Under the pieces are notes generated by a model that ran no database searches, had not been told where the DNA came from, and worked only from the letters and a program-made list of their open reading frames with translations. Below, in pieces: positions 1-64,000 of a stretch of 64,000 bases of DNA. Numbering within the stretch: position 1 is the first letter of the stretch; every line of letters begins with the position of its first letter. The position numbers were made by a program, and so were the translations under genes. The stretch is from Candidatus Binatia bacterium (GTDB lineage Bacteria > Desulfobacterota > Binatia > HRBIN30): the NCBI GenBank assembly GCA_038245295.1, contig JBBRSP010000015.1:55603-119602 (forward strand), read 5' to 3'.

Positions 1-53
1 GCGAAGCCGGCGACTAGCTGAAGCCGACCTACCGGTCCGGCAATGTTGCGAGA

Positions 54-965
54 TCAGCGCAGCTTCGGCTTTGACAACGTACCAGTGATGGTGAGCGGGG
101 TATCCGGCTTGGCGCCGGCGGGGCGCGGGATCAACATGAGAGCGCCCTTGAGAGCGTCCGGCGTTTCCGGTGTTGCCGTGATGGTCGCGCGCAAGCTGAG
201 AACGCTTTCGCCGACCGGGTCCTTCAGGACAATTTGTCCCGAACCCTGAATGTTGAGATCGCCGTTGGCTACCGTGTCCTGCAATTCCAAACGGCCCGTG
301 CCGATCTTGAACTTCGTGCGCGTCTCTTTGAGCTTCACGTCGGGCACGGCGAAGCCCTGAATCTTGGCGTGGCTGAGACCACCCCCGTCGATCCGGATGT
401 CACCCGAGCCACCGCCCTGGGCAAACCCCGCGCCCTTGGCCTCGAACGTCAGTTGTCCGGACACCTTGCCGTTGATTTGCCCCTCTTCGAGATTCGCGGC
501 CAGAGTCCTGTACTTCCCGAGCGCCAGATCGCTCCAGCTGAAGTTGCCGGACACGGCACCCTGGGAGACGATGACCTGGCCATCCAGCTGACCGCCATAG
601 AGGTCGCCGGAAATCGACAGAGCGGAGAAGTTGCCGCGGATCCATTGGCTGAAGGCCGGGCGCACCGACAAACGGCTGATCTCGAGGACTGGAACCGGAG
701 GATCGCTACCGGTTGGCACCAGCTTGATCCCGGCGATCTCGTAGCCGCGCAAACCCAGGCCGGCGCTGGAAAATTCCATGGTCACCGGACCACCGCTGAG
801 GACGTGCGTCGCTTGTCGGATGATCAGTTCGTGCGGGAAGGTGATGACCAGAAAGGCGACGAACAGCGTCGCCGTGTACGCGACGTACAGCCACAGCGTG
901 CGATTGGCGAAGGCGCCCAGCCAACCGAAGGACAGACGCGGTATTGCCAGACGAGGCATCTGCAT
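54..965 (-). CDS. gspN: Type II secretion system protein N (deltaproteobacterial GspN-like)
   Basis: 303 aa; N-terminal TM anchor then beta-rich periplasmic region ending 'ITGTLSKPKLR'; last gene of the gsp operon, 1-nt overlap with gspM. Confidence 0.8.
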   Translation of the reverse strand: MQMPRLAIPRLSFGWLGAFANRTLWLYVAYTATLFVAFLVITFPHELIIRQATHVLSGGPVTMEFSSAGLGLRGYEIAGIKLVPTGSDPPVPVLEISRLSVRPAFSQWIRGNFSALSISGDLYGGQLDGQVIVSQGAVSGNFSWSDLALGKYRTLAANLEEGQINGKVSGQLTFEAKGAGFAQGGGSGDIRIDGGGLSHAKIQGFAVPDVKLKETRTKFKIGTGRLELQDTVANGDLNIQGSGQIVLKDPVGESVLSLRATITATPETPDALKGALMLIPRPAGAKPDTPLTITGTLSKPKLR

Positions 966-1558
966 CAGGCTCCCCCGCCCTGTTTGGCATCGATCGGCTT
1001 GTCAGTCGACTTCAGCACGGCGACACTGGCGTTGACGTCGAAGCTGTGAGGCTCATTGAAGCGTTTCTTGATGACGATGCGGCTGAAGTGGAGCGGGTGC
1101 TCGCCCTTCTCCACCTTGAACATCAGATCGGCGATCTGCGGCAGGGTTATGGCGGTGAGCTTAATATCGACCAGCTCTTCTTGAAATTCCGGCGCCTCGG
1201 GCCGCGGCTTGGTCGTCGGGTTCATCGAAGCGATCTTGTCCTTGGTAACAACCTGACCAATGACGGCTTGCAGATACTTGAGGATGTTGAAGTTCGGATC
1301 GACGTCGGCAATCGTCTGCATGGCCTCGAGCTCGCGCAACAACTCGAGATAGTTGTCGTGCAAGCGCTGCACCTCGGTGAGGTCTTTCTCGCGTTGGGCA
1401 ATCTTTTTCGTGAGCTGCTCGCCGCTCACAACCAGCGGATCCCAGACGAAACTGTAGCCGCCGATCAGGATGACACTGAGCAGGGCCAGGCCGAGCAGAA
1501 GACGCTCGCGCGGCGCCAGTCGATCGTAGTAACCGAGGAGGGGCGCAAGAAAGTTCAT
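965..1558 (-). CDS. gspM: Type II secretion system protein M
   Basis: 'LAPRERLLL' motif, single TM, coiled coil, C-terminal periplasmic domain; directly after gspL. Confidence 0.85.
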   Translation of the reverse strand: MNFLAPLLGYYDRLAPRERLLLGLALLSVILIGGYSFVWDPLVVSGEQLTKKIAQREKDLTEVQRLHDNYLELLRELEAMQTIADVDPNFNILKYLQAVIGQVVTKDKIASMNPTTKPRPEAPEFQEELVDIKLTAITLPQIADLMFKVEKGEHPLHFSRIVIKKRFNEPHSFDVNASVAVLKSTDKPIDAKQGGGA

Positions 1559-3075
1559 TAGCGTGCCTGCTGCACCTTCTGGCCGCTGTTGCTCTTCAGC
1601 GTCACGATGATGCGGAAATCGACCTTGCCGTCTTGCGCCGACTTGATGTCGCGCACCTGAACCTCATCGAAGTATTTCGCCGCCAGGATGGCCTCGCGGA
1701 TCGCGTTTGGCGTTTCCAACGTGTCGGTGCGCGCCTTCATCTTGATGTCTTCGGTGTCCATCACGTACTCGTCGACCTCGAGCCGTAGGCTATCGGGTAT
1801 CGCCGTGCTCAAGGTGCGTAGGGCATCGATGGCCGTCGTGCCGCTCGGCGGCGCGACGCTGCGCAGCAGCTTCAGTCGTTTTTCGGCGGAGGTAATTTCA
1901 TCCTGCATCTGGCGGCGTTCGTCATTGACGCGTTTGATGTCGGGCAACGTCGCGGTAAACACCTTTCGGATTTCGCGGTTCACCAGCTCCAGACGGTTGG
2001 ACACCAACTGGTAACGCATGAAAGCGCTGGTAATGAACAGCGTCAGTGCCAGAACTCCAAGGCCGCCGGTGAACCACAGCTTTCGTCGCACTTCCTCGGC
2101 GCCGCGATGATACGCAAACTCGCCTTGGCGGAAGTTGAGCCCAAGAGTGTCCGGATTATTCACTTCACGCAGCGCCAGCCCCAGGGGCCCGACAAACGGC
2201 GCCATCTCGGCCCGTAGCTCGGCCGAGATCGTCTTCATCGGCGCCTGCTCGAGGCGACGCACCACCAACCCGAGCCCGTCGTGCAGTTGTTGCCCGAGGG
2301 CAGCGAAATGTGGCCCGTCGCCGGCGATGATGCACGGCATGTCGTCATCCAGGGGCGCTCCGTTGAGCGCCATCAGCGTCCAACGAATGTCGCGTACGAG
2401 ATCGACGATCTGATCGGCGTGTACGGTGTCGCTGCCGTTGTGTGCGACCGCCGCTTCCGGATCCGAACCATTCTTATGCGCCAGGGGCACAATGGTGCGC
2501 ACACCGACAAGTTGTCGATTGCGGTACAGGGCGACCTCGGTGTGGCCTGGTGTGCCGCCCAGATAAACAAACGTCTCCGGGCAATCGGGCCCCAGGAGCT
2601 GTAGGACATTGAGCGCCGCAACCGGGGCAAGATCGATAACCTTGGGGTCGAGCCCCGCCTCGGTCATCGTCGCCAGCAACTTCTCCAGATGCCCGCGTTG
2701 CACCATCGCGGCAAGCACCGAGCTGCCGGACTTATCGCGATGTAAGACGTGGTAGCTGACAATGCCTTCGTCGAGGCCGAACGGCACCTGGGTCTCGAGC
2801 TCGAATGGGACGGTTTGATCGAGGCGTTTACGATCTCGGAACGGCAGGAAGAAGGTACGCAGGGTGACCTGATCACCCGGCAGGGCGGTCAACACAACCG
2901 ACGATCCAAGCTGGTTCTTGTCAATGAACGTGCGCAATTGGTCGCCCAGAGCGATGGCATGGTCACGCGGCTCGCGGAAAAAGCCCAAGAGCTTGTAATC
3001 GCGGTAAGAAGTCTCGAGCAGCGCCGCCTTTAGCTCAGCCGGCTCGATCTCAAGCGCAAGGACTCGTTGAGGCAT
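1558..3075 (-). CDS. gspL: Type II secretion system protein L (PilM-like cytoplasmic plus PilN-like periplasmic domains)
   Basis: 505 aa; 'VLALEI', 'VPFELETQVPF', 'LNFRQGEF' before the TM; operon position. Confidence 0.85.
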   Translation of the reverse strand: MPQRVLALEIEPAELKAALLETSYRDYKLLGFFREPRDHAIALGDQLRTFIDKNQLGSSVVLTALPGDQVTLRTFFLPFRDRKRLDQTVPFELETQVPFGLDEGIVSYHVLHRDKSGSSVLAAMVQRGHLEKLLATMTEAGLDPKVIDLAPVAALNVLQLLGPDCPETFVYLGGTPGHTEVALYRNRQLVGVRTIVPLAHKNGSDPEAAVAHNGSDTVHADQIVDLVRDIRWTLMALNGAPLDDDMPCIIAGDGPHFAALGQQLHDGLGLVVRRLEQAPMKTISAELRAEMAPFVGPLGLALREVNNPDTLGLNFRQGEFAYHRGAEEVRRKLWFTGGLGVLALTLFITSAFMRYQLVSNRLELVNREIRKVFTATLPDIKRVNDERRQMQDEITSAEKRLKLLRSVAPPSGTTAIDALRTLSTAIPDSLRLEVDEYVMDTEDIKMKARTDTLETPNAIREAILAAKYFDEVQVRDIKSAQDGKVDFRIIVTLKSNSGQKVQQAR

Positions 3076-3096
3076 ACGGTTCGCGTAACTCCGCTT

Positions 3097-4281
3097 CTAC
3101 TCTAACTCTTCGGAGCTGCCGTCAGTAGCAGCTTCAACCTCAGGGCGAAACAGGGCCGCGCCACCTTCCTTGAGCCAGTTGATACGACTGATACGCCATT
3201 GCGGTGGGCTACCGGCAGGTCGGGCAACGGGTGCCGGGAAGCGCCCGACGAGCATCTCGGCAGAACGCGCCACGCCGCCGCGACCGGTCACCGGATCAAC
3301 ATTCACAATCGCGCTGGCGCGGATGCGGTAGTACTTGCTGACTAATGCCAGCCCTCCGGCCGGAGGCTTCTTGGTTCCTGCCGCGCTGGAGCCTGAGCCA
3401 CCGGCGGTGGGCAAGGTCTTCTGCGGCGCCGCCTCGCGCGCGGAGATGTAGCTGTCGATATCCGCATCACCGTCAAACCAGGCGGAGAGAAGTTCCGGCG
3501 GTGCGGTATTGGCGTTGACACTGCGCTGGAAGATCGCGCCGGTTGTTGGCAGCGCCGTCAAGACACGGCGCAAGCGCCGCAGCTCGGCGGTTGTAATCCC
3601 ACCCGGCAATCGGGTCAGATCGTCCAGAGACAAGAAATTGTAGGCGTCGATCTTCTGAATTTGGGTTCCCGGTGAAACCGAGGGCGAGGGTCCCGGCGAC
3701 GGCACTCCAGCCGTCGCCCCGTCCGGCCAGACGATAGTGCATTTGGCGATCCAGTAGTCGCGGATCGCTTCAATGCGGTCCTCGCTAATGCCGCGCGACT
3801 GCATGAGGTTGCCCAGCACATCCGTCCATTGTTCATTCAACTGACCGGGCTTGGCCGGATCGCGTTTCGTTTTCATGGCAGCGCATTGCAGGGCGTTTTG
3901 CGGCCGCGTCATGTTGATATTGAGCTTGCCGCCCTCGTCGAAGATTTCGACGCGCAGACGCATGTTCGGTGGCAAGACGATCTGACTGTTCGTCTCATCG
4001 AGACGGCACGACTCGCCGCGACGCGCAACTTGCGGACACCATTCTTCGGCGAATGAATCGACCGTCGGATCAATATCCTTCAACAGAAACGCCTCGCCCA
4101 GAGCGATGCCGGAGCGGGCCATCAACGAAGCCTGTAACCCGTGCAGGGAGTTGCGCGTCATGCGCGTATCCACCTCGGCGGTGAAGAAGAACTCCATGAC
4201 GGTGACGGTCAGCAGAGCGGTGATGAGAAGCGCTATGATCAGCTCCACACCGCGTTCATTTTTCATCGGCGTGCTCATCAC
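3097..4281 (-). CDS. gspK: Minor pseudopilin GspK
   Basis: 'NERG|VELII' hydrophobic N-terminus, 'DEGGKLNIN', 'VNANTAPPELL', 'SKYYRIRA' motifs; ATGA overlap with gspJ. Confidence 0.88.
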   Translation of the reverse strand: MMSTPMKNERGVELIIALLITALLTVTVMEFFFTAEVDTRMTRNSLHGLQASLMARSGIALGEAFLLKDIDPTVDSFAEEWCPQVARRGESCRLDETNSQIVLPPNMRLRVEIFDEGGKLNINMTRPQNALQCAAMKTKRDPAKPGQLNEQWTDVLGNLMQSRGISEDRIEAIRDYWIAKCTIVWPDGATAGVPSPGPSPSVSPGTQIQKIDAYNFLSLDDLTRLPGGITTAELRRLRRVLTALPTTGAIFQRSVNANTAPPELLSAWFDGDADIDSYISAREAAPQKTLPTAGGSGSSAAGTKKPPAGGLALVSKYYRIRASAIVNVDPVTGRGGVARSAEMLVGRFPAPVARPAGSPPQWRISRINWLKEGGAALFRPEVEAATDGSSEELE

Positions 4282-5081
4282 TGCACCGGCGTTGGTGTTT
4301 GCGGCGGCTCGGAGAGCGGCAGGTCGACGCGCGTGCTGAAGTCATGCAGGCCGCCGTTGCTGTCGGCTAGAAAAATGGTGATCTCGACAATCCCAGGGAG
4401 CCCCTTCACGAGTTTGCCTGGTTGCACATCGGTTGTGTCCCAGGAATTGACGAAACCACCAGTTTCAGGATCGAGGTAGCGCAACCGCAGGGCGGCCACT
4501 TCATCGAGCAGGTAGGCGTGCAAATCTTCCTGCGCCGTCGTTCCATCCCCAGCCCCGCTGCTGCCGGAGTCGTCGACCACCGTACCGTCGACGCCGGGTG
4601 TGACGAGACTTTCCGATCGCAGCAAGGCAAACACGTTGTTGCGGTCCTTTACCGGATCAAGTTGATAGATCACCTTGGCGCGCCCGCCGGTTCGATGTGT
4701 GCCGCTGAGGTCGCGTCGCACGTCCATAAAGAAGAGAACGGCGTCGTTCGGGGATTGGCCTTGCCCGGGCGCGCCGACAAAGTAGACTCCACCGCCCGCT
4801 TTGGGTGGCAGGGCCCGTTCCAGATCATCAGCCATCTGCAAAACCGCTTCGCGGCCGGCGGCGTAAAGGTCGGCGTGTTCTTCGGCGCGGTTTTTATCCT
4901 TCAGCGTGCGTGTCATCACCGAATACACCGTGGTCAGCACGATGCTGAGAATCGCTACGGCGACCAGCACCTCGAGGAGGGTGAAGCCACGCTGTGTGCT
5001 CTCAGGCCGTCGCGCCGCGGACAAAAAACACCACCTCGCAGGCAGACGGATTGCGGGGATCGAAGACGATTCGCAAGACAA
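4278..5081 (-). CDS. gspJ: Minor pseudopilin GspJ (true start probably downstream, e.g. TTG at 5024)
   Basis: Prepilin site 'QRG|FTLLE'; C-terminal 'W...LPGIVEITI'; operon position. Confidence 0.85.
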   Translation of the reverse strand: MSCESSSIPAIRLPARWCFLSAARRPESTQRGFTLLEVLVAVAILSIVLTTVYSVMTRTLKDKNRAEEHADLYAAGREAVLQMADDLERALPPKAGGGVYFVGAPGQGQSPNDAVLFFMDVRRDLSGTHRTGGRAKVIYQLDPVKDRNNVFALLRSESLVTPGVDGTVVDDSGSSGAGDGTTAQEDLHAYLLDEVAALRLRYLDPETGGFVNSWDTTDVQPGKLVKGLPGIVEITIFLADSNGGLHDFSTRVDLPLSEPPQTPTPVQ

Positions 5082-5391
5082 CCTCGCGCATATCTTCGAG
5101 TCCCGTGGACATCACCTGAGTCTCGTACGAAAAACCCGGAAAACCATCGATCGCCCCCGACTCATCGCCAAGAGCTTGCACTCCCTGCGACAGAACCCGG
5201 TACTGAATCTCGCTCGACTTCTCGCGCGCGAACAACGTCGCCAGGGTCAGATTCTGGTTCGTGGCAATGTATTTGATGTTACGCGCCTGAGCCCCGAGCA
5301 GCGTCACGAACGCGATGGCGATCACCGCCAGGGCGATGAGCACTTCGAGAAGCGTGAAGCCGCGATCGCGGCGATTCAAAGGGGGGCGCAT
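5002..5391 (-). CDS. gspI: Minor pseudopilin GspI
   Basis: 'DRG|FTLLEVLIALAV'; short pilin; ATG at 5391 preferred over ORF-track start 5436. Confidence 0.82.
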   Translation of the reverse strand: MRPPLNRRDRGFTLLEVLIALAVIAIAFVTLLGAQARNIKYIATNQNLTLATLFAREKSSEIQYRVLSQGVQALGDESGAIDGFPGFSYETQVMSTGLEDMREVVLRIVFDPRNPSACEVVFFVRGATA

Positions 5392-5442
5392 CTGTCTCGA
5401 ATTTCCTTGTTGGGCGGCCGGCGGCGTAAAGAGCACCAGCGG

Positions 5443-6015
5443 TCAACCACCGTAGGCTACATCATGGTATCCGGGCTGATTCTTCAACTTGCTGCTGCCG
5501 AGGCTGACCCAAAGCGTAACCGCCTCACGCGGGCTGGCCAGGTGAATGACGGTCGGGTCAACCGTGCCGTCGGGGTAGAAGACGGTATAGATCTGTCCCT
5601 GCGCCACTTTCCCTACCGATAGCGGCAGGCTCACATCAACAAGGCGGATCTGACCGTTCAGCTTGGTACCGCTGGCCAACGAGCCAATATCGGCGGCAAA
5701 CTTGGCGAGATCGACGTTTCCCGCACCCGTATCATGCGGGCTGACCCAGTAGCGTTGTTGGTCAAAATCGTAATTCAGCCGGTATCCGACGCCGCCCAGG
5801 ACGGCTTCACTCCGCAACAGTTTGAACGCCAACTGAAGCCGATGTGATTGTGCACCCAGCTCAGCCCGACCCGGATCACGAAGCTTTGGCACCACCATCG
5901 CCAGCACCACGCCGACGATCAGAATCACCAAGGAGATCTCAATAAGGGTAAAGCCCCGCTGATCGCTTCGCCTCCTGGATGTGGTTGGGTTAGGCGCGGT
6001 TGTCGATATCGCCAT
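5443..6015 (-). CDS. gspH: Minor pseudopilin GspH
   Basis: 'QRG|FTLIE', 'FYPDGT' motif; ATG at 6015 follows purine-rich GAAGGGAAGA. Confidence 0.82.
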   Translation of the reverse strand: MAISTTAPNPTTSRRRSDQRGFTLIEISLVILIVGVVLAMVVPKLRDPGRAELGAQSHRLQLAFKLLRSEAVLGGVGYRLNYDFDQQRYWVSPHDTGAGNVDLAKFAADIGSLASGTKLNGQIRLVDVSLPLSVGKVAQGQIYTVFYPDGTVDPTVIHLASPREAVTLWVSLGSSKLKNQPGYHDVAYGG

Positions 6016-6403
6016 TCTTCCCTTCGCCGCCCTCCTGGCCGTCGGCGCCATAGGATTTGATCACAACCTCGGAACCGTCGCTGAAGTAGGCGTAAGGATT
6101 GCCCCAGGGATCGACCGGCACCTTGTCGAGATAACCGTCTGGGTTGAAGTTACGGGCATTCGCCGGGCGTTGGACGAGGGCGTTGATGCCATCGGCGGTG
6201 CTTGGGTAAAAGCCGTTATCCAGCTTGAACATGTTGAGGGCTTGCTCGATCGCCTTGACGTCGGCGCCGGCTTTGACGCGGCGCGCGTCGTCGGTTCGGC
6301 CGATGATCTTCGGCGCCACCAGGGTCACCAGGAGGCCGAGGATGAACACCACCACCATGATCTCAATCAACGTAAATCCTGCAGTGCTGCGTAGACGTCG
6401 CAC
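5990..6403 (-). CDS. gspG: Major pseudopilin GspG
   Basis: 'AG|FTLIEIMVV', 'ALNMFKLDNGFYP', 'PVDPWGNPY', 'SYGADGQEGGEGKNGDI'; GTG at 6403 with AAGGAG RBS. Confidence 0.95.
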   Translation of the reverse strand: MRRLRSTAGFTLIEIMVVVFILGLLVTLVAPKIIGRTDDARRVKAGADVKAIEQALNMFKLDNGFYPSTADGINALVQRPANARNFNPDGYLDKVPVDPWGNPYAYFSDGSEVVIKSYGADGQEGGEGKNGDIDNRA

Positions 6404-6480
6404 GGTAGACTCCTTCTCAATTTCGCTGCAATACGGCGACGGTACCACCGGCATATCGTCAATTCAATTCGCTCACCCGG

Positions 6481-7719
6481 CTACTTGACGAGGTCATTCA
6501 TGCTCATGATCGGCAACAGGATGGCCATGACGATGAACAACACAACACCACCGCCGAACAGGATCATCACCGGCTCGAGGATGCTCGTCAGGCCGGTAAC
6601 CGACGACTCGACCTCGTTGTCATAGGCATCGGCAGCCTTGCTGAGCATCTGCTCGAGCTCGCCGCTGCGTTCGCCGACGGCAATCATATGAATGATCATA
6701 GACGGGAACAGGCCGCTCTTCTTCAATGGCGGAGCAATACTCTGCCCCTCCCGAATGGAGGCGCGGGCATCTTCGATGGCGTTGCTGAGCACCATGTTGC
6801 CGACGACGTTCTTCACAATGTCGAGCGCCGTCAGCAGGTTGATGCCACTATTGAGCAAGGTCGACAACGTGCGCGCAAAGCGCGCCAGCGCCACCTTCTT
6901 GATCAACTTTCCAAAGTAGGGAATTCCCAAAACGTAGCGATCGAAGCGCAGACGGCCAGCATCGGTCCGCCGGCTCATCTGGATGCCGACCACGGTTCCG
7001 ACGATGATCATGATGATGAGCCACCAATAATCCTGGGTAAAATCGCTGATGACCAGGAGAATACGCGTCATCATCGGCAGATTGGCCTGATTTTCGGCGA
7101 AGATCTTGGTGATCTTGGGCACGACGTAGGCCAACAACGACAACAGGATGCCGGTGCCGGCGATGGCCATCAGCGACGGATACGTCATCGCCGACCGCAC
7201 TTTGTTGCGCAGCGCCGCCGCCTTCTCGGTGTAGTCGGCAAGACGCATGAGCACTAGATCGAGCGCGCCGCTGGCTTCACCGGCACGCACCATGTTTACG
7301 TAGAGATCGCTGAAAACGCGCGGGTGCTCTTTCAGAGCATCGGCAAAGGCGGCGCCTTCGCGCACTTGTTCGCGGATCTGCGACAGCACGCGTTTTGTGC
7401 GCGCCGATTCCACTTGATCGATCAGCGCCGAGACACATTCGACGAGCGGCAGGCCGGCTCCCACCAGGGTGGCGAGCTGGCGCGTGAGCAACGCCAACTC
7501 GTTCGGCTGCATGGTGTCGAAGTAACCGCCGAAGCTGAAACTCGATTCGCCGGCCGCCTCCGCCTTGCTGACCGCGCGGCCCTCCTGCTCGACCACATCG
7601 GTGGGAAAGACGTTGTCGCGACGCAGCTTTTGACGCGCCGCCTTGGGGTTCTCGGCATCGACGATGCCGCTCACCGCGCGGCCGGTCGTGCTCAATCCTC
7701 TATAGGCGTATACCGGCAT
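6481..7719 (-). CDS. gspF: T2SS inner-membrane platform protein F
   Basis: 'TRQLATLVGAGLPL', 'MVRAGEASG', 'MIAVGERSG', 'LEPVMI'. Confidence 0.95.
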   Translation of the reverse strand: MPVYAYRGLSTTGRAVSGIVDAENPKAARQKLRRDNVFPTDVVEQEGRAVSKAEAAGESSFSFGGYFDTMQPNELALLTRQLATLVGAGLPLVECVSALIDQVESARTKRVLSQIREQVREGAAFADALKEHPRVFSDLYVNMVRAGEASGALDLVLMRLADYTEKAAALRNKVRSAMTYPSLMAIAGTGILLSLLAYVVPKITKIFAENQANLPMMTRILLVISDFTQDYWWLIIMIIVGTVVGIQMSRRTDAGRLRFDRYVLGIPYFGKLIKKVALARFARTLSTLLNSGINLLTALDIVKNVVGNMVLSNAIEDARASIREGQSIAPPLKKSGLFPSMIIHMIAVGERSGELEQMLSKAADAYDNEVESSVTGLTSILEPVMILFGGGVVLFIVMAILLPIMSMNDLVK

Positions 7720-7803
7720 GAAACCGTCTCACTGACGCGGTCGAACCGCCTCTATTCAGCCCAGCCGCAAATGGCGCCGATGTCGGTGCGCGGGCGCATG
7801 GCG

Positions 7804-9516
7804 TTAGAAGATCACGTCCTGCGTGACACGCAGGATCTCTTCGACGCTGGTCTGTCCATCGAGGACCTTATCGGCGCCGTCTTCGCGCAGCGTCATCATG
7901 CCTTGAGCCGTGGCTGCCTTGCGAATCGCCGAGGAGTCTGAGTTCTTCATGACCAACTGGCGCACTTCGTCGTCCACGACGAGTAATTCGTGAATACCGG
8001 AACGACCGCGGTAGCCCTTGCTCTTGCACTGGATGCAACCGCCACCCGGCTTGTAGAGTGGACGTCCGGCGAGGCGTTGTGGCGTGATACCGATCTCTTC
8101 GATTTCTTCCCGGGTCGGATCGTAGGGCTCGCGACAATTGGGACACAAGCGACGCACCAGGCGCTGCGCCATGATGGCAATCACCGACGACGAAACGAGG
8201 AATGGCTCGATTCCCATGTCGAGAAGACGCGTCATGGCGCCGAACGAATCATTCGTATGCAGCGTCGAGAAGACCAGGTGACCCGTCAGCGCCGCTTGAA
8301 TGGCGATTTCAGCGGTCTCACCGTCGCGGATTTCGCCGACCATGATGACATCGGGATCCTGGCGAAGAATCGAGCGCAGGCCGCTGGCAAACGTCAGCTC
8401 GATCTTCGGATTCACCTGGATCTGGCCAATGCCGTGCAGCTGATACTCGATCGGATCTTCGATGGTGATGATGTTCTTGTCGACGGTGTTGATCTTCGAC
8501 AGGGCGGCGTAGAGCGTGGTCGTCTTACCACTGCCGGTGGGGCCGGTCACAAGCACGATGCCGTGGCTCTGCTTGATCAGCTTGTGCATGCTGTCGAGCT
8601 TACTGCCGCGCAGCCCGAGCTCTTCGAGTTGCAACACGGTGGTCGCTTTGTCGAGCAGACGCATGACGACGCGCTCGCCGTACGCCGTCGGCACGATCGA
8701 CACGCGGATGTCGATGTCTTTGCCGGCGAGACGTACGCGAATGCGGCCGTCTTGCGGCAGCCGTTTCTCGGCGATGTTCAACCCGGCCATGATCTTGACG
8801 CGCGAGATGATGATCGGTTGGAAACGCTTCGGCGGCGACAAGATATCGTAGAGGATGCCGTCGATGCGGAACCGCACCAGCAGGTCGCGCTCGAAGGGCT
8901 CGATGTGAATGTCGCTGGCGCGATCCTTCGCTGCTTGGAACAGTAGCTGGTTTACCAGGCGGATGATCGGCGCTTCGTCGTCGGCGTCGAGCAGGTCGCG
9001 TGGCTCGTCGAGGACGTTGATCTCGAGATCGAGCCGTTCGGTATCCAGATCATCCATCAATTCGGATGCCGAACCGGCCGAAGCCAGGTCGTAGATCCGA
9101 TTGATCGCATCGACGACGATCGGAGCGGGCGCGACGAAGATGCGCAACGCTTTGCCGAGCAACAGCCGGACGTCGTCGAGAGCTCCGATGTTGGCCGGAT
9201 CGGCCGTCGCGACAACGACCGTATCGCCATCCAACCCCACCGGGAGGAGCAGACACTTCTTGGCGAAGTTGATCGGCAACTTGCTGATCAGGTCGATGTT
9301 CGTCATTTCGTCCGGCAGACGATCGCGAAATGGCAACCCGTAATGATCGGCAAGCGCGTGCGCCCATGTCGTGCTGTCGATAGCGCCCATCTCCTGCAGC
9401 ACATCGCCAAGGCCCTTGCCTTCGCGCTGCCGCTCACGCGCGCGCTCGAGGATTTCCTCGGAAATCTGCCCCTGTTGGAGCAGGAATCCTTCGAGAGTTT
9501 TTGCAGCGACCGCCAT
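7804..9516 (-). CDS. gspE: T2SS ATPase E
   Basis: 'ASDIHIEP', Walker A GPTGSGKT, 'LRQDPDVIMVGEIRD', Zn motif CPNC...CIQC. Confidence 0.96.
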   Translation of the reverse strand: MAVAAKTLEGFLLQQGQISEEILERARERQREGKGLGDVLQEMGAIDSTTWAHALADHYGLPFRDRLPDEMTNIDLISKLPINFAKKCLLLPVGLDGDTVVVATADPANIGALDDVRLLLGKALRIFVAPAPIVVDAINRIYDLASAGSASELMDDLDTERLDLEINVLDEPRDLLDADDEAPIIRLVNQLLFQAAKDRASDIHIEPFERDLLVRFRIDGILYDILSPPKRFQPIIISRVKIMAGLNIAEKRLPQDGRIRVRLAGKDIDIRVSIVPTAYGERVVMRLLDKATTVLQLEELGLRGSKLDSMHKLIKQSHGIVLVTGPTGSGKTTTLYAALSKINTVDKNIITIEDPIEYQLHGIGQIQVNPKIELTFASGLRSILRQDPDVIMVGEIRDGETAEIAIQAALTGHLVFSTLHTNDSFGAMTRLLDMGIEPFLVSSSVIAIMAQRLVRRLCPNCREPYDPTREEIEEIGITPQRLAGRPLYKPGGGCIQCKSKGYRGRSGIHELLVVDDEVRQLVMKNSDSSAIRKAATAQGMMTLREDGADKVLDGQTSVEEILRVTQDVIF

Positions 9517-9518
9517 GG

Positions 9519-12473
9519 TTACCCGGCGCGCGTCCAGTTCTGGACATTAAGCGTACCCGGTTCGACGGGCTCACGCCAATGCAGGAATGTGGCCGGATCG
9601 GAGCTCACCTTCATGCCCTCGGGATACGAAGCGAAGGCTTCCTGCGGCGACGCGAACACCTCGAGGCACACCAAGTCTGCCGAGTATTCGCCGGCGCTGA
9701 AGCGATACGTCTCGCCCTTGCGGAACAAGCTGGTTAGCGGCGAGTTCACCGGCACCGCCAGAGCAATCATGCCGTTGCTTCCGGCGAGGCTCTGCGGTGG
9801 CGTACCGGACTCGTGTACGCTGGCGAACAGGATGTAACGGTTGTTACCCTCGACCACCGACGTTGCCCCTTGCGGAATCGCCTCCGGCGCCGGTCGCGGC
9901 ACCGGCGCCTGGATGGATGGAATCGGGCCAACCGCTCCCGACGGCGGCTCACCTTCCATCCGCGCTGTCTTGTCGGGCCCGGCGGACGGCAAGCGCTCTT
10001 CCTGGGGCGTGTCGCTGCGCGGTTTGTGGACCTCGATGTGCGAGCGCCGGCCCGACTTGTTGGCTTCCGGCTCGGCCGGCTGCTCGGTCGACGGGCGTAC
10101 TTCCCACGACGGGGCATAAAGCTGTTCCCACAGCGGCCCATGCTGTCCAACCTCTTCGTACGGCCGCTGCACAATACGCTCGCGTTCACCCACCGCCACA
10201 TTGCGCTGATCGCGCTCGTTGCGAATGATGTGCGGCGTCAAGAAGATCAGCAGATTGGTTTTACGATTGCGGACGGTCTCGTAACGGAAAAAATTGCCGA
10301 TGAACGGAATCTCGCTGATGTACGGAACACCCGCGATGTTCTTCGCCGCCGCATCGAAGATGATGCCGCCGATGACGACCGTCTGCTCGTCACGTGTAAC
10401 CACCGATGTGCTGGCTGAGCGGATGGTTGTTGTCGGACCCAGTTGCGGGTCGTTCGAAATCACGTCCGACACTTCCTGGAAGATATCCAGCCGGACCTGT
10501 CCACCCTCGGAAATCTGCGGGGTGATACGCAGCGTGATGCCGACGTCGCGCCGTTCGATCGTCGCGAAGGTGTTCGACAGGTTTACTTCGGTCGTCGACC
10601 GGCTGGCGATGAACGGAACGTTCTGGCCGGAGACAATCTCGGCCTGCTGATTGTCCATCGTCAGGACGGTCGGCGCCGACAGAATGTTTGCATCGGCGCG
10701 ACTCTGCAGGGCACGCAAGATGACTTGTTGAGCCGGCACGGCGACGCCGCCGACGGTAACCGTTTGTGAGCTCGCCGCCGCCAGCACCAGACCGGACAGG
10801 TTGGTGGGGTTGAGCAGCTGATTGATCGCACCGTTCAGGTTGGTGCGACCGACACCCACACCGTTCGGCAAACCCGTGGCGCCCTGCAACTCGATACCGA
10901 GCTCGCGTGTCGCGTCAACCGCCACTTCGGCGATGATCGCTTCGACGTATACCTGGCGGCGACGCACATCGAGTTTGTCGATGACTTCGCGGAGCGTCTC
11001 GAAATCCTGAGGCGACGCGTTGATGATCAGAGCGTTTGTCGAGGGATCGGCACTGAGACGCACCTGCCCTTCGAATTCGCTGTTCTGCTGTCCGGGCAGC
11101 CCGCCTTGACCACCTTGCCCGCCACCGGTGCGGCGGCCGCTGATCGAACCTGGCTGACCGAAGCCGCCGATTTGGTTGCCAAAGCCGCCACCGACGCCGC
11201 CGCCAAAGCCGCCGACGCCACCGCCGAAACCCCCGACCTGGCCGAAGCCGCCGCCGACGCCGCCGAAACCGCCGCCGCCAAATCCGCCGATTCCGCCGAT
11301 TCCGCCGCCGCCGCCGCCGAGACCACCCCGGCTGGAGCCGCCGAGACCGCCAGACGAACGAGCGCTGCCGTTACGAATTCCGCCCAGGCCGCCGAAGCCC
11401 CCCGCGCCGAGTCCGACGCCGCCGACACCACCACCAACGGTCGAACCTAAGACGGGAAGCAACTCGAAGGCGTTGGCGTACTTGAGGTAGTAAACATGGA
11501 TTCGGCCGGTACCCAACGGCAACGGCACATCGAGGCGCGAGATGAGGTCTTTGATCTTCTTCGCTTCGGTCTTGCCCGCAACGATGATCAACGAATTGGT
11601 ACGCTCGTCGGGGATGATCTTAAACGCGTGCTCCGGCGTCGCGCCCCCAGAAATCGCACCCGAGGTGCCCGAGGCTCCGGTGCGTGGGGCGGTTCCGCGT
11701 CGAAGGCGTGCGTCCGGCGCGGCGCCCGGTTGTGTAGCGGGTGCCCCCGCACCTCCACCACCCGAGCTCGAACCAGGATCCTCTAAAAGCTGTTGCAGCA
11801 ACGAGGCGATGTCACCGGCAAAGGCGTAGTTGAGGCGCACCAACTCGATGTCTTGTTCCTGACCTTCGATATCGAGTTGATTGAGAATCTTCGAGACGCG
11901 GTCGGTCTGCGCCGCGGTATCGATCATGATGAGCGTGTTGGTCGGTGGGTAGGCCGCCAGGAGTCCATCAGGGGAGATGAACTGTTGCAGCACGCTGACC
12001 ATGTTGTTTGAGTCGACATGCTTCAGGTGCACCAAACGGGTGATGTACTCGTCGCGCGGCGTAACAATCGTACCGGGCAGAACGGTATCGATGGTGTTTG
12101 TCTTGGCGTCTTTCGTCGCGACGATCTTGATGATCGTACCCGATTGAACGGTGGTGAAGCCCTTTACCTGCAGGACCGATTGAAAGACGAGGTAGGCCTC
12201 GTCCTTGCTGATCTTCCCGGGAGAGATGATGGTGATCTTGCCGCGGACCTTCTCGTCGACGATGAAATTGCGTTTCGTAATGTCACTGATGAGTTTTACG
12301 AGGACGGCGATATCGACGTCCTGGAAATTCATCGAGATGCCTTCTTCCTCCAGTGCCAGCGGGGCCGGAGGCGGCGCATCTTGCGCCAAAACAATCGCCG
12401 CAGCGGACCACAGGAGTCCGCCGGAGAGAACTGCGGCGACCAGGCATCGTTGAGCTGCTTTCCGCATTACCAC
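9519..12473 (-). CDS. gspD: T2SS secretin D with Gly-rich insertion and long C-terminal extension
   Basis: N0 'MNFQDVDI', N-domain repeats 'LNYAFA'/'LKYANA', 'RRQVYVEAIIAEV', 'DVGITLRITPQI', 'LLIFLTPHII'. Confidence 0.95.
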   Translation of the reverse strand: MVMRKAAQRCLVAAVLSGGLLWSAAAIVLAQDAPPPAPLALEEEGISMNFQDVDIAVLVKLISDITKRNFIVDEKVRGKITIISPGKISKDEAYLVFQSVLQVKGFTTVQSGTIIKIVATKDAKTNTIDTVLPGTIVTPRDEYITRLVHLKHVDSNNMVSVLQQFISPDGLLAAYPPTNTLIMIDTAAQTDRVSKILNQLDIEGQEQDIELVRLNYAFAGDIASLLQQLLEDPGSSSGGGGAGAPATQPGAAPDARLRRGTAPRTGASGTSGAISGGATPEHAFKIIPDERTNSLIIVAGKTEAKKIKDLISRLDVPLPLGTGRIHVYYLKYANAFELLPVLGSTVGGGVGGVGLGAGGFGGLGGIRNGSARSSGGLGGSSRGGLGGGGGGIGGIGGFGGGGFGGVGGGFGQVGGFGGGVGGFGGGVGGGFGNQIGGFGQPGSISGRRTGGGQGGQGGLPGQQNSEFEGQVRLSADPSTNALIINASPQDFETLREVIDKLDVRRRQVYVEAIIAEVAVDATRELGIELQGATGLPNGVGVGRTNLNGAINQLLNPTNLSGLVLAAASSQTVTVGGVAVPAQQVILRALQSRADANILSAPTVLTMDNQQAEIVSGQNVPFIASRSTTEVNLSNTFATIERRDVGITLRITPQISEGGQVRLDIFQEVSDVISNDPQLGPTTTIRSASTSVVTRDEQTVVIGGIIFDAAAKNIAGVPYISEIPFIGNFFRYETVRNRKTNLLIFLTPHIIRNERDQRNVAVGERERIVQRPYEEVGQHGPLWEQLYAPSWEVRPSTEQPAEPEANKSGRRSHIEVHKPRSDTPQEERLPSAGPDKTARMEGEPPSGAVGPIPSIQAPVPRPAPEAIPQGATSVVEGNNRYILFASVHESGTPPQSLAGSNGMIALAVPVNSPLTSLFRKGETYRFSAGEYSADLVCLEVFASPQEAFASYPEGMKVSSDPATFLHWREPVEPGTLNVQNWTRAG
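11100..11440 (-). repeat. Low-complexity Gly-rich (GGFGG/GGVGG) coding segment inside gspD
   Basis: Repeated ccgccg-type units on the + strand; about 110 aa of GG[FVIL]GG. Confidence 0.9.
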
Positions 12474-12496
12474 CCCTCGCTTCCAACCTTCATCCG

Positions 12497-13447
12497 TTAA
12501 CGAACCTGGTACGACAGATCCAAGGGCGTCTTGTTGCGCGTGCCCTTGACTGTGAGAGTGTCGACATTGCGCAATTCCTGCAACAACGCCAATGCCTTGC
12601 TGGGATCGCTAATCTTGTTGCCGTTGATTTCTTCAATAATGTCGCCGTTGCGCAGACCGATCTGGTCGAAGATGCTGTTCTGGCGAATCGCGAACAAACG
12701 GAACCCCGTCGACTCGCCGCCGTCGAAGTGCGGCACGGCGCGGATCTGGGTGAACAGCTGTGCCATGTTGTCGAGCTGCGAATCCACTTCCGAGCGATCA
12801 ATCTTGTATTGGTTCTCGCTCAACTGCTGAACGTGTGGATTCGGCGAAGCACCGCCGGCCGTCTGGTTCTGATCGCCTGGCACAGTCGCCCCCGGAGGCG
12901 GCGGAGGTGCTCCGGGCGGTAAGGCGGCAACGGCGGTCGACGGCCGCGCCCCACCGGCGCCGCCTGGGCCACCGGGGCCACCCGCTTGCTGCAACTCGAT
13001 ATACTTCTCACGACCGGCCTGATCGAGGATAACCTTCTCCCACTCGATAGCCTTGACCACCGCGACGGCCGAAACGGTATCACCGATCCGGTAGACTTCT
13101 GATTTATGAGTCGCCAGATCCTCGATGATGCAGCGCGAATCGGCGCGATCGAGGGTCACACCCCAAAGTTTTAGATTGAGCTCTTTCTCCGGCGGTGGCG
13201 GAGGCGCCACCGGGGCTTGCTCTTTGTCGGGATTCAGAATGTCCCGGGTGACGATTTTGTCGACGTAAAAGGGCTCGGGATGCTTCTCGGCTGCCGCCAT
13301 GGGCGGTGGCGGTGGCTTGATGCGCACATCCGGGGGCGGAATGAGTCTGGAGGCAACAGCCGTACTGACCGTGGAGGCGCCCCAGTACGCCACCAACGCC
13401 AGCAGCACTAGGTTGACCCAGACGAGGTGACGCAAGGAGAACTTCAT
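12497..13447 (-). CDS. gspC: T2SS protein C (HR plus PDZ)
   Basis: N-terminal TM, 'LKLWGV' HR domain, PDZ 'GFRLFAIRQNSIFDQIGLRNGDIIEEING'. Confidence 0.92.
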   Translation of the reverse strand: MKFSLRHLVWVNLVLLALVAYWGASTVSTAVASRLIPPPDVRIKPPPPPMAAAEKHPEPFYVDKIVTRDILNPDKEQAPVAPPPPPEKELNLKLWGVTLDRADSRCIIEDLATHKSEVYRIGDTVSAVAVVKAIEWEKVILDQAGREKYIELQQAGGPGGPGGAGGARPSTAVAALPPGAPPPPPGATVPGDQNQTAGGASPNPHVQQLSENQYKIDRSEVDSQLDNMAQLFTQIRAVPHFDGGESTGFRLFAIRQNSIFDQIGLRNGDIIEEINGNKISDPSKALALLQELRNVDTLTVKGTRNKTPLDLSYQVR

Positions 13448-13619
13448 TTGAATTCCTGCTTCTATAGACGAAACGCCGGCGCTGATTCAAGCAAACTTCC
13501 GGCCGCGCCGGCTATCCTCGTTGACTCTATGGTACCGCAAAAGTAGGTTAGCGACGCAAAGGTACGGCGAATCTTCAAACTGCGTTGCACTGACGCGAAA
13601 GAATATGAGGTTCCAACCC

Positions 13620-13997
13620 ATGGACGTACACGCCCACGAAGCACTCGAGCCAGTCGCCAACAGCGACGAACCGGCAGTCTTGCTCACCGAGATCGCCGCG
13701 GAAAAGGCCAAGGCGGCGATGGCCAAGGAAGGTCTGGCCGAAGCGGCCCTGCGTATTTCGGTTGTCGGCGGCGGCTGCTCGGGGTTTTCTTATAGCCTCG
13801 GCTTTGATGCACACTCGCGCGAAGATGATCAGGCGTGGGAGCAGCATGGTGTCCGCGTTGTCGTCGACGCCACGAGTCTGCAGTACCTCAAGGGCATGAC
13901 GGTCGACTACGTCAGCGGTCTACACGGAGCCGGGTTTAAGTTCCTCAATCCGAACGCCACCCGGACATGTGGGTGTGGTTCGTCGTTTTCCGCCTAA
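13620..13997 (+). CDS. A-type Fe-S carrier (IscA/ErpA/HesB family)
   Basis: 'GGGCSGFSY' and 'NPNATRTCGCGSSF'; ATG 13620 with GAGG RBS. Confidence 0.93.
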   Translation: MDVHAHEALEPVANSDEPAVLLTEIAAEKAKAAMAKEGLAEAALRISVVGGGCSGFSYSLGFDAHSREDDQAWEQHGVRVVVDATSLQYLKGMTVDYVSGLHGAGFKFLNPNATRTCGCGSSFSA

Positions 13998-14006
13998 CTT
14001 CCTGAC

Positions 14007-14031
14007 GGCGCCGCTCGCCACGGGCGGCGCC
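14007..14031 (+). other. GC-rich intergenic hairpin without U-tract
   Basis: GGCGCCGCTCG-CCA-CGGGCGGCGCC, 11-bp stem with one wobble, just after the iscA-like stop. Confidence 0.5.
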
Positions 14032-14045
14032 AGACAGCACACCGA

Positions 14046-14711
14046 GTGAAGCATCTGCCCATTTTTCTCTCCCTCGAGGGTCAATTATGTGTCGTCGTTG
14101 GCGGCGGCAACATCGCGCATCAGAAGGTCTCCGTCCTCTTGCGCGCCAACGCGCAGGTGAAAGTAATCAGCCCGGAGTTCGCACCAGAGTTTGATGCATG
14201 GATCGAAAGACAAAGTATCCGCTGTGTTCGGCGCGCCTACGAGCCCGGCGATCTGCGCGGCGCCCGCCTGGCGTTCGCCGCGACCGACGATGCCTCCACT
14301 CAGGCGGCGGTCGTCGCCGAGGCGGCTGCATCGGGGGTACTGGTGAATGTGGTAGACGTACCGGAGCTTTGTGGATTTGTGATGCCTGCCATTCTAGAAC
14401 AACAGGATCTCGTCATCGCCGTATCCACGGGTGGTGCCAGCCCGGCGCTCGCCCGACAGATTCGCGATCAACTCGTCGAGCAGTATGATGCCGCCTACGG
14501 CAGCGCCCTGCGGGTTCTGGCGGCGGTGCGTCGGCACGCCACGGTGATTGCGGCCGGTGCCGAACGGCGCAAGGAAATCTTCACCAACCTGGCAACCTCC
14601 GCACTCGTGGCGCACATCCGCCGTGGCGACGGGCGCGCGGTCGATCAACTGCTCGCGGACATCGCCGGCGACGACGTCTGCCTGGCCAGCATAGGAGTGG
14701 ACCTGCCATGA
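14046..14711 (+). CDS. Precorrin-2 dehydrogenase/sirohydrochlorin ferrochelatase (SirC/Met8/CysG N-terminal type)
   Basis: 'VVVGGGNIA', 'VNVVDVPELCGF', 'ST GG ASPALA' motif. Confidence 0.92.
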   Translation: MKHLPIFLSLEGQLCVVVGGGNIAHQKVSVLLRANAQVKVISPEFAPEFDAWIERQSIRCVRRAYEPGDLRGARLAFAATDDASTQAAVVAEAAASGVLVNVVDVPELCGFVMPAILEQQDLVIAVSTGGASPALARQIRDQLVEQYDAAYGSALRVLAAVRRHATVIAAGAERRKEIFTNLATSALVAHIRRGDGRAVDQLLADIAGDDVCLASIGVDLP

Positions 14712-15532
14712 GCTTCCCGGGCGTCCTGTTGCCGCTGGCGTTGCTGCTCTACCTAGCCTCCACGCTGGCGTTCATCGGACATTTGATCACCATCGACCGC
14801 GGACCGCTGCGCTGGGCCTACGGCGCGCTGGCCGGGGCGTGCGGTTTGCACGCGGCGGCACTGGGAGGGCGTGCGGCGATGTTCGGGTACGGGGCCTTCG
14901 CACCGGTGCAGGAAGAACTGTCGATCATCGGTTGTATCAGCGTCCTGCTCTACCTGATCCTCGCCGTGCGGGTGCAGCTCACTGTGGTCGGAGCGCTCGT
15001 GGCACCGATGGGATTCGTCTTCACGCTGTCGGCGTACTTGTTCGAGTCGGGACACACTGCCGTCCCGAACGAACTGGCGAGTCTCTGGTTGCCGGCACAC
15101 GTCGTCCCGGCGTTCCTTGGTTACGCCATCTTCGCCGTCTCGTCCTGCTTGAGCATCGTCTACCTAGCGCAAGAGAGCCAGCTGAAGGGGAAGCGGAAAG
15201 GCGGTTGGTTTCGCAAGCTGCCGTCGCTCGAGATCTTAGACAATCTCAGCTTCCGCTTCGTCACGTGGGGATTTGCCGCGTTGACCATCGCCCTCATCAC
15301 CGGCTCGTTCCTGGCGCGCGAGTTGTGGGGCGCCCTGTGGTCCTGGGAACCCGTACAGATCTACTCGGTTCTCACCTGGCTGCTGTACGCGATCTTGTTG
15401 CATGCGCGCACGGTGGGCTGGCGCGGCCGACGCGCCGCTCAGCTAACCATCGCCTGCTTCGTTGTGTTGGCGCTATCGTTCATCGGCGTGAATCTGTTCT
15501 TTCCGGGCAAACATGGCGGGAGTCTCGGTTAA
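14708..15532 (+). CDS. ccsA: Cytochrome c biogenesis CcsA/HemX-family membrane protein
   Basis: About 8 TMs, 'LPSLEILD', WWD-like 'WGALWSWEP', C-terminal 'GKH'; directly upstream of hemA. Confidence 0.85.
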   Translation: MSFPGVLLPLALLLYLASTLAFIGHLITIDRGPLRWAYGALAGACGLHAAALGGRAAMFGYGAFAPVQEELSIIGCISVLLYLILAVRVQLTVVGALVAPMGFVFTLSAYLFESGHTAVPNELASLWLPAHVVPAFLGYAIFAVSSCLSIVYLAQESQLKGKRKGGWFRKLPSLEILDNLSFRFVTWGFAALTIALITGSFLARELWGALWSWEPVQIYSVLTWLLYAILLHARTVGWRGRRAAQLTIACFVVLALSFIGVNLFFPGKHGGSLG

Positions 15533-16821
15533 TGGATCGCGAGATCGTCGTCGTTGGCGTGACACATCGCAGTGCCCCGGTTGAAGTGCGCGAAAGCTTG
15601 GCATTTAAGGGCGAGACTCTGGAACAGGCACTGCACACCCTGACCGCCATGGAATCCATCGACGAGGCGGCCATCATTTCCACGTGCAACCGTGTGGAAG
15701 TCATTACGACGGCCAAACAGGGAGATTCGGCGATCGACTGCGTCACGAATTTCCTCGCCGAGCGAGAGGGTAGCGGCGACACCCACCTGCTCGATCACCT
15801 GGCGGTCTACCGCGGCCGCGAAGCAGTACGGCATTTGTTTCGAGTTGCGTCCAGTCTGGACTCCATGGTGGTCGGCGAACCGCAGATCCTCGGGCAGCTC
15901 AAGGACTTTTACGGGCAAGCCGCAACCGCCGGTAGCGCCGGAATTGTCTTGCATCGATTCTTCCACAAGGCATTTGCCGTCGCCAAACGCGTGCGCACCG
16001 AAACCGGCATCGCAACCCGCGCCGTATCGGTTAGTTCGGCGGCCGTCGAGCTGGCATCCAAGATCTTCGACCGCTTCGACGATAAGACGGCCATGTTGAT
16101 CGGCGCCGGCACGATGGCCGAGCTCGCCGCGCGTCACCTCCTGGGGCGCGGTGTGCGAGGACTGCTGGTTACCAACCGCACCTTCGATCATGCGGTCGAG
16201 TTGGCGCGCGAGTTCCACGGCACGCCGGTCCCCATGGAGGACCTGCCGCGCTATCTGGAGCTCGCCGATGTCGTCATCGGCTCCACGGCAGCCGACTCGT
16301 ATATCTTGACAGTGCCGCTGGTGCGGCAGGTCCTGCGCCAACGCAAATATCGCCCCATCTTCCTTATCGACATGAGCGTGCCGCGCAACTTCGACCCGGC
16401 GCTCAACCAACTCGACAACGTCTATCTCTACGACATCGACGACCTGAGTGTTGTCGCCACGGAGAATCGCCAGGAGCGCGGTCGCGAGGCAGATCGCGCC
16501 GAAGAAATCATCGATGCGGAAGTCGATGCCTACCTGCGCTGGCTCGCCGAACTCGATGCCGTACCAACGATCGTCGCGATTCGCGACAAGTTCGATGCCA
16601 TTCGGCGCGCCGAGCTCGAACGCACGCTGGCAACCCTACCCGGCTTGAACGACGAAAGCCGGGCGGCGCTTGACTCCATGACCAGCGCCATCATCAACAA
16701 AATCCTACACGCCCCGATTACTCACCTCAAAGAACAGGGCCGCGAGCGCGAGTCGATCTACCTCGTCGCGGCACGTCACCTGTTTGACCTCGATGACAGC
16801 GAAGGATCTGGAACACCATGA
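15532..16821 (+). CDS. hemA: Glutamyl-tRNA reductase
   Basis: 'STCNRVE', 'VVGEPQILGQ', 'IGAGTM', 'D.SVPRN'; ATG 15532 overlaps the ccsA stop (TAATG); ORF-track start 14839 is over-extended. Confidence 0.96.
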   Translation: MDREIVVVGVTHRSAPVEVRESLAFKGETLEQALHTLTAMESIDEAAIISTCNRVEVITTAKQGDSAIDCVTNFLAEREGSGDTHLLDHLAVYRGREAVRHLFRVASSLDSMVVGEPQILGQLKDFYGQAATAGSAGIVLHRFFHKAFAVAKRVRTETGIATRAVSVSSAAVELASKIFDRFDDKTAMLIGAGTMAELAARHLLGRGVRGLLVTNRTFDHAVELAREFHGTPVPMEDLPRYLELADVVIGSTAADSYILTVPLVRQVLRQRKYRPIFLIDMSVPRNFDPALNQLDNVYLYDIDDLSVVATENRQERGREADRAEEIIDAEVDAYLRWLAELDAVPTIVAIRDKFDAIRRAELERTLATLPGLNDESRAALDSMTSAIINKILHAPITHLKEQGRERESIYLVAARHLFDLDDSEGSGTP

Positions 16822-17744
16822 GTCGAACCGTCAAGATCGGAACACGCGGCAGCCAGCTCGCTCTCGTACAGGCCCACATGGTGGAGGGCTGGATCAAAGC
16901 GGCCGCCCCGGACGTCCAGGTGGAGCTGGTCATCATCAAGACGACCGGCGATCGCTTCGTCGATCGCCCGCTCAGCACGCTGGGCGGCAAAGGCGTCTTC
17001 GTCAAGGAAATCGAGGATGCGCTCGTCGCCAACCAGGTGGACTGCGCCGTTCATTCGATGAAAGACGTGCCCACCGACCTGGCGCCTGGACTTATCATCG
17101 CCTCGATCCCCGAGCGCGCCGATGTCCGTGACGCATTGATCGCCCGCGACGGGCTCAACTTGGCCAAACTTCCGACCGGCGCGTCGGTCGGCACCAGCAG
17201 CCTGCGGCGCATGGCCCTGTTGCGTGCGGCACGTGCCGATCTCGAGATTGTGCCGCTTCGCGGCAACGTCGACACACGCCTGCGAAAGCTCGACAACGGC
17301 GAGTTTGCGGCGATCACGCTGGCGGCGGCCGGTCTACAACGTCTTGGCATAAAACGCCCCGACATCTGCCCGCTGCCGACGAGTGACTTCCTCCCGGCAA
17401 TTGGCCAAGGGGCGCTGGCGATCGAGACACGTCCGGATTGGGTGGGCGAGTTGGTGAGGGCCTTCAACCACGAGCCGACGCGACTGGCGGTGATCGCCGA
17501 GCGGGCTTTCCTGGCGCGTGTTGGAGGGTCGTGTCGAACCCCGCTGGCAGCACATGCGACCATCGACGGTGATGCCGTCACGATTGATGCGTTGATTGCC
17601 AGCATGGATGGGACACGGATCGTGCGTGAAACCCGCCGCGGCCCCGCCGCCTCGGGCAACGAGCTCGCCGTAGCGCTGGCCGACAAACTTCTCGCCGACG
17701 GTGGCCGTGCCATCCTCGATGAGCTCGAGGCACATGGCGGGTAA
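16818..17744 (+). CDS. hemC: Porphobilinogen deaminase
   Basis: 'IGTRGSQLAL', 'HSMKDVP', 'GTSSLRR', 'RGNVDTRL', 'GGSCRTP'. Confidence 0.97.
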   Translation: MSRTVKIGTRGSQLALVQAHMVEGWIKAAAPDVQVELVIIKTTGDRFVDRPLSTLGGKGVFVKEIEDALVANQVDCAVHSMKDVPTDLAPGLIIASIPERADVRDALIARDGLNLAKLPTGASVGTSSLRRMALLRAARADLEIVPLRGNVDTRLRKLDNGEFAAITLAAAGLQRLGIKRPDICPLPTSDFLPAIGQGALAIETRPDWVGELVRAFNHEPTRLAVIAERAFLARVGGSCRTPLAAHATIDGDAVTIDALIASMDGTRIVRETRRGPAASGNELAVALADKLLADGGRAILDELEAHGG

Positions 17745-19266
17745 GGTCTATCTGGTCGGGGCCGGTCCGGGTGACCCCGGGCTCCTGACCATCAAAGGCC
17801 GCGCCTGCCTCGAGCACGCCGATGTCGTGATCTACGACTACCTGGCGAACCCTCGCCTGCTCGACCATACTCAGGACGCCTGCGAACGAGTGCTGGCGGG
17901 GAAACATGGCGGTGGTACGCGAGTCGAACAATCCGACATCAACGATCGCTTGGTCGCCGAGGCACGGCGCGGCAAGTGCGTCGTCCGATTGAAAGGCGGC
18001 GATCCTTTCCTCTTCGGCCGCGGCGGTGAGGAAGCCGAGGCGCTGCGCGAGGCGGGCGTCGAGTTTGAGATCGTCCCTGGAGTCACCGCCGCTATCGCCG
18101 CTCCGGCGTATGCCGGAATTCCCGTGACTCATCGCGATTGGGCTTCCAACCTCGTCATCACGACCGGCTACGAGTATCCGGACAAGCCCCAGATGGCCGT
18201 CCATTGGGGAATGCTCGGACGCCCTGGTACAACTCTCGTCGCCCTGATGTCGCAGCGTCAGCTGCGACACAACATGGAGCAGTTGGCAGGGGGCGGGATT
18301 GATCCGAACACTCCGGCAGCCGCCATCGAGTGGGGTACGCGCGCCGTTCAGCGGACGATCGTCGGCACCGTTGCAACGATTGCTGACCTCGCGCAGGCTG
18401 CCGAGGTGCGCCCGCCGGTGACAATCATCGTCGGCGATGTCGTGCGGATGCGCACCAAGATCGCCTGGGTCGAAAGGCGCCCGCTGTTCGGGCAGCGGAT
18501 CCTGGTGACGCGGCCGCGCCACCAGGCGGCGGAGTTCACGCGACTGCTGGAGTCGCAGGGCGCCGAGGTCGTTGCGCTGCCGATGATCGAAACGATTGCC
18601 ACAGCCTCCGGCGAGCTCGACGCCGCCTTTGGACGCTGTGCGGAATTCGACTGGGTGGTTTTCACGAGCGCGAACGGGGTCCAGTTTTTTTTCGATCGTC
18701 TGAGCGCACTCGATCTCGACGTCCGCATGTGGCATCGAGCCCGTTTTGCCGCGATCGGGCCGCAGACCGCGCGCAGTCTGCATGGACGCGGCATAAGGGC
18801 AGAGTTGGTGCCCGACGACTACCGTGCCGAAGGCTTGATCGCCGCCTTCGAGACGCACCGGATGCAAGGGCAGAGAGTCTTGCTGCCACGCGCCGGCGGA
18901 GCACGGCAGGTCCTGCCGGAAACGCTGCGGCAACTAGGCGCGGTCGTCGAAGAGGTGATCACCTATCGCAGCGTTTTGACGGCGCGCGCAACGGCCGAGC
19001 TCCGGGCAGTCCTCGACGAGGGCATCGATCTGGTGACGTTCACAAGCTCCAGCACGGTGGAAAGTTTTGTCGCCGCGCTGGCCGACGCCGGTCGAGCTCA
19101 GCAGATCAAGACGGCCTGCATAGGGCCGATTACCGCGGCCACGGCTCGCGAGCATGGCTTTCCCGTTGTCATCGAGTCACCCACCTACACGGTCGCGGCG
19201 CTGACCGACGCGATCCTCGCCCATTTTTCGGCGTTGCGCGCCGCGCAACCCAAGGAGAACCAATGA
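17734..19266 (+). CDS. cobA/hemD: Fused uroporphyrinogen-III C-methyltransferase/uroporphyrinogen-III synthase (CobA-HemD)
   Basis: '[13 protein letters not shown]', 'RLKGGDP', then 'ILVTRP', 'FTSANGV', 'FTSSSTV', 'CIGPIT'. Confidence 0.95.
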
Positions 19267-20240
19267 GCTTCCCGGAGCAGCGACCCCGCCGCCTGCGGCG
19301 TACCGAAGCGATCCGCAAGATGGTGCGCGAGACGCGTCTGAGCGTCGACGACCTCATCATGCCCCTCTTTGTCGTTCCCGGTACGAACGTGCGCCATCCG
19401 ATCGGCAGCATGCCCGGCGTCGCCCAACTTTCGGTCGACCTACTCGTAGAAGAATGTCGCGAGCTCCTGGGGCTCGGTGTTTCTGCGGTCATCTTGTTCG
19501 GCATTCCCACCACCAAAGACGCCGTCGGTTCGGACGCCTACAGCGACAATGGTATCGTTGCCGTCGCCGTCCGCGCTCTAAAGAAGGCCCTACCGAAACT
19601 GGTCGTCATCACCGACGTCTGTCTCTGCGAGTACACGGACCATGGCCATTGCGGTGTCATCGTGGACGCCGATGTCGACAACGATGCAACCATCGAACTC
19701 CTGGCGCGCGAGGCGTTGGCGCACGCGCGAGCCGGTGCCGACATGGTCGCACCATCTGACATGATGGACGGACGCATCGCGGCAATTCGTGAGAAGCTGG
19801 ACGATGAGGGCTTCAACCAGACACCGATCATGGCCTACGCGGCGAAGTTTGCCTCCGGTTTCTACGGTCCGTTCCGCGAAGCAGCGCAGTCGACGCCGCA
19901 GTTCGGTGATCGTCGCTCGTACCAGATGGATCCGGCCAACGGCCTCGAAGCGTTGCGTGAAGTCCAGCTGGATATCGAAGAAGGGGCGGACATCGTGATG
20001 GTCAAGCCCGCCCTGCCCTATCTCGATCTGGTGTGGCGCGTGAAAAAGGAATTCGGCTACCCCGTCGCGGCGTACAATGTCAGCGGCGAGTACGCCATGA
20101 TCAAAGCGGCAGCCCTGCAGGGCTGGCTCGACGAGGAACGTGTCATGATGGAAACGTTGACCTCGATCCGGCGCGCCGGCGCCGACTTGATCCTGACGTA
20201 TTTTGCCAAGGACGCGGCGCGGGTCCTGGCGCGGCGCTGA
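19263..20240 (+). CDS. hemB: Porphobilinogen synthase (Zn-type)
   Basis: 'RPRRLR', '[14 protein letters not shown]', '[10 protein letters not shown]', 'MVKPA'; ATGA overlap with cobA/hemD. Confidence 0.97.
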
Positions 20241-20255
20241 GCCGCGGCCTGGGTT

Positions 20256-20573
20256 TCAGCGATTCGGGCGGTCCTTCCACTTTTCGTACTTGCGTTCGAG
20301 CTGTGCCCGTTGAGCCGGGGTGAGTTGCTGGAAGCGTTCGTAGTTGCGGCGAACTTTTTCTTGTTCCTGGGGCGGTAGATTGCGCCATCGTTCGAACCCT
20401 TCGTCGATGGCCTGCTGTTTTTCGGCTGGGGCGCTCTCGTATTGCCGGTAGTTACGCATGGCGTCGTAGCGCTGGCGTGGACTGAGGTCTTGCCACGCCT
20501 GCGCCATCGTTGCCGCCGGCCGCAACACGGCAAGGGCCAACGGCAGCAGGAGGATACGCCACTCAACCCGCAT
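20256..20573 (-). CDS. DUF3106-like secreted helical-repeat protein
   Basis: Signal peptide, repeats 'WQDLSPRQR', 'WRNLPPQEQ', 'FQQLTPAQR'; GAGGAG RBS. Confidence 0.8.
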   Translation of the reverse strand: MRVEWRILLLPLALAVLRPAATMAQAWQDLSPRQRYDAMRNYRQYESAPAEKQQAIDEGFERWRNLPPQEQEKVRRNYERFQQLTPAQRAQLERKYEKWKDRPNR

Positions 20574-21066
20574 CGGTGGGCGTCTCCTCTTCGAGTTGCA
20601 CCGCCTCGACCGTATCGAGGTTTTCCAGGATTTCGAGCCGCTCGATGATCGGGTATTCCTGAAACAAGGTTGGCTTGCTCTGAACCTTGGCTGGCGGGCG
20701 CTTGGCACCCATCGGAACGAGAACTCCCGCCGGCCCGCCAAGGGTGCCCAGCGTGACCACAAGAGTCATGCCGGCCGCGGCACTGAACAGCGCCAGGCCA
20801 CGTAGACCCAAGAATCGATAGCGGGGCGACTCCTCTTGCATCGCTCCCTGAAGTCGGGTCCACAGCAACCCCACCGAGGGCTCGGGTAGGAGAGTTCGTC
20901 GCAACAAGGCCGTTTGAGCAACAACGGCGCAGCGCAGTAGGGCGGCCTCCGCGCGGCAGGCCTCACAGGTTGCCAGATGGCGATCGAAGCCATGACGTGA
21001 TCGCCCTTGCAGTTCACCGTCCACCCAGGCGGTGAGCTCCTCGCGTACGCGACGACACGAATCCAC
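20563..21066 (-). CDS. ZAS (zf-HC2) anti-sigma factor
   Basis: 'C..VREELTAWVDGEL...HLATCEAC' (HxxxCxxC), single TM; GTG 21066 overlaps the sigma stop. Confidence 0.85.
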   Translation of the reverse strand: MDSCRRVREELTAWVDGELQGRSRHGFDRHLATCEACRAEAALLRCAVVAQTALLRRTLLPEPSVGLLWTRLQGAMQEESPRYRFLGLRGLALFSAAAGMTLVVTLGTLGGPAGVLVPMGAKRPPAKVQSKPTLFQEYPIIERLEILENLDTVEAVQLEEETPTDAG

Positions 21067-21719
21067 TAGTTCCCCTCTCCCTGCAGACGCCCGCGTAGCG
21101 TCACGGTCGCCCGATGAACCAGGCTCTTGATGGCCGAGACTGAACAGGACAGCGTTTCGGCAACTTCTTCGTAGGACATGCCTTCGACGCGAGCCAGCCA
21201 AAGAGCGGCGCGTTGCTGCGGCGGGAGGGCAGCCATCTCGCCGCGAATCCGCAGCAGGGATTCCTCGCTCAACAGATTTTCCTCGGCCGTGTGGCTGGCC
21301 GCGTCTGCCACCTGAGGTGGAGCATCATCGTCGGCGTGGCGTGGCTGATTGAGGGAGAACCCGCGCATCCGGCGTTCGGCCCGGCGCCCTTCGCTGATGC
21401 ACGCATTGGCCGCGATCCGGTACAACCATGTCGCAAAGCGAGCTCTCGGCTCGTAGCGCTCCCGGTTGCGAAACACCTGTAGAAACACATCTTGAGTGAT
21501 CTCTTCGGCGCGGGCACGTGAGCCTACAAAGTGCATCGTAAATCCAATCACCGCCGCGGCGTGTTTTTCGAAGAGCAGTCGAAATGCCTCCTGATCACCG
21601 ACTTTGACGGCCAGCATCAGTCGAACATCTGCATCTTGCTCCAGCACCTCCGCGTCGTCCGCAGTATCTAACGCACGCATGTGTCGAGGGTTGCGCTCCA
21701 TGCACTCCTGGGGCGCCAC
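21066..21719 (-). CDS. ECF sigma-70 factor (start uncertain)
   Basis: 'AEEITQDVF', 'FATWLYRIAAN', 'MSYEEVAETL...IKSLVHRA'. Confidence 0.93.
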   Translation of the reverse strand: MAPQECMERNPRHMRALDTADDAEVLEQDADVRLMLAVKVGDQEAFRLLFEKHAAAVIGFTMHFVGSRARAEEITQDVFLQVFRNRERYEPRARFATWLYRIAANACISEGRRAERRMRGFSLNQPRHADDDAPPQVADAASHTAEENLLSEESLLRIRGEMAALPPQQRAALWLARVEGMSYEEVAETLSCSVSAIKSLVHRATVTLRGRLQGEGN

Positions 21720-21779
21720 AAGGACGCCGTATTCTTCGTAGTAGAGGGCCTCTTGGATTGCTACACTCCGTCAACCTGC

Positions 21780-23618
21780 ATGGCAACGCCGTCGACAACC
21801 GTGTCCCTGCGCGCCTACACGCGCGAGATCGAGCTATTGGTCGCGCGCCGGGTTTCAACCGCCGTGGGCCTCATCATCATGTTCACGGCCATGTTCGGGA
21901 TCCTCGAATATCGTTTCCATCCCCAGCGCCAGTGGAATTTGCTCGGGTTGTTGGCGTTAGACATCACCGCCGCGTCCTTTCTCCTCTCGACGCGCGTCCG
22001 CCTGATGCGACGCCGCAAGCTCAGCCTGGCCACGGCTCTTACCGTAGGAGGGAGTTGCGTCGGCCTGGTCATCTACTCGGGGCGCGTTGGCGGCGACACC
22101 ATGGTCTTGGCGACGCTCCTGGTCTGCATTCTGACCGCCACATCGATCATCTTGCCCTGGCGGGTCGCCGGGCAGACGCTGGCCGCCACCGCGGCCGTGA
22201 TCGCCTTCGCCATCCATGTGTACGTCAACCCATCGCCAACGACCTCGGCACTCTACCCGCTCTTCGCTCTTGGTTCGGGCGCTCTGGTGTCGATGTTCGG
22301 AGCCCAGTATCTCGACTTGCAACGCCTCGCCATCTTCCGCGAGAGTGTGGCTCGCGATGACGCGGCCGTCGTTTCACGATCGCTGCTGCGCATCGCCGGC
22401 GATCTCAATTCGACCCTGGAAGCAGAAACCGTCATCAATCAACTGGTTCAAAGGGTCCGTGAATCCTTGTCATGCGACTTCGGTGTCCTCTTGCTTTGGG
22501 ATGACCATCGCCACACGTTCCGCATCGTCGCCGGCACTTCGGAGCGACGCGAGATGGTCGAAGAGGCGAAGGGCCTCGAGTTTCAACCGAGCAATTACGA
22601 AACCTTGAACCGAATCATGGCCGAACACGGCATCGCCGAGATTTCGCCGTCGCAGCCGATCGATGACGCGGTCGTGGCCACGATCCGCCACTTTGGCATA
22701 CAGCGAATGCTACTCGCCTCGATGTCGCGCGCCGAGCGCGTCGTTGGCTTGATGGTGGCGGGTCGGCTGCGTAGCGCTGAGCCCTTCACGTCGCGTGACC
22801 AGAGCCTGGTGCTCGGAATGTCGCAACAGGCGGCCGTGGCGATCGAAAATGCCCAATTGGTAACCAACCTACGGCGCGCCGACCGGCTGAAGTCGGAGTT
22901 CGTCTCGACGATGTCGCATGAGCTGCGTACACCGCTCAACATCATCCTCGGCTATGCCGATCTGCTCGCCGAGGAGGCGTTCGGCGAAATTTCCGCCGAG
23001 CAACAAGACACCGTTCAGCGCATTCATCACCAGGCGCACGACCTGCTGTCGCTCATCAACGCTACACTGGACGTCAATCGCCTCGAAGCCGGCACCATGC
23101 CTCTGGAGACCGAAGACTTCCGTATCAGCGATTTCATCGCCGAGTTACGTCTGCAGACCGACTTGCTGGCGCGCGCCGAGGCGGTGACATTGAGTTGGCG
23201 CGTTCACAGTGACGGGATCCTGCGCAGCGATCCGCGCAAGTTGAAGATCATCCTACGCAACCTGATCAGCAACGCGCTGAAGTTTACCGATGCCGGAGCG
23301 GTGACCATCGACGTTCGGTGCCAGCCCGGACAGAGTGCGGAGTTCGTCGTCTGCGACACCGGCATTGGCATCCCCGAATCGGAGCTCACCAACGTCTTCG
23401 AAATGTTTCAGCAAGTACGGGTTCCAACCCGCGCCGTCAGCGGTGTCGGCTTGGGGTTGTATATCGTGCGACGCTTCGTCGATCTGTTGAACGGTACGGT
23501 GGCACTGACAAGCAAAGAGGGCGCCGGCACGACATTCCGCCTGACGATCCCAGAGCTACAGGGGGAACGCTATCAGGCCACCAGCAACGCGACGCACTCT
23601 TCGCCCGTCGGCGTCTGA
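21780..23618 (+). CDS. Membrane GAF-HisKA-HATPase histidine kinase (no response regulator nearby)
   Basis: About 6 TMs with 'LPW', GAF 'AAVAIENA', 'MSHELRTPL', 'NALKFT', 'DTGIGI', 'GVGLGL'. Confidence 0.93.
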   Translation: MATPSTTVSLRAYTREIELLVARRVSTAVGLIIMFTAMFGILEYRFHPQRQWNLLGLLALDITAASFLLSTRVRLMRRRKLSLATALTVGGSCVGLVIYSGRVGGDTMVLATLLVCILTATSIILPWRVAGQTLAATAAVIAFAIHVYVNPSPTTSALYPLFALGSGALVSMFGAQYLDLQRLAIFRESVARDDAAVVSRSLLRIAGDLNSTLEAETVINQLVQRVRESLSCDFGVLLLWDDHRHTFRIVAGTSERREMVEEAKGLEFQPSNYETLNRIMAEHGIAEISPSQPIDDAVVATIRHFGIQRMLLASMSRAERVVGLMVAGRLRSAEPFTSRDQSLVLGMSQQAAVAIENAQLVTNLRRADRLKSEFVSTMSHELRTPLNIILGYADLLAEEAFGEISAEQQDTVQRIHHQAHDLLSLINATLDVNRLEAGTMPLETEDFRISDFIAELRLQTDLLARAEAVTLSWRVHSDGILRSDPRKLKIILRNLISNALKFTDAGAVTIDVRCQPGQSAEFVVCDTGIGIPESELTNVFEMFQQVRVPTRAVSGVGLGLYIVRRFVDLLNGTVALTSKEGAGTTFRLTIPELQGERYQATSNATHSSPVGV

Positions 23619-23633
23619 CCAATCGGGTCGGCC

Positions 23634-24044
23634 TTATCGGGCCCGGGCCCGGGCCGTCTTCTTTGCGGCGCTCTTCTTGGCCGGAGCGGCCTTGCTCGCC
23701 GCCTGCCGCTTGGCCACCGGCCGTCGCTTGCTATCGCGTTCGGCAGGCTTCTTGGCAGCTGTCGCACGTGACCCGTTGGAGCTGCTCGATTTGACCGCAA
23801 CAGCTCGAATCACCTGGTACTTTACCTTCGACGCAAGCTGGCCGTAAAGCATGTTGAGACGTTCAAAATCACGTCGTCGCAACGCCTCTTCCATGCGTTG
23901 ACGGTGATCTTCCAGATAACTGATCTGGAATTGTCGTTTCAGAATGCGAATACGGTCCGGAACCTTCTCGCGGCTCTGGATTACGTGAACGATTTCGTGG
24001 AGTATTGCCGAATCAAGGCGCGCCACCAGCCCCTCCCGCGGCAT
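23634..24044 (-). CDS. Hypothetical protein with Lys/Ala/Arg-rich C-terminal tail
   Basis: Helical N-terminal part and 'AAKKPAE...KAAPAKKSAAKKTARARAR' tail; start uncertain (24044 or 24092). Confidence 0.6.
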   Translation of the reverse strand: MPREGLVARLDSAILHEIVHVIQSREKVPDRIRILKRQFQISYLEDHRQRMEEALRRRDFERLNMLYGQLASKVKYQVIRAVAVKSSSSNGSRATAAKKPAERDSKRRPVAKRQAASKAAPAKKSAAKKTARARAR

Positions 24045-24129
24045 CACAACTGTTGCGCGTATCCGCTGGCGCTGGCGTGTAGCACGATTCAATTGGCAGG
24101 CAAAGGAAATTTCCGGTCAATTGCTTGCA

Positions 24130-25332
24130 TTATGGTGGTGGCGGGACACTCGCGACAGTCCCAACGGGTCGTCGGGACGTCGCCAGGCATTGTCGGGCCG
24201 CCTCCCGTGCCCAGCCATCCGCCGCCAACAGGGTGTCGAGGTCGGTCGCCTCCAGCCGCCGGTGCGACTTGAGAATCTCCTCTAAGATTAGTGGGATAGA
24301 GGAGAATTCGACGGCACGATCGAGGAACGCGGCGACCACTTCTTCATTGGCGGCGTTGAGGACGGCGGGCAATGTGCCGCCGCCGCGCAGCGCCTCATAG
24401 GCCAGACGCAGACAGGGGAACTTCGTTGTGTCAGGCGGAAAAAATTCGAGCCGGCGCGCCTTCGGGAGATCCAGCGGGGGCAAGTGATCGAGCCGCAGGC
24501 GCTCTGGAAAGGCCAGAATGTAGCCAATCGGCACCGACATGTCGGGAATTCCCATCTGCGAAATAACCGACCCGTCGATATACTCGACCATCGAGTGGAC
24601 GATACTTTGCGGATGGATTACGACGTCGATCTGATCGGCGGGTAACCCGAACAGCCAGTGCGCCTCAATGACCTCGAGGCCTTTGTTCATCAAGGTTGCG
24701 GAATCGATGGTAATCTTGCTGCCCATTTTCCAGGTCGGGTGCTTCAGGGCATCTTCGAGACTCACCCGCGCCATGGCCGCGACGGTCGTGTGAAGGAATG
24801 GGCCTCCGGAGGCGGTCAAGACGATCCGCTTGACGTCCTCACGCCGATGGCCGCGCAGGGATTGGAAAATGGCGTTGTGTTCGCTGTCGAGGGGAAACAG
24901 TTGTACACCTTTGCGTTGCGCCGCCTGGGTGACCAACGCGCCGGCAACGACCAGCACTTCCTTGTTTGCCAGCGCCACATCCTTCCCGGCTTCGATTGCA
25001 TGCAACGTAGGCAGAAGCCCGAGGGCGCCAACCAGCGCGGAGACAACCAAGTCCGCTGATTCGGCCGTCGCCACGGCATCCAACCCTTCGGGCCCGGTCA
25101 GCAGGACACCCTGGTAGCGCGGAGCGTAACGGACGAACTCGGCGGCCGATGCCGCATCGGCGACCGCGACGATCTTCGGGCGGAACCGTTCCACCTGCTC
25201 GGCAAGCCGTTCCATGCGTTTCCCTGCGGCGAGAGCCACAACTCCAAAACGCTCGGGGAAGCGACCCACCACGTCCAAGGTTGTAACGCCAATCGAACCG
25301 GTCGATCCGAGGATCGCAAGACGCCTATTCAT
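24130..25332 (-). CDS. dxr: 1-deoxy-D-xylulose-5-phosphate reductoisomerase
   Basis: 'ILGSTGSIG', 'LANKE', 'PLDSEH', 'LTASGGPF', 'HPTWKMGSKITIDSATLMNKGLE'. Confidence 0.97.
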   Translation of the reverse strand: MNRRLAILGSTGSIGVTTLDVVGRFPERFGVVALAAGKRMERLAEQVERFRPKIVAVADAASAAEFVRYAPRYQGVLLTGPEGLDAVATAESADLVVSALVGALGLLPTLHAIEAGKDVALANKEVLVVAGALVTQAAQRKGVQLFPLDSEHNAIFQSLRGHRREDVKRIVLTASGGPFLHTTVAAMARVSLEDALKHPTWKMGSKITIDSATLMNKGLEVIEAHWLFGLPADQIDVVIHPQSIVHSMVEYIDGSVISQMGIPDMSVPIGYILAFPERLRLDHLPPLDLPKARRLEFFPPDTTKFPCLRLAYEALRGGGTLPAVLNAANEEVVAAFLDRAVEFSSIPLILEEILKSHRRLEATDLDTLLAADGWAREAARQCLATSRRPVGTVASVPPPP

Positions 25333-25357
25333 TCGACTCCGCCTTCTCCGACACCGA

Positions 25358-26491
25358 CTAAAAGAGGCTCTCCCACATGGTTGCCTTTTCGATTGTGTCC
25401 ACCGCCAAAGCCGGCACCGTCCCCACGACATTGGTCCCGTCGCGCACCACCAGTTCGCCGACCTGTTGGCGGGCTCGCAACGGGGCTTCGAGATTCGAGT
25501 TGAGCGCCAGCTGCAGCGCAAACTGGCGTTTCTCGCCCCGCTTGGCAAGCACACTGAGGGTGCGGCCGGCAACAATGCGCACGAACCGCGGTCGCCCGTT
25601 CTTGATCGGCACATCGCTGGCGATTGGATCGCCCTCTTTCACGGCCGTTTGGGAGTAGTACTCGGCAAAGCCGCGGTTGAGCAACACCAGCGCCTCACGG
25701 AAGCACGTGGGCTTTTCCGCCGCGCCCATGATCACGGCGATGAGGCGCAGGCCGTCGCGGCGACCGGTGGCCGTTACGTTGAATCCAGACTCGCGAATGT
25801 AGCCCGTCTTGAGGCCATCTACCCAGGGAACCTCGCGGAGCAGCCGGTTGGTATTGGTCAGCACCATCGATCCGCCGCGGAACGTCGTCTCCTTGAGACT
25901 CGACCACTGTAGAATCTCGGGATGTCGCAGCACCTCGGTGGCGACCCGCCCCATATCGGCGGCACTGCTGACGTCGCCGGCCTGCCCCTTTTCGGGAGGC
26001 AACCCGTGCACCGTTGCATAGGTGGTCTCCTTCATCCCGAGTTCCCCGGCGCGTTTGTTCATCGCCGCAACGAAGGCATCGACGCTGCCGGAGATGGTCT
26101 CGGCGACGGCGACGGCCGCATCGTTCGCCGAGTGAACGACAATCGCCGCCATCATTTCCTTCAATGGGAAGACTTCGCCAGGCTTGAGGAACACTTGCGA
26201 GCCGCCCATCGACGCCGCCCGCGCCGAAACGGCGATCGGATCATCCCACCCAAGCTTGCCTGCCTGGACGCGTTCGAGCACCAGCAGCATCAGCATCATC
26301 TTGGTCATCGACGCCGGCGGTGTCTTGAGATGCGCTTCTTGCTCGAACAGGATCTGTCCCGATTCGGCGTCCACCAACACCGCCGAGCGAAAGCCTTTCG
26401 CACCCGCAGCCGGGCTCGCCGACGACGCGGCAGATGTCGCGCGGCCAGCCAACAACAGGGCGGCGCAGCCCATGGCACACAAGAGTTTCAT
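25358..26491 (-). CDS. D-alanyl-D-alanine carboxypeptidase (PBP5/DacA family, S11)
   Basis: Signal peptide, SxxK 'ASMTK', SxN 'SAN', 'KTG', PBP5 C-terminal domain. Confidence 0.93.
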   Translation of the reverse strand: MKLLCAMGCAALLLAGRATSAASSASPAAGAKGFRSAVLVDAESGQILFEQEAHLKTPPASMTKMMLMLLVLERVQAGKLGWDDPIAVSARAASMGGSQVFLKPGEVFPLKEMMAAIVVHSANDAAVAVAETISGSVDAFVAAMNKRAGELGMKETTYATVHGLPPEKGQAGDVSSAADMGRVATEVLRHPEILQWSSLKETTFRGGSMVLTNTNRLLREVPWVDGLKTGYIRESGFNVTATGRRDGLRLIAVIMGAAEKPTCFREALVLLNRGFAEYYSQTAVKEGDPIASDVPIKNGRPRFVRIVAGRTLSVLAKRGEKRQFALQLALNSNLEAPLRARQQVGELVVRDGTNVVGTVPALAVDTIEKATMWESLF

Positions 26492-26709
26492 GTTGTGAGT
26501 TGTCGCAGTTCGTCTTCCAACCAAACCAACCACTCGTCCAGCGGTTGCTCGGCATCAACCAAGATCTCGAACTTCCCGCCAGGCAAGCGTCGCACCGCCC
26601 CCGGGCGTGCCGGTTTGAGCGGGATGATCACCGCCTCGCGCGAGATGTCCAAACGTTCGAGAACCTCGAACACACGTTCGATTTCCTTGAGGGTAACGGC
26701 CTGCAGCAC
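26488..26709 (-). CDS. Small hypothetical protein coupled to the carboxypeptidase gene
   Basis: 73 aa, protein-like composition; its stop overlaps the downstream ATG (ATGA). Confidence 0.6.
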   Translation of the reverse strand: MLQAVTLKEIERVFEVLERLDISREAVIIPLKPARPGAVRRLPGGKFEILVDAEQPLDEWLVWLEDELRQLTT

Positions 26710-26834
26710 CGCGGCAAACCTACCAGAGCGATGCACCGCTCGGAAGTGGAATCGCGGCGTTCTTTGCGGAGACGACGCGACGCCCGACGCTTTCTCTTGG
26801 GTCGATCCATGCCAAGAAACGCCGCACAGCTTTC

Positions 26835-27570
26835 ATGGATCATCCGACCACAGCCCGGCCCGTGCCTAGCCGTTCGCCAGCCTCGCGCCCCGAACCGGCG
26901 TCAAGCGAACTCACGGCGCGACTACGCGGCGGGATCTGGGCAGCATTGGCCCAACCCGCGCTGTTCATCCCCTACGATCTGGCCATGCGGCCGAGCAAGC
27001 TGCGCCTTCTATTCCTCATGAAAGCCCTATCGGTATTCCTTGGGCTGGGCGCACTCGTACGGATCCGTCGGCCGCGCGCCGAGCTCGAAGTCTGCCTGAT
27101 CGCCCTGGTCGCCGTCACCGCCATGTACGTGACCGTGGCGGACAGGGGATTCTGGTCAAAGATCCGCTAACGACGCCGGTGATTCTGTCGGCGTTGACGA
27201 TGGCAACCGCAATGATCTTGCCGTGGGGAGCCCGATCGCAAGCAGTCAGTGCCATCGTCGCTGCACTCGCGGTATTCGCCAGTCAACACATGGTGAAGCC
27301 GGCCGCCGATGCAAACAGTTTCTACCTGGCGGCGGGCTCTTTCGCGATCTTTCTCGGGTCAATCCACCTCGCCACCGAGCTCGACCTGAATCGTCGTCAG
27401 CGCAGCGCCAGTGAGCGGGCCTCGAAAACCAACGAGGAACGCTTGGTCCGCACGATCGACGCCACCAGTCAGGGAATTTGGGACTGGCAAGTAGAGAGCA
27501 GCGACGTGCGCATTTGATCCACGCTGGCTGGCAGTCCAGGGGTATCCGGCCGAAGACATCGGCACCGGCA
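26835..27570 (+). pseudogene. Frameshifted, truncated membrane sensor (LPW-type TM domain plus start of a PAS domain)
   Basis: 'ATAMILPWGARSQA' resembles 'ATSIILPWRVAGQT' of the 21780 kinase; frame changes near 27140 and 27511 ('GIWDWQVESSDVR' continues as 'FDPRWLAVQGYPAED'); runs into the convergent gene. Confidence 0.75.
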
Positions 27571-27571
27571 C

Positions 27572-28567
27572 TCAGACATACGGAGCAACCCGTTCACGGT
27601 AGCGGCGCGACGGATCGTCGACCAACCCCAGGCGTAGGGCACAATCGAACAAGAGGATGCGATCACTCTGCGGGCGGCGCGGTGCCGCCGGGTGGATGTG
27701 ATCGGACAGCAATCCCCCCGTCAAATGAAGGAACAACGCCGCGGAATGTTTGTACGCTGGTACCGGACTGCGGAATCCAACATTGCCAAGATGCTGTAAG
27801 GCGTCGTTGCGGGCGCTGAAATCGAGCCCGTCCTGCGCCAGCTGCCGGTCTCGTTCGGCGAACGCCTCCGGCGCGAAGGTCGACAATCCCAGGAGATAGT
27901 CGCTGCCATAAGCCACCATATCGATGGCCAGATCGTTGCCGGTGTAGATACGAAATTCCGGCCGTTCCGCATCGCGCGCCGTCAAACGACGGAGCTCCGT
28001 GGCACGATCCAACGAAGAGTGTTTGGCGCCGCCAAGAGCCGGGATCGCCATGATCCGGGCAAACGTTTCGTCATCCCAGATCTCGCCGTGCGGCGCAAAG
28101 ACCGGGCTCAGCTCGAAGGCCAAGGCGCGTTGCAGAGGCTCGCAAATGGTCGCGTAGAACGCCGCTTTCGCCGCTGCGCCCAGGCCATGCATCGCCCGCG
28201 ACTGGACAATCACCGGAATCCCTGCGGATTTGACGATCGCCGCCGTGGACGCCGCATAACTCGTGGCATCACCAGCCGCTCCCGGGAACGCGCCGGCATA
28301 GAAAGGCGTGCTCGCGCCAAGGACACCCCGCGTCGCCGCCAGCACCAATGAGCGCTCGTGTTCACTCAGCAGATCGACGAAGCCGGTATCCATATTGACG
28401 GCCACATCGAGCCCCGCGGTATGGGTGCGCTGGACGTGCGCTTCGAACTGGGCCCAGTCGATCTTTCCCGTCGCTGTGTAGGGCAGGAGGACCGCCGAAA
28501 TACCATGGACACGGCGCGGTTGGATTCGAGCCAACGCTGCGCTCAACGAGATTTCTGCAGAGATCAC
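27572..28567 (-). CDS. Divergent dihydrodipicolinate synthase-family (class I aldolase-like) protein
   Basis: 'GISAVLLPY...IDW', 'VAVNMDTG', 'GAKHSS', 'YTGNDL'; GTG 28567 overlaps the upstream stop. Confidence 0.78.
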   Translation of the reverse strand: MISAEISLSAALARIQPRRVHGISAVLLPYTATGKIDWAQFEAHVQRTHTAGLDVAVNMDTGFVDLLSEHERSLVLAATRGVLGASTPFYAGAFPGAAGDATSYAASTAAIVKSAGIPVIVQSRAMHGLGAAAKAAFYATICEPLQRALAFELSPVFAPHGEIWDDETFARIMAIPALGGAKHSSLDRATELRRLTARDAERPEFRIYTGNDLAIDMVAYGSDYLLGLSTFAPEAFAERDRQLAQDGLDFSARNDALQHLGNVGFRSPVPAYKHSAALFLHLTGGLLSDHIHPAAPRRPQSDRILLFDCALRLGLVDDPSRRYRERVAPYV

Positions 28568-30024
28568 CGTTTCGCTCGCTTGAGGGCCTCGAGCCGCAAC
28601 CGCTCCGGGCGCTGGCGGTAGAACGAATCGAGAGGATAACAGCCGGACACCATCCCGTTGCGCGGCGCCGTCGTGCAATCGCTGAACGTGCGACACAAAC
28701 GCCGACGATCCAGCTCACCGTCGCCAAACACCGCCCGTGGCAGGTCGGGATACGACAGCGCCAGCCGCCCCAGCCCGACGGCGTCGAACCAGCCGTCGCG
28801 CAGGCACGCTTGCGCCACGTGTGGGATGAATTCTTGCAAGTAGGTCCACCCCGAAGAAACGACCACCATTTCAGGAACCGCAGCTTTGATCGCGCGTGCG
28901 GCAGCCAGCAGACGCGCCACGCCAACCAACGGATCCTCCGGCGGCGCGTACCCGTCGCTCGGCGGGAACAACGCTGGTCGCTGCACGTGCGGCACGTAGT
29001 ACGGACTGCCGCCGGTGACATTCAGCCAACGCACGCCGAGTTGGTGGAGCAGGCGCACCACGGCGATTGGTTCACTCAGATCGATACGTTGCGGCTGTCG
29101 CGGGTCGAGCCCGAAGGCCCACCAATAGGGCGTCGCAGCATGCATCGGCACGCCCACGCCGCCGCCGCTGGCAACGTCGCGTGCCTGATGCGGCACACAG
29201 TCGAACGCCGACAGACGCACCGCCACATCAAGACGCGGCGCGGCGGCGCGTACCGCCGCTACAACCTCGCACAACAAACGTGTCCGCGACTCGAGTGTCT
29301 CGCCACCGTAGCGGCCACCGCGGGTGCGAGCCGCCAGGAACTCATGCAGCAGGTAGCCGTGACAATGCTTGACGTCGACGAACTCGAAGCCCTCCTCCTG
29401 CGCCAGATAGGCGGCGCGGGCGAACTGGCCGATCAGGGTCTCGACCTCGGCGTCGCTCAAGACGGCCGTGTCCGTATCGATCCCAACACGCTGGTCAAGC
29501 AGCGGATGGCGAAAGGCGACACGCGGCTGCGGGCCGGCGCTGGTGGGTCGCGACCAGCGCCCACTATGGGTCAGCTGTAGGCCAAGCAATGGCGGCGCCG
29601 CCGGGTCGGCATTGGCGAGCAAGTCGCGTCGCAGTTGGCCGATCGCCCCAGCCGTCGCCTCGGACAGAAGGAGCTGTGATGGATTGGCGCGTCCGGCCGC
29701 ACACACGGCCACCGCTTCCCCACCCCACATCCACGCCGCACCCGACGCACCAAATCGCCGCCAGCGGCGCGACGTGAGCTCGCTCGGCAGCCCGTCTGCC
29801 GTTCCATCCCACCCTTCCATCGGTTGGATGACGAAGCGGTTCCCGACAGTCCGCGGCCCTCGGTTTGTCATGAGAGGCAATGTTTGCGCGAGCGGCGAAA
29901 CCGCGACCGGCAACACCGCGTCGTCGGCGGGAAGCAAGATACCGAGCACGTCGAGACGGGCTCGCAAAGAGTGAGCGTCCGCCAATGACGCAAGACGTGG
30001 ATAGTGCTCTTGAGGTTCCATCAT
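28564..30024 (-). CDS. NADH:flavin oxidoreductase (OYE-like TIM barrel)
   Basis: '[10 protein letters not shown]', 'LQLTHSGR', '[14 protein letters not shown]', 'YGG..LESRTR', '[10 protein letters not shown]'. Confidence 0.88.
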
Positions 30025-33000
30025 GGAAGACGCCTAGTCGACGGGGCGCTCGGTCCGCCAAACAGGGCACGCAGCGCGGCATCGAATTCCTCGTCGAGCC
30101 AGCGTATCAACGGCTGCGCATTCTCTGGGTGGCCATTGCGCGCCGCGGCCTCGATCTCACCGCACAGCGCTTGCACCCGCCGCGCCCCGATCGTACCGCT
30201 CAATCCCTTCAGCGTGTGCGCCGCAAGCTCCAGTTGACGCCGATTGCCCTCGGTGACAGCTTGGCGCATGGTCGCGATCGTCTCGGGTGTGCGGCTCGAG
30301 AAGGAATCGAACAGCGTGCGGATGATGCCGTCCGCCTCGTCGCCAAGGAACGTACGCGTTTCGTCGAGGGCAGTCGGATCAAGCACGGGCTGATCGTCGA
30401 CGTTCGTCAAGGCAGGATACGGTGGTGGCGCCGCCGCGACATCCGCAACGGCGGTCTCGGGCTGAAGGATGCGGGCCGCGGCACTGGCGAGAGCCGCCTG
30501 GAAGTCACGAATGCGCAGGGGCTTGCTGACATACTCGCTCATGCCGGCGGCGAGACAGCGTTCGCGGTCGCCCTGCAGAACCGCCGCTGTCATGGCAACA
30601 ATCTGCGGCCTCGAACCGGGATTGAACGCGCGGATGCGGCGCGATGCTTCCAGGCCGTCCATCTCGGGCATCTCGACGTCCATGAGCACGACGTCGTACG
30701 TTTGGCGGCGAATCGCTTCGACTGCTTCCAGGCCATTGGCCACCACATCGGCGCGATAGCCCATGTGCTTCAGGAAAGCGATGACCAGCTGTTGGTTGAT
30801 GACGTGATCGTCGGCAACCAGGATGCGCAACGGCCAGCGTTGCGCCATGGTGCCGTCGAACTCGTACTCGGCCGAGTTGTCGGTGCGTCCGATCGCCTTG
30901 CTCGAAACCTGGGCCAGGATGGTGAAGAGGAAGCTCGTTCCTTCACCGGCCACACCCGAGCTTTCCACGGTGATCATGCCACCCAGCAATTCGACCAACC
31001 GTTTGCTGATCGCCAGACCGAGGCCGCTGCCGCCGAAACGCCGCGTCGTCGATGCATCGACCTGACTGAAGGATCGAAAGAGGCGGTCTCGACGATCCGG
31101 CGCGATCCCAATACCAGTATCCTTGACCACGAAACGGATCTCGTAAAAGGTCGAGGCGGCCGCATCGGCTGAGCCAACCGGATGGGCTGTCACTCGTACG
31201 CTTACTCCACCGTGGTCGGTAAACTTCACGGCGTTGCCGAGCAGGTTGACGATGATCTGCCGCAAACGTGTTACGTCGCCGCGCAGCGTCGGTGGAACGG
31301 CTTCGTCGACGCTACTCTCGAGCCGCAACCCCTTCTCAGTGGCCCGGCCTTTGACGAGATCGAGCGCCGAGTCGACGCACTCGCGCAGATCGAACGGTTG
31401 GATCTCCAGTTCCAAACGACCGGATTCGATCTTGGAGAAGTCGAGAATGTCGTTGATGACGGCGAGCAACGAATCGCCGCTATCGCGAATTGTCTCGGCA
31501 TGCTCGCGCTGCTCGGTGGTGAGAGAGCCCGTATTGAGCAGCAGGCTCGCCATGCCGATGACCGCATTCATCGGAGTGCGAATCTCGTGGCTCATGGTCG
31601 CTAGAAACGCACTCTTCGCCGCGTTGGCACGCTCCGCCTCTTCCTCGCGACGCGCCGCCGTCTGCTTCTCCTCGAAGAGTTGCGCCACGTACAGAGCCGT
31701 GCCGGCCTGGTCGGCCAGACTCAACAGATTGGCGGCATCGTCGCGCGTATAACCGCGGCCCGAGCGCCGTGGTCCGACGGCCAGCACACCGATGAGTGAG
31801 GTCCGCAAGCCGCTACGATCCCGCTGCGGGGCCTGCAAGGGGATCAGCAGCGGGAACTTTGGATCATCGTTGCGCCACACCACCTGGCCCGTCGATAGGG
31901 CACGCAGTTGGCGTCGCCAGCGGCGATCGTCGGTGGGCAGTCGACTCGCCGTCTTGTCGGCGTCTGGCAGGTTGATTTCTTGCGCCATGTAGAATGGGTC
32001 TGTGCTGCCGGACGAGGCGGTCGGATCGCGCAAGAACACCGCCCCATGGGTAATGTCGAGAAGGTCGGAGGTGCGATTCACCAAGGCCGCCAGGAGCTGC
32101 GGCAGGTCGATGATGGTGCGAATTTCGCGCGTGAACTCGGCGAAGGCTTGGCGGAAGTTGACGGCGCGCCGGTAGAATCGTTGATCGATGATCGCCTGCA
32201 GACGCAGACGCAGTGGCTGAAACAACATCGCCATCATCAGGGTCGAGGCGACAATGGACAGCTCGGAGCCGCGCCCGGTGAGGACCTGAAGGATCTGCTG
32301 CAGCAACGCGACACTCGCCAGATAGACAACTACCAACGCCGCGGTGAGTGCCCCGTACACAAGCGATTGGTGGATGACGGCATCAACGTCCCACAAGCGA
32401 TAGCGGAACAAGGCAAACACCAGAGTCAACGGCACCGCGCCGACGGAGAGGTAGAACGCCGGCAAACCGATCAAGGCAAACAACACACGCGGGACGCCGG
32501 GAACACGCACGGACGGGATGAGGATGGCCGGCAACTGAAACAGGACAATGCCGACCATCAGGATGCCGACACCGAAGACGTACCACTTTATCTGCTGACG
32601 TTGCGCCATGTCGGTCATGCGGCGGTAACGTTGCATCTGGGCGATGCCGCCGGTGACGAAACCGCCGATGGCCAGCATCAAGATGAACAACGACATCCAC
32701 GGGCCGGGATCGGCGGCGGCAATGCCCGGTCGCCCGTCCGGACGTGCAAACTGGGGCAAGAAGAAGTATCGCCCGATCGTGCACACCGTCCAGAACAACA
32801 GCATGGGGCGTGTATACGGTGGAACGAAACGTCCATCGGGCATGAGGATCAAAGCACTGATCGAGGTGATGGCGGCAAAGCAGGTCACCGCGATGCCAAA
32901 GGCATTCCATTCCGGAGACAGTCCGGCAAATGAATCCTCCGGTCGCACCAGCGAGATGCCCTGGACAAAAAGTGCGGCCGACAAAAGAAGCGACAACCAA

Positions 33001-33317
33001 CTGTTCGAGCGCCGCAGGAAGATCAACGCGCCGGCGCTGCAAAAGACGCCGCAGATGAGAATGTCGAGGCCTCTCAGGTATTGCACCAGCAGGTCGCTTG
33101 AGATTCCGAGCTGCCGCAGCGCTTCGGCATTGTCGCTCGCCAATCCGCGCAATTGATCCAAGCGCGCCGGCGCAAGACCGACATACATGACGATCCCGGC
33201 ACAAATCGCCAGCAGCCACAGTGCCCGCGCCGACATCAGGGTAGCGCCGGTGAGAACCGTGTTCAGGGTATTGGGCGATTCAGCGCCGCTCGCAGCGACG
33301 TTGCGCTCATTGGGCAT
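30021..33317 (-). CDS. Hybrid histidine kinase (multi-TM, GAF-like, HisKA, HATPase, REC, HPt)
   Basis: 'MSHEIRTPM', 'NAVKFT', 'GGSGLGL', REC 'ADD...DVEMPEMDG...KP', HPt 'AHTLKG'. Confidence 0.95.
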
Positions 33318-33402
33318 AGGCTGTGGTTGTCACTCGCGGCGCAATTTATCATCTCGCCCCCCGTCCCGACTACGTCAAATGCCGGTCGTTGCGGAAGGCC
33401 GG

Positions 33403-34530
33403 TCAGGCAGCCGTGAACCGCGCCACGAGGGCATTGACCTGCCTCTCGATACGCATCGACACCAACGCCAAGGCCGTGATGACGACGGCCGCAATCAGGA
33501 AGAAAACCGGCAAAGGCAGTGCACCCAGCCGAATCCCGAGCCAGATCATATACGGCTGGTGCAGCAGATAGAGGCCGTACGAGTACATGCCGACAGTTCC
33601 CAGAACGACCTGCAGTCGCGGCACGCGGTCGATCTGGATGGCGAGGAAGATCATCACGAGCGATAGGCCGACGCCGACCAGCGCATCGGTGACGATGTAG
33701 GTGGCCGACGAACCGTAGCTGTAGATGGCTCCGACATAGAGTACCGCGCCCAGCCCCAATGCCAGCGGCGACGCGAGCCAGCGCTGCATCCGTTCACAAT
33801 CCCGGGCATAGGCGCTACCGAGGACCATACCAGCGCTAAACTCGAAGAGGCGACAGGTGAACAACGCCCCACCCAGCAGGGCGTCACTGGCTTGCGAACC
33901 CAACGGAAAAAGAAAGAGATAGCGGCTGAAGAACGTGACCACGGCGGCAGCGAGCATTAACCAGCCCGGCCCCCAACGCTGCAGGAGGACAAAGAGTACC
34001 GGGAACACGAGATACAGCTGCACCAGCAAACCGAAGTACCACCACGCCGGATTGGCGTAATATGCCATCTCGGGAAGCGGGTAGACCCGATCACCAAGGA
34101 AGCTGAGGACGAATCGGTAATCGATTGGATCGTAACCAGGCGACACGAGGTAGAAGAGGTGGGCTACCCAATAGAGGGGGAAGAGGCGCAACAGCCGGCT
34201 GCGATACCAGGCGAGCCAATCGACGCTACCGCCTTTGCGAGTCTGGCCGAAGCTCAGTGCGAAGCCACTCAGCAGGAGGAAGACGCCGACGGCGTGATAG
34301 CCGAGAAAGGAAAATCCGACGAACGCGGCGCGCACCAGGCAGGCCGTTGTCGCACCACCGGCCACCGCTGCACCGCACGAGTGCGCCCAGAAGCTGCCGC
34401 TCAACGGTCCCGGAAAGTTTGAACCAGCGTATTCCTTGAATCCGTGGAAGTAGGCGATCCACAGGATGGCCAGGCCTTTGACCGTGTCGGGCCAGTTCAG
34501 CCGTGTTTTTGTGGCACTGGTCGCAGGCAT
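33403..34530 (-). CDS. Acyltransferase-3 (OafA/YrhL family) membrane protein
   Basis: 'DTVKGLAILWIAYFH', 'VFLLLSGF', 'RLLRLFPLY', 'QLYLVFP', 'SYGLYLLHQP'. Confidence 0.9.
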   Translation of the reverse strand: MPATSATKTRLNWPDTVKGLAILWIAYFHGFKEYAGSNFPGPLSGSFWAHSCGAAVAGGATTACLVRAAFVGFSFLGYHAVGVFLLLSGFALSFGQTRKGGSVDWLAWYRSRLLRLFPLYWVAHLFYLVSPGYDPIDYRFVLSFLGDRVYPLPEMAYYANPAWWYFGLLVQLYLVFPVLFVLLQRWGPGWLMLAAAVVTFFSRYLFLFPLGSQASDALLGGALFTCRLFEFSAGMVLGSAYARDCERMQRWLASPLALGLGAVLYVGAIYSYGSSATYIVTDALVGVGLSLVMIFLAIQIDRVPRLQVVLGTVGMYSYGLYLLHQPYMIWLGIRLGALPLPVFFLIAAVVITALALVSMRIERQVNALVARFTAA

Positions 34531-34871
34531 GAGTGCGGTCGATCATCGAGGGTCATCGGCATTGGGCGATGTGTATGCGGCAAACGCCACCGGGGGTCAA
34601 ACGGCCGGTCGGTGCACGTGCTCGGACGTGCTGCATCCCGACGGCACCGCGACATGAAGTCGTTGCCACGTGAACAGTCGGATCGTGACGCAATGGTCGT
34701 TGGCTCTCAGCATTGGCTGGCTGACGCGTCGGACGAGAATCCTTGCCGTACCCCATGTGACACGTATCGTTCGTCCATGAGCCTCTTCCACGTCATTCGG
34801 TTGCGCTGGGTCCCGGCTTTCGAGTGTGTCGATTTACTCGTGAACCAAATTTGAAACCGAGCAGACCTTTC

Positions 34872-34952
34872 CGTCATACCGGCGAAAGCCGGTATCTCGC
34901 CGGCTTTCGAGGCTTCCACCAGGGGGAGATCCCGGTGTTCACCGGGATGACG
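34872..34952. repeat. Inverted doublet of CGTC-type REP palindromes (REPIN/BIME-like)
   Basis: CGTC-ATACCGGC-GAAA-GCCGGTAT-CTC (34872-34898) and, inverted, CGTC-ATCCCGGT-GAAC-ACCGGGAT-CTC (34926-34952). Confidence 0.8.
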
Positions 34953-35106
34953 TTGCTCCACTTTAGTTTTACGACACTCTCTTTCACCGGGACAGCGGCT
35001 GCATCCTCATCCCTGATCGTGTCGCGTCGTCGACAAGTCGCCCACGTCGCGATGACCTCGCAACAGGCAGAGGCTAATCCAAGAGGAAAAATGGGAAGAG
35101 ATGAGA

Positions 35107-35180
35107 TGGCGACGCGTGGAATCGAACCACGGACCTAAGGATTATGAGACCTTCGCTCTAACCAACTGAGCTACGTCGCC
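35107..35180 (-). tRNA. tRNA-Met(CAT), elongator type; CCA not encoded
   Basis: GGCGACG acceptor stem with G1-C72, D-arm TAGCTCAGTTGGTTAGAGC, anticodon loop CTCATAA, T-loop GTTCGATTC, discriminator A; tRNA-Ile2 not fully excluded. Confidence 0.92.
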
Positions 35181-35313
35181 ACGGACCGAGCTGGGCCCCA
35201 CAAGTAGCAAGTGACGGAGCGGCTGCAAGTGTTTTGCAGCCGACTCCGTCACTTCTGTTTTCGAGCAGCGCCGAGCTCTGCCCTGGTGCTTCTGGTGGCG
35301 TGTTGCGTCGATC

Positions 35314-36603
35314 TTACGAGCAGCTGCCGAGAGCTTTATTGACGGCGCTGACGATCTCGTTGACGGTGATCTCACCGTTGCCGTCGACATCGCCGGCCGC
35401 GCACGTCGAGGCCGGGGCCGAGCCGAGAGCGATGTTCACCATCGCGATGATCTCGTTGACGGTGACTTCGTTGCTGCCGTCGCAATCGCCGGCGCAGCTT
35501 GGCGGTATCACCGGGTTATCCTTCGCCACCAGGTTGACCGTCACGCCCAGCGAGCTGATGCCCATGACGTTGATGCCGGCCAGCGCAAACGCCGACACGA
35601 GAGCCGAGCCGCCCGGATTGCCGAGCTCCACCTGACTGCAGGTGAACGGTGCACCGGTGACGGTTGTCGGTCCGATCTCGCCGCCGTCGGGCAAGTTGGT
35701 GATCGTCGCGGTCGCCATGCCGGTAACCGCCGGCAACGTCGCCGCGGCGCCGAAGTCTGAAGCGTCGTCAGCGGTGCAGAATTTGCCGTCCGGTCCATAC
35801 GCGGCGCCGGTCCCGGTGCAGCCACCGACGGCCACGTTGACGCCGATCGTCGTCAGAATAGAGGCCGAGCCGGCAGGCCCGCTGCCGTTGATCGTCACAA
35901 CCGGAGGCAACGCGGTGCCGCTATCGCCGCCCGCATCCAGCGTGTAGGTCAGATTGTTGCCGTCGATGCCGGTGCAACCGATGTTGCCCGACGCCGTGTT
36001 GCCCGGTCCGTGCACGAAGGTACACGGTTTCTTGCCCGCACAGAGCGCCTCGTTCGCCGTGCAGTCGGTCGACAACGTCGTGCCGTCCGCCTCGAAGAAC
36101 GTGCCGCCACAGGTCTTTGCCGTCGCGCCGTGCACACATCCGCACGCCAAGCTCAACACCGGCACGGCCGGGAAGTCGATGCCCGAGGCTTTGACAACCA
36201 CCGGGATCTTGCCGTCGCGCTGCTTGCCGATTGTCATGACCAGCTTGCCGCTGAGCGGCAGCGGCAGTTGCAGGAAGCCGGCGTCGGCGACCACGCCGCT
36301 CGTCCCGGGGCGGATCGACAATCCCTCAGAAACGCCGGGGACCAGCTGGATGTTTACATCGCGCTCCGTCGTGCAGTTCGCTGCGCAGCCGTCGCCGCCG
36401 GCAGTTTTGCATTCACCACCGGGGCACGCCGCACTCGAAGTACACGCGGTGCCAGCATTGGAGCTACCGATACAGTAGCCGCCATTGTCGCATTCCTCAG
36501 GCGCCTCGGTGACTCCGTCGCCACACGTCACAGCCCGCGCCACTTGCACCGAGACGAGAGCCGAACAAAGGCTCACCGCCACGGCAATTGCCATCTTACG
36601 CAT
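35314..36603 (-). CDS. Secreted Cys-rich protein with Myxococcus-type Cys repeat and C-terminal dockerin-like module
   Basis: Signal peptide; 'CGDGVTEAPEECDNG...GDGCAANC'; C-terminal 'CAGDCDGSNEVTVNE...GDVDGNGEITVNE...ALGSC'; AAGGAGG RBS. Confidence 0.85.
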   Translation of the reverse strand: MRKMAIAVAVSLCSALVSVQVARAVTCGDGVTEAPEECDNGGYCIGSSNAGTACTSSAACPGGECKTAGGDGCAANCTTERDVNIQLVPGVSEGLSIRPGTSGVVADAGFLQLPLPLSGKLVMTIGKQRDGKIPVVVKASGIDFPAVPVLSLACGCVHGATAKTCGGTFFEADGTTLSTDCTANEALCAGKKPCTFVHGPGNTASGNIGCTGIDGNNLTYTLDAGGDSGTALPPVVTINGSGPAGSASILTTIGVNVAVGGCTGTGAAYGPDGKFCTADDASDFGAAATLPAVTGMATATITNLPDGGEIGPTTVTGAPFTCSQVELGNPGGSALVSAFALAGINVMGISSLGVTVNLVAKDNPVIPPSCAGDCDGSNEVTVNEIIAMVNIALGSAPASTCAAGDVDGNGEITVNEIVSAVNKALGSCS

Positions 36604-36812
36604 TCCACTGCCTCCTTAATTGAACTGAGGTCCGAATCGGGTTGGGCTATTCGATGCGTCCCGGAATGTCAATCTGTAAGACGTCGCCGGTCGATGAGGC
36701 GTCCCAAGGCGTAAAATACCGCACTTAACCACATCCTAAGTTTCGCGAGTTCCGCGTCAATTACCATCCTTGGCGGGTTTGCGCCTCCCACCACCAGGGC
36801 GCGCTGAAACCA

Positions 36813-37694
36813 TCAGGGCCAGCTCATCTGAACAGCACGATAGAGCCCCTCGCTGCGCAATGAGTACTCGGACACCGGGTGTAAGAAGTCGTCGGCCCCA
36901 CTCGCCTTCGCATCGCGCTGCGCCAGAAACATCAGGAGCGACGCTTCGCCGTCAAACCCGAAGACACACAGCATCTCGTGTTTACCGTCGTGCAAACGAC
37001 CGGCGTAGGTGTCGATGCTGCTCAAGCCGACGACCCGACGCGCCTGCCCTTTCTCGAACCAGTCGTAGAACGCCTCGAGCCGGTCGTCGGGAACCGTGAA
37101 CGCCTGCGCGAAATATGCCGCGGCCGACGGCGCGCCCGGAATCGACGTGCCGATAGCGTGATTCATCTGAGCGTGCTCGGCATGGTCACCACCGGCCTTC
37201 AGGCTGCCGATGTAGGCAACCAGGTTGGTCAGCTCCTGGAGCGACATGCCGTCATACGAAGGCATGATCGATGTTCCGGTTGGCGAGACGTAGCCCGGCC
37301 CCTCGACGACGACGGCATTTGGATTGAGGATCGATTCGGCAAAGTACTCGGGCGGGTGATGAGCCCCCATGCCTGTCAGCTCCGGACCCACGTCGCCCTC
37401 CTGACGATCCTCGGGAAACGGCTCGCCGGCGACCTTGTGGCACGTGTAACACTCGTTCTCGAAAAACGCGGCGCGGCCGGCATCGATGTCGCCGCGCGGC
37501 ACACGGAAACGCCACCCCGGCGGTACGCCGCCATTGATGTGGAGATCGGCCATCGAAATGCGCACCGGATCCGGATCACACGGGGGTGGTTGGGTCTGAT
37601 TGCGCTCACAGCCCGCCATCAGGACGAGCAAGACCACGGCCACACCAAGCCTTGCGCACCTGGAGTCATTCACCACACTGATTGAAGCAGTCAT
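36813..37694 (-). CDS. Monoheme c-type cytochrome lipoprotein with extra C-terminal domain
   Basis: Lipobox-like 'LMAGC', CYTCH heme motif, 'GPEL', 'ESILNP', 'SIMPSY' (candidate Met ligand), His-rich linker. Confidence 0.8.
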   Translation of the reverse strand: MTASISVVNDSRCARLGVAVVLLVLMAGCERNQTQPPPCDPDPVRISMADLHINGGVPPGWRFRVPRGDIDAGRAAFFENECYTCHKVAGEPFPEDRQEGDVGPELTGMGAHHPPEYFAESILNPNAVVVEGPGYVSPTGTSIMPSYDGMSLQELTNLVAYIGSLKAGGDHAEHAQMNHAIGTSIPGAPSAAAYFAQAFTVPDDRLEAFYDWFEKGQARRVVGLSSIDTYAGRLHDGKHEMLCVFGFDGEASLLMFLAQRDAKASGADDFLHPVSEYSLRSEGLYRAVQMSWP

Positions 37695-37777
37695 TTTCCT
37701 TATTGACCTCGGCGTCCCATCGGGCGCACACTGCCGCGCAGCCGGCAGACACGCAACCCATGCGAGAGGAGGGTGTA

Positions 37778-38221
37778 ATGAAACGACTAGGCGACATCAT
37801 GCGAGAAGGATTTCTCTTCGCCGTGTTCAAGCATGCCAGCGTTGCCGAGGCAGCTCGGACGATGACGGAAGCCAACGTCGGCATCGTCGTCGTTCTCGAC
37901 AACACCCGCCTGATCGGTGTGTTCTCGGAGCGCGACGCGGTACGCCGCGTCATCGACAAGGGCCTCGACCCCAACACAACCGCGGTCGGCGACGTGATGA
38001 CGCGAAACCTGATCATCGCCGACGAAGACGAGGACTATCGAACCGCGATGCGCCGCATGGACGGCGCCAACATCCGCCACTTGCCGATCGTACGCGGCGA
38101 CCAGGTCGTATCAATGCTGTCGATCCGCGACCTGATGCGCGTCGACATGCAACGCATGGATGAGGAGTTGCGCTTCCTCACCGAGTACATCTACACAGTG
38201 CCCGGCGGCGTCGCCACCTAA
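37778..38221 (+). CDS. CBS-domain pair protein
   Basis: 'LIGVFSERD', 'VGDVMT', 'IRHLPIV', 'LSIRDL'; GAGGAGG RBS before ATG 37778. Confidence 0.92.
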   Translation: MKRLGDIMREGFLFAVFKHASVAEAARTMTEANVGIVVVLDNTRLIGVFSERDAVRRVIDKGLDPNTTAVGDVMTRNLIIADEDEDYRTAMRRMDGANIRHLPIVRGDQVVSMLSIRDLMRVDMQRMDEELRFLTEYIYTVPGGVAT

Positions 38222-38343
38222 GGCCCTACGGGTTTCCATCGACCCCTGAGTATTGATCCATCAGGCCCTCATCGGCACGAGGGTGCTAACTTCGACGCGC
38301 AACGTGCTACAAGTCAAGTGTTCCTTGAAGGAGGAAGACACGC

Positions 38344-39450
38344 TTGGCTCAAGATGACTTCCAAGATCGCATCATCGAGTTTCGCCGTCGCGCCGATCTG
38401 CAATCGTGGCTAGCGCGGTTGCTGCAGAACCGGGGCTTTTGGAAATGGGCCCTGCCGCCACTACTCCTGCTCGGTTTGCTCAAGCTTCTGGTGCTCTTCT
38501 GCTTCACCTACGTGGGGCCTTCCGAGTTTGGCATCAAGCAAGTCCGTGTCAGTGTCTTCGGCACCCGCGGCGTCCAGAAAGAAGTCTACTACGCCGGCTA
38601 CCACTGGGTGTTTCGCCCCTTTGGCATCGAGCGTATGTTCGTTTTCCCGCGCGACGTGCAAGTGCTCGATCTCACCGGGACGCGCGAAGAAGCGGCGCGC
38701 GAAGCTAGCATCTCCAAAGCCGCGCACATCCAGACTTCCGACGGCTTCTTTGTCGATGTCGATGTGAGCATCCTCTATCGCATCGTCGACCCCTACATCG
38801 TCTTCACGCGTCTTGGCCCGGGACGCGAATTCGAGACGAATGCGATGATGCCAAAGGTCGAGCCGGTGCTGAAACAAGCCCTCGGCGAAATGACCACCGA
38901 GGAGTTCTACAACAGTCCTCTACGCGCCAAGAAAACGGAGATGGCTAAGGACTTGTTGAATCAGGACCTCGCCGACTACGGCCTGCATGTGGATCACGTC
39001 CTGGTTCGTTACTTCCGTTACACGGACGAGATTCAAAAAAATATCGAGGAAAAGAAGCTGAAGGATCAACTCGTCTTCAAGAACCAAGCCGAGGCTCACG
39101 CAGCGACCGAAGGCGCGAAGCTGACCAAGATGATGCAAGAGGGCAAGGCGCAGGTCGAAGTGAAGCTCCAAGAAGGCCTCGCCTACATCACAACGAAGGA
39201 CGCCGAGCGCGACCTCTACGTCCGGACCAAACATGCCCAAGGCGACCTCATCGTCAAGCTGGCCGAGGCCAAGAAGACCCAGCTCCGCAACGACGCCCTG
39301 CAGGGCGCCGGGTCCGACCGCATGGTCGGCCTCAAGATGGCGGAGGTCTACAAGGGACTCGAAGTCATCGTGCTGCCGAGCGACGGACCGAATGGCACCA
39401 ACCCTCTCAACTTACAGCAGACACTCAAGCTGTTCGACGTGCGGCAGTAA
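38344..39450 (+). CDS. SPFH/band-7 domain protein (subunit 1)
   Basis: TM anchor, 'IQTSDGFFVDVDVSILYRI', Ala/Glu/Lys coiled coil; TTG start with GAAGGAGG RBS. Confidence 0.85.
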   Translation: MAQDDFQDRIIEFRRRADLQSWLARLLQNRGFWKWALPPLLLLGLLKLLVLFCFTYVGPSEFGIKQVRVSVFGTRGVQKEVYYAGYHWVFRPFGIERMFVFPRDVQVLDLTGTREEAAREASISKAAHIQTSDGFFVDVDVSILYRIVDPYIVFTRLGPGREFETNAMMPKVEPVLKQALGEMTTEEFYNSPLRAKKTEMAKDLLNQDLADYGLHVDHVLVRYFRYTDEIQKNIEEKKLKDQLVFKNQAEAHAATEGAKLTKMMQEGKAQVEVKLQEGLAYITTKDAERDLYVRTKHAQGDLIVKLAEAKKTQLRNDALQGAGSDRMVGLKMAEVYKGLEVIVLPSDGPNGTNPLNLQQTLKLFDVRQ

Positions 39451-39459
39451 GGACGAGCC

Positions 39460-40488
39460 ATGCGTATCGTTGCCATCCTGTTGGTTTTGCTTTGCCTCGG
39501 CGGATTACTCATGTACCCGCACTCCACCGGTCCAACCGAAGTGGGCGTGCGCACCGTGAAGTGGGACCTGTTTCGCAAGCGTGGCGTGCAGGACGATGTC
39601 TACCCACCCGGCGCGGTCTACTTCTTCCCTGCCCTGCTCAATGATTGGCACGTACTCGACACCAAGCTCACCAATGTCGAGATGACCTTCGACCCGCATC
39701 GTGGCGATCGACCTGTCCGCGACGATCTGCTGTTCAAGACGGTGGATGGCAACGACATCAGCCTCGACGTCATCGTCGCCTACCGCATCGATGCCGCCAA
39801 AGCACCGTTCATCATACAACAGGTTGGCAGCAGCAATTTTGACATCAAGGACAAAGTCGTGCGCACCGTCGCGCGTAGCCGGCCGCGCGACATCTTCGGC
39901 GAATTGAAGACCGAAGAGTTCTACATTTCAGACAAGCGCGACGAGAAGGCGGAGCAAGCCAAGGCAGTCCTCAACGAACTGCTTGGGCCGTACGGCATCA
40001 TCGTCGAACGCGTGTCGACCAAGGACTATCGCTTCAATGTCGCCTACCAGCGCGCCATCGAAGACAAGAAGATCGCCGAACAGGTCGCCGAGCAGAACAA
40101 GTCGGCCACCAAGGCGGCCGAAGAGGAGTACCGCAAGAAACTCGAGGACGCCAAAGGCGAGGTCGCCAAGATGGTGGCCGAAAGCGACGGCCGCTTCCGC
40201 CAAGCGCAAATCGAAGCTGACGCTTACTATGGCAAGCAACAACAAATCGCCCAGGCAATCGAAGCCGAAGGCACCGCCGAAGCCAAAGGAATTCAGGAGA
40301 TGAATCGCGCCCTCGCCGGCAGTGGCGGCGAAACGATGGTGAAGCTGAAACTCGCCGAGGCCCTCGAAGGCAAACGCATCGTTCTTCTGCCGATGGCGGG
40401 TAGCGGCTTCGACCTGAAGACGACGAATATCAATCAGCTGCTGCAAACTTATGGAGCGCAACACCTCAGCGACGCTGCGGGGCGCTGA
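39460..40488 (+). CDS. SPFH/band-7 domain protein (subunit 2)
   Basis: N-terminal anchor, 'KTVDGNDISLDVIVAYRI', 'AIEDKKIAEQ', 'AEAKG'. Confidence 0.85.
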   Translation: MRIVAILLVLLCLGGLLMYPHSTGPTEVGVRTVKWDLFRKRGVQDDVYPPGAVYFFPALLNDWHVLDTKLTNVEMTFDPHRGDRPVRDDLLFKTVDGNDISLDVIVAYRIDAAKAPFIIQQVGSSNFDIKDKVVRTVARSRPRDIFGELKTEEFYISDKRDEKAEQAKAVLNELLGPYGIIVERVSTKDYRFNVAYQRAIEDKKIAEQVAEQNKSATKAAEEEYRKKLEDAKGEVAKMVAESDGRFRQAQIEADAYYGKQQQIAQAIEAEGTAEAKGIQEMNRALAGSGGETMVKLKLAEALEGKRIVLLPMAGSGFDLKTTNINQLLQTYGAQHLSDAAGR

Positions 40489-40558
40489 GATCGCGGCCTT
40501 GGGGGGACCTTGGCATCTGAAGGCGTTGCAGGCTTTGCATGGCAATTGCGTTTCCTAT

Positions 40559-40695
40559 GGACGGAGTCGGCGTGCCCTCACCCCGCATAGACGGATCATC
40601 TCCGAACTGCTCGGCTAAGGATGATCCGCCGACCGCGGGCTGGGAGCTCCCCTTCGCGCCGCGCGCTTCGGAGAAGAACCAGCCCGACTCCGTCC
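40559..40695. ncRNA. Candidate structured RNA or MITE-like element (multi-stem, unassigned)
   Basis: Perfect 12-bp closing stem GGACGGAGTCGG/CCGACTCCGTCC enclosing CGGATCATC/GATGATCCG and GGGCTGG/CCAGCCC hairpins. Confidence 0.4.
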
Positions 40696-40952
40696 GGCAC
40701 TCTCAGGTCCAGACGGTCATTTCGGACGCGAAACATCAACAAAATCAGCTGCCACCACGGGAAAATGCCGAAAAACGTTGAGTTTGGGTGGCTAGGTAGG
40801 CCTCACCTGCCATCCGAAAACGCGTCCTTGGCCTTCTAATGCGTTCGTCTGGGGGCGTCGAGCCGCCACATTCCCATCAGGCGGAGCCGATAATCCGAGG
40901 AGACTCAGACTCAAGGACGTTTGACCCGGGTCACCGAATTTCACTGGACATA

Positions 40953-40976
40953 AATCATAGAATTCGATAATCATAG
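40953..40976 (+). promoter_or_regulatory. AT-rich TA promoter region with AATCATAG direct repeat (candidate operator)
   Basis: AATCATAG at 40953-40960 and 40969-40976, 3 nt before the antitoxin ATG. Confidence 0.45.
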
Positions 40977-40979
40977 TTT

Positions 40980-41354
40980 ATGAAAAAGAAGCTTCTAGAC
41001 TCATCACGAAATGTCGCGCGCTACGAAATTACCCCGGAAGTGGCGCCGCGCGTACGCGAGGAGGCAGCACCGGCCACCAGTCGTGGCAGGACACGAGTCT
41101 TGTCGGCAACCGAGGCGGCGCGCAACTTCTCCGACCTCATCAGCCGCGTCTGTTACAAAGGCGAAACATACGTCATCGAACGTGGAGGAAAGGCCATGTG
41201 TGAATTGGTTCCAGTCGAGACGCGGCGCTGTACCGGCGCCGATCTACTTGCATTGCTGACCACGCTGGCGCGCCCACCGGAGGAGTTCCTCGCGGCCGTC
41301 GAGGATGTCACCCGGGATCAAGTGATCGTCGAGGCCTCGGCGTGGGAAAAGTAA
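40980..41354 (+). CDS. Phd/YefM-family antitoxin
   Basis: 'LSATEAARNFSDLISRV...YVIERGGKAMCELVP'; overlaps the toxin start. Confidence 0.88.
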   Translation: MKKKLLDSSRNVARYEITPEVAPRVREEAAPATSRGRTRVLSATEAARNFSDLISRVCYKGETYVIERGGKAMCELVPVETRRCTGADLLALLTTLARPPEEFLAAVEDVTRDQVIVEASAWEK

Positions 41355-41740
41355 TCGATTCGAGTGTCCTGATCGCCGCCGAACGCGGCCAGCTCGACTT
41401 GCACGCCGCGCTCGCCGACCATGACAAGGAGACGTTTTCAATCTCCGCAGTGACCGCCTCTGAGCTACTGCACGGCGTACATCGGGTCGGCGCCGCCAAA
41501 CGCGCCACCACCGAAGCATTCGTCGAAGGCTTATTGCAACACTTGCCGGTGCTGCCGTTCGACCTCATCGCCGCCCGTATTCATGCCCGTCTCTGGGCAA
41601 CCCTCTTGAGTCAGGGGCAACAGGTCGGCGAGCGCGACCTTCTGATCGCGGCAACCGCTTTGGCGCACGGCAACACCGTCGTTACACGCGACGAGCGCAG
41701 CTTCCCGAGAATCCCCGGCCTGGAGATTGTTCGCTGGTAG
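41342..41740 (+). CDS. vapC: PIN-domain VapC-family toxin
   Basis: 'IDSSVLI', 'TASELLHG', 'DLLIAATA', 'VTRDERSF'. Confidence 0.92.
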   Translation: MGKVIDSSVLIAAERGQLDLHAALADHDKETFSISAVTASELLHGVHRVGAAKRATTEAFVEGLLQHLPVLPFDLIAARIHARLWATLLSQGQQVGERDLLIAATALAHGNTVVTRDERSFPRIPGLEIVRW

Positions 41741-41869
41741 ACGACGCCTGTCGCGGCCGAGAAGAATCGATTGACTCTGCGCCGTCGAGAGTCGGCAGTT
41801 CAGAGCCGAAGGCAATCCGGGTTACCGGACCTGTCGACTCGGCCTCTCGACTCCGCCAGCTTCGCCACA

Positions 41870-43345
41870 TCAGCTGTCCGCGAGAAGACGCTCCACAAGG
41901 CGCATACTCGCCGCGACGACGCCTTGAAGGCCTGGACCTCCCGCGGTCGCACCAGTCAGCGACAGGTTCTTGTACGCCGTGCGCTGGGAGACCCGGCGCA
42001 TCACGCGATTCTGAAAATCGAGGCGCGCCCCATACATGCCACCCCGTACCAGGCCGACTCGTTGCGCCAGATCGACTGGAGTCCATGCGTCCTGGACAAC
42101 GCAGTGTTTGGTCAGCTCCGGGATCATCCGACGCTCGACGGCGCGCAGGATTTCGCCTGTCACCCGAGCCTTCTCGATCGCATGTGTGCCCTGCTGCACC
42201 GCGGCATCGAAGTAGTCGAAGTCGCTGGCAACGTTGATCTGGACGGTGGTGCAGCCGACCGGAGCCAGGACACCGGGGTCTGTATAGATCGAAGGTGTCG
42301 AGAGGAAGAAGAATGGATCCTCGTAGCGATGTTCGCGGGTGCCGCGCTCAACCGCTGCGTCGATATCCTCATCGGGAAAACACCAAACGTTGGAGCGACC
42401 AAAGCCATGTGTTGCAAGATCGATGTCGAGTCCAAGGAAAACGGTAAAACACGACGCCGACTGCTCGTACTGCGGCGGCGTCGCACCCTCGATGAGCGCC
42501 ATCGTCTTGGCTGGATCGATGTTCGACACGATGTGGCGCGCGGCGAATGCACCGCGCAGCGTCTCTACCCGAGTCACCCGATCGCCAACTCGCTCGATCC
42601 GGGTTACCGGCGCGCCGTATAAGATCTCGCCTCCGTTCTTCGTGATGCACTCGACGACGCAGTCGACGAAGTGCCCCATGCCCAGCTTAGGGAAATGCGC
42701 CGACTGGCAGTAGCCAAACAGCACAGCCTGCAAACAAAGCAGCGGCTCCTCACGCGGCGTCAAGCCAATGTCACCACACTGACCGGCGAGCACCGCGCGT
42801 AGCCGCGGCGATAACTTGAAGTGCTCGAAGACTCGCTCTGCGGGCCATGGTCCATAGAGGATGGTATCCTTGAACTGAAATGGGTGACGCAGAAAACGCT
42901 TGGCTTCGAAGACCGCGCCTTCGCTTTCCGTTTCGATGCCGCGCAGCACGACGAACAGCTCGTTGATACCCTGGCGCTCATCCGGAAAGGCGCGGCACAA
43001 AGCTTCTTCGAGCCGTTTCTCATCATGCGGGATTCGAAAGCTGAAACCAGGAAGCTCTATACGGTCATAGCCGTCCGCATCCAGCTCATTGAACTGAACC
43101 GCTTCCTGCAGGTCCAGCTTCTGCAGCCAACGCTGAACCACCCCGCCGGGACCACAGGCCATCAAGTACTGCATCTCGGCGCAGAATGAGAAGCCCTCAA
43201 GGTTGAAAGATTGACCACACCCGCCGGCACGATCCTGCGCCTCGAGAATCGCTACCCGCCGCCCGGCTTTGGCCAGCAGGGATGCGGCACAAAGGCCGCC
43301 CCAACCCGCACCAAGGATCAGGTAGTCATATTCATCCATGCCCAT
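41870..43345 (-). CDS. Phytoene desaturase/all-trans-retinol saturase-like FAD oxidoreductase
   Basis: 'ILGAGWGGL..A..LA..G..V.ILE....GG', 'TPVDL', 'GGMYG', 'GPGLQG'; real start 43345 or 43339, not 43894. Confidence 0.85.
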   Translation of the reverse strand: MGMDEYDYLILGAGWGGLCAASLLAKAGRRVAILEAQDRAGGCGQSFNLEGFSFCAEMQYLMACGPGGVVQRWLQKLDLQEAVQFNELDADGYDRIELPGFSFRIPHDEKRLEEALCRAFPDERQGINELFVVLRGIETESEGAVFEAKRFLRHPFQFKDTILYGPWPAERVFEHFKLSPRLRAVLAGQCGDIGLTPREEPLLCLQAVLFGYCQSAHFPKLGMGHFVDCVVECITKNGGEILYGAPVTRIERVGDRVTRVETLRGAFAARHIVSNIDPAKTMALIEGATPPQYEQSASCFTVFLGLDIDLATHGFGRSNVWCFPDEDIDAAVERGTREHRYEDPFFFLSTPSIYTDPGVLAPVGCTTVQINVASDFDYFDAAVQQGTHAIEKARVTGEILRAVERRMIPELTKHCVVQDAWTPVDLAQRVGLVRGGMYGARLDFQNRVMRRVSQRTAYKNLSLTGATAGGPGLQGVVAASMRLVERLLADS

Positions 43346-43621
43346 CACCCCGGCAGGCTTGTCGCAGGTCGCGAGGCACGGCGAAAGTCCGAAACACATC
43401 GCATTCCTTACGTCTGAATTCGTCGCGGCGCGCGAAGATTGAGCAGCTTCAAACCACCAACCGATCTGATGCATTCCGCGGTGTCGGCTCCCCGGCAGAC
43501 TGAGCGGCCGGCGCAGCCAATCAGCGCGGACGTGTGCCGCGAGCTGGGAGCAACGCGGCGCTTCGCGTGCTTGCGGCCCGTGCCCCCCGAACATAGGTTG
43601 ACCGGCCCTTTGTCCACCCCG

Positions 43622-43649
43622 TATACGGTCGAAAGTGGTCGACCGTATA
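43622..43649. promoter_or_regulatory. Perfect 11-bp inverted repeat upstream of the GT4 gene
   Basis: TATACGGTCGA-AAGTGG-TCGACCGTATA. Confidence 0.45.
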
Positions 43650-43658
43650 GCGAGCTGG

Positions 43659-44897
43659 ATGACCGTTGCGGAAGCTGCGGCGGCCACACCATCAGGGATC
43701 GTGCGGCCGCACGGGCTGAGGGTTCTGGTGGCGCACCCCTGGATGAAACTCGGGGGTTCCGAAGTGCGCACCCTGTGGCTGCTCTGGGCGCTGCGCCAGG
43801 CCGGACATTCTCCCACGCTGCTGACGATGGCGAGTGATTCACTGGAGTCACTGAACCAACTCCACGCCACGCCCCTCCGAAGCGCGGATTTCATCTGGCG
43901 ACGGGTAGTTCCCCCCTGGCGTGGACACGGGTTAAGAAGATTGAATCTCAGGTGGTTCGAACGTGCCTGCTCCCGACAGGCAGGCAGGTACGACCTCTTT
44001 GTCAGCGCCTACAATCCAGTCGATGTGGGCAGACCGTCACTTTGTTTCGTTGCGGACTTCTCCTGGGACCATCGACTGCGGCAGCACTTGGACGGCGTCT
44101 CACCGCCGTGGGCGCCACGCCAGTGGCTCAACAACTGCTACCATATGCTTCTGGCCGGGCGGCCTGCGCAGAAATGGCTGCATCAACATTACCTCGTGGC
44201 CAACTCCAACTGGACCCAAGAGATCTTGCAGCGTGAGTTCGGCGTGCGCGCGCAGTGTGTGATCGCTCCCCCCGTGTCGAGATGGGTGTCACACAGCTTC
44301 AGCGAGGGCGCGGCAGCTCGCCTCGAGTTCCTGTGGATGGGACGCATTACGCCCGAGAAGAGACTGCAAGACGCGGTCGCGATCCTGGAGGCGGTGAGGG
44401 GAATGGGCTTGCCCGTGCAGCTGCACGTGGCGGGCGAATGGGAGAACTCGAGTGAGCGATCCGTGTTCATGGCCCGGCACGGATCCAAGGCCTGGCTGAC
44501 CTGGCACGGACGCGCCGACGCACTGACTAAAGAGGGGTTGCTTGAGCGCTGCGCGTTCGGGATTCACACGAGGCGGCAAGAGCCTTTCGGGATTTCGGTG
44601 GCGGAGATGATGGCGGCGGGTTGCCTGGTGTTTGCCCCGCGCGGTGGTGCACCGGCCGAGCTCCTAGCCGGAACGGGACTCACCTTCGGGGATTCGATAG
44701 ACGGTGCCGCGTCGGTGATTTTGGATATGCTCAAGGCGCCATTCGCCCGGCATCAAGAGGTTTCACGTATCCTTCAGGCGCGTGCGTCGGCGTTCGCTCC
44801 GTCGGCGTTCTGTCAACGGGTAACCGACCTGGTGGCTCAGCTGCAGCAAGCGGGACTGACGCGGCAGGTCATCCCTGAGATGCCGCGAAAGCGATGA
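43659..44897 (+). CDS. Glycosyltransferase family 4 (GT-B)
   Basis: 'GGSE', 'ANSNWT', 'GRITPEK', 'EPFGISVAEMMAAG'; start uncertain. Confidence 0.87.
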   Translation: MTVAEAAAATPSGIVRPHGLRVLVAHPWMKLGGSEVRTLWLLWALRQAGHSPTLLTMASDSLESLNQLHATPLRSADFIWRRVVPPWRGHGLRRLNLRWFERACSRQAGRYDLFVSAYNPVDVGRPSLCFVADFSWDHRLRQHLDGVSPPWAPRQWLNNCYHMLLAGRPAQKWLHQHYLVANSNWTQEILQREFGVRAQCVIAPPVSRWVSHSFSEGAAARLEFLWMGRITPEKRLQDAVAILEAVRGMGLPVQLHVAGEWENSSERSVFMARHGSKAWLTWHGRADALTKEGLLERCAFGIHTRRQEPFGISVAEMMAAGCLVFAPRGGAPAELLAGTGLTFGDSIDGAASVILDMLKAPFARHQEVSRILQARASAFAPSAFCQRVTDLVAQLQQAGLTRQVIPEMPRKR

Positions 44898-45858
44898 TAT
44901 CGCCGCACCCGTCGGTGTTCTGCTCGGTCAGCGACCGCTCGAGGTCCCACTGCTGCGGCGTGGCGAAGCGATCGTAGCCAAAATGCACGAGCGTCTGCAG
45001 CAGCATTGCCTTTGACGTACCAGCGGCGCTCATGGCCGCACCGTTGATCTCAATCAACATCGTCGGCGCGGTGGCGACTATCAATCGCTCGGCGCCCAGG
45101 AGAACAGCCCGTTCGCTCCCCTCGACATCCAACTTGATGAAGATCCGGCCTGGAAGGGATCGCGCGTCCGCAATGTCGTCCAGCCGACGCATCGACACGT
45201 CAATGGTCCGATGCCGGCCGATGGCAGAATGGCGCGGAAACACGCCGGCAGAGCCGGAGCTTGCCCATGGGATATGGAACTCGACCTCACATGAACGGTC
45301 GCCGCAGGCGAAAGGATAAATCTCGAATCTCGCCGGCCCGTGAGCGAGGGATCGTCGGAGAAGGTGCTCAAGTCGCGGCTGCGGCTCGATCGACAGAACG
45401 AGGCCCTCACGTCCGACGATCAAGGACGCGACGACCGAAAAAATGCCATGGTTGGCTCCGATGTCGATGAAGGTGTCGCCTGACCGCAGAAAGTGCGGCA
45501 GCAGATTTTGCAGCTCGGCGAACTCGCTCGGAACACGCAGGAAGCGCGGGTCGTACAGGTCGAGGAACATGGTCACGTCGCCGAGACGAAGAGGGATAAT
45601 CCCGTCGCTCGCGGTCATGCGTCGGCGCAGAGCGATGATCCCGCGCAACAGCATCTCGGCTCCGATCGGCTCGAAGCGCTGGGCAGCACAGTAGCGGGCA
45701 AAGAAGCGATAAGACCGCGGCAACTGCCGCACCAAGACGGGATCGCCCAACCAGGATAGCGTGGCCCGGCGGTACAGCCACGACCCAGGGGTGTTGAAGA
45801 GACTCTCAGGAAGCCAGCGGACACGGCGCAAACCCGCGATCTTCGGTCGGAGCTTCAC
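44869..45858 (-). CDS. FkbM-family methyltransferase
   Basis: 'FIDIGANHG', 'SIEPQP', 'IKLDVEGSE', 'LIEIN'. Confidence 0.9.
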   Translation of the reverse strand: MKLRPKIAGLRRVRWLPESLFNTPGSWLYRRATLSWLGDPVLVRQLPRSYRFFARYCAAQRFEPIGAEMLLRGIIALRRRMTASDGIIPLRLGDVTMFLDLYDPRFLRVPSEFAELQNLLPHFLRSGDTFIDIGANHGIFSVVASLIVGREGLVLSIEPQPRLEHLLRRSLAHGPARFEIYPFACGDRSCEVEFHIPWASSGSAGVFPRHSAIGRHRTIDVSMRRLDDIADARSLPGRIFIKLDVEGSERAVLLGAERLIVATAPTMLIEINGAAMSAAGTSKAMLLQTLVHFGYDRFATPQQWDLERSLTEQNTDGCGDIIAFAASQG

Positions 45859-46252
45859 ATGAACCCCGCCTCGTCGACGAGGATACCGACGATATTTGGT
45901 TGGGCGACCGCTGCCACTGGCGCTGAGAATCGAAATAGGCGGCAAACCAGAAATCTGCAAATTCGAACAATGCGCTTCACGTCGCTACCTGCAATCAGCC
46001 TAGCCGGCCTTCAGCGCGATTGGGCGCGCAAACCTTGATTTGTTGAAGGACGCCTTGCGATCCAGCTCGATCAAGCTGTCGCGTCTCTGCCTGCTCGAAG
46101 CAATGGTCGTCGTAGAGCGTGCCATCGTAGTTGCCATGGCCGCCCGTCTAGCATGCAAGCGGCGGGCAACGCATCTGCGGAACTGAGTCAGGACTCAGGC
46201 GGAGACACGCCTCGCCCAGGAACGCCTCATATGTGGCAGGGGGAAAAGGGAC

Positions 46253-46696
46253 GTGGGCGAGCCTAAGAAACTGAACTCAACCATGTCACGGTTCGGCCTG
46301 GGAAACCCCGCCGTGTGCTTGGCGGCATCCCGAAGGCCTCGCATCAGAATTGCCACGAAACTCCGCAGCTCGCCGCCGCTCGGTCGACGGGTGCAGGTCG
46401 AGGGTTATGTCATCCACTCGTATCTGTGCCCGCCCTGTCCAACCGGTGCGCAGTGCAAGCCCTGCCTCATGAGCACGGCGAGTTTCATCGCCGACACCAA
46501 GGAGCACGAGCGCTTCCCGTGGGACGATCCACCCGCCGACGTCGCAACGATCGCGGTCGACGACCCAGCACACTTCTCACCGGGCGTACGCTATCGCTTC
46601 GAACTGCAGGTGCCGGAGACGAGTGGTGTCGGTGACGTCGATGCGACGCTTGTCCGCCGCCAACGCGCCGACGCGCCGCCTGGTCGCCTCCCTTGA
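46253..46696 (+). CDS. Hypothetical protein with CPPCPxGAQCKPC motif
   Basis: 'VQVEGYVI..YLCPPCPTGAQCKPC'; N-terminus uncertain. Confidence 0.5.
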   Translation: MGEPKKLNSTMSRFGLGNPAVCLAASRRPRIRIATKLRSSPPLGRRVQVEGYVIHSYLCPPCPTGAQCKPCLMSTASFIADTKEHERFPWDDPPADVATIAVDDPAHFSPGVRYRFELQVPETSGVGDVDATLVRRQRADAPPGRLP

Positions 46697-46698
46697 GT

Positions 46699-46944
46699 TC
46701 AACGCGCCAGGCGCAGCGTGGCGCTCAGTACCAGATTCACACTGTCGGTGTCGGGATCGAATACGACTTTGACGTCGCCGTGCTGCAGTTGGCGCATGAC
46801 GTCTTGCACCTTCTGTTCGAGGCTGTGCTCCCGCGCACCGTAGTCGGTGCCCTCGCGGGTGATGAACTCTTCGACCACGGCCCGCAACGTATCGGCGGGC
46901 AACGCGTCGTACGGCACTTCTATGGGTTCGGCGGTCGACGTCAT
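46699..46944 (-). CDS. YheU (UPF0270) family protein
   Basis: 'IEVPYDAL..DTL..VVEEFITREGTDYG'. Confidence 0.88.
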   Translation of the reverse strand: MTSTAEPIEVPYDALPADTLRAVVEEFITREGTDYGAREHSLEQKVQDVMRQLQHGDVKVVFDPDTDSVNLVLSATLRLAR

Positions 46945-47048
46945 GCGAGTACGCTAGAAAACTTTCGCCGCGCCGCAAGGGTCGCGCACCGCCGACTGGT
47001 GCTCCGCAGACGGTAGTTGCTCGTCCACCGGTCTCGGCCCTTCAGCGC

Positions 47049-47279
47049 TTAAGCCTTCGCCGCACGAGTGCGCAGAGAGAGGAACAACGCGCCGATGAGC
47101 AGCGGCAAACCAATCAGGACGGCGTAGTGTTCCGGCGGATGGTGCCCTGCGCCGCCATCCGGCGCAAACTCGTGGACACAACCGGGCAGAATTGCGAGCA
47201 CACTGAAAAAGGTCAGGAAGTATGCCGCGAGCATCGAGCCGGTGTATTCGTCATTCGTGCTCGATGGGAGAAATCGCAT
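47049..47279 (-). CDS. Small two-TM hypothetical protein (possibly a fragment)
   Basis: Two hydrophobic stretches separated by a His-containing loop; downstream of the DUF1330 gene. Confidence 0.35.
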   Translation of the reverse strand: MRFLPSSTNDEYTGSMLAAYFLTFFSVLAILPGCVHEFAPDGGAGHHPPEHYAVLIGLPLLIGALFLSLRTRAAKA

Positions 47280-47309
47280 ACGCGTCGACTCGCTCTGCTG
47301 TTTGCCAGC

Positions 47310-47735
47310 TCAGCGCATCGGCGGCAGAATCTGCCCTACCGTCATGATGAGCAGCTGCCCGGCCAGCCCGGCCTCGCGGTGCACGCCGATGGCCGTAACC
47401 TCGGGCGAAGTTGCAATGCGATGGAACGCGGCGCGGGATGGATACTCGGCGATGCCAACCGCATCCCATGCCTCGGCGACCTCGCCAATGATGACGCCCT
47501 GTACATCACCCGAGAACAGGAATCGCCCGCCAGCCGCCTCGACGATCGGGCCCATCTCGGCGATGTAACGCATGTACGCCTCGCGTCCGGAGACGTCGTT
47601 GGGACGACCATCCTGGTACTGCGACGTCTCGTGGAACTTCAGCAGATTGACCATGGCGATCGGCCCGGGTGTCGTGTCCTCGGCCAGGGGCATGAACTTC
47701 TCGAAACTCGGATACACGTGATTGACGACATTCAT
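47310..47735 (-). CDS. DUF1330-family protein
   Basis: '[11 protein letters not shown]', 'SGREAYMRY', '[12 protein letters not shown]', 'HREAGLAGQ'; AAGGAGG RBS, ATGA coupling. Confidence 0.85.
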
Positions 47736-48649
47736 TTGGATCCTCCTTTTGACGCGCCGATGAAGCGGTGCAACAGGTCGGCGATCTCTTCGGGTTTGTC
47801 CTCTTGTAGGAAGTGTCCGGCGTTTTGAATGATGACGTGCGGCTGTCCCTTGGCCCCGGGCACGCGTTCCTGAAAGGCGCGCTCGCCACCTTTGGTTACA
47901 GGGTCGGCGTCGCTGAACGCCGTCAGCCATGGGCGCGTGAACGACTCGAGCACCTTCCACGCCGCCTGATTTTCGGCCACCGAGGCATGCTGGGGTGTAA
48001 TCGGCACGAGAGTCGGGAATTGCCGTGCCCCCGCCTTGTACCTTTCCTCCGGATACGGTGCGTCGTAGGCGGCCTTCTCGGCGGCGCTCAACACGCGTGT
48101 ACACCCCATGCTGATGATGTCGCTCACCGGCAGCACCGGCGTGTTCTGGCTGAAATCAAGCCAGCGGCTGAACGCGTTGCTCGATCCCTCGCCCGTCGGC
48201 AAACCGGTATTGGCCACAACCACCCGAGCAAAACGCTCCGGATACGCGGCCACCAAACGCAACCCGATGAGGCCACCCCAGTCTTGGCCGAAGAACGTGA
48301 TGTCGCGCAGCTGCATCGCCTCGAGCCAGTCGCTCATCCAGCGCACATGGCGCTCATACGTGTAGGAGGCGCGTTCGCTTGGTTTGTCGGAGCGGCCAAA
48401 CCCGATCAGGTCGGGCGCGACGACCCGATGCCCCGCCGCCGCCAGCTTGGCGATCATGCCGCGATAGAGAAACGACCACGACGGCTCACCGTGCATCAAC
48501 AGTACCGGCGACGCATTACGCGCGCCTTCATCGATCGCACAGAGGCGCAGAGTTGTGCCGTCGCCATCTCGAACCTCGCGATAGTGCGGTACGAACGGGA
48601 AATCGGGCAGGTTGTCGAACTGTGAGTCTGGCGTTCTCAAGACTTCCAT
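47732..48649 (-). CDS. Haloalkane dehalogenase (HLD-I/DhlA-DmbB-like)
   Basis: 'LRTPD..F..LP', 'HGEPSWS', nucleophile 'QDWGG', 'DPVT', 'GHFLQED'; AAGGAG RBS. Confidence 0.92.
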
Positions 48650-48802
48650 CGGCTCTCCTTTGCGGCGACCGTGCATCCTCTGCCGCGATCCATGCCACAC
48701 TCTGGTACACGATGCGGCTTTGATTCCCGGACTCCGCCGCGGCATACACCGCGGCGACACCCAAGGTTCAACGAATGACAGCATCGACCCGGCGGAAATC
48801 AA

Positions 48803-48829
48803 TTGACATATGCGCTGCCACTATGTCAA
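48803..48829. promoter_or_regulatory. Perfect palindrome TTGACATA-N11-TATGTCAA in a divergent promoter
   Basis: Arms at 48803-48810 and 48822-48829; each arm contains a consensus -35 hexamer. Confidence 0.65.
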
Positions 48830-48863
48830 GGTCGTCCGAATGTTGATCGGAGAGGACAACGGC

Positions 48864-49457
48864 ATGACACACCAACCATTGCGAGGCACACTCGCCCGAG
48901 GCGCAAATGGGTTGCTCATTCTGCTCATCTTGCTCGCCTGCGCCTCGTGCGGCGACGACGGCGAGAGTCGCGCGACGCAACAGCAGGTACTGGCCGACGA
49001 TATTCCCGTGGCGCACACTCCTGTCGGTGGCTACGGCTCGACGTTCCCAGCGCCGATTCTGGCGCGCTGCACCGAGCCCCTGGTCGCCGGTGCGCCGGAT
49101 TTGCGCGGCTCCTGGGGTGTCGTCGAAGTGTTGCGCAACGGCCGCCCGGCGCCAACGGATGATCCGGTCTACGCATACGTCGAGCGTATCGAGCAGTGCG
49201 GCAATCGGCTGATCGTCACCGGCGGCGGCGTGATCCACGATATGCGCTGTGATGGAACCATCGAGCATGGTGTTCATGACGTTGCCCAGGCCGACTTCAC
49301 AACGCCCATCACGGTGGTGGCAACCTACGAGAATGAAGTCCACACCCTGCGTCCCGTCGGCATCAACGTCGTGGTCACCCGTCAGCTCGATGGCAGCGAC
49401 ATGGTCTGGCACTACCTCAACTTCGTCGCCCGCCTGCGCCACATTCCACCACTGTGA
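48864..49457 (+). CDS. Hypothetical lipoprotein
   Basis: 'LLILLILLAC' lipobox-like; 'IPVAHTP', 'PDLRGSW', 'ERIEQCGNR'; GAGGA RBS. Confidence 0.7.
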   Translation: MTHQPLRGTLARGANGLLILLILLACASCGDDGESRATQQQVLADDIPVAHTPVGGYGSTFPAPILARCTEPLVAGAPDLRGSWGVVEVLRNGRPAPTDDPVYAYVERIEQCGNRLIVTGGGVIHDMRCDGTIEHGVHDVAQADFTTPITVVATYENEVHTLRPVGINVVVTRQLDGSDMVWHYLNFVARLRHIPPL

Positions 49458-50695
49458 GCGGCGGCGAACACGTCAACATCGCGAGCACCGCGCCGCGGAG
49501 TAGGCCGGAGGAGTCGTGGGTCCTATGGGGCTCGCAACTGTCGCCCTTCGCCCTCAAGGTGGAAGCGCTCCTGCGCTTCACCGGCGTTCCGTTTCGCTGG
49601 CTACCGGCCAGCGCAGCAACGTTAGAGGCCATGCGTTTCGACAGCCGCCGTCGCAGCCTGGTAGCCGGCCGCTTGCCACTTACCTGGCCTCGACTGACGG
49701 AGCTCGACGAGTTCCCTTTGGTGCCGTTTCTGTTCGGCCCGAGCGGTGAGAACCTCTACGACTCTTCGGCTATCGGCGCCTGGCTCGACACCCGCGCCCC
49801 ACATCCGAAACAACGTGCCGGCGCGCTGCTGCCGTCGGACGATGCCGCGCTGCGTTTCGTCGTTCGACTGATCGACGAAGCACTCGACGAAGTCGGGCTC
49901 TACCTCGTGCATCACAACCGCTGGGTAGTGGCGGCGCGCGACAACGACGCCGGACAGCGACTGTCGCGCGAGATGCGCCCGCTATTTGGTCCGCTGGCGT
50001 TTCTCGTCGCTTATTTCTTTCCAGCCCGACAGGTCCGCCGCCTGCCCTATCTCTTCAGCGCCGCCGATCCGACGAGCACAGAGTTCAACGACTTGCCGGC
50101 ACGCCTACGTCCTCCGTCGCATACCGGCTTTCCGCCGACACATGCGTTGCTGAAACAAGCATTCTCGGCGTTGTTGTCGGCGATCGAGCCAGTGTTGTCG
50201 CGTCGCCCCTATCTGCTGGGGGCGCGTTTCACCTTGGCCGATGCGAGTCTTTACGGACAACTCGGGATGAACCGCCTCGACCCGAGTGCTCGCGCGTTGA
50301 TTGCAGCTGAGGCACCAGCGACACAGGCCTGGATCGAGCGCCTGGCACACGGTGATTTCGAGCAACACCAACCCGACGCACCGTTGACCTTGGACGCGGA
50401 TCTCGCGCCGCTGCTCGACTGGATTTGCCGCGTCTTCGTGCCCCTGATGCGACAGAACGAGGCGGCCTGGGAGCGCCACCGCGCCGCCGGCGAGACACGA
50501 TTCAACGAGGCCGCCTTTGATGCGGGTCGCTCGTTGTACGATGGTGTTTTGCTCGGTCGCCCGTTTCGCCAGGTGGCGAAGTCCTTCCAGGTGCGTGTTT
50601 GGCGCGACCTACGCCGCGAGTGGGATGAGCTCGAACCAAGCGACAGGGATCGTCTCGAAATGCTGCTACCGCCGGCTCACGGCTTGGCACGATGA
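49454..50695 (+). CDS. Glutathione S-transferase-family protein (long type)
   Basis: 'LWGSQLSPFALKV', 'LVPFL', 'YDSSAI', 'YLLGARFTLADASLYGQL'. Confidence 0.82.
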   Translation: MSGGEHVNIASTAPRSRPEESWVLWGSQLSPFALKVEALLRFTGVPFRWLPASAATLEAMRFDSRRRSLVAGRLPLTWPRLTELDEFPLVPFLFGPSGENLYDSSAIGAWLDTRAPHPKQRAGALLPSDDAALRFVVRLIDEALDEVGLYLVHHNRWVVAARDNDAGQRLSREMRPLFGPLAFLVAYFFPARQVRRLPYLFSAADPTSTEFNDLPARLRPPSHTGFPPTHALLKQAFSALLSAIEPVLSRRPYLLGARFTLADASLYGQLGMNRLDPSARALIAAEAPATQAWIERLAHGDFEQHQPDAPLTLDADLAPLLDWICRVFVPLMRQNEAAWERHRAAGETRFNEAAFDAGRSLYDGVLLGRPFRQVAKSFQVRVWRDLRREWDELEPSDRDRLEMLLPPAHGLAR

Positions 50696-50733
50696 TCGGT
50701 TCGCCGGCGGCCCGGGTGGTTCTCCAACCGCTG

Positions 50734-51528
50734 CTAGGGAGTGCGCGGTGTACAGGCCAGTTGTCGCGACAGGGCGACCAAGGTTCCACTCTCGTCCCAG
50801 ATCTCGCCATCTTCTTCCAGGAGACCGCCAAAGATGAAGCGGGTGCGAAATAGACAGCGCAACCAGGTCGATGTGGGACGGGCGCGGACGTGTACCGTGA
50901 GCTCGACTGTTGGGACCCAGCCGGGCGCGAGGACATGGAACACAGCCGGGGGAAACGAATCGGCAATGAGGCCGAGCGCATGTACGTCGGGGACACGACC
51001 GTCGGCAAAGCGGATCCAGCCCAAAACTTCCGCCGGGCCCGACGCGTGCCCGGGCTCGAAGGCCAGATTGGGCATGCGCATGTCGAAGCGATTGATGAAT
51101 TCGAAGCCGTTGCCACCGCGCGATGACGGTTTGATCTGCTCCGGCGGCGGCAAGGGTGGTGGCGCGCCGGCAATCCGCGTCGGGCCGCTCGCCCGGCTCA
51201 AGTCGCCGTACGTCGCCAGCAAACGCACAGTCTCTTTTCCGGCTTGTACCAAGCGGGCCGCTGCCGTCGAAAATTGACGGCCCTGCTTCAGGACCTCGAC
51301 CTCGATGTCGACCGGGCCGGGCGTCGATGGCCGCAGATAGTGCGCCGTAATGGTCAACGGATCGGGGGCTGCGATCGCCTGCCGCAACGCCGCCATGCCG
51401 ACGGCGAGGACGTAGCCCCCGTTCGGCACCGGCCCAATGTTCCAGCGCGCACTGATCGTCCCTGCAAACCGTCCAGGCTCCAAGGCGCGAACGACGGTAT
51501 CTTCGTCGAATGCAAAGCTCTGAGTCAT
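50734..51528 (-). CDS. Acyl-CoA thioesterase (TesB-like double hotdog)
   Basis: 'W.IGPVPNGGY', 'LIADSFPP', 'VPTVELTVHVR', 'EEDGEIWD...ALSRQL'. Confidence 0.85.
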   Translation of the reverse strand: MTQSFAFDEDTVVRALEPGRFAGTISARWNIGPVPNGGYVLAVGMAALRQAIAAPDPLTITAHYLRPSTPGPVDIEVEVLKQGRQFSTAAARLVQAGKETVRLLATYGDLSRASGPTRIAGAPPPLPPPEQIKPSSRGGNGFEFINRFDMRMPNLAFEPGHASGPAEVLGWIRFADGRVPDVHALGLIADSFPPAVFHVLAPGWVPTVELTVHVRARPTSTWLRCLFRTRFIFGGLLEEDGEIWDESGTLVALSRQLACTPRTP

Positions 51529-51613
51529 TGGACCGCAGGCTCGCCCAGGATCAAAGCTTGGGCAATCCGGGTGCGGCGTCCAAGGGCGCAGCGAACGCCC
51601 GACCCACGACGCC

Positions 51614-52525
51614 CTACCCCCGACCGGAGGACGAATGCGTATCGGTCGAACGCAGCGTCGCACTGCCTGTAACGGCGCGTTCACCGGACGCGTGCTCGAT
51701 GACGAGATCAACGACGACGCGCTCACCGTCGGGCTGCGAATGGTGTTCCACGATGGCACCACGCAGGACGAGATGATCGCCGCTGATCGTCGGCTGACGA
51801 AACGTGCTGCCGAGGCGTTCGAGATGAAAGCCGCGTAACTCGCGCCACAAGAACTGTTCGAGAAACGCCGTCAGCATGGGACCCGGCACGACGATGCCGC
51901 GAAAACCCAGAGAACGGGCGTATGAAACGTCGGAGAACAGATTTTCCCGCATGTCGCCCGTGCCAATGTAGCGCGCCACCTCCGACTCGGTGGCGCTGGG
52001 GCGTTCCCAAGGACCGATCTCGTCACCCAGCTCGACCGCGACGCGTCGCGAGCCCGACGCGGCAGCCTCATTGGCGAGCGGCAGCAACTCACCGCGATCC
52101 GGTGCCGCCGGAGCAACCCCTGGCGCGCGCACGATCTGACGCTCGGCGATGCGCACGGCGACAACTCCGGCGTCATCGCAGATCTCGGCGGTGCGTTCGA
52201 CAACGGTAAGCGACCCACTGCGCCCGCTCTTTTCGAAAATGTCGTTGATCCAGCCCCGGCTGCGATAGATACGGCCGATCTCGATTGGCTGATAGAGCTC
52301 GATATCGTGGCCACCGTAGACCCCGAAGGTCCCCGGCGGCAGCGTGATCTCCGGCGCCATGCCGCGCCGCATTATCAGGCAATACGTCGGCGGCGCCGGG
52401 GAGCCAACTCTCGGATCACCGACAGCGGCGCGATACGCCGCTACTAGCGCGGCGGTGACCTCGACGGTGCCGAGGTCGACGGCGCGTCCAAGCAGACCGT
52501 GATCGAACCAGGCAGGCGAGTTCAC
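51614..52525 (-). CDS. Fused MaoC-type double-hotdog dehydratase
   Basis: 'APPTY', 'EKSGRSGSL', 'SYARSLGFRGIVVPGPM'; GTG 52525 overlaps the mbnH stop (GTGA). Confidence 0.75.
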   Translation of the reverse strand: MNSPAWFDHGLLGRAVDLGTVEVTAALVAAYRAAVGDPRVGSPAPPTYCLIMRRGMAPEITLPPGTFGVYGGHDIELYQPIEIGRIYRSRGWINDIFEKSGRSGSLTVVERTAEICDDAGVVAVRIAERQIVRAPGVAPAAPDRGELLPLANEAAASGSRRVAVELGDEIGPWERPSATESEVARYIGTGDMRENLFSDVSYARSLGFRGIVVPGPMLTAFLEQFLWRELRGFHLERLGSTFRQPTISGDHLVLRGAIVEHHSQPDGERVVVDLVIEHASGERAVTGSATLRSTDTHSSSGRG

Positions 52526-53853
52526 GGCGTCGGTGTCGGCGGCGGCGGACACGCCCCAAGGGCCCGGTTCACGGCAAGCAACAACTCATCGATGGTAACA
52601 TCGCCATCGCCATTCGCGTCGGCGCCAACGCAGTCGGCCAGCGTCGCTTCACCCAGAGCGATGCGAACGGCATTGATGATCTCATCGACCGTGACGTCCG
52701 CATCGCCGTTGCAATTACCGGCGCACTGCCCCGGCGCAAACGGATCTCCGAACGCCGGATTGGTGAGGAACTCGTCGTCGGTGAGGGTGGCGAGGAAGTC
52801 GAGCAGGTTCTGGCGTTCGTCGTTGCTGAGGGTGAAGCCGCGCACAAAGCCGCTCTTGAAGGGGCTGGCTCGTCCGTCGCCGGCATAGGGTCCCTCGGTG
52901 ATATTGTGCCCGCCGGCCGCATAGTGATCGATGACATCATCGATCGTCGCCAACGAACCGTCGTGCATATACGGCGCCGTCTTCATGATGTTGCGTAACG
53001 TCGGCGCCTTGAAGCTACCCATGTCGCTCGGAATGTTGGTGATCGAAAAGATACCCTGGTTGTCGGGCGGATAGGCGCCGGTGCCGCCGATATTGAACAG
53101 CCCGTTGTTCTGAAACGAGGTCTCGTCGAACTCCTTCCCTTCGAAGGTCACGGAAACGGCAAAGGCGAACGGGCCGTGACAGTGAAAGCACTCGAGACGC
53201 TCGGAGAAAAACAACCGACCACCGAGAAAGGCCGAGTCGGAGATGGCGTGATCGTCGAGCCCCTGCGTGTAGCGATCATAGGGCGCGTTGCCGGAGATCA
53301 GAGTGCGGACGAAGGTCGTCAACGCGGCGACCAGATTACCCAGGTTGATGGGATCGGCCCCACCCGGGAACGCATCGGCGAAGAGGCGCACGTAGCGCGG
53401 GTCGGCGCGTAGGCGATCGAGTAGCTCATCTTCGCGCCCGGCCAGACCCAGCTCCACAGGATGTTCTCCGAACATTGGTAACAGCACCTGCTTCTCGAGC
53501 GTCGTCAGCAAGGGATTGGCCCACGCCAAGCTGGCGCCGTAGGCGACGTTGGCCAGACTCATCGAGCCACGCGGGTGAATCTCGCCGGTCGAACCGACAC
53601 CGTGCGGTAAACCGTCGGTAAACGCCAGATCCTGGCGATGGCACGAAGCGCACGACTGCGTCAGGTTGCCCGACATCCGCGTGTCGTAAAACAGGAACCG
53701 ACCGAGCGTGACCTTTTCATTACTGGGCGGGTTCTCGGTCGAGACCTTCGGTGTCGGAAATCCTGGGGGAAGGTTCCAGTTGAACGGCTTGGCGTGCGCC
53801 ACCGACGCGAGCAGGATCGCCGCAAACAGGAAGCTGGCTTTGAGGCAACGCAT
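52522..53853 (-). CDS. mbnH: MbnH-type di-heme enzyme (MauG/CcP superfamily) with C-terminal dockerin-like module
   Basis: Signal peptide, 'LGRFLFYDTRMS', CASCH and CFHCH, 'FKAPTLRN...APYMHDGS', 'GPYAGDG'; adjacent to mbnP. Confidence 0.88.
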   Translation of the reverse strand: MRCLKASFLFAAILLASVAHAKPFNWNLPPGFPTPKVSTENPPSNEKVTLGRFLFYDTRMSGNLTQSCASCHRQDLAFTDGLPHGVGSTGEIHPRGSMSLANVAYGASLAWANPLLTTLEKQVLLPMFGEHPVELGLAGREDELLDRLRADPRYVRLFADAFPGGADPINLGNLVAALTTFVRTLISGNAPYDRYTQGLDDHAISDSAFLGGRLFFSERLECFHCHGPFAFAVSVTFEGKEFDETSFQNNGLFNIGGTGAYPPDNQGIFSITNIPSDMGSFKAPTLRNIMKTAPYMHDGSLATIDDVIDHYAAGGHNITEGPYAGDGRASPFKSGFVRGFTLSNDERQNLLDFLATLTDDEFLTNPAFGDPFAPGQCAGNCNGDADVTVDEIINAVRIALGEATLADCVGADANGDGDVTIDELLLAVNRALGACPPPPTPTP

Positions 53854-53859
53854 CAGGAC

Positions 53860-54816
53860 CTAGTCCACCCGGAAGAACTTCTGCAGCGCCGGCACCGGCT
53901 GACCGTTTTCGAAGTGAACGCCAAGGTTGCGCAGGATCGGCGCACAGTCGCTATCATTCGGATCCGACATGCAGCCCGGCGGCGTGTCGGGTTGGTTGCT
54001 GTTGAGATCGGAGTCGGCCAGCAGCGCCGCGAGATCGGCGACGATCACCTGCGTGCTCGGATCGAAATCGTCGAGCCAGATCTCGGCACGGTTCGGGCGC
54101 GCACAGCCGGCCACGACGTTCGGACGCGAGTAGGTGCAACCGGTGCTGCCGAGGTGGACGCGCAAGTTGTCGAAGGCTGTGTCGACGCGCAGGAATTTGT
54201 AGCCGTCCTGCCAGCTCCAGAACAATCCGCTCAAGTTGAGCGGTGACGGAGCAATCGCCTGATCGTTGTGATTGCGCGCGAACGGCACACCCAGGGTGAA
54301 ACGCACACCGCGATAGGTCCCGGGCGCCACCGATCCGTGGACCTCCGAGTTCGTTGGTGCCGTGCCGGCGGTGCACGGGCGCACCTTGTTCTCGAAGTCG
54401 ATGAGGGCGATGTCATCGACCTGCCAGCGGTGATCCTGATCGAGACGCACGCTGACTTCGCGATAGTCGGAGGTCACCAGACGGAAGTTCGATACGTAGA
54501 AACGGAAGTCGGAAGGCACCAATGTCGCCTGAGTCGTGCCGATGTTGTCGTAGGCTTGGCCGCAAGCGAACTCTTGATCACCGACCATGCCTTTGAAGCG
54601 GATCGTCAACGGCTGAAAAGCGCAGTCGCTCACGCCATTGTTCACGGCGACCACCAGCTCGTCGATGGTCACGGCGCCATCGCTGTTACCGTCGCCGACA
54701 CACTGCCCATAGGCATCGAAGGCCAGACTCGATGGCTGCGCGGCTGCGATGCCGCAGCCGACAACCACCAGAACTGCCGTCGCCATTGATCGAAGGACTT
54801 GGTTGAAGATGTTCAT
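53860..54816 (-). CDS. mbnP: MbnP-family copper-binding protein with N-terminal half dockerin-like module
   Basis: 'DFRFYVSN', 'LIDFEN', 'FTLGVPF', WxW 'FWSWQDGYKF', 'HLGSTGC', 'CARPNR', 'GCMS'. Confidence 0.88.
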   Translation of the reverse strand: MNIFNQVLRSMATAVLVVVGCGIAAAQPSSLAFDAYGQCVGDGNSDGAVTIDELVVAVNNGVSDCAFQPLTIRFKGMVGDQEFACGQAYDNIGTTQATLVPSDFRFYVSNFRLVTSDYREVSVRLDQDHRWQVDDIALIDFENKVRPCTAGTAPTNSEVHGSVAPGTYRGVRFTLGVPFARNHNDQAIAPSPLNLSGLFWSWQDGYKFLRVDTAFDNLRVHLGSTGCTYSRPNVVAGCARPNRAEIWLDDFDPSTQVIVADLAALLADSDLNSNQPDTPPGCMSDPNDSDCAPILRNLGVHFENGQPVPALQKFFRVD

Positions 54817-54839
54817 CGGTTTCTCACGGTGCCATATGG

Positions 54840-54893
54840 GCGACACGTATGCCAACCCACCGAGCACAAACATACTGGCTCAATTATTTGAGC
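54840..54893 (-). promoter_or_regulatory. Candidate sigma54-like promoter and upstream palindrome for mbnPH
   Basis: Minus-strand TTGGCATACGTGTCGC (54855-54840) has correct GG/GC spacing; GCTCAA-TTAT-TTGAGC at 54878-54893. Confidence 0.35.
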
Positions 54894-54915
54894 GCTTTAT
54901 GGCGCTGGATTCGTG

Positions 54916-56508
54916 TCAACTCACCTTACTACCGCACCGCATCTCGACCGTGCCGAGCATCGGGAACTCCTTGTAGCCGAGATCTGCCAGGCTGACGTGC
55001 GGATCGATTGCCGGCACGTAGCACATGTAATGCGCGCACTGCGGATCGTTGACATCGGTGACCCGGCGTACCGCAGTCGCAATGTCGAAGGCACGCTCCA
55101 ACGGTTCGCCGCGAACCATCGCCTCCGGATGGTACTCCCGAGATAGAAAGATGCAGACCGGGGCGCCATCCAAGCGTTGGCGCAGTTCAACGAGCCCATC
55201 GACGAACGTGTACCCGGTGCGCCCGGGTCGGATCTTTGTCGTCAGATCGACGATCGCAAACGATGACCACACGGCGATCACGACGAGCACAACCGGTAGG
55301 CTCTTCAGCCACCGTTGAAACGGCAGGAACACGAAGTAGGTGGCCATTGGGATCAACACGAGGGCGCGCTTGACCGAAATAACGAAGTACGGTCCCTGAG
55401 TGACACTCATGAACAGCAACTGCACCACGTAGAATGCCAAAATCAGCCGCGCGCCGGGGAAGCGTCGCGAAAAGGTCGGGGCCAACAGAATTCCCGGGAT
55501 GAACAACCAGCGGAACCACTGAGGTAACTGCGGCCCGAAGGCGCCGGCGCTCTCCTGATCGGAGTAGAACGGCATGATCAACGCCTGCCAGAACAACCTG
55601 AACGGCGACCCGGAATCCTCGCCGCGGCGAAGCAGGCTGAGCATCTCGGCGCCCTGACCACGGCACATCTGCAAGAGGACCGGCAATCCGACGATCAGCA
55701 CGAGGCCGGCAGCAAGGAATGCGTTCGCCAATGGCCAGCGCCGGCGCAGCGCCAGGATCCCGAGCCACGCCCAGATGCTGAGCCCGAGGATCCAGGAGTT
55801 TGGTGTCAGAAACAACATCATGCCGGTGCTGAGTCCGAGCAACAGCCAGGCGGTCCGCGACTCCGGCTCGGCACGAATCCACAACGCGATCGCCAGAATC
55901 AGGTGACCAATAGCGATGGCATCGATGAGCGGATACGAGCAATACGTATGCACCAGGGTGACCGACGTAGTGAGGCTGCAGGCCGCCACCAGCAGTCCGA
56001 AGCGCGGGTGCACCAGTCGCGCATAAACGGAGTAGACCGCGGCAAAAGACAGCGCGCCGAAAATGATCTGCCCGAAGCGGTGCCAATAATGGCTCGGCTC
56101 GAACAGCACCATGAAGATGTCGTGGGCGACCATCTGGGTGTAACTGAACTGCGCCACACCAAAGATACTGAGGACGCTCTTCGCCGGTCCGGCTTCGGCC
56201 AGATAGATTCCGCCGGTGAGCCAACTCAAGGAATCGCCGGCCATCACCCAGCGCCAGTTCGTCGCAAACTGGGCAAGGACCAAAACGTAGAGGGCATAGG
56301 CCCAGAAGGGCTGCGATAGAGCGGCGATCCGCGATGGGGAACGCTGCCACCAAGCGAACATCCAACCGCACACCGCAACCAACCATGCCAGGTCGACAGT
56401 CGGCTGAAAGGAGTACTCTTCGAAATAGCGATAGAAATAGACGAGAGCCGTGGTGCTGAGAGTCAGGCCTGCGAGCCGGCGAAACATGTCATTCGGCCAT
56501 TTGGCCAT
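54916..56508 (-). CDS. Polytopic membrane protein, probable GT-C fold glycosyltransferase
   Basis: About 12-13 TMs, acidic 'GDS' in the first loop, C-terminal soluble domain; start 56508 or 56487. Confidence 0.6.
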   Translation of the reverse strand: MAKWPNDMFRRLAGLTLSTTALVYFYRYFEEYSFQPTVDLAWLVAVCGWMFAWWQRSPSRIAALSQPFWAYALYVLVLAQFATNWRWVMAGDSLSWLTGGIYLAEAGPAKSVLSIFGVAQFSYTQMVAHDIFMVLFEPSHYWHRFGQIIFGALSFAAVYSVYARLVHPRFGLLVAACSLTTSVTLVHTYCSYPLIDAIAIGHLILAIALWIRAEPESRTAWLLLGLSTGMMLFLTPNSWILGLSIWAWLGILALRRRWPLANAFLAAGLVLIVGLPVLLQMCRGQGAEMLSLLRRGEDSGSPFRLFWQALIMPFYSDQESAGAFGPQLPQWFRWLFIPGILLAPTFSRRFPGARLILAFYVVQLLFMSVTQGPYFVISVKRALVLIPMATYFVFLPFQRWLKSLPVVLVVIAVWSSFAIVDLTTKIRPGRTGYTFVDGLVELRQRLDGAPVCIFLSREYHPEAMVRGEPLERAFDIATAVRRVTDVNDPQCAHYMCYVPAIDPHVSLADLGYKEFPMLGTVEMRCGSKVS

Positions 56509-56548
56509 TTGGCCGTTTGGTCATTTGGTCATTTGGCCATCTGGTCAT
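56490..56548. repeat. 8-bp tandem repeat, about 7.4 copies of CATTTGG(C/T)
   Basis: cattcggc catttggc catttggc cgtttggt catttggt catttggc catctggt cat. Confidence 0.9.
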
Positions 56549-56559
56549 GTTGCGACCGA

Positions 56560-57720
56560 TCATTGGGCGGGTGGTGGTGTTGGCGCCGCCGGGCGCGGCG
56601 GGGTTATCGTCGTCACCGAGGAAGGGGTCATCGTTCCCGAGTTCGGCGTACCGCTGCGGGCGGCGGTTGGTGTTCCCGAGAGTGCCGTCCGAGTTCCTGC
56701 CGGTGCGGTCGGTGTGCCGCGATTTGGTGTCGCCGCCGTGGTGGTTTTGTTGGGCGTCGCAACAGCGGTCGGCGATTCCTCGCTCACTGGTGTCGGCTCC
56801 GCATCCGGGTCCGGGGTATGCACGGGCGTCGGTTGCGCCCGCTGGGGCGCCAGCTGACCAGCACCACGTGGCGTCGGAAACGCCTGCCCTGCATCATTGG
56901 CGCCGGCATAGCCACCGCCGGCGGGCACACCCGCACCCGACGGATATCCCGGCACCGCACCGCCGCCGCCGTTGAACGCGCCCGTCCCACCCCGTCCAAC
57001 AGCGGGGCCCGGGCCAACCGCCGGCTGAGACGGATCTGTTCCATCGGTCTGCGAGAGCTCGACCATGATCTTGATGATCCCGATGTAGTCGTTCTTCCCC
57101 GACTTACCGAACGAGCGCTCGCGCATGAAGTCAAAGTTGAAATCCTTATTGAACCGCTCCGGCGGCAGGAAGCACGCGGCTGTGACGGTGACCCGGTTGA
57201 CGCCATCGTCGTATACGGTTTGCGGCTTGGGGTCGACCTGCTGCAGCCCGAGCGTCAGCAAGATCCCGGTGCGATTGCGGATGATCGCGCCGCCGATGGG
57301 TGCCGCGAATTTGGGGAACAACACGGAAATTCCCGGCGCACTGTTTACCGCGCCGTCGAAGTACAGGTTGAGCGAAAAGGTGAGGTAATCATCGGTGCGC
57401 GTCAGCACCCCCTCCTCGCCCATCATGGTCAAGATGTTCTCGCCATCATTAAGCGGGATATCGATGTTGAAGTCCGGCGCGTTGGCCGGGCCGTACCCGA
57501 AGCAATCCGGCGGTGCGCCTTGCCACACCCCGAGGCCATGCCAGATTCCGCCGGTAGAGGTACGCCATAGCTGCGCCTGCAGCTCACCGTCGAAGCTGGA
57601 GAGGCCGTTCGGGTTGCCGAAGTCATCAGCTGCATGGAGCACGATTCCACTCAGCGACACTGCCTGCGCCGCGGCCTGGGAGACGAACAAGAAGGCGAGC
57701 ACGAGAAGAGAACGCTTCAT
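56560..57720 (-). CDS. Secreted hypothetical protein with Gly- then Pro/Thr-rich C-terminal tail
   Basis: Signal peptide 'MKRSLLVLAFLFVSQAAAQA'; about 200 aa beta-rich domain; repeated TP/GTPT tail. Confidence 0.8.
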   Translation of the reverse strand: MKRSLLVLAFLFVSQAAAQAVSLSGIVLHAADDFGNPNGLSSFDGELQAQLWRTSTGGIWHGLGVWQGAPPDCFGYGPANAPDFNIDIPLNDGENILTMMGEEGVLTRTDDYLTFSLNLYFDGAVNSAPGISVLFPKFAAPIGGAIIRNRTGILLTLGLQQVDPKPQTVYDDGVNRVTVTAACFLPPERFNKDFNFDFMRERSFGKSGKNDYIGIIKIMVELSQTDGTDPSQPAVGPGPAVGRGGTGAFNGGGGAVPGYPSGAGVPAGGGYAGANDAGQAFPTPRGAGQLAPQRAQPTPVHTPDPDAEPTPVSEESPTAVATPNKTTTAATPNRGTPTAPAGTRTALSGTPTAARSGTPNSGTMTPSSVTTITPPRPAAPTPPPAQ

Positions 57721-57848
57721 GGGTCCGGGATGTTAGCTGCGCGAGGGCAGGCAACTCAAGCGACCGACGTACGGAGGATGGCGGCGGCGAAAGCCGACCG
57801 CCACAGGTGTTGGCAAGCACAGCGCCAGCGTCTACCTATGCGGCCTCC

Positions 57849-60800
57849 ATGAGCGCGCCATCAACCAGCCGCAGTCCGATCGCACTGCGTGTCGTGGTCT
57901 TCCTGCTCGTCACCACCGTAATCTTCATCCTGTTGGGAGGGTATGGCGCGCGGCAAGCCGAACAAGGCGTGCGAGTCCTTGGCGAGCTCGAACCCATCAT
58001 CGAGCTCAATCGCGTCTCGGGGGCGACCCTCATCAACGGGTTGATGGCCTATGGTTCGGCGCTGGCCGCCGCCTGCAGCATGCTCGCCTTGTTCCTTGTG
58101 GCACTCGCCTTCGTCACGCAAGGTCGGCGGGCCTGGCCGCTGCTCCTCCTCGGCGCGAGCGTAGCTCTCCTGGTGTGGGCGCAAGTCTGGTTCTGGGTCG
58201 ATCAGCCCATCTATCCCTACGTCGCCTATCCCGGCGCCATGCTACTCGCGGTTGCGCTGGGAGCCTACTGGCCGGTGCAGTGGGAGGCGGACGCCGACGA
58301 CGCGGCTCCCCTGCCTTGGTGGGAGGTCGGCCTACTGATTGGCCTGTGCACGGTCGCCATGCTCACGCGCCTCTACGCTCTTACCGAGTTGCCGAGCTTC
58401 TTCGTCGGTGAAATGGCCGTCGAGATGCTGGGCAGCCGCACGTGGGTTGGCATCGGGCGCTACATTCAGGAAGGCCTCGTCGGCAGCAGCATCGGGATCA
58501 TGCACCTGGTGCCGCAGATGGTGTTCTACAAGTGGCTGGGAACCTCCATCTATTCGCTGCGCCTGTCGGCCGTGGCCATGGGAGTCCTCTGTATACCGCT
58601 GCTCTATTGGCTACTCCGGCGCTTGAGCACACGCCGCGCCGCGCTGATCGGCGCCGTCCTGATGCTGACGGGACCGGAGCAGCTGTGGTTCTCACGCGAC
58701 GAGAATACGAACTTTCAAGCGATCACCATCCTATCGCTGATCTCGGCCCACCTGGCCGTGACGATGGTGCGCCGCTTTTCATGGCGCAGCGTCCTTGCCA
58801 ATGCCCTATGGATGCCGTTCACCCGTCTGTTCTACCTCGCTGGCGTCACCCTGATGGTCTATCCGGCCATCCTCGCTGCGCATGCCCTGCTCTTCGCCCG
58901 CGGCACCTGGCGCAAGCTTTGGTACATCGTGCCGCTGTTCGTCGCAGCCGTGTTCCTTTGGTTCTACAGCCTGACGCTGGTCAATTACGCCGTCACCTTC
59001 GGTGAGTGGCGTTTTCTCAATCCGGCTTTCCATGGTGAAGCAATCATGAACCGCGATCCGGCGTTGAAGGTGTCGCCGCTGGTCGTCGCGCGCGAGGGAT
59101 TGGAATCTTTGGCTGCCAACCTCGGCGTGGTCCTGAACGGAGCGGTGCATCACGGCGGCTTTTCGCACTGGTACCAACGCTTCGACGACACACGCAGCAT
59201 TACTGTCTACAACTGCGCCGTCGTCGGCTTGTTGGCGCTGGCAATCGGTTACCTGCTCGGACAGTTCTACAATCGATTTGCGTTTGCTCTCCTGGCGTGG
59301 CTGGGATTGGGCTTGCTGCCGGCGATTCTGTCGACTTCGCCGGTCGAGCGCCGCATGTCCGTGATATTTGCCGCGGCCAACGCAATCAGTGCCATCGGGC
59401 TCGATGCTTTCTTGCGTCTCGGGCGCGAACGCGGCGGTCGTTTCGCGTCCATGCTTCTAAACGGCATTGCCCTGCTACTGGTCGCCGGTCTTGGGTGGAC
59501 GAATCTGGCCTCGCACTTCCGTCTGCGCACAACCACTCTCGGGTACGACACCGTACTTCGGTTCTCCAAGGCCATCTTCGAGAGCAGCGACGTTGTGTTT
59601 CACAATGTCGACGGAACCATGGCGATGATGTTCGGCTTTGGCAGCGCCGATCAGTTGGCCGAGCGCGAAACGTCGCCTTGTTATCGTTACGTAAACCCGA
59701 GCGACATCCTGCAAGCGGCGCTCGCGCCGCAATGCACGTTCCACGATGCAACCTTCATCTATCTCATCTCGGATGCGGAGATCGTGACACGCAGCGCCGC
59801 GTTTCAGCCGCCGAACCGCGTGTCCTTCCTCCTGGATGGGCATGAAGTCGTACGCGGGCCGGTCGAGCTACTCAAGGTCGTGTTTCCCGATGCCACCATC
59901 ACCGAGACCAAACCCGACAACGAGGAGCTCGACTTTGTGGCGGTTCAACTAACGCGGCCAATGATCGATGCACGCCGAACCGCGAAAATGAGCCAGCGTC
60001 CCGACACGACGCTGGCCGCAGATGCTGTGCTACGCGGCGGCCGTGTCGACGTCGGCGATCCCCTCCCCGCCGACAGCGCCGCGAGCGCTGTGGTGCAGGC
60101 CGGGGCGTTCATCACCCGCGAGGGCTGGTATCATTTCCAGGTCGACCCACCATGCGCCGAGGCCACCATTCGCATCGACGGACAGGATGTGAGCGACGCG
60201 TCGACGAGCTTACCATTGTTGCATGGGGTCCATCCGCTCGAGATTGTTCTCAACGACGCCAAGGCGTGCCGGTTGCCCTTGGGTATTTTCACCATTGCCG
60301 ACGACGATACACCAACCGGACACCGCGAGGCACTCTTGCTGACAGCGCCAGACCTCGCGGCGTTGCCCGCCACTCGCGCCAAAGGATCGAAGGCGATTGA
60401 TTCGTATGGCCCGATTCTCATCGGCGACGGGATCAAGCGCGTCGTCGACGTGGCGCGGGCACCGGACGGAAAACTGTTGGTACTGGGTTACGAGGGAGAG
60501 GGCTCTTGGATCTATCAACTGTCACCGGACCTGACGGTTGAGCGCCGCACTCAGTTGAAGATGCCCTATGGGATGCTCGCGAATACCATCCTGCCCATCG
60601 GCGATCGCATCGTCGTCTACTCCCTACAAAAGCTGCTCATCTTCGACACGGATGGAAACCTGCAGACGACTGTGGAAGATCCGCCGGTGGTTGGTAGTCA
60701 CAACTACATATCCTTCCCGGATGGACACATCCTCAGCGCCCTCCCACACCATGCGTCCGTGGCGCTGGTCGACCTCAACGGCCGCATCATCCAGGAGTTT

Positions 60801-61214
60801 TCGACCTTTTCCGAGAACGGCCAGCGCTTCTTCGAACCGATTTCGCTGGCGCTCAGCCCCAGTGGAGATCTCGTGGTCATTCAAACTAACCACATCGCCC
60901 ACTTGTTCCACGATTTCGTCGGTACACGGAAGCTCAACTACGTGCGCTCGTTCGAGCTCGATCTGACGACGCCCGCGGTCTCCCCGCTGGGTGTCGATTT
61001 CGACGGAGACCACCGCATCCTCGTCAGTGATCCGGGCACCAACCGCGTCGTCGTCTACGACACCGAAGGCAACCGCTTGATGGCCCCAAGACGATCCCTC
61101 GATCTTGGCCAGCGCGGCATGCATGAAATCCTGCGCCTGCGAGTCCTCGGCGATCGCCTGTACTATACCGACGGCACGCGCGTCGCCGCCATACCGATCG
61201 ATCACAGCAAGTAG
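57849..61214 (+). CDS. ArnT/PMT-like GT-C membrane protein fused to C-terminal soluble domains including an NHL-like beta-propeller
   Basis: 'TRLYALTELP....GE', 'SLRLSAV..G....PLLY', 'WFSR'; C-terminal 'FFEPISLALSPSG', 'PLGVDFD...ILVSDPGTNRVVVYD'. Confidence 0.75.
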   Translation: MSAPSTSRSPIALRVVVFLLVTTVIFILLGGYGARQAEQGVRVLGELEPIIELNRVSGATLINGLMAYGSALAAACSMLALFLVALAFVTQGRRAWPLLLLGASVALLVWAQVWFWVDQPIYPYVAYPGAMLLAVALGAYWPVQWEADADDAAPLPWWEVGLLIGLCTVAMLTRLYALTELPSFFVGEMAVEMLGSRTWVGIGRYIQEGLVGSSIGIMHLVPQMVFYKWLGTSIYSLRLSAVAMGVLCIPLLYWLLRRLSTRRAALIGAVLMLTGPEQLWFSRDENTNFQAITILSLISAHLAVTMVRRFSWRSVLANALWMPFTRLFYLAGVTLMVYPAILAAHALLFARGTWRKLWYIVPLFVAAVFLWFYSLTLVNYAVTFGEWRFLNPAFHGEAIMNRDPALKVSPLVVAREGLESLAANLGVVLNGAVHHGGFSHWYQRFDDTRSITVYNCAVVGLLALAIGYLLGQFYNRFAFALLAWLGLGLLPAILSTSPVERRMSVIFAAANAISAIGLDAFLRLGRERGGRFASMLLNGIALLLVAGLGWTNLASHFRLRTTTLGYDTVLRFSKAIFESSDVVFHNVDGTMAMMFGFGSADQLAERETSPCYRYVNPSDILQAALAPQCTFHDATFIYLISDAEIVTRSAAFQPPNRVSFLLDGHEVVRGPVELLKVVFPDATITETKPDNEELDFVAVQLTRPMIDARRTAKMSQRPDTTLAADAVLRGGRVDVGDPLPADSAASAVVQAGAFITREGWYHFQVDPPCAEATIRIDGQDVSDASTSLPLLHGVHPLEIVLNDAKACRLPLGIFTIADDDTPTGHREALLLTAPDLAALPATRAKGSKAIDSYGPILIGDGIKRVVDVARAPDGKLLVLGYEGEGSWIYQLSPDLTVERRTQLKMPYGMLANTILPIGDRIVVYSLQKLLIFDTDGNLQTTVEDPPVVGSHNYISFPDGHILSALPHHASVALVDLNGRIIQEFSTFSENGQRFFEPISLALSPSGDLVVIQTNHIAHLFHDFVGTRKLNYVRSFELDLTTPAVSPLGVDFDGDHRILVSDPGTNRVVVYDTEGNRLMAPRRSLDLGQRGMHEILRLRVLGDRLYYTDGTRVAAIPIDHSK

Positions 61215-61236
61215 CGCCGCTGGCCGCACACGCCGT

Positions 61237-62106
61237 TCAGCGGCGTCGCGCTACGACATCCATCGCTCCATTATTGATGAAGAGAACCCGATTCTGCAGC
61301 CGCAACGCATGGGCGACGCGTTCGACGCGTTGGGCCGACCGCGGCGCGATACGCGACAGACGATCGACGAAGACGGGGAAGGTTACGTATTGCCCGGCGC
61401 GCCGTGTCTCCAGCACATCATAGCCGGCGCGCTGCAAGAGACTGCGTACGCTGCGCGGCGAGTAGTAGAACACATGTTGCGGGACCTTGTACGAAACCCA
61501 GCGACGGCCGGAGGCCATTGCCAGGAACGAGCGGAGGTTCGGCGTCGTCAGCAACAGACGCCCTCCCGGCTGCAGATGATGCCGGACGCGCGCCAGGAAC
61601 GGAATTGGGTCGGCAACGTGTTCGATGCCGTCGAGCATCACGGCCGCATCGAAGTGCTCATCGTGGTCGAGGGCCTCGAGCCAGCCATGGCGGATGTCGA
61701 GGCCGCGCTGGCGCGCCGTCTCGAACGCCAGGGTGTGTGGCTCCAGGCCGACGCTACGTGTGATTCCTATGTCGCGAGCGTTCTCGAGAAACACGCCGTC
61801 GCCGCACGACAACTCGAGCATGCGATGCACGGCACCATGTTCGAGAAGACGTCCCAATCGAGCGCGGCAGGTACGCGCCCACAGGTCACGATTGAGCGGC
61901 GTCGCCTCGCCTTCCAAGGCTCGCAGCTTGGCCGCGGCGGCCACACGAAACTGCTCGTCTCGCGACGGCAGCGGATGCAGACGCCCGAGGGCGCAGTTGC
62001 GGCAATGGAAAATGCGATAGCGTCCGAAACGGTAACGCGGCGACATAGGGCGCTTGCAAAATGGGCAAATGACCCGGGGTGGGTGTGGAGTGGCCATGGA
62101 TGCCAA
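61237..62106 (-). CDS. Class I SAM-dependent methyltransferase with N-terminal CxxC...CxxC
   Basis: 'CPFC...CRNC', 'MLELSCGDG', 'IEHVADP', 'LQPGGRLLLTTPN', 'PQHVFYYS'. Confidence 0.85.
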   Translation of the reverse strand: MASMATPHPPRVICPFCKRPMSPRYRFGRYRIFHCRNCALGRLHPLPSRDEQFRVAAAAKLRALEGEATPLNRDLWARTCRARLGRLLEHGAVHRMLELSCGDGVFLENARDIGITRSVGLEPHTLAFETARQRGLDIRHGWLEALDHDEHFDAAVMLDGIEHVADPIPFLARVRHHLQPGGRLLLTTPNLRSFLAMASGRRWVSYKVPQHVFYYSPRSVRSLLQRAGYDVLETRRAGQYVTFPVFVDRLSRIAPRSAQRVERVAHALRLQNRVLFINNGAMDVVARRR

Positions 62107-62163
62107 CCGTCTATACCGGCCCGGCTGGTGTTTTGTCCACGCAGGCGGTAGGAACCGCGCCGC

Positions 62164-62985
62164 ATGGGCGGCCGCGAAATATCCAGGGCCGAAGGCTTAT
62201 CGGTAGTGGTACCGGCCTACAACGCGGCAAGCGAAGTCGTCACCACCATCGAGTCGTTGCAGGCAGAGCTCTCGCCCCTGGTCGGGAATCTCGAGTTCAT
62301 TGTCGTCGACGATGGCAGCACCGACACGACGCCGGAGGCCGTGATGAGCCTCAGGCGGCGAAATCCAGCGGTTCGTCTGCTGCGCAATCGACACAACCTC
62401 GGCAAAGGGGCGAGCATCTATGTCGGAACCCTGGCGGCGCGCACTCCGCTCGTCTGTTTCACCGATGCCGATCTGCCGTTCGCTCCCGGCTCCTACGCGC
62501 GCGTCGCGGCGCGGCTGCTGGAAGGCGCTCCATTTGTGGTGGCGTCGCGGCGGCTGGCGGACTCGGAGATCCACGTGCGCGTTGGCGTACTCGCCTATGC
62601 CGCCCGACGACATTTGATTGGCGTCGTCTTCAACTCGCTGATCCGCGCCGCCCTACGCGTGCCGATCTATGACACCCAATGCGGCCTGAAGGGATTCAAC
62701 CGCGAAACCGGGCTGGCTTTGCTGCAACGCCTGCGCACCGTCCGTTTCCTGTTCGACATAGAACTCTTCGTCGCCGCGCGCGCCCTTGGCATCGAGGTCG
62801 CGCAGGTGCCGGTCTCCGTGCGTTATCACGAACGCAACACGACCCTGAAGCTCGCCAACGACTCAGCCAGCATGTTCGGCGGCCTGGCACGCATCGCCTG
62901 GCGCGACTGGCATGGCGAATACCGGCTTGCCAATCCATCACTCGACGTGTGGACCGTCCAAAGCTGGGCGACTGAAGTCGCCTAG
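62164..62985 (+). CDS. GT2 polyprenyl/dolichyl-phosphate sugar synthase-like (Alg5/DPM type)
   Basis: 'VVVPAYN', 'VVDDGSTD', 'NLGKG', 'FTDAD', 'DTQCGLKGF', 'FDIEL'. Confidence 0.88.
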   Translation: MGGREISRAEGLSVVVPAYNAASEVVTTIESLQAELSPLVGNLEFIVVDDGSTDTTPEAVMSLRRRNPAVRLLRNRHNLGKGASIYVGTLAARTPLVCFTDADLPFAPGSYARVAARLLEGAPFVVASRRLADSEIHVRVGVLAYAARRHLIGVVFNSLIRAALRVPIYDTQCGLKGFNRETGLALLQRLRTVRFLFDIELFVAARALGIEVAQVPVSVRYHERNTTLKLANDSASMFGGLARIAWRDWHGEYRLANPSLDVWTVQSWATEVA

Positions 62986-63237
62986 TTCCCACAACGCAGG
63001 CGCTTGGCCTTCTCGTGCGTGGCCTCCTTGACCTTGCCGAGCTCCGGGGCAATCTGCGCAAGCCCGAGCACACCGACCGGGTTGATCGTCCTCGTGTTTC
63101 GGCGCCTTCGGGGGGAACGGCGAAGCAACGTCCAGGGCGTAGGTGCAGCCGGCGACAGCTTCCGGCCAGCCGGCGTCGGACATGAGATCGGCGCAGGCAA
63201 ACGACAACGCCCGTCCTGGCTCAGCACCGCCCTCCTT
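62986..63237 (-). pseudogene. Multiply deleted relic of an NAD-dependent aldehyde reductase/extended SDR
   Basis: Juxtaposed fragments 'KEGGAEPGRALSFACADLMSDAGWPEAVAGCTYALDVASPFP', 'TINPVGVLG', 'QIAPELGKVKEATHEKAKRL'. Confidence 0.72.
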
Positions 63238-64000
63238 TTATAGATCCTTCCCCGGCTTGTAACGCGCCGGTACGGCCGGCCGCTGTTGCTGTGCACCGAC
63301 AGCAGCTTCGAGCTCGACGAGACGCGCCGTCAGCGCCTCGATCTGCCGCGTCTGCGTGTTTGCTTGCTGCACCTGAGCGACGAGCGCCTCGATCCGCTGC
63401 GTTTGCGTGCTTGCTTGCTGCACCTGAGCGGCGAGGGCCTCGATCTGTTTCTCCTGGGCGCTGTTCTGGCGCGCCTGCTTCTGCAATTCGTTGACGAGCA
63501 GGGTATTGAGCAAGTCGTAACGGACGCCTTGAATCACACCTTGCTTGTCGCGGATGACGACGTCAGGGAGTACCGTGGCTACTTCCTCGGCGATCAAGCC
63601 GTACTGTCGCATTCCGGAAGGGTCGATATCGGACTTGTACCGGAAGGTGACCGGACGCAGGCGCAGCAGCCCGCTGCTCGTCTCGCCCATGTCGTGGATG
63701 TCGCGCTTGAAGCGCCGCGAGGAAGGAATCGTGGTGCCGAGCACGCCACTGAGGTTGACGTAGACCGGTGTGCCGAGCTGCACCGGGCTGCCATTGATTC
63801 CAGCAAAGCGCGCACCCGTATGAGTGGCGGTATTGCCGATGCGGATGATGTTGCTCTCCGCTGCGTTGACGCCGGGGTTGCCGATGAAGATGTTGTTGGA
63901 ACCCGAGGTCAGCGCCAGTCCGGCATCCTTGCCGACAAAGATGTTGCCGCTCCCGGTCGTCAGGCCCCCACCCGCGACGCCCCCTGTGGCGGTGTTATCA
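63238..64000 (-). CDS. Partial (5' end outside window) trimeric fibre/adhesin with peptidase S74 intramolecular chaperone domain
   Basis: Frame open to the window edge; 'NTATG..AG..LTTGSGNIFVG' repeats, 'SSRRFKRDI', 'LRPVTFRY', 'YGLIAEEV', 'VRYD', coiled coil. Confidence 0.85.
   Translation of the reverse strand, partial: DNTATGGVAGGGLTTGSGNIFVGKDAGLALTSGSNNIFIGNPGVNAAESNIIRIGNTATHTGARFAGINGSPVQLGTPVYVNLSGVLGTTIPSSRRFKRDIHDMGETSSGLLRLRPVTFRYKSDIDPSGMRQYGLIAEEVATVLPDVVIRDKQGVIQGVRYDLLNTLLVNELQKQARQNSAQEKQIEALAAQVQQASTQTQRIEALVAQVQQANTQTRQIEALTARLVELEAAVGAQQQRPAVPARYKPGKDL
63332..63447. repeat. 51-bp (17 aa) in-frame tandem duplication, about 2.3 copies
   Basis: 'IEALAAQVQQASTQTQR / IEALVAQVQQANTQTRQ / IEAL'. 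Confidence 0.85.

Follow-up and report, generated by a model that had tools for sequence, protein, structure and literature searches.

The mbnP-mbnH locus

The window, that is, the whole stretch of DNA that was analysed (64,000 nucleotides from a Candidatus Binatia bacterium), holds two adjacent reverse-strand genes for an MbnP-family copper-binding protein and an MbnH-family di-heme enzyme. The features of the pair are as follows:

53860..54816, reverse strand: mbnP, MbnP-family copper-binding protein with a signal-like N-terminus
54622..54702, reverse strand: single-repeat, 27-aa dockerin-like module of MbnP, one Ca-loop and helix between two Cys
54211..54219, reverse strand: WxW motif of MbnP (WSW, within FWSW), aligned to WNW of 7L6G
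52522..53853, reverse strand: mbnH, di-heme MbnH-family enzyme of 443 aa with a signal-like N-terminus, a C-terminal module and a Pro/Thr tail
53638..53652, reverse strand: heme-binding motif 1 of MbnH, CASCH (aa 68), invariant among the best 120 homologs
53176..53190, reverse strand: heme-binding motif 2 of MbnH, CFHCH (aa 222), likewise invariant among the best 120 homologs
52549..52725, reverse strand: two-repeat, four-Cys dockerin-fold module of MbnH, assigned from a model and structure searches

The likely start of mbnP is the ATG at 54816 (stop at 53860); a second in-frame ATG lies upstream, at 54873. Both proteins score above the cut-offs of their family models: MbnP reaches 280.4 bits against TIGR04052 (cut-off 140) and also matches PF20243 (E 2.7e-43) and PDB entry 7L6G (E 2e-34), and MbnH reaches 479.3 bits against TIGR04039 (cut-off 362.85) and matches PDB entry 6E1C (E 1.3e-104). 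A preliminary description had named these two families and placed a 59-aa module at the end of MbnH (aa 377-435) and a single repeat and an FWSW motif in MbnP; it was accurate on each of these points.

In MbnH, W111 and Y311, which we take to be the inter-heme Trp and the distal Tyr of MauG-like enzymes, are invariant among the best 120 homologs and identical in the alignment with 6E1C. In MbnP, the His is conserved in the alignment with 7L6G, and the residue two before the WxW motif is Leu (as in 10 of 40 homologs), where 7L6G has Met. We infer that this Met is a copper ligand in 7L6G; because Leu replaces it, the copper site of MbnP may, to judge from the alignment, differ from the characterised one. 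A lipobox regular expression flagged MbnP as a lipoprotein, a candidate that was rejected: its homologs are without that Cys, which makes a cleaved signal the likelier reading.

The dockerin-like modules

The dockerin-like character ascribed earlier to the MbnH module is borne out by the pattern of its sequence and by its predicted fold. The Ca-loop pattern is present in both repeats, which make up a duplicated loop and helix, as in dockerins; loop positions 10-12, 17 and 21 hold the same residues in 89-99% of 105 aligned copies, and position 12 is Glu, which is EF-hand-like, rather than Asp. With the predicted model (pLDDT 93) as query, the best-ranked Foldseek rows are dockerins (probability up to 1.00, TM ~0.67), as are all of the top 13 rows of VIA-align (Z 6.7-4.4, with the next row at Z 3.0), the best of them superposing on the predicted model with an rmsd of 3.1 A over 60 residues; the dockerin clusters of the Atlas come up at 0.92. 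These scores are statistically modest (best Foldseek E 0.022, VIA Z under 8), and the query is itself a prediction. A search of the module profile against the sequences of solved structures gave weak EF-hand matches and one dockerin (best E 0.001). The proposed check with the Pfam Dockerin_1 model (PF00404) came out negative, with no match to the MbnH module at E 0.1; PF00404 is listed for 2 of 117 scanned carriers of the module at E 1e-4. As it does not reach PF00404, we file the module as a divergent dockerin-fold class and not under that family.

The module of MbnP lacks the inner Cys pair. Among MbnP homologs there are 25 distinct copies of this half-module, each of 27 aa and none with the inner Cys (0/25), and as a sequence class it is conserved. 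Elsewhere it is found on two Lcl-domain proteins and one YHYH protein. Cohesin binding has been documented for natural single-repeat dockerins (PMC12270676).

Copies and clients across the genome

A profile search of the genome returned 124 copies of the module in 123 ORFs and none in reversed ORFs, which argues that the module is not a chance pattern. Its placement is N-terminal in 37 cases, internal in 21 and C-terminal in 66. The window contains a third carrier, whose body matches no family in a Pfam search:

35314..36603, reverse strand: module carrier of 429 aa, with the C-terminal module at about 35317-35496

By a crude rule, a signal-like start is present in 90 of 116 carriers (26 failed) versus 409 of 1207 controls, and an internal membrane-like stretch in 0 of the 116. 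A domain scan took in 117 of the 123 carriers. The clients so found include typically extracellular types (GH10, S8/S53, M10, trypsin and MtrC/F-like cytochromes) and typically periplasmic ones (glucose/sorbosone dehydrogenase, cytochrome P460 and a CcP/MauG-like domain); ABC solute-binding proteins and periplasmic chaperone families are absent from the 117 scanned. The genome also has a second dockerin class, of canonical type. Membership of a cellulosome was considered and rejected on client content, as GH10 occurs once among the 117 scanned carriers and 0 of the genome's 3 GH5 matches are tagged.

Enzyme and substrate had been thought to be specially linked by a shared tag. That claim is unsupported, because 123 ORFs bear this tag, and both proteins retain it in 6 relatives in which mbnP and mbnH are unlinked.

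Cohesin scaffolds, predicted anchoring and secretion

Assembly on a scaffold had also been suggested, and the genome search for cohesin-like proteins was positive: 18 ORFs hold 27 cohesin-fold domains between them, against none in the reversed control, and these are accompanied by surface-sorting tails and a sortase. The cohesin model (pLDDT 96.6) is a predicted nine-strand beta-sandwich of the cohesin fold; its Foldseek matches, among those listed, are all cohesins (E 7.7e-11 and TM 0.79 to the type I cohesin 6kgd_A), and it scores 24.8 bits against PF00963 (cut-off 24.1). Nine ORFs, adaptor-like, have both cohesin and module, and the tandem-cohesin ORFs encode proteins with three and five cohesins. 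A second cohesin class is present in the genome as well; C21:56979-59993 represents it, while the first class is represented by C12:33298-35220 and C31:68228-72187. Two further features are needed here, the first of them on another contig, C31:

68228-72187 of C31: five-cohesin protein with a lipobox-like signal at its start
54..13447 of the window, reverse strand: type II secretion (gsp) operon with C, D, E, F, pseudopilins, L and N, from Pfam hits

The five-cohesin protein looks lipoprotein-like and could face the periplasm. A conserved run of three genes consists of two tagged proteins followed by a multi-cohesin protein with a MYXO-CTERM-like tail; three of the order's families have it. 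Against the MYXO-CTERM model TIGR03901, 5 of 7 scaffold tails are over the cut-off; this genome's own tail scores 18.6 where the cut-off is 20. The myxosortase core is present (NF040914, 102.1 bits, cut-off 100), and GspD of the window's operon scores 555 bits (cut-off 351). We infer that this type II secretion system is the export route of the tagged proteins and scaffolds. For the cohesin face expected to bind, defined by a crude alternate-residue rule, conservation is 0.56 versus 0.46 (p 0.055). Complex prediction of the C12-type cohesin with the MbnH module, covering one of the two cohesin classes, gave 0.08 and 0.05 (mark 0.32) and is read neither as support for binding nor as evidence to the contrary.

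Taxonomic range

With module and cohesin queries both taken from this genome, the module was found in 49 of 49 same-order genomes and 5 of 251 outside, and the cohesin in 49 of 49 and 4 of 251; two outside genomes have the two together. The myxosortase is single-copy in all 49 of the order and occurs in 4 of the 251 others. The joint occurrence of all three lies within one clade and counts as one event, not 49. MbnH is tagged in 120 of 120 best homologs; among same-order loci the tag is on MbnP in 25 of 26 and on MbnH in 13 of 20, and outside the order both proteins are without it. It had been raised that the fusion might be already widespread and described: widespread it is, within the order (the 120 top MbnH homologs), and described it is not in the literature searched, where we found no paper on a Binatia cohesin-dockerin system or on tagged MbnP-MbnH, though subscription literature or supplements might mention them.

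Transporter and methanobactin links

The pair was correctly described as having no TonB-dependent receptor or methanobactin genes beside it. None of the genome's 7 receptor matches is on this contig, and the best MbnB match in the genome (96.6% complete) has 70.5 bits where the cut-off is 325; a methanobactin link was rejected on the lack of an MbnB match over the cut-off. A search with PF02461, for a copper monooxygenase as copper sink, left genome and control alike without a match and is not read as absence. The further claim, that the pair is docked rather than serving a transporter, is unsupported, because 3 of the 12 same-order stretches around mbnP have the tagged gene in one run with genes for TonB, a TonB-dependent receptor and an outer-membrane-barrel-like product, and a homolog of that receptor, 54% identical, is encoded elsewhere in this genome.

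Interpretation

The explanation that we favour, and hold to be probable, is that MbnP and MbnH are two clients of a cohesin-dockerin display system that is not cellulolytic, in which the module is a divergent dockerin, probably disulfide-stapled, that one Binatia order attaches to a large share of the proteins it exports. Clients would leave the cytoplasm through Sec, acquire hemes, disulfides and Ca while maturing in the periplasm, be carried across the outer membrane by type II secretion and plug into the cohesins of scaffolds anchored at the surface by myxosortase. MbnH, with its full module, and MbnP, with its single-repeat module, would be two such clients. By analogy with the characterised pair, for which H2O2-driven bis-Fe(IV) oxidation of the MbnP Trp has been described (PMC11951088), MbnH would turn the WxW Trp into kynurenine, after which MbnP would bind copper at the envelope and plausibly still pass it to a TonB-dependent receptor. 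Through the tag both proteins would stay attached to the cell; selective pairing of the two is probably not its role, because about 120 clients share the predicted recognition residues.

If the tag is instead a dockerin-derived Ca-binding module that does not bind these cohesins (serving as export signal or for stability, or attaching to LPS, exopolysaccharide or an S-layer), the cohesin-like domains would be ordinary spacers. Glu at loop position 12 and the weak EF-hand matches are consistent with this, as are the excess of modules (124) over cohesin domains of the class that shares their range (27) and the many single cohesin-like domains that sit inside tagged proteins themselves. We think it unlikely, however, given that a conserved run places tandem cohesins with sorting tails immediately after tagged genes, that module and cohesin have a common range, and that the module, unlike a terminal export signal, can be N-terminal (37), internal (21) or C-terminal (66).

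Docking could also face the periplasm, on scaffolds that lipoprotein anchors hold within the envelope; MbnP-MbnH would then be tethered versions of the usual periplasmic partners of a TonB receptor. The lipobox-like signal of the five-cohesin protein, the typically periplasmic clients and the tagged mbnP in a receptor run in 3 of 12 stretches from relatives speak for this arrangement, but the conserved scaffold has a MYXO-CTERM-like tail, a surface signal in Myxococcus, and clients of extracellular type are present, with 0 of 117 scanned carriers being ABC solute-binding proteins or periplasmic chaperones; we regard it as quite unlikely. A direct or selective pairing of MbnH with MbnP through their modules, which would keep enzyme and substrate together independent of any transporter, is very improbable. 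Both proteins are tagged in most same-order loci (25/26 and 13/20), one outside family often fuses them (6 of 9 loci) and the half-module of MbnP is special; yet the tag is shared by 123 ORFs, the half-module recurs on the Lcl-domain and YHYH proteins, untagged MbnP-MbnH paralog pairs exist within the same order, and the transporter link persists in relatives.

The display system that we favour can be extended, tentatively and with some doubt, to a general surface 'plug-board' in the whole order, where about 120 exported proteins per genome would dock on branched, myxosortase-anchored scaffolds, a half-dockerin would let two clients share one cohesin, and the kynurenine copper site would feed a TonB receptor from outside. 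Among the clients docked by the disulfide-stapled dockerin would be proteases, multiheme cytochromes, peroxidase-like enzymes and proteins that capture copper, and in MbnP a disulfide-closed half-dockerin of 27 aa would serve as a naturally occurring minimal tag for docking.

The role established for cohesin-dockerin assembly is mainly the breakdown of polysaccharides by Gram-positive anaerobes, and the exceptions proposed so far are small and exist as predictions only. If the favoured explanation is true, an order-wide Gram-negative system with redox and metal-handling clients, anchored by myxosortase, would widen the uses of such assembly, and MYXO-CTERM sorting would extend beyond the lineages previously named (PMC11980579). 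The tag may have been overlooked because the Pfam dockerin model mostly misses it. The module would serve as a sequence marker for the proteins exported by an uncultured group; small recombinant domains would make the site of MbnP-MbnH action testable, and display engineering would gain a new candidate cohesin-dockerin pair and a 27-residue tag.

Comparison with known systems

The characterised MbnP-MbnH pair of Methylosinus trichosporium (7L6G, 6E1C) likewise has adjacent genes, TIGR04052 and TIGR04039 membership, two CxxCH motifs, Trp111, Tyr311, WxW and the aligned His. The Binatia pair differs in the dockerin-like module on each protein, in the lack of TonB receptor or methanobactin genes nearby, in Leu for Met before WxW, and in the unlinked genes of several relatives. 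MopE/SACCP and CorA/CorB of methanotrophs also combine a kynurenine copper protein with a di-heme partner, and intact MopE, being surface-associated, is a precedent for a surface role; their sequence and fold differ from those of MbnP, and the part of the source used here reports no dockerin tag for them (PMC3621798).

As in the cellulosomes that Clostridium and Ruminococcus build from cohesin-dockerin pairs of type I-III, more than a hundred exported proteins bear a dockerin-fold tag, proteins with tandem cohesins have Pro/Thr linkers, and there are adaptor-like proteins, a sorting signal at the C-terminus and a class of single-repeat modules; R. flavefaciens has over 200 dockerins, with group-2 single-repeat dockerins among them (PMC12270676). 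In contrast to cellulosomes, the host is Gram-negative, the predicted anchor is MYXO-CTERM/myxosortase or a lipoprotein rather than SLH or LPXTG, the modules are Cys-rich, and the clients are non-cellulase and include heme and copper proteins. Cohesins and dockerins have also been predicted from the genomes of other uncultured non-clostridial bacteria, in the 'planctosome' of Nemodlikiaceae (PMC6461901) and the Ca. Stygibacter complex (PMC8542988); as presented there, those have a few hydrolase clients and other anchors, whereas the Binatia system has about 120 varied clients, is order-wide and has a predicted myxosortase-type anchor.

The closest parallel to the anchor is MYXO-CTERM sorting in Myxococcota, which likewise involves Cys, a hydrophobic helix and an Arg-rich tail (on scaffolds in Binatia), a single-copy myxosortase core and type II secretion; in Myxococcus, MYXO-CTERM proteins are anchored at the surface through MrtX and the type II secretion system (PMC11980579). 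The system is called myxobacteria-specific there and anchors single proteins such as TraA (PMC11980579), whereas in Binatia it would anchor a docking scaffold.

The MbnP and MbnH genes

The pair lies on the reverse strand, and both genes and both modules were found where the preliminary description had placed them:

52522-53853 (-), mbnH; TIGR04039, 479 bits against an NCBIfam cut-off of 363
52549-52725 (-), 59-aa module of MbnH
stop at 53860 (-), mbnP; TIGR04052, 280 bits against an NCBIfam cut-off of 140
54211-54219 (-), WSW of MbnP
54622-54702 (-), 27-aa repeat (half-module) of MbnP

By profile, both proteins are members of the families to which they had been assigned, and both match the solved homologues from M. 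trichosporium (MbnH with 6E1C, E 1e-104; MbnP with 7L6G, E 2e-34). Two positions ahead of WxW, 7L6G and 30 of 40 homologs have Met (one Met comes from an unpublished genome, G177), and the present MbnP and 10 of the 40 have Leu. A review passage gives the MbnP copper site as His, Met, water and kynurenine (PMC11951088). The Met two before WxW is presumably a copper ligand, and the site here may differ from the reviewed one because Leu replaces Met.

A double hot-dog dehydratase-like gene (51614-52525, -) has a likely GTG start that overlaps the mbnH stop; a gene of similar look comes after mbnH at another locus (L017). Just upstream of mbnP are two PMT_2-like membrane glycosyltransferase genes (54916-56508, -; 57807-61214, +), one above the cut-off and one weak. 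Many module-bearing proteins and scaffolds have long Pro/Thr linkers, which could be glycosylated.

Links to a transporter

The source genome has seven TonB-dependent receptor matches, none on the contig of the pair, and no MbnB match close to the family cut-off, in agreement with the earlier remark that no receptor or methanobactin gene flanks the pair. According to part of a methanotroph study, deletion of mbnP or mbnH leaves copper-bound methanobactin in the medium (PMC13729199).

The further suggestion, that the pair is docked rather than serving a transporter, is weakened by the relatives. A receptor lies upstream of mbnP on the same strand in three of 12 same-order stretches of at most 20 kb, as detected with a profile from the source genome's own seven receptors, which may miss others. 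The two receptor stretches read gene by gene run from the receptor through a TonB-like gene and a small Cys/His-rich ORF to a barrel-like gene, and the barrel-like gene adjoins mbnP in six of the 12 stretches. The small ORF, also Met-rich, lies upstream of tagged mbnP at L244:7762-8283 and L250:7440-7997; the former matches no NCBIfam family, and a role for the ORF as a metal sensor or a leader is conceivable. In the source genome, contig C3 carries a receptor 54% identical to the relatives' mbnP-linked one, with a TonB-like neighbour, and contig C38 carries two homologs of the barrel-like gene; going by these homologs, the transporter link is dispersed, which does not imply its loss.

The module

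A model built from 105 aligned copies of the module has a pLDDT of 93. Dockerins were the top-ranked Foldseek rows (probability up to 1.00, best E just 0.022). They also filled the top 13 rows of a VIA-align comparison against 48,161 entries (Z 6.7 to 4.4, next row 3.0), where Z below 8 is weak when taken alone, by the tool's own caveat. The best dockerin superposition has an rmsd of 3.1 A across 60 residues, and the dockerin clusters that an Atlas feature search gave at 0.92 are no more than a lead. The calcium-loop pattern occurs in each repeat, with identical residues at positions 10-12, 17 and 21 (89-99%); position 18 is the same in both repeats in only 48-64%. Unlike classical dockerins, the module has Glu at position 12 and four Cys (conserved at 91, 100, 100 and 89%).

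The half-module is a separate class, with 25 distinct copies (one from G177), all of 27 aa; four are in the source genome. It keeps the outer two Cys without the inner pair, and because of this the full module may form an outer and an inner disulfide. The single-repeat dockerins of R. flavefaciens, called the only known functional natural truncations in one part of a recent paper, bind cohesin, two per cohesin (PMC12270676). Since the dockerin fold is present in the model, the Pfam dockerin cut-off is missed and binding is predicted, we call the module a divergent dockerin-fold class, dockerin-like for working purposes and a predicted cohesin binder.

Carriers of the module

A profile seeded from 74 regular-expression hits was used to search the 6.6-Mb source genome, with reversed ORFs as a control. 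It returned 124 copies in 123 ORFs and none in the control; 66 copies are C-terminal, 37 N-terminal and 21 internal. The window holds one carrier besides the pair:

35314-36603, third module carrier

Judged by crude rules, 90 of the 116 carriers with 150 aa or more begin with a signal-like segment, compared with 409 of 1207 control ORFs; an internal membrane-like stretch was seen in none of the 116. A Pfam scan took in 117 of the 123 carriers, and 50 matched some family besides EF-hand, dockerin and cohesin. Among those scanned are beta-propellers, FG-GAP repeats and beta-helices; M10, M23, trypsin and S8/S53 proteases, an esterase and one GH10; and two multiheme cytochromes with MtrC/F-like domains, a cytochrome P460 and a weak CcP/MauG-like domain.

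Four of the seven TonB-dependent receptor genes adjoin a module-carrying gene (contigs C48, C24, C5 and C25; loci L010, L011, L015 and L016). A small antitoxin and PIN-domain toxin-like gene pair was noted by eye at 40980-41740 (+).

Cohesins, anchors and export

A Pfam search gave 16 cohesin matches for the source genome; an iterated profile of one cohesin class, its seed rows partly from G177, detected 27 domains spread over 18 ORFs, with none in the control. The scaffold guess made for the pair is thus supported at the genomic level. The main features are:

C12:33298-35220, three-cohesin protein with sorting tail
C31:68228-72187, five-cohesin protein with lipoprotein-like signal
window 54-13447, type II secretion (T2SS) operon

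The first cohesin of the C12 protein (model pLDDT 96.6) matches a type I cohesin in Foldseek (E 7.7e-11, TM 0.79). Its gene is directly downstream of two tagged genes, a run found in three families of the order, and nine ORFs combine cohesin and module. Five of seven scaffold tails pass the MYXO-CTERM cut-off; a scaffold tail of the source genome scores 18.6 against a cut-off of 20, and the myxosortase core there is above cut-off. In Myxococcus, as one section of a paper describes, myxosortase and T2SS bring MYXO-CTERM proteins to the surface (PMC11980579).

In the C31 protein, the cohesins are followed by two repeats that we take to resemble CHRD domains. Heme biosynthesis and cytochrome c assembly genes (14046-19266, +) lie directly beside the T2SS operon. 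One ORF of a cluster with a second cohesin class (C21:45912-64208, L138) combines a canonical dockerin with about six cohesin-like repeats in tandem; another has a dockerin, a cohesin and a MYXO-CTERM-like tail, an eighth tail that has no MYXO-CTERM HMM match.

Distribution across the class

The class sample comprised 301 genomes, with 13-21 candidates scored in each and the module and cohesin queries derived from the source genome itself. Every one of the 49 same-order genomes has the module, as do 5 of the 251 others (at one or two matches each), and all 21 scored candidates were positive in 46 of the 49. Cohesin was found in all 49 and in 4 of the 251, as was the myxosortase core at E 1e-15, in single copy within the order; the core was above cut-off in 29 of the 301. 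These parts occur together, and since all fall in one clade their shared range is one event. These tallies, and those for the occurrence of MbnP and MbnH below, include G177; the same-order figure is 48 of 48 without it, and the conclusions do not depend on it.

MbnP occurs in 51 of the 301 genomes and MbnH in 52, mainly within this order and in a single family outside it. Among the best 30 loci of each, MbnP is tagged in 25 of 26 same-order (one from G177) and 0 of 4 outside, and MbnH in 13 of 20 and 0 of 10. All of the top 120 MbnH homologs are tagged, and none has a dockerin Pfam label. In a tree of 50 MbnH cores with the module removed, 20 of 21 tagged proteins share one branch (support 95/90) with one untagged member, and another branch holds six same-order paralogs without the tag, one of them a second MbnH of the source genome; for this reason an early gain of the tag within the order is probable.

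The second MbnH (C41:38486-40875, L219) is untagged, with no MbnP beside it; an unknown lipoprotein-like ORF precedes it and a YHYH-family protein with a half-module follows. Its paralogs in relatives adjoin MbnP variants with an HxHWxW-type motif. An unnamed domain of about 170 aa is appended to MbnP in one family (L042, L043, L048, L050, L054) and to MbnH in some other genomes (L018, L020). One record (L022) bears the title Candidatus Margulisiibacteriota, yet the tagged MbnH it encodes lies within the Binatia branch, a possible mismatch of title and content.

Interpretation

We think it reasonably probable that MbnH and MbnP belong to a set of about 120 exported, T2SS-passed clients docked on myxosortase-anchored scaffolds. 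For the export route, binding, calcium, disulfides, location and copper chemistry we infer a scheme in which clients would be exported and matured in the periplasm, pass out by T2SS and dock onto the anchored scaffolds; MbnH would install kynurenine, and MbnP would capture copper at the envelope.

A further dockerin class, of canonical type, and another class of cohesin are present in the source genome as well, so the assignment of module to cohesin is inferred from range and synteny; a tag with some binding partner besides these cohesins is unlikely, given a single clade for both and a scaffold gene next to tagged genes. Docking that is real but faces the periplasm is a little less likely again: a lipoprotein-like signal on one scaffold would suit it, and the sorting tails, myxosortase and T2SS operon would suit the outer face. 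A private pairing of MbnP and MbnH by tag seems very improbable. Both carry the tag, even in six same-order genomes where the genes are unlinked, yet so do ORFs throughout the genome. With the tag on 123 ORFs and its range order-wide, a special link within the pair is not supported; the notable point is a probable order-wide docking system rather than a private trait of the pair.

In the outside family, MbnP and MbnH form a single polypeptide in six of nine loci, which fits a need for closeness met by another solution than the tag. These fusions (L255, L221, L222, L225, L228 and L232, six genomes) include a 693-aa ORF at L255:8705-10786 (genome G077) with both HMMs above cut-off and a lipoprotein-like signal, and offer a simple model for the enzyme-substrate complex.

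Relation to known systems

In the literature searched, we found no publication on Binatia cohesin-dockerin docking with a MYXO-CTERM-type anchor. Dockerin and cellulosome are absent from the main text of the main Binatota genome paper (PMC8262859), 'Binat' does not occur in the accessible text of a cellulosome survey (PMC11557425), and the available portions of a 2025 cellulosome review (PMC12484212) and of the myxosortase preprint (10.1101/2023.06.07.544157) do not mention Binatia. For a surface-associated kynurenine copper protein, MopE is a precedent, as part of one paper describes (PMC3621798). The predicted Binatia system has the same build as the cellulosome. Identity with it was rejected, as its clients are not cellulases, with one GH10 among the 117 carriers scanned. 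Non-cellulolytic versions have been proposed, in passages that draw on genomes alone, for Planctomycetes (PMC6461901) and Cloacimonadota (PMC8542988).
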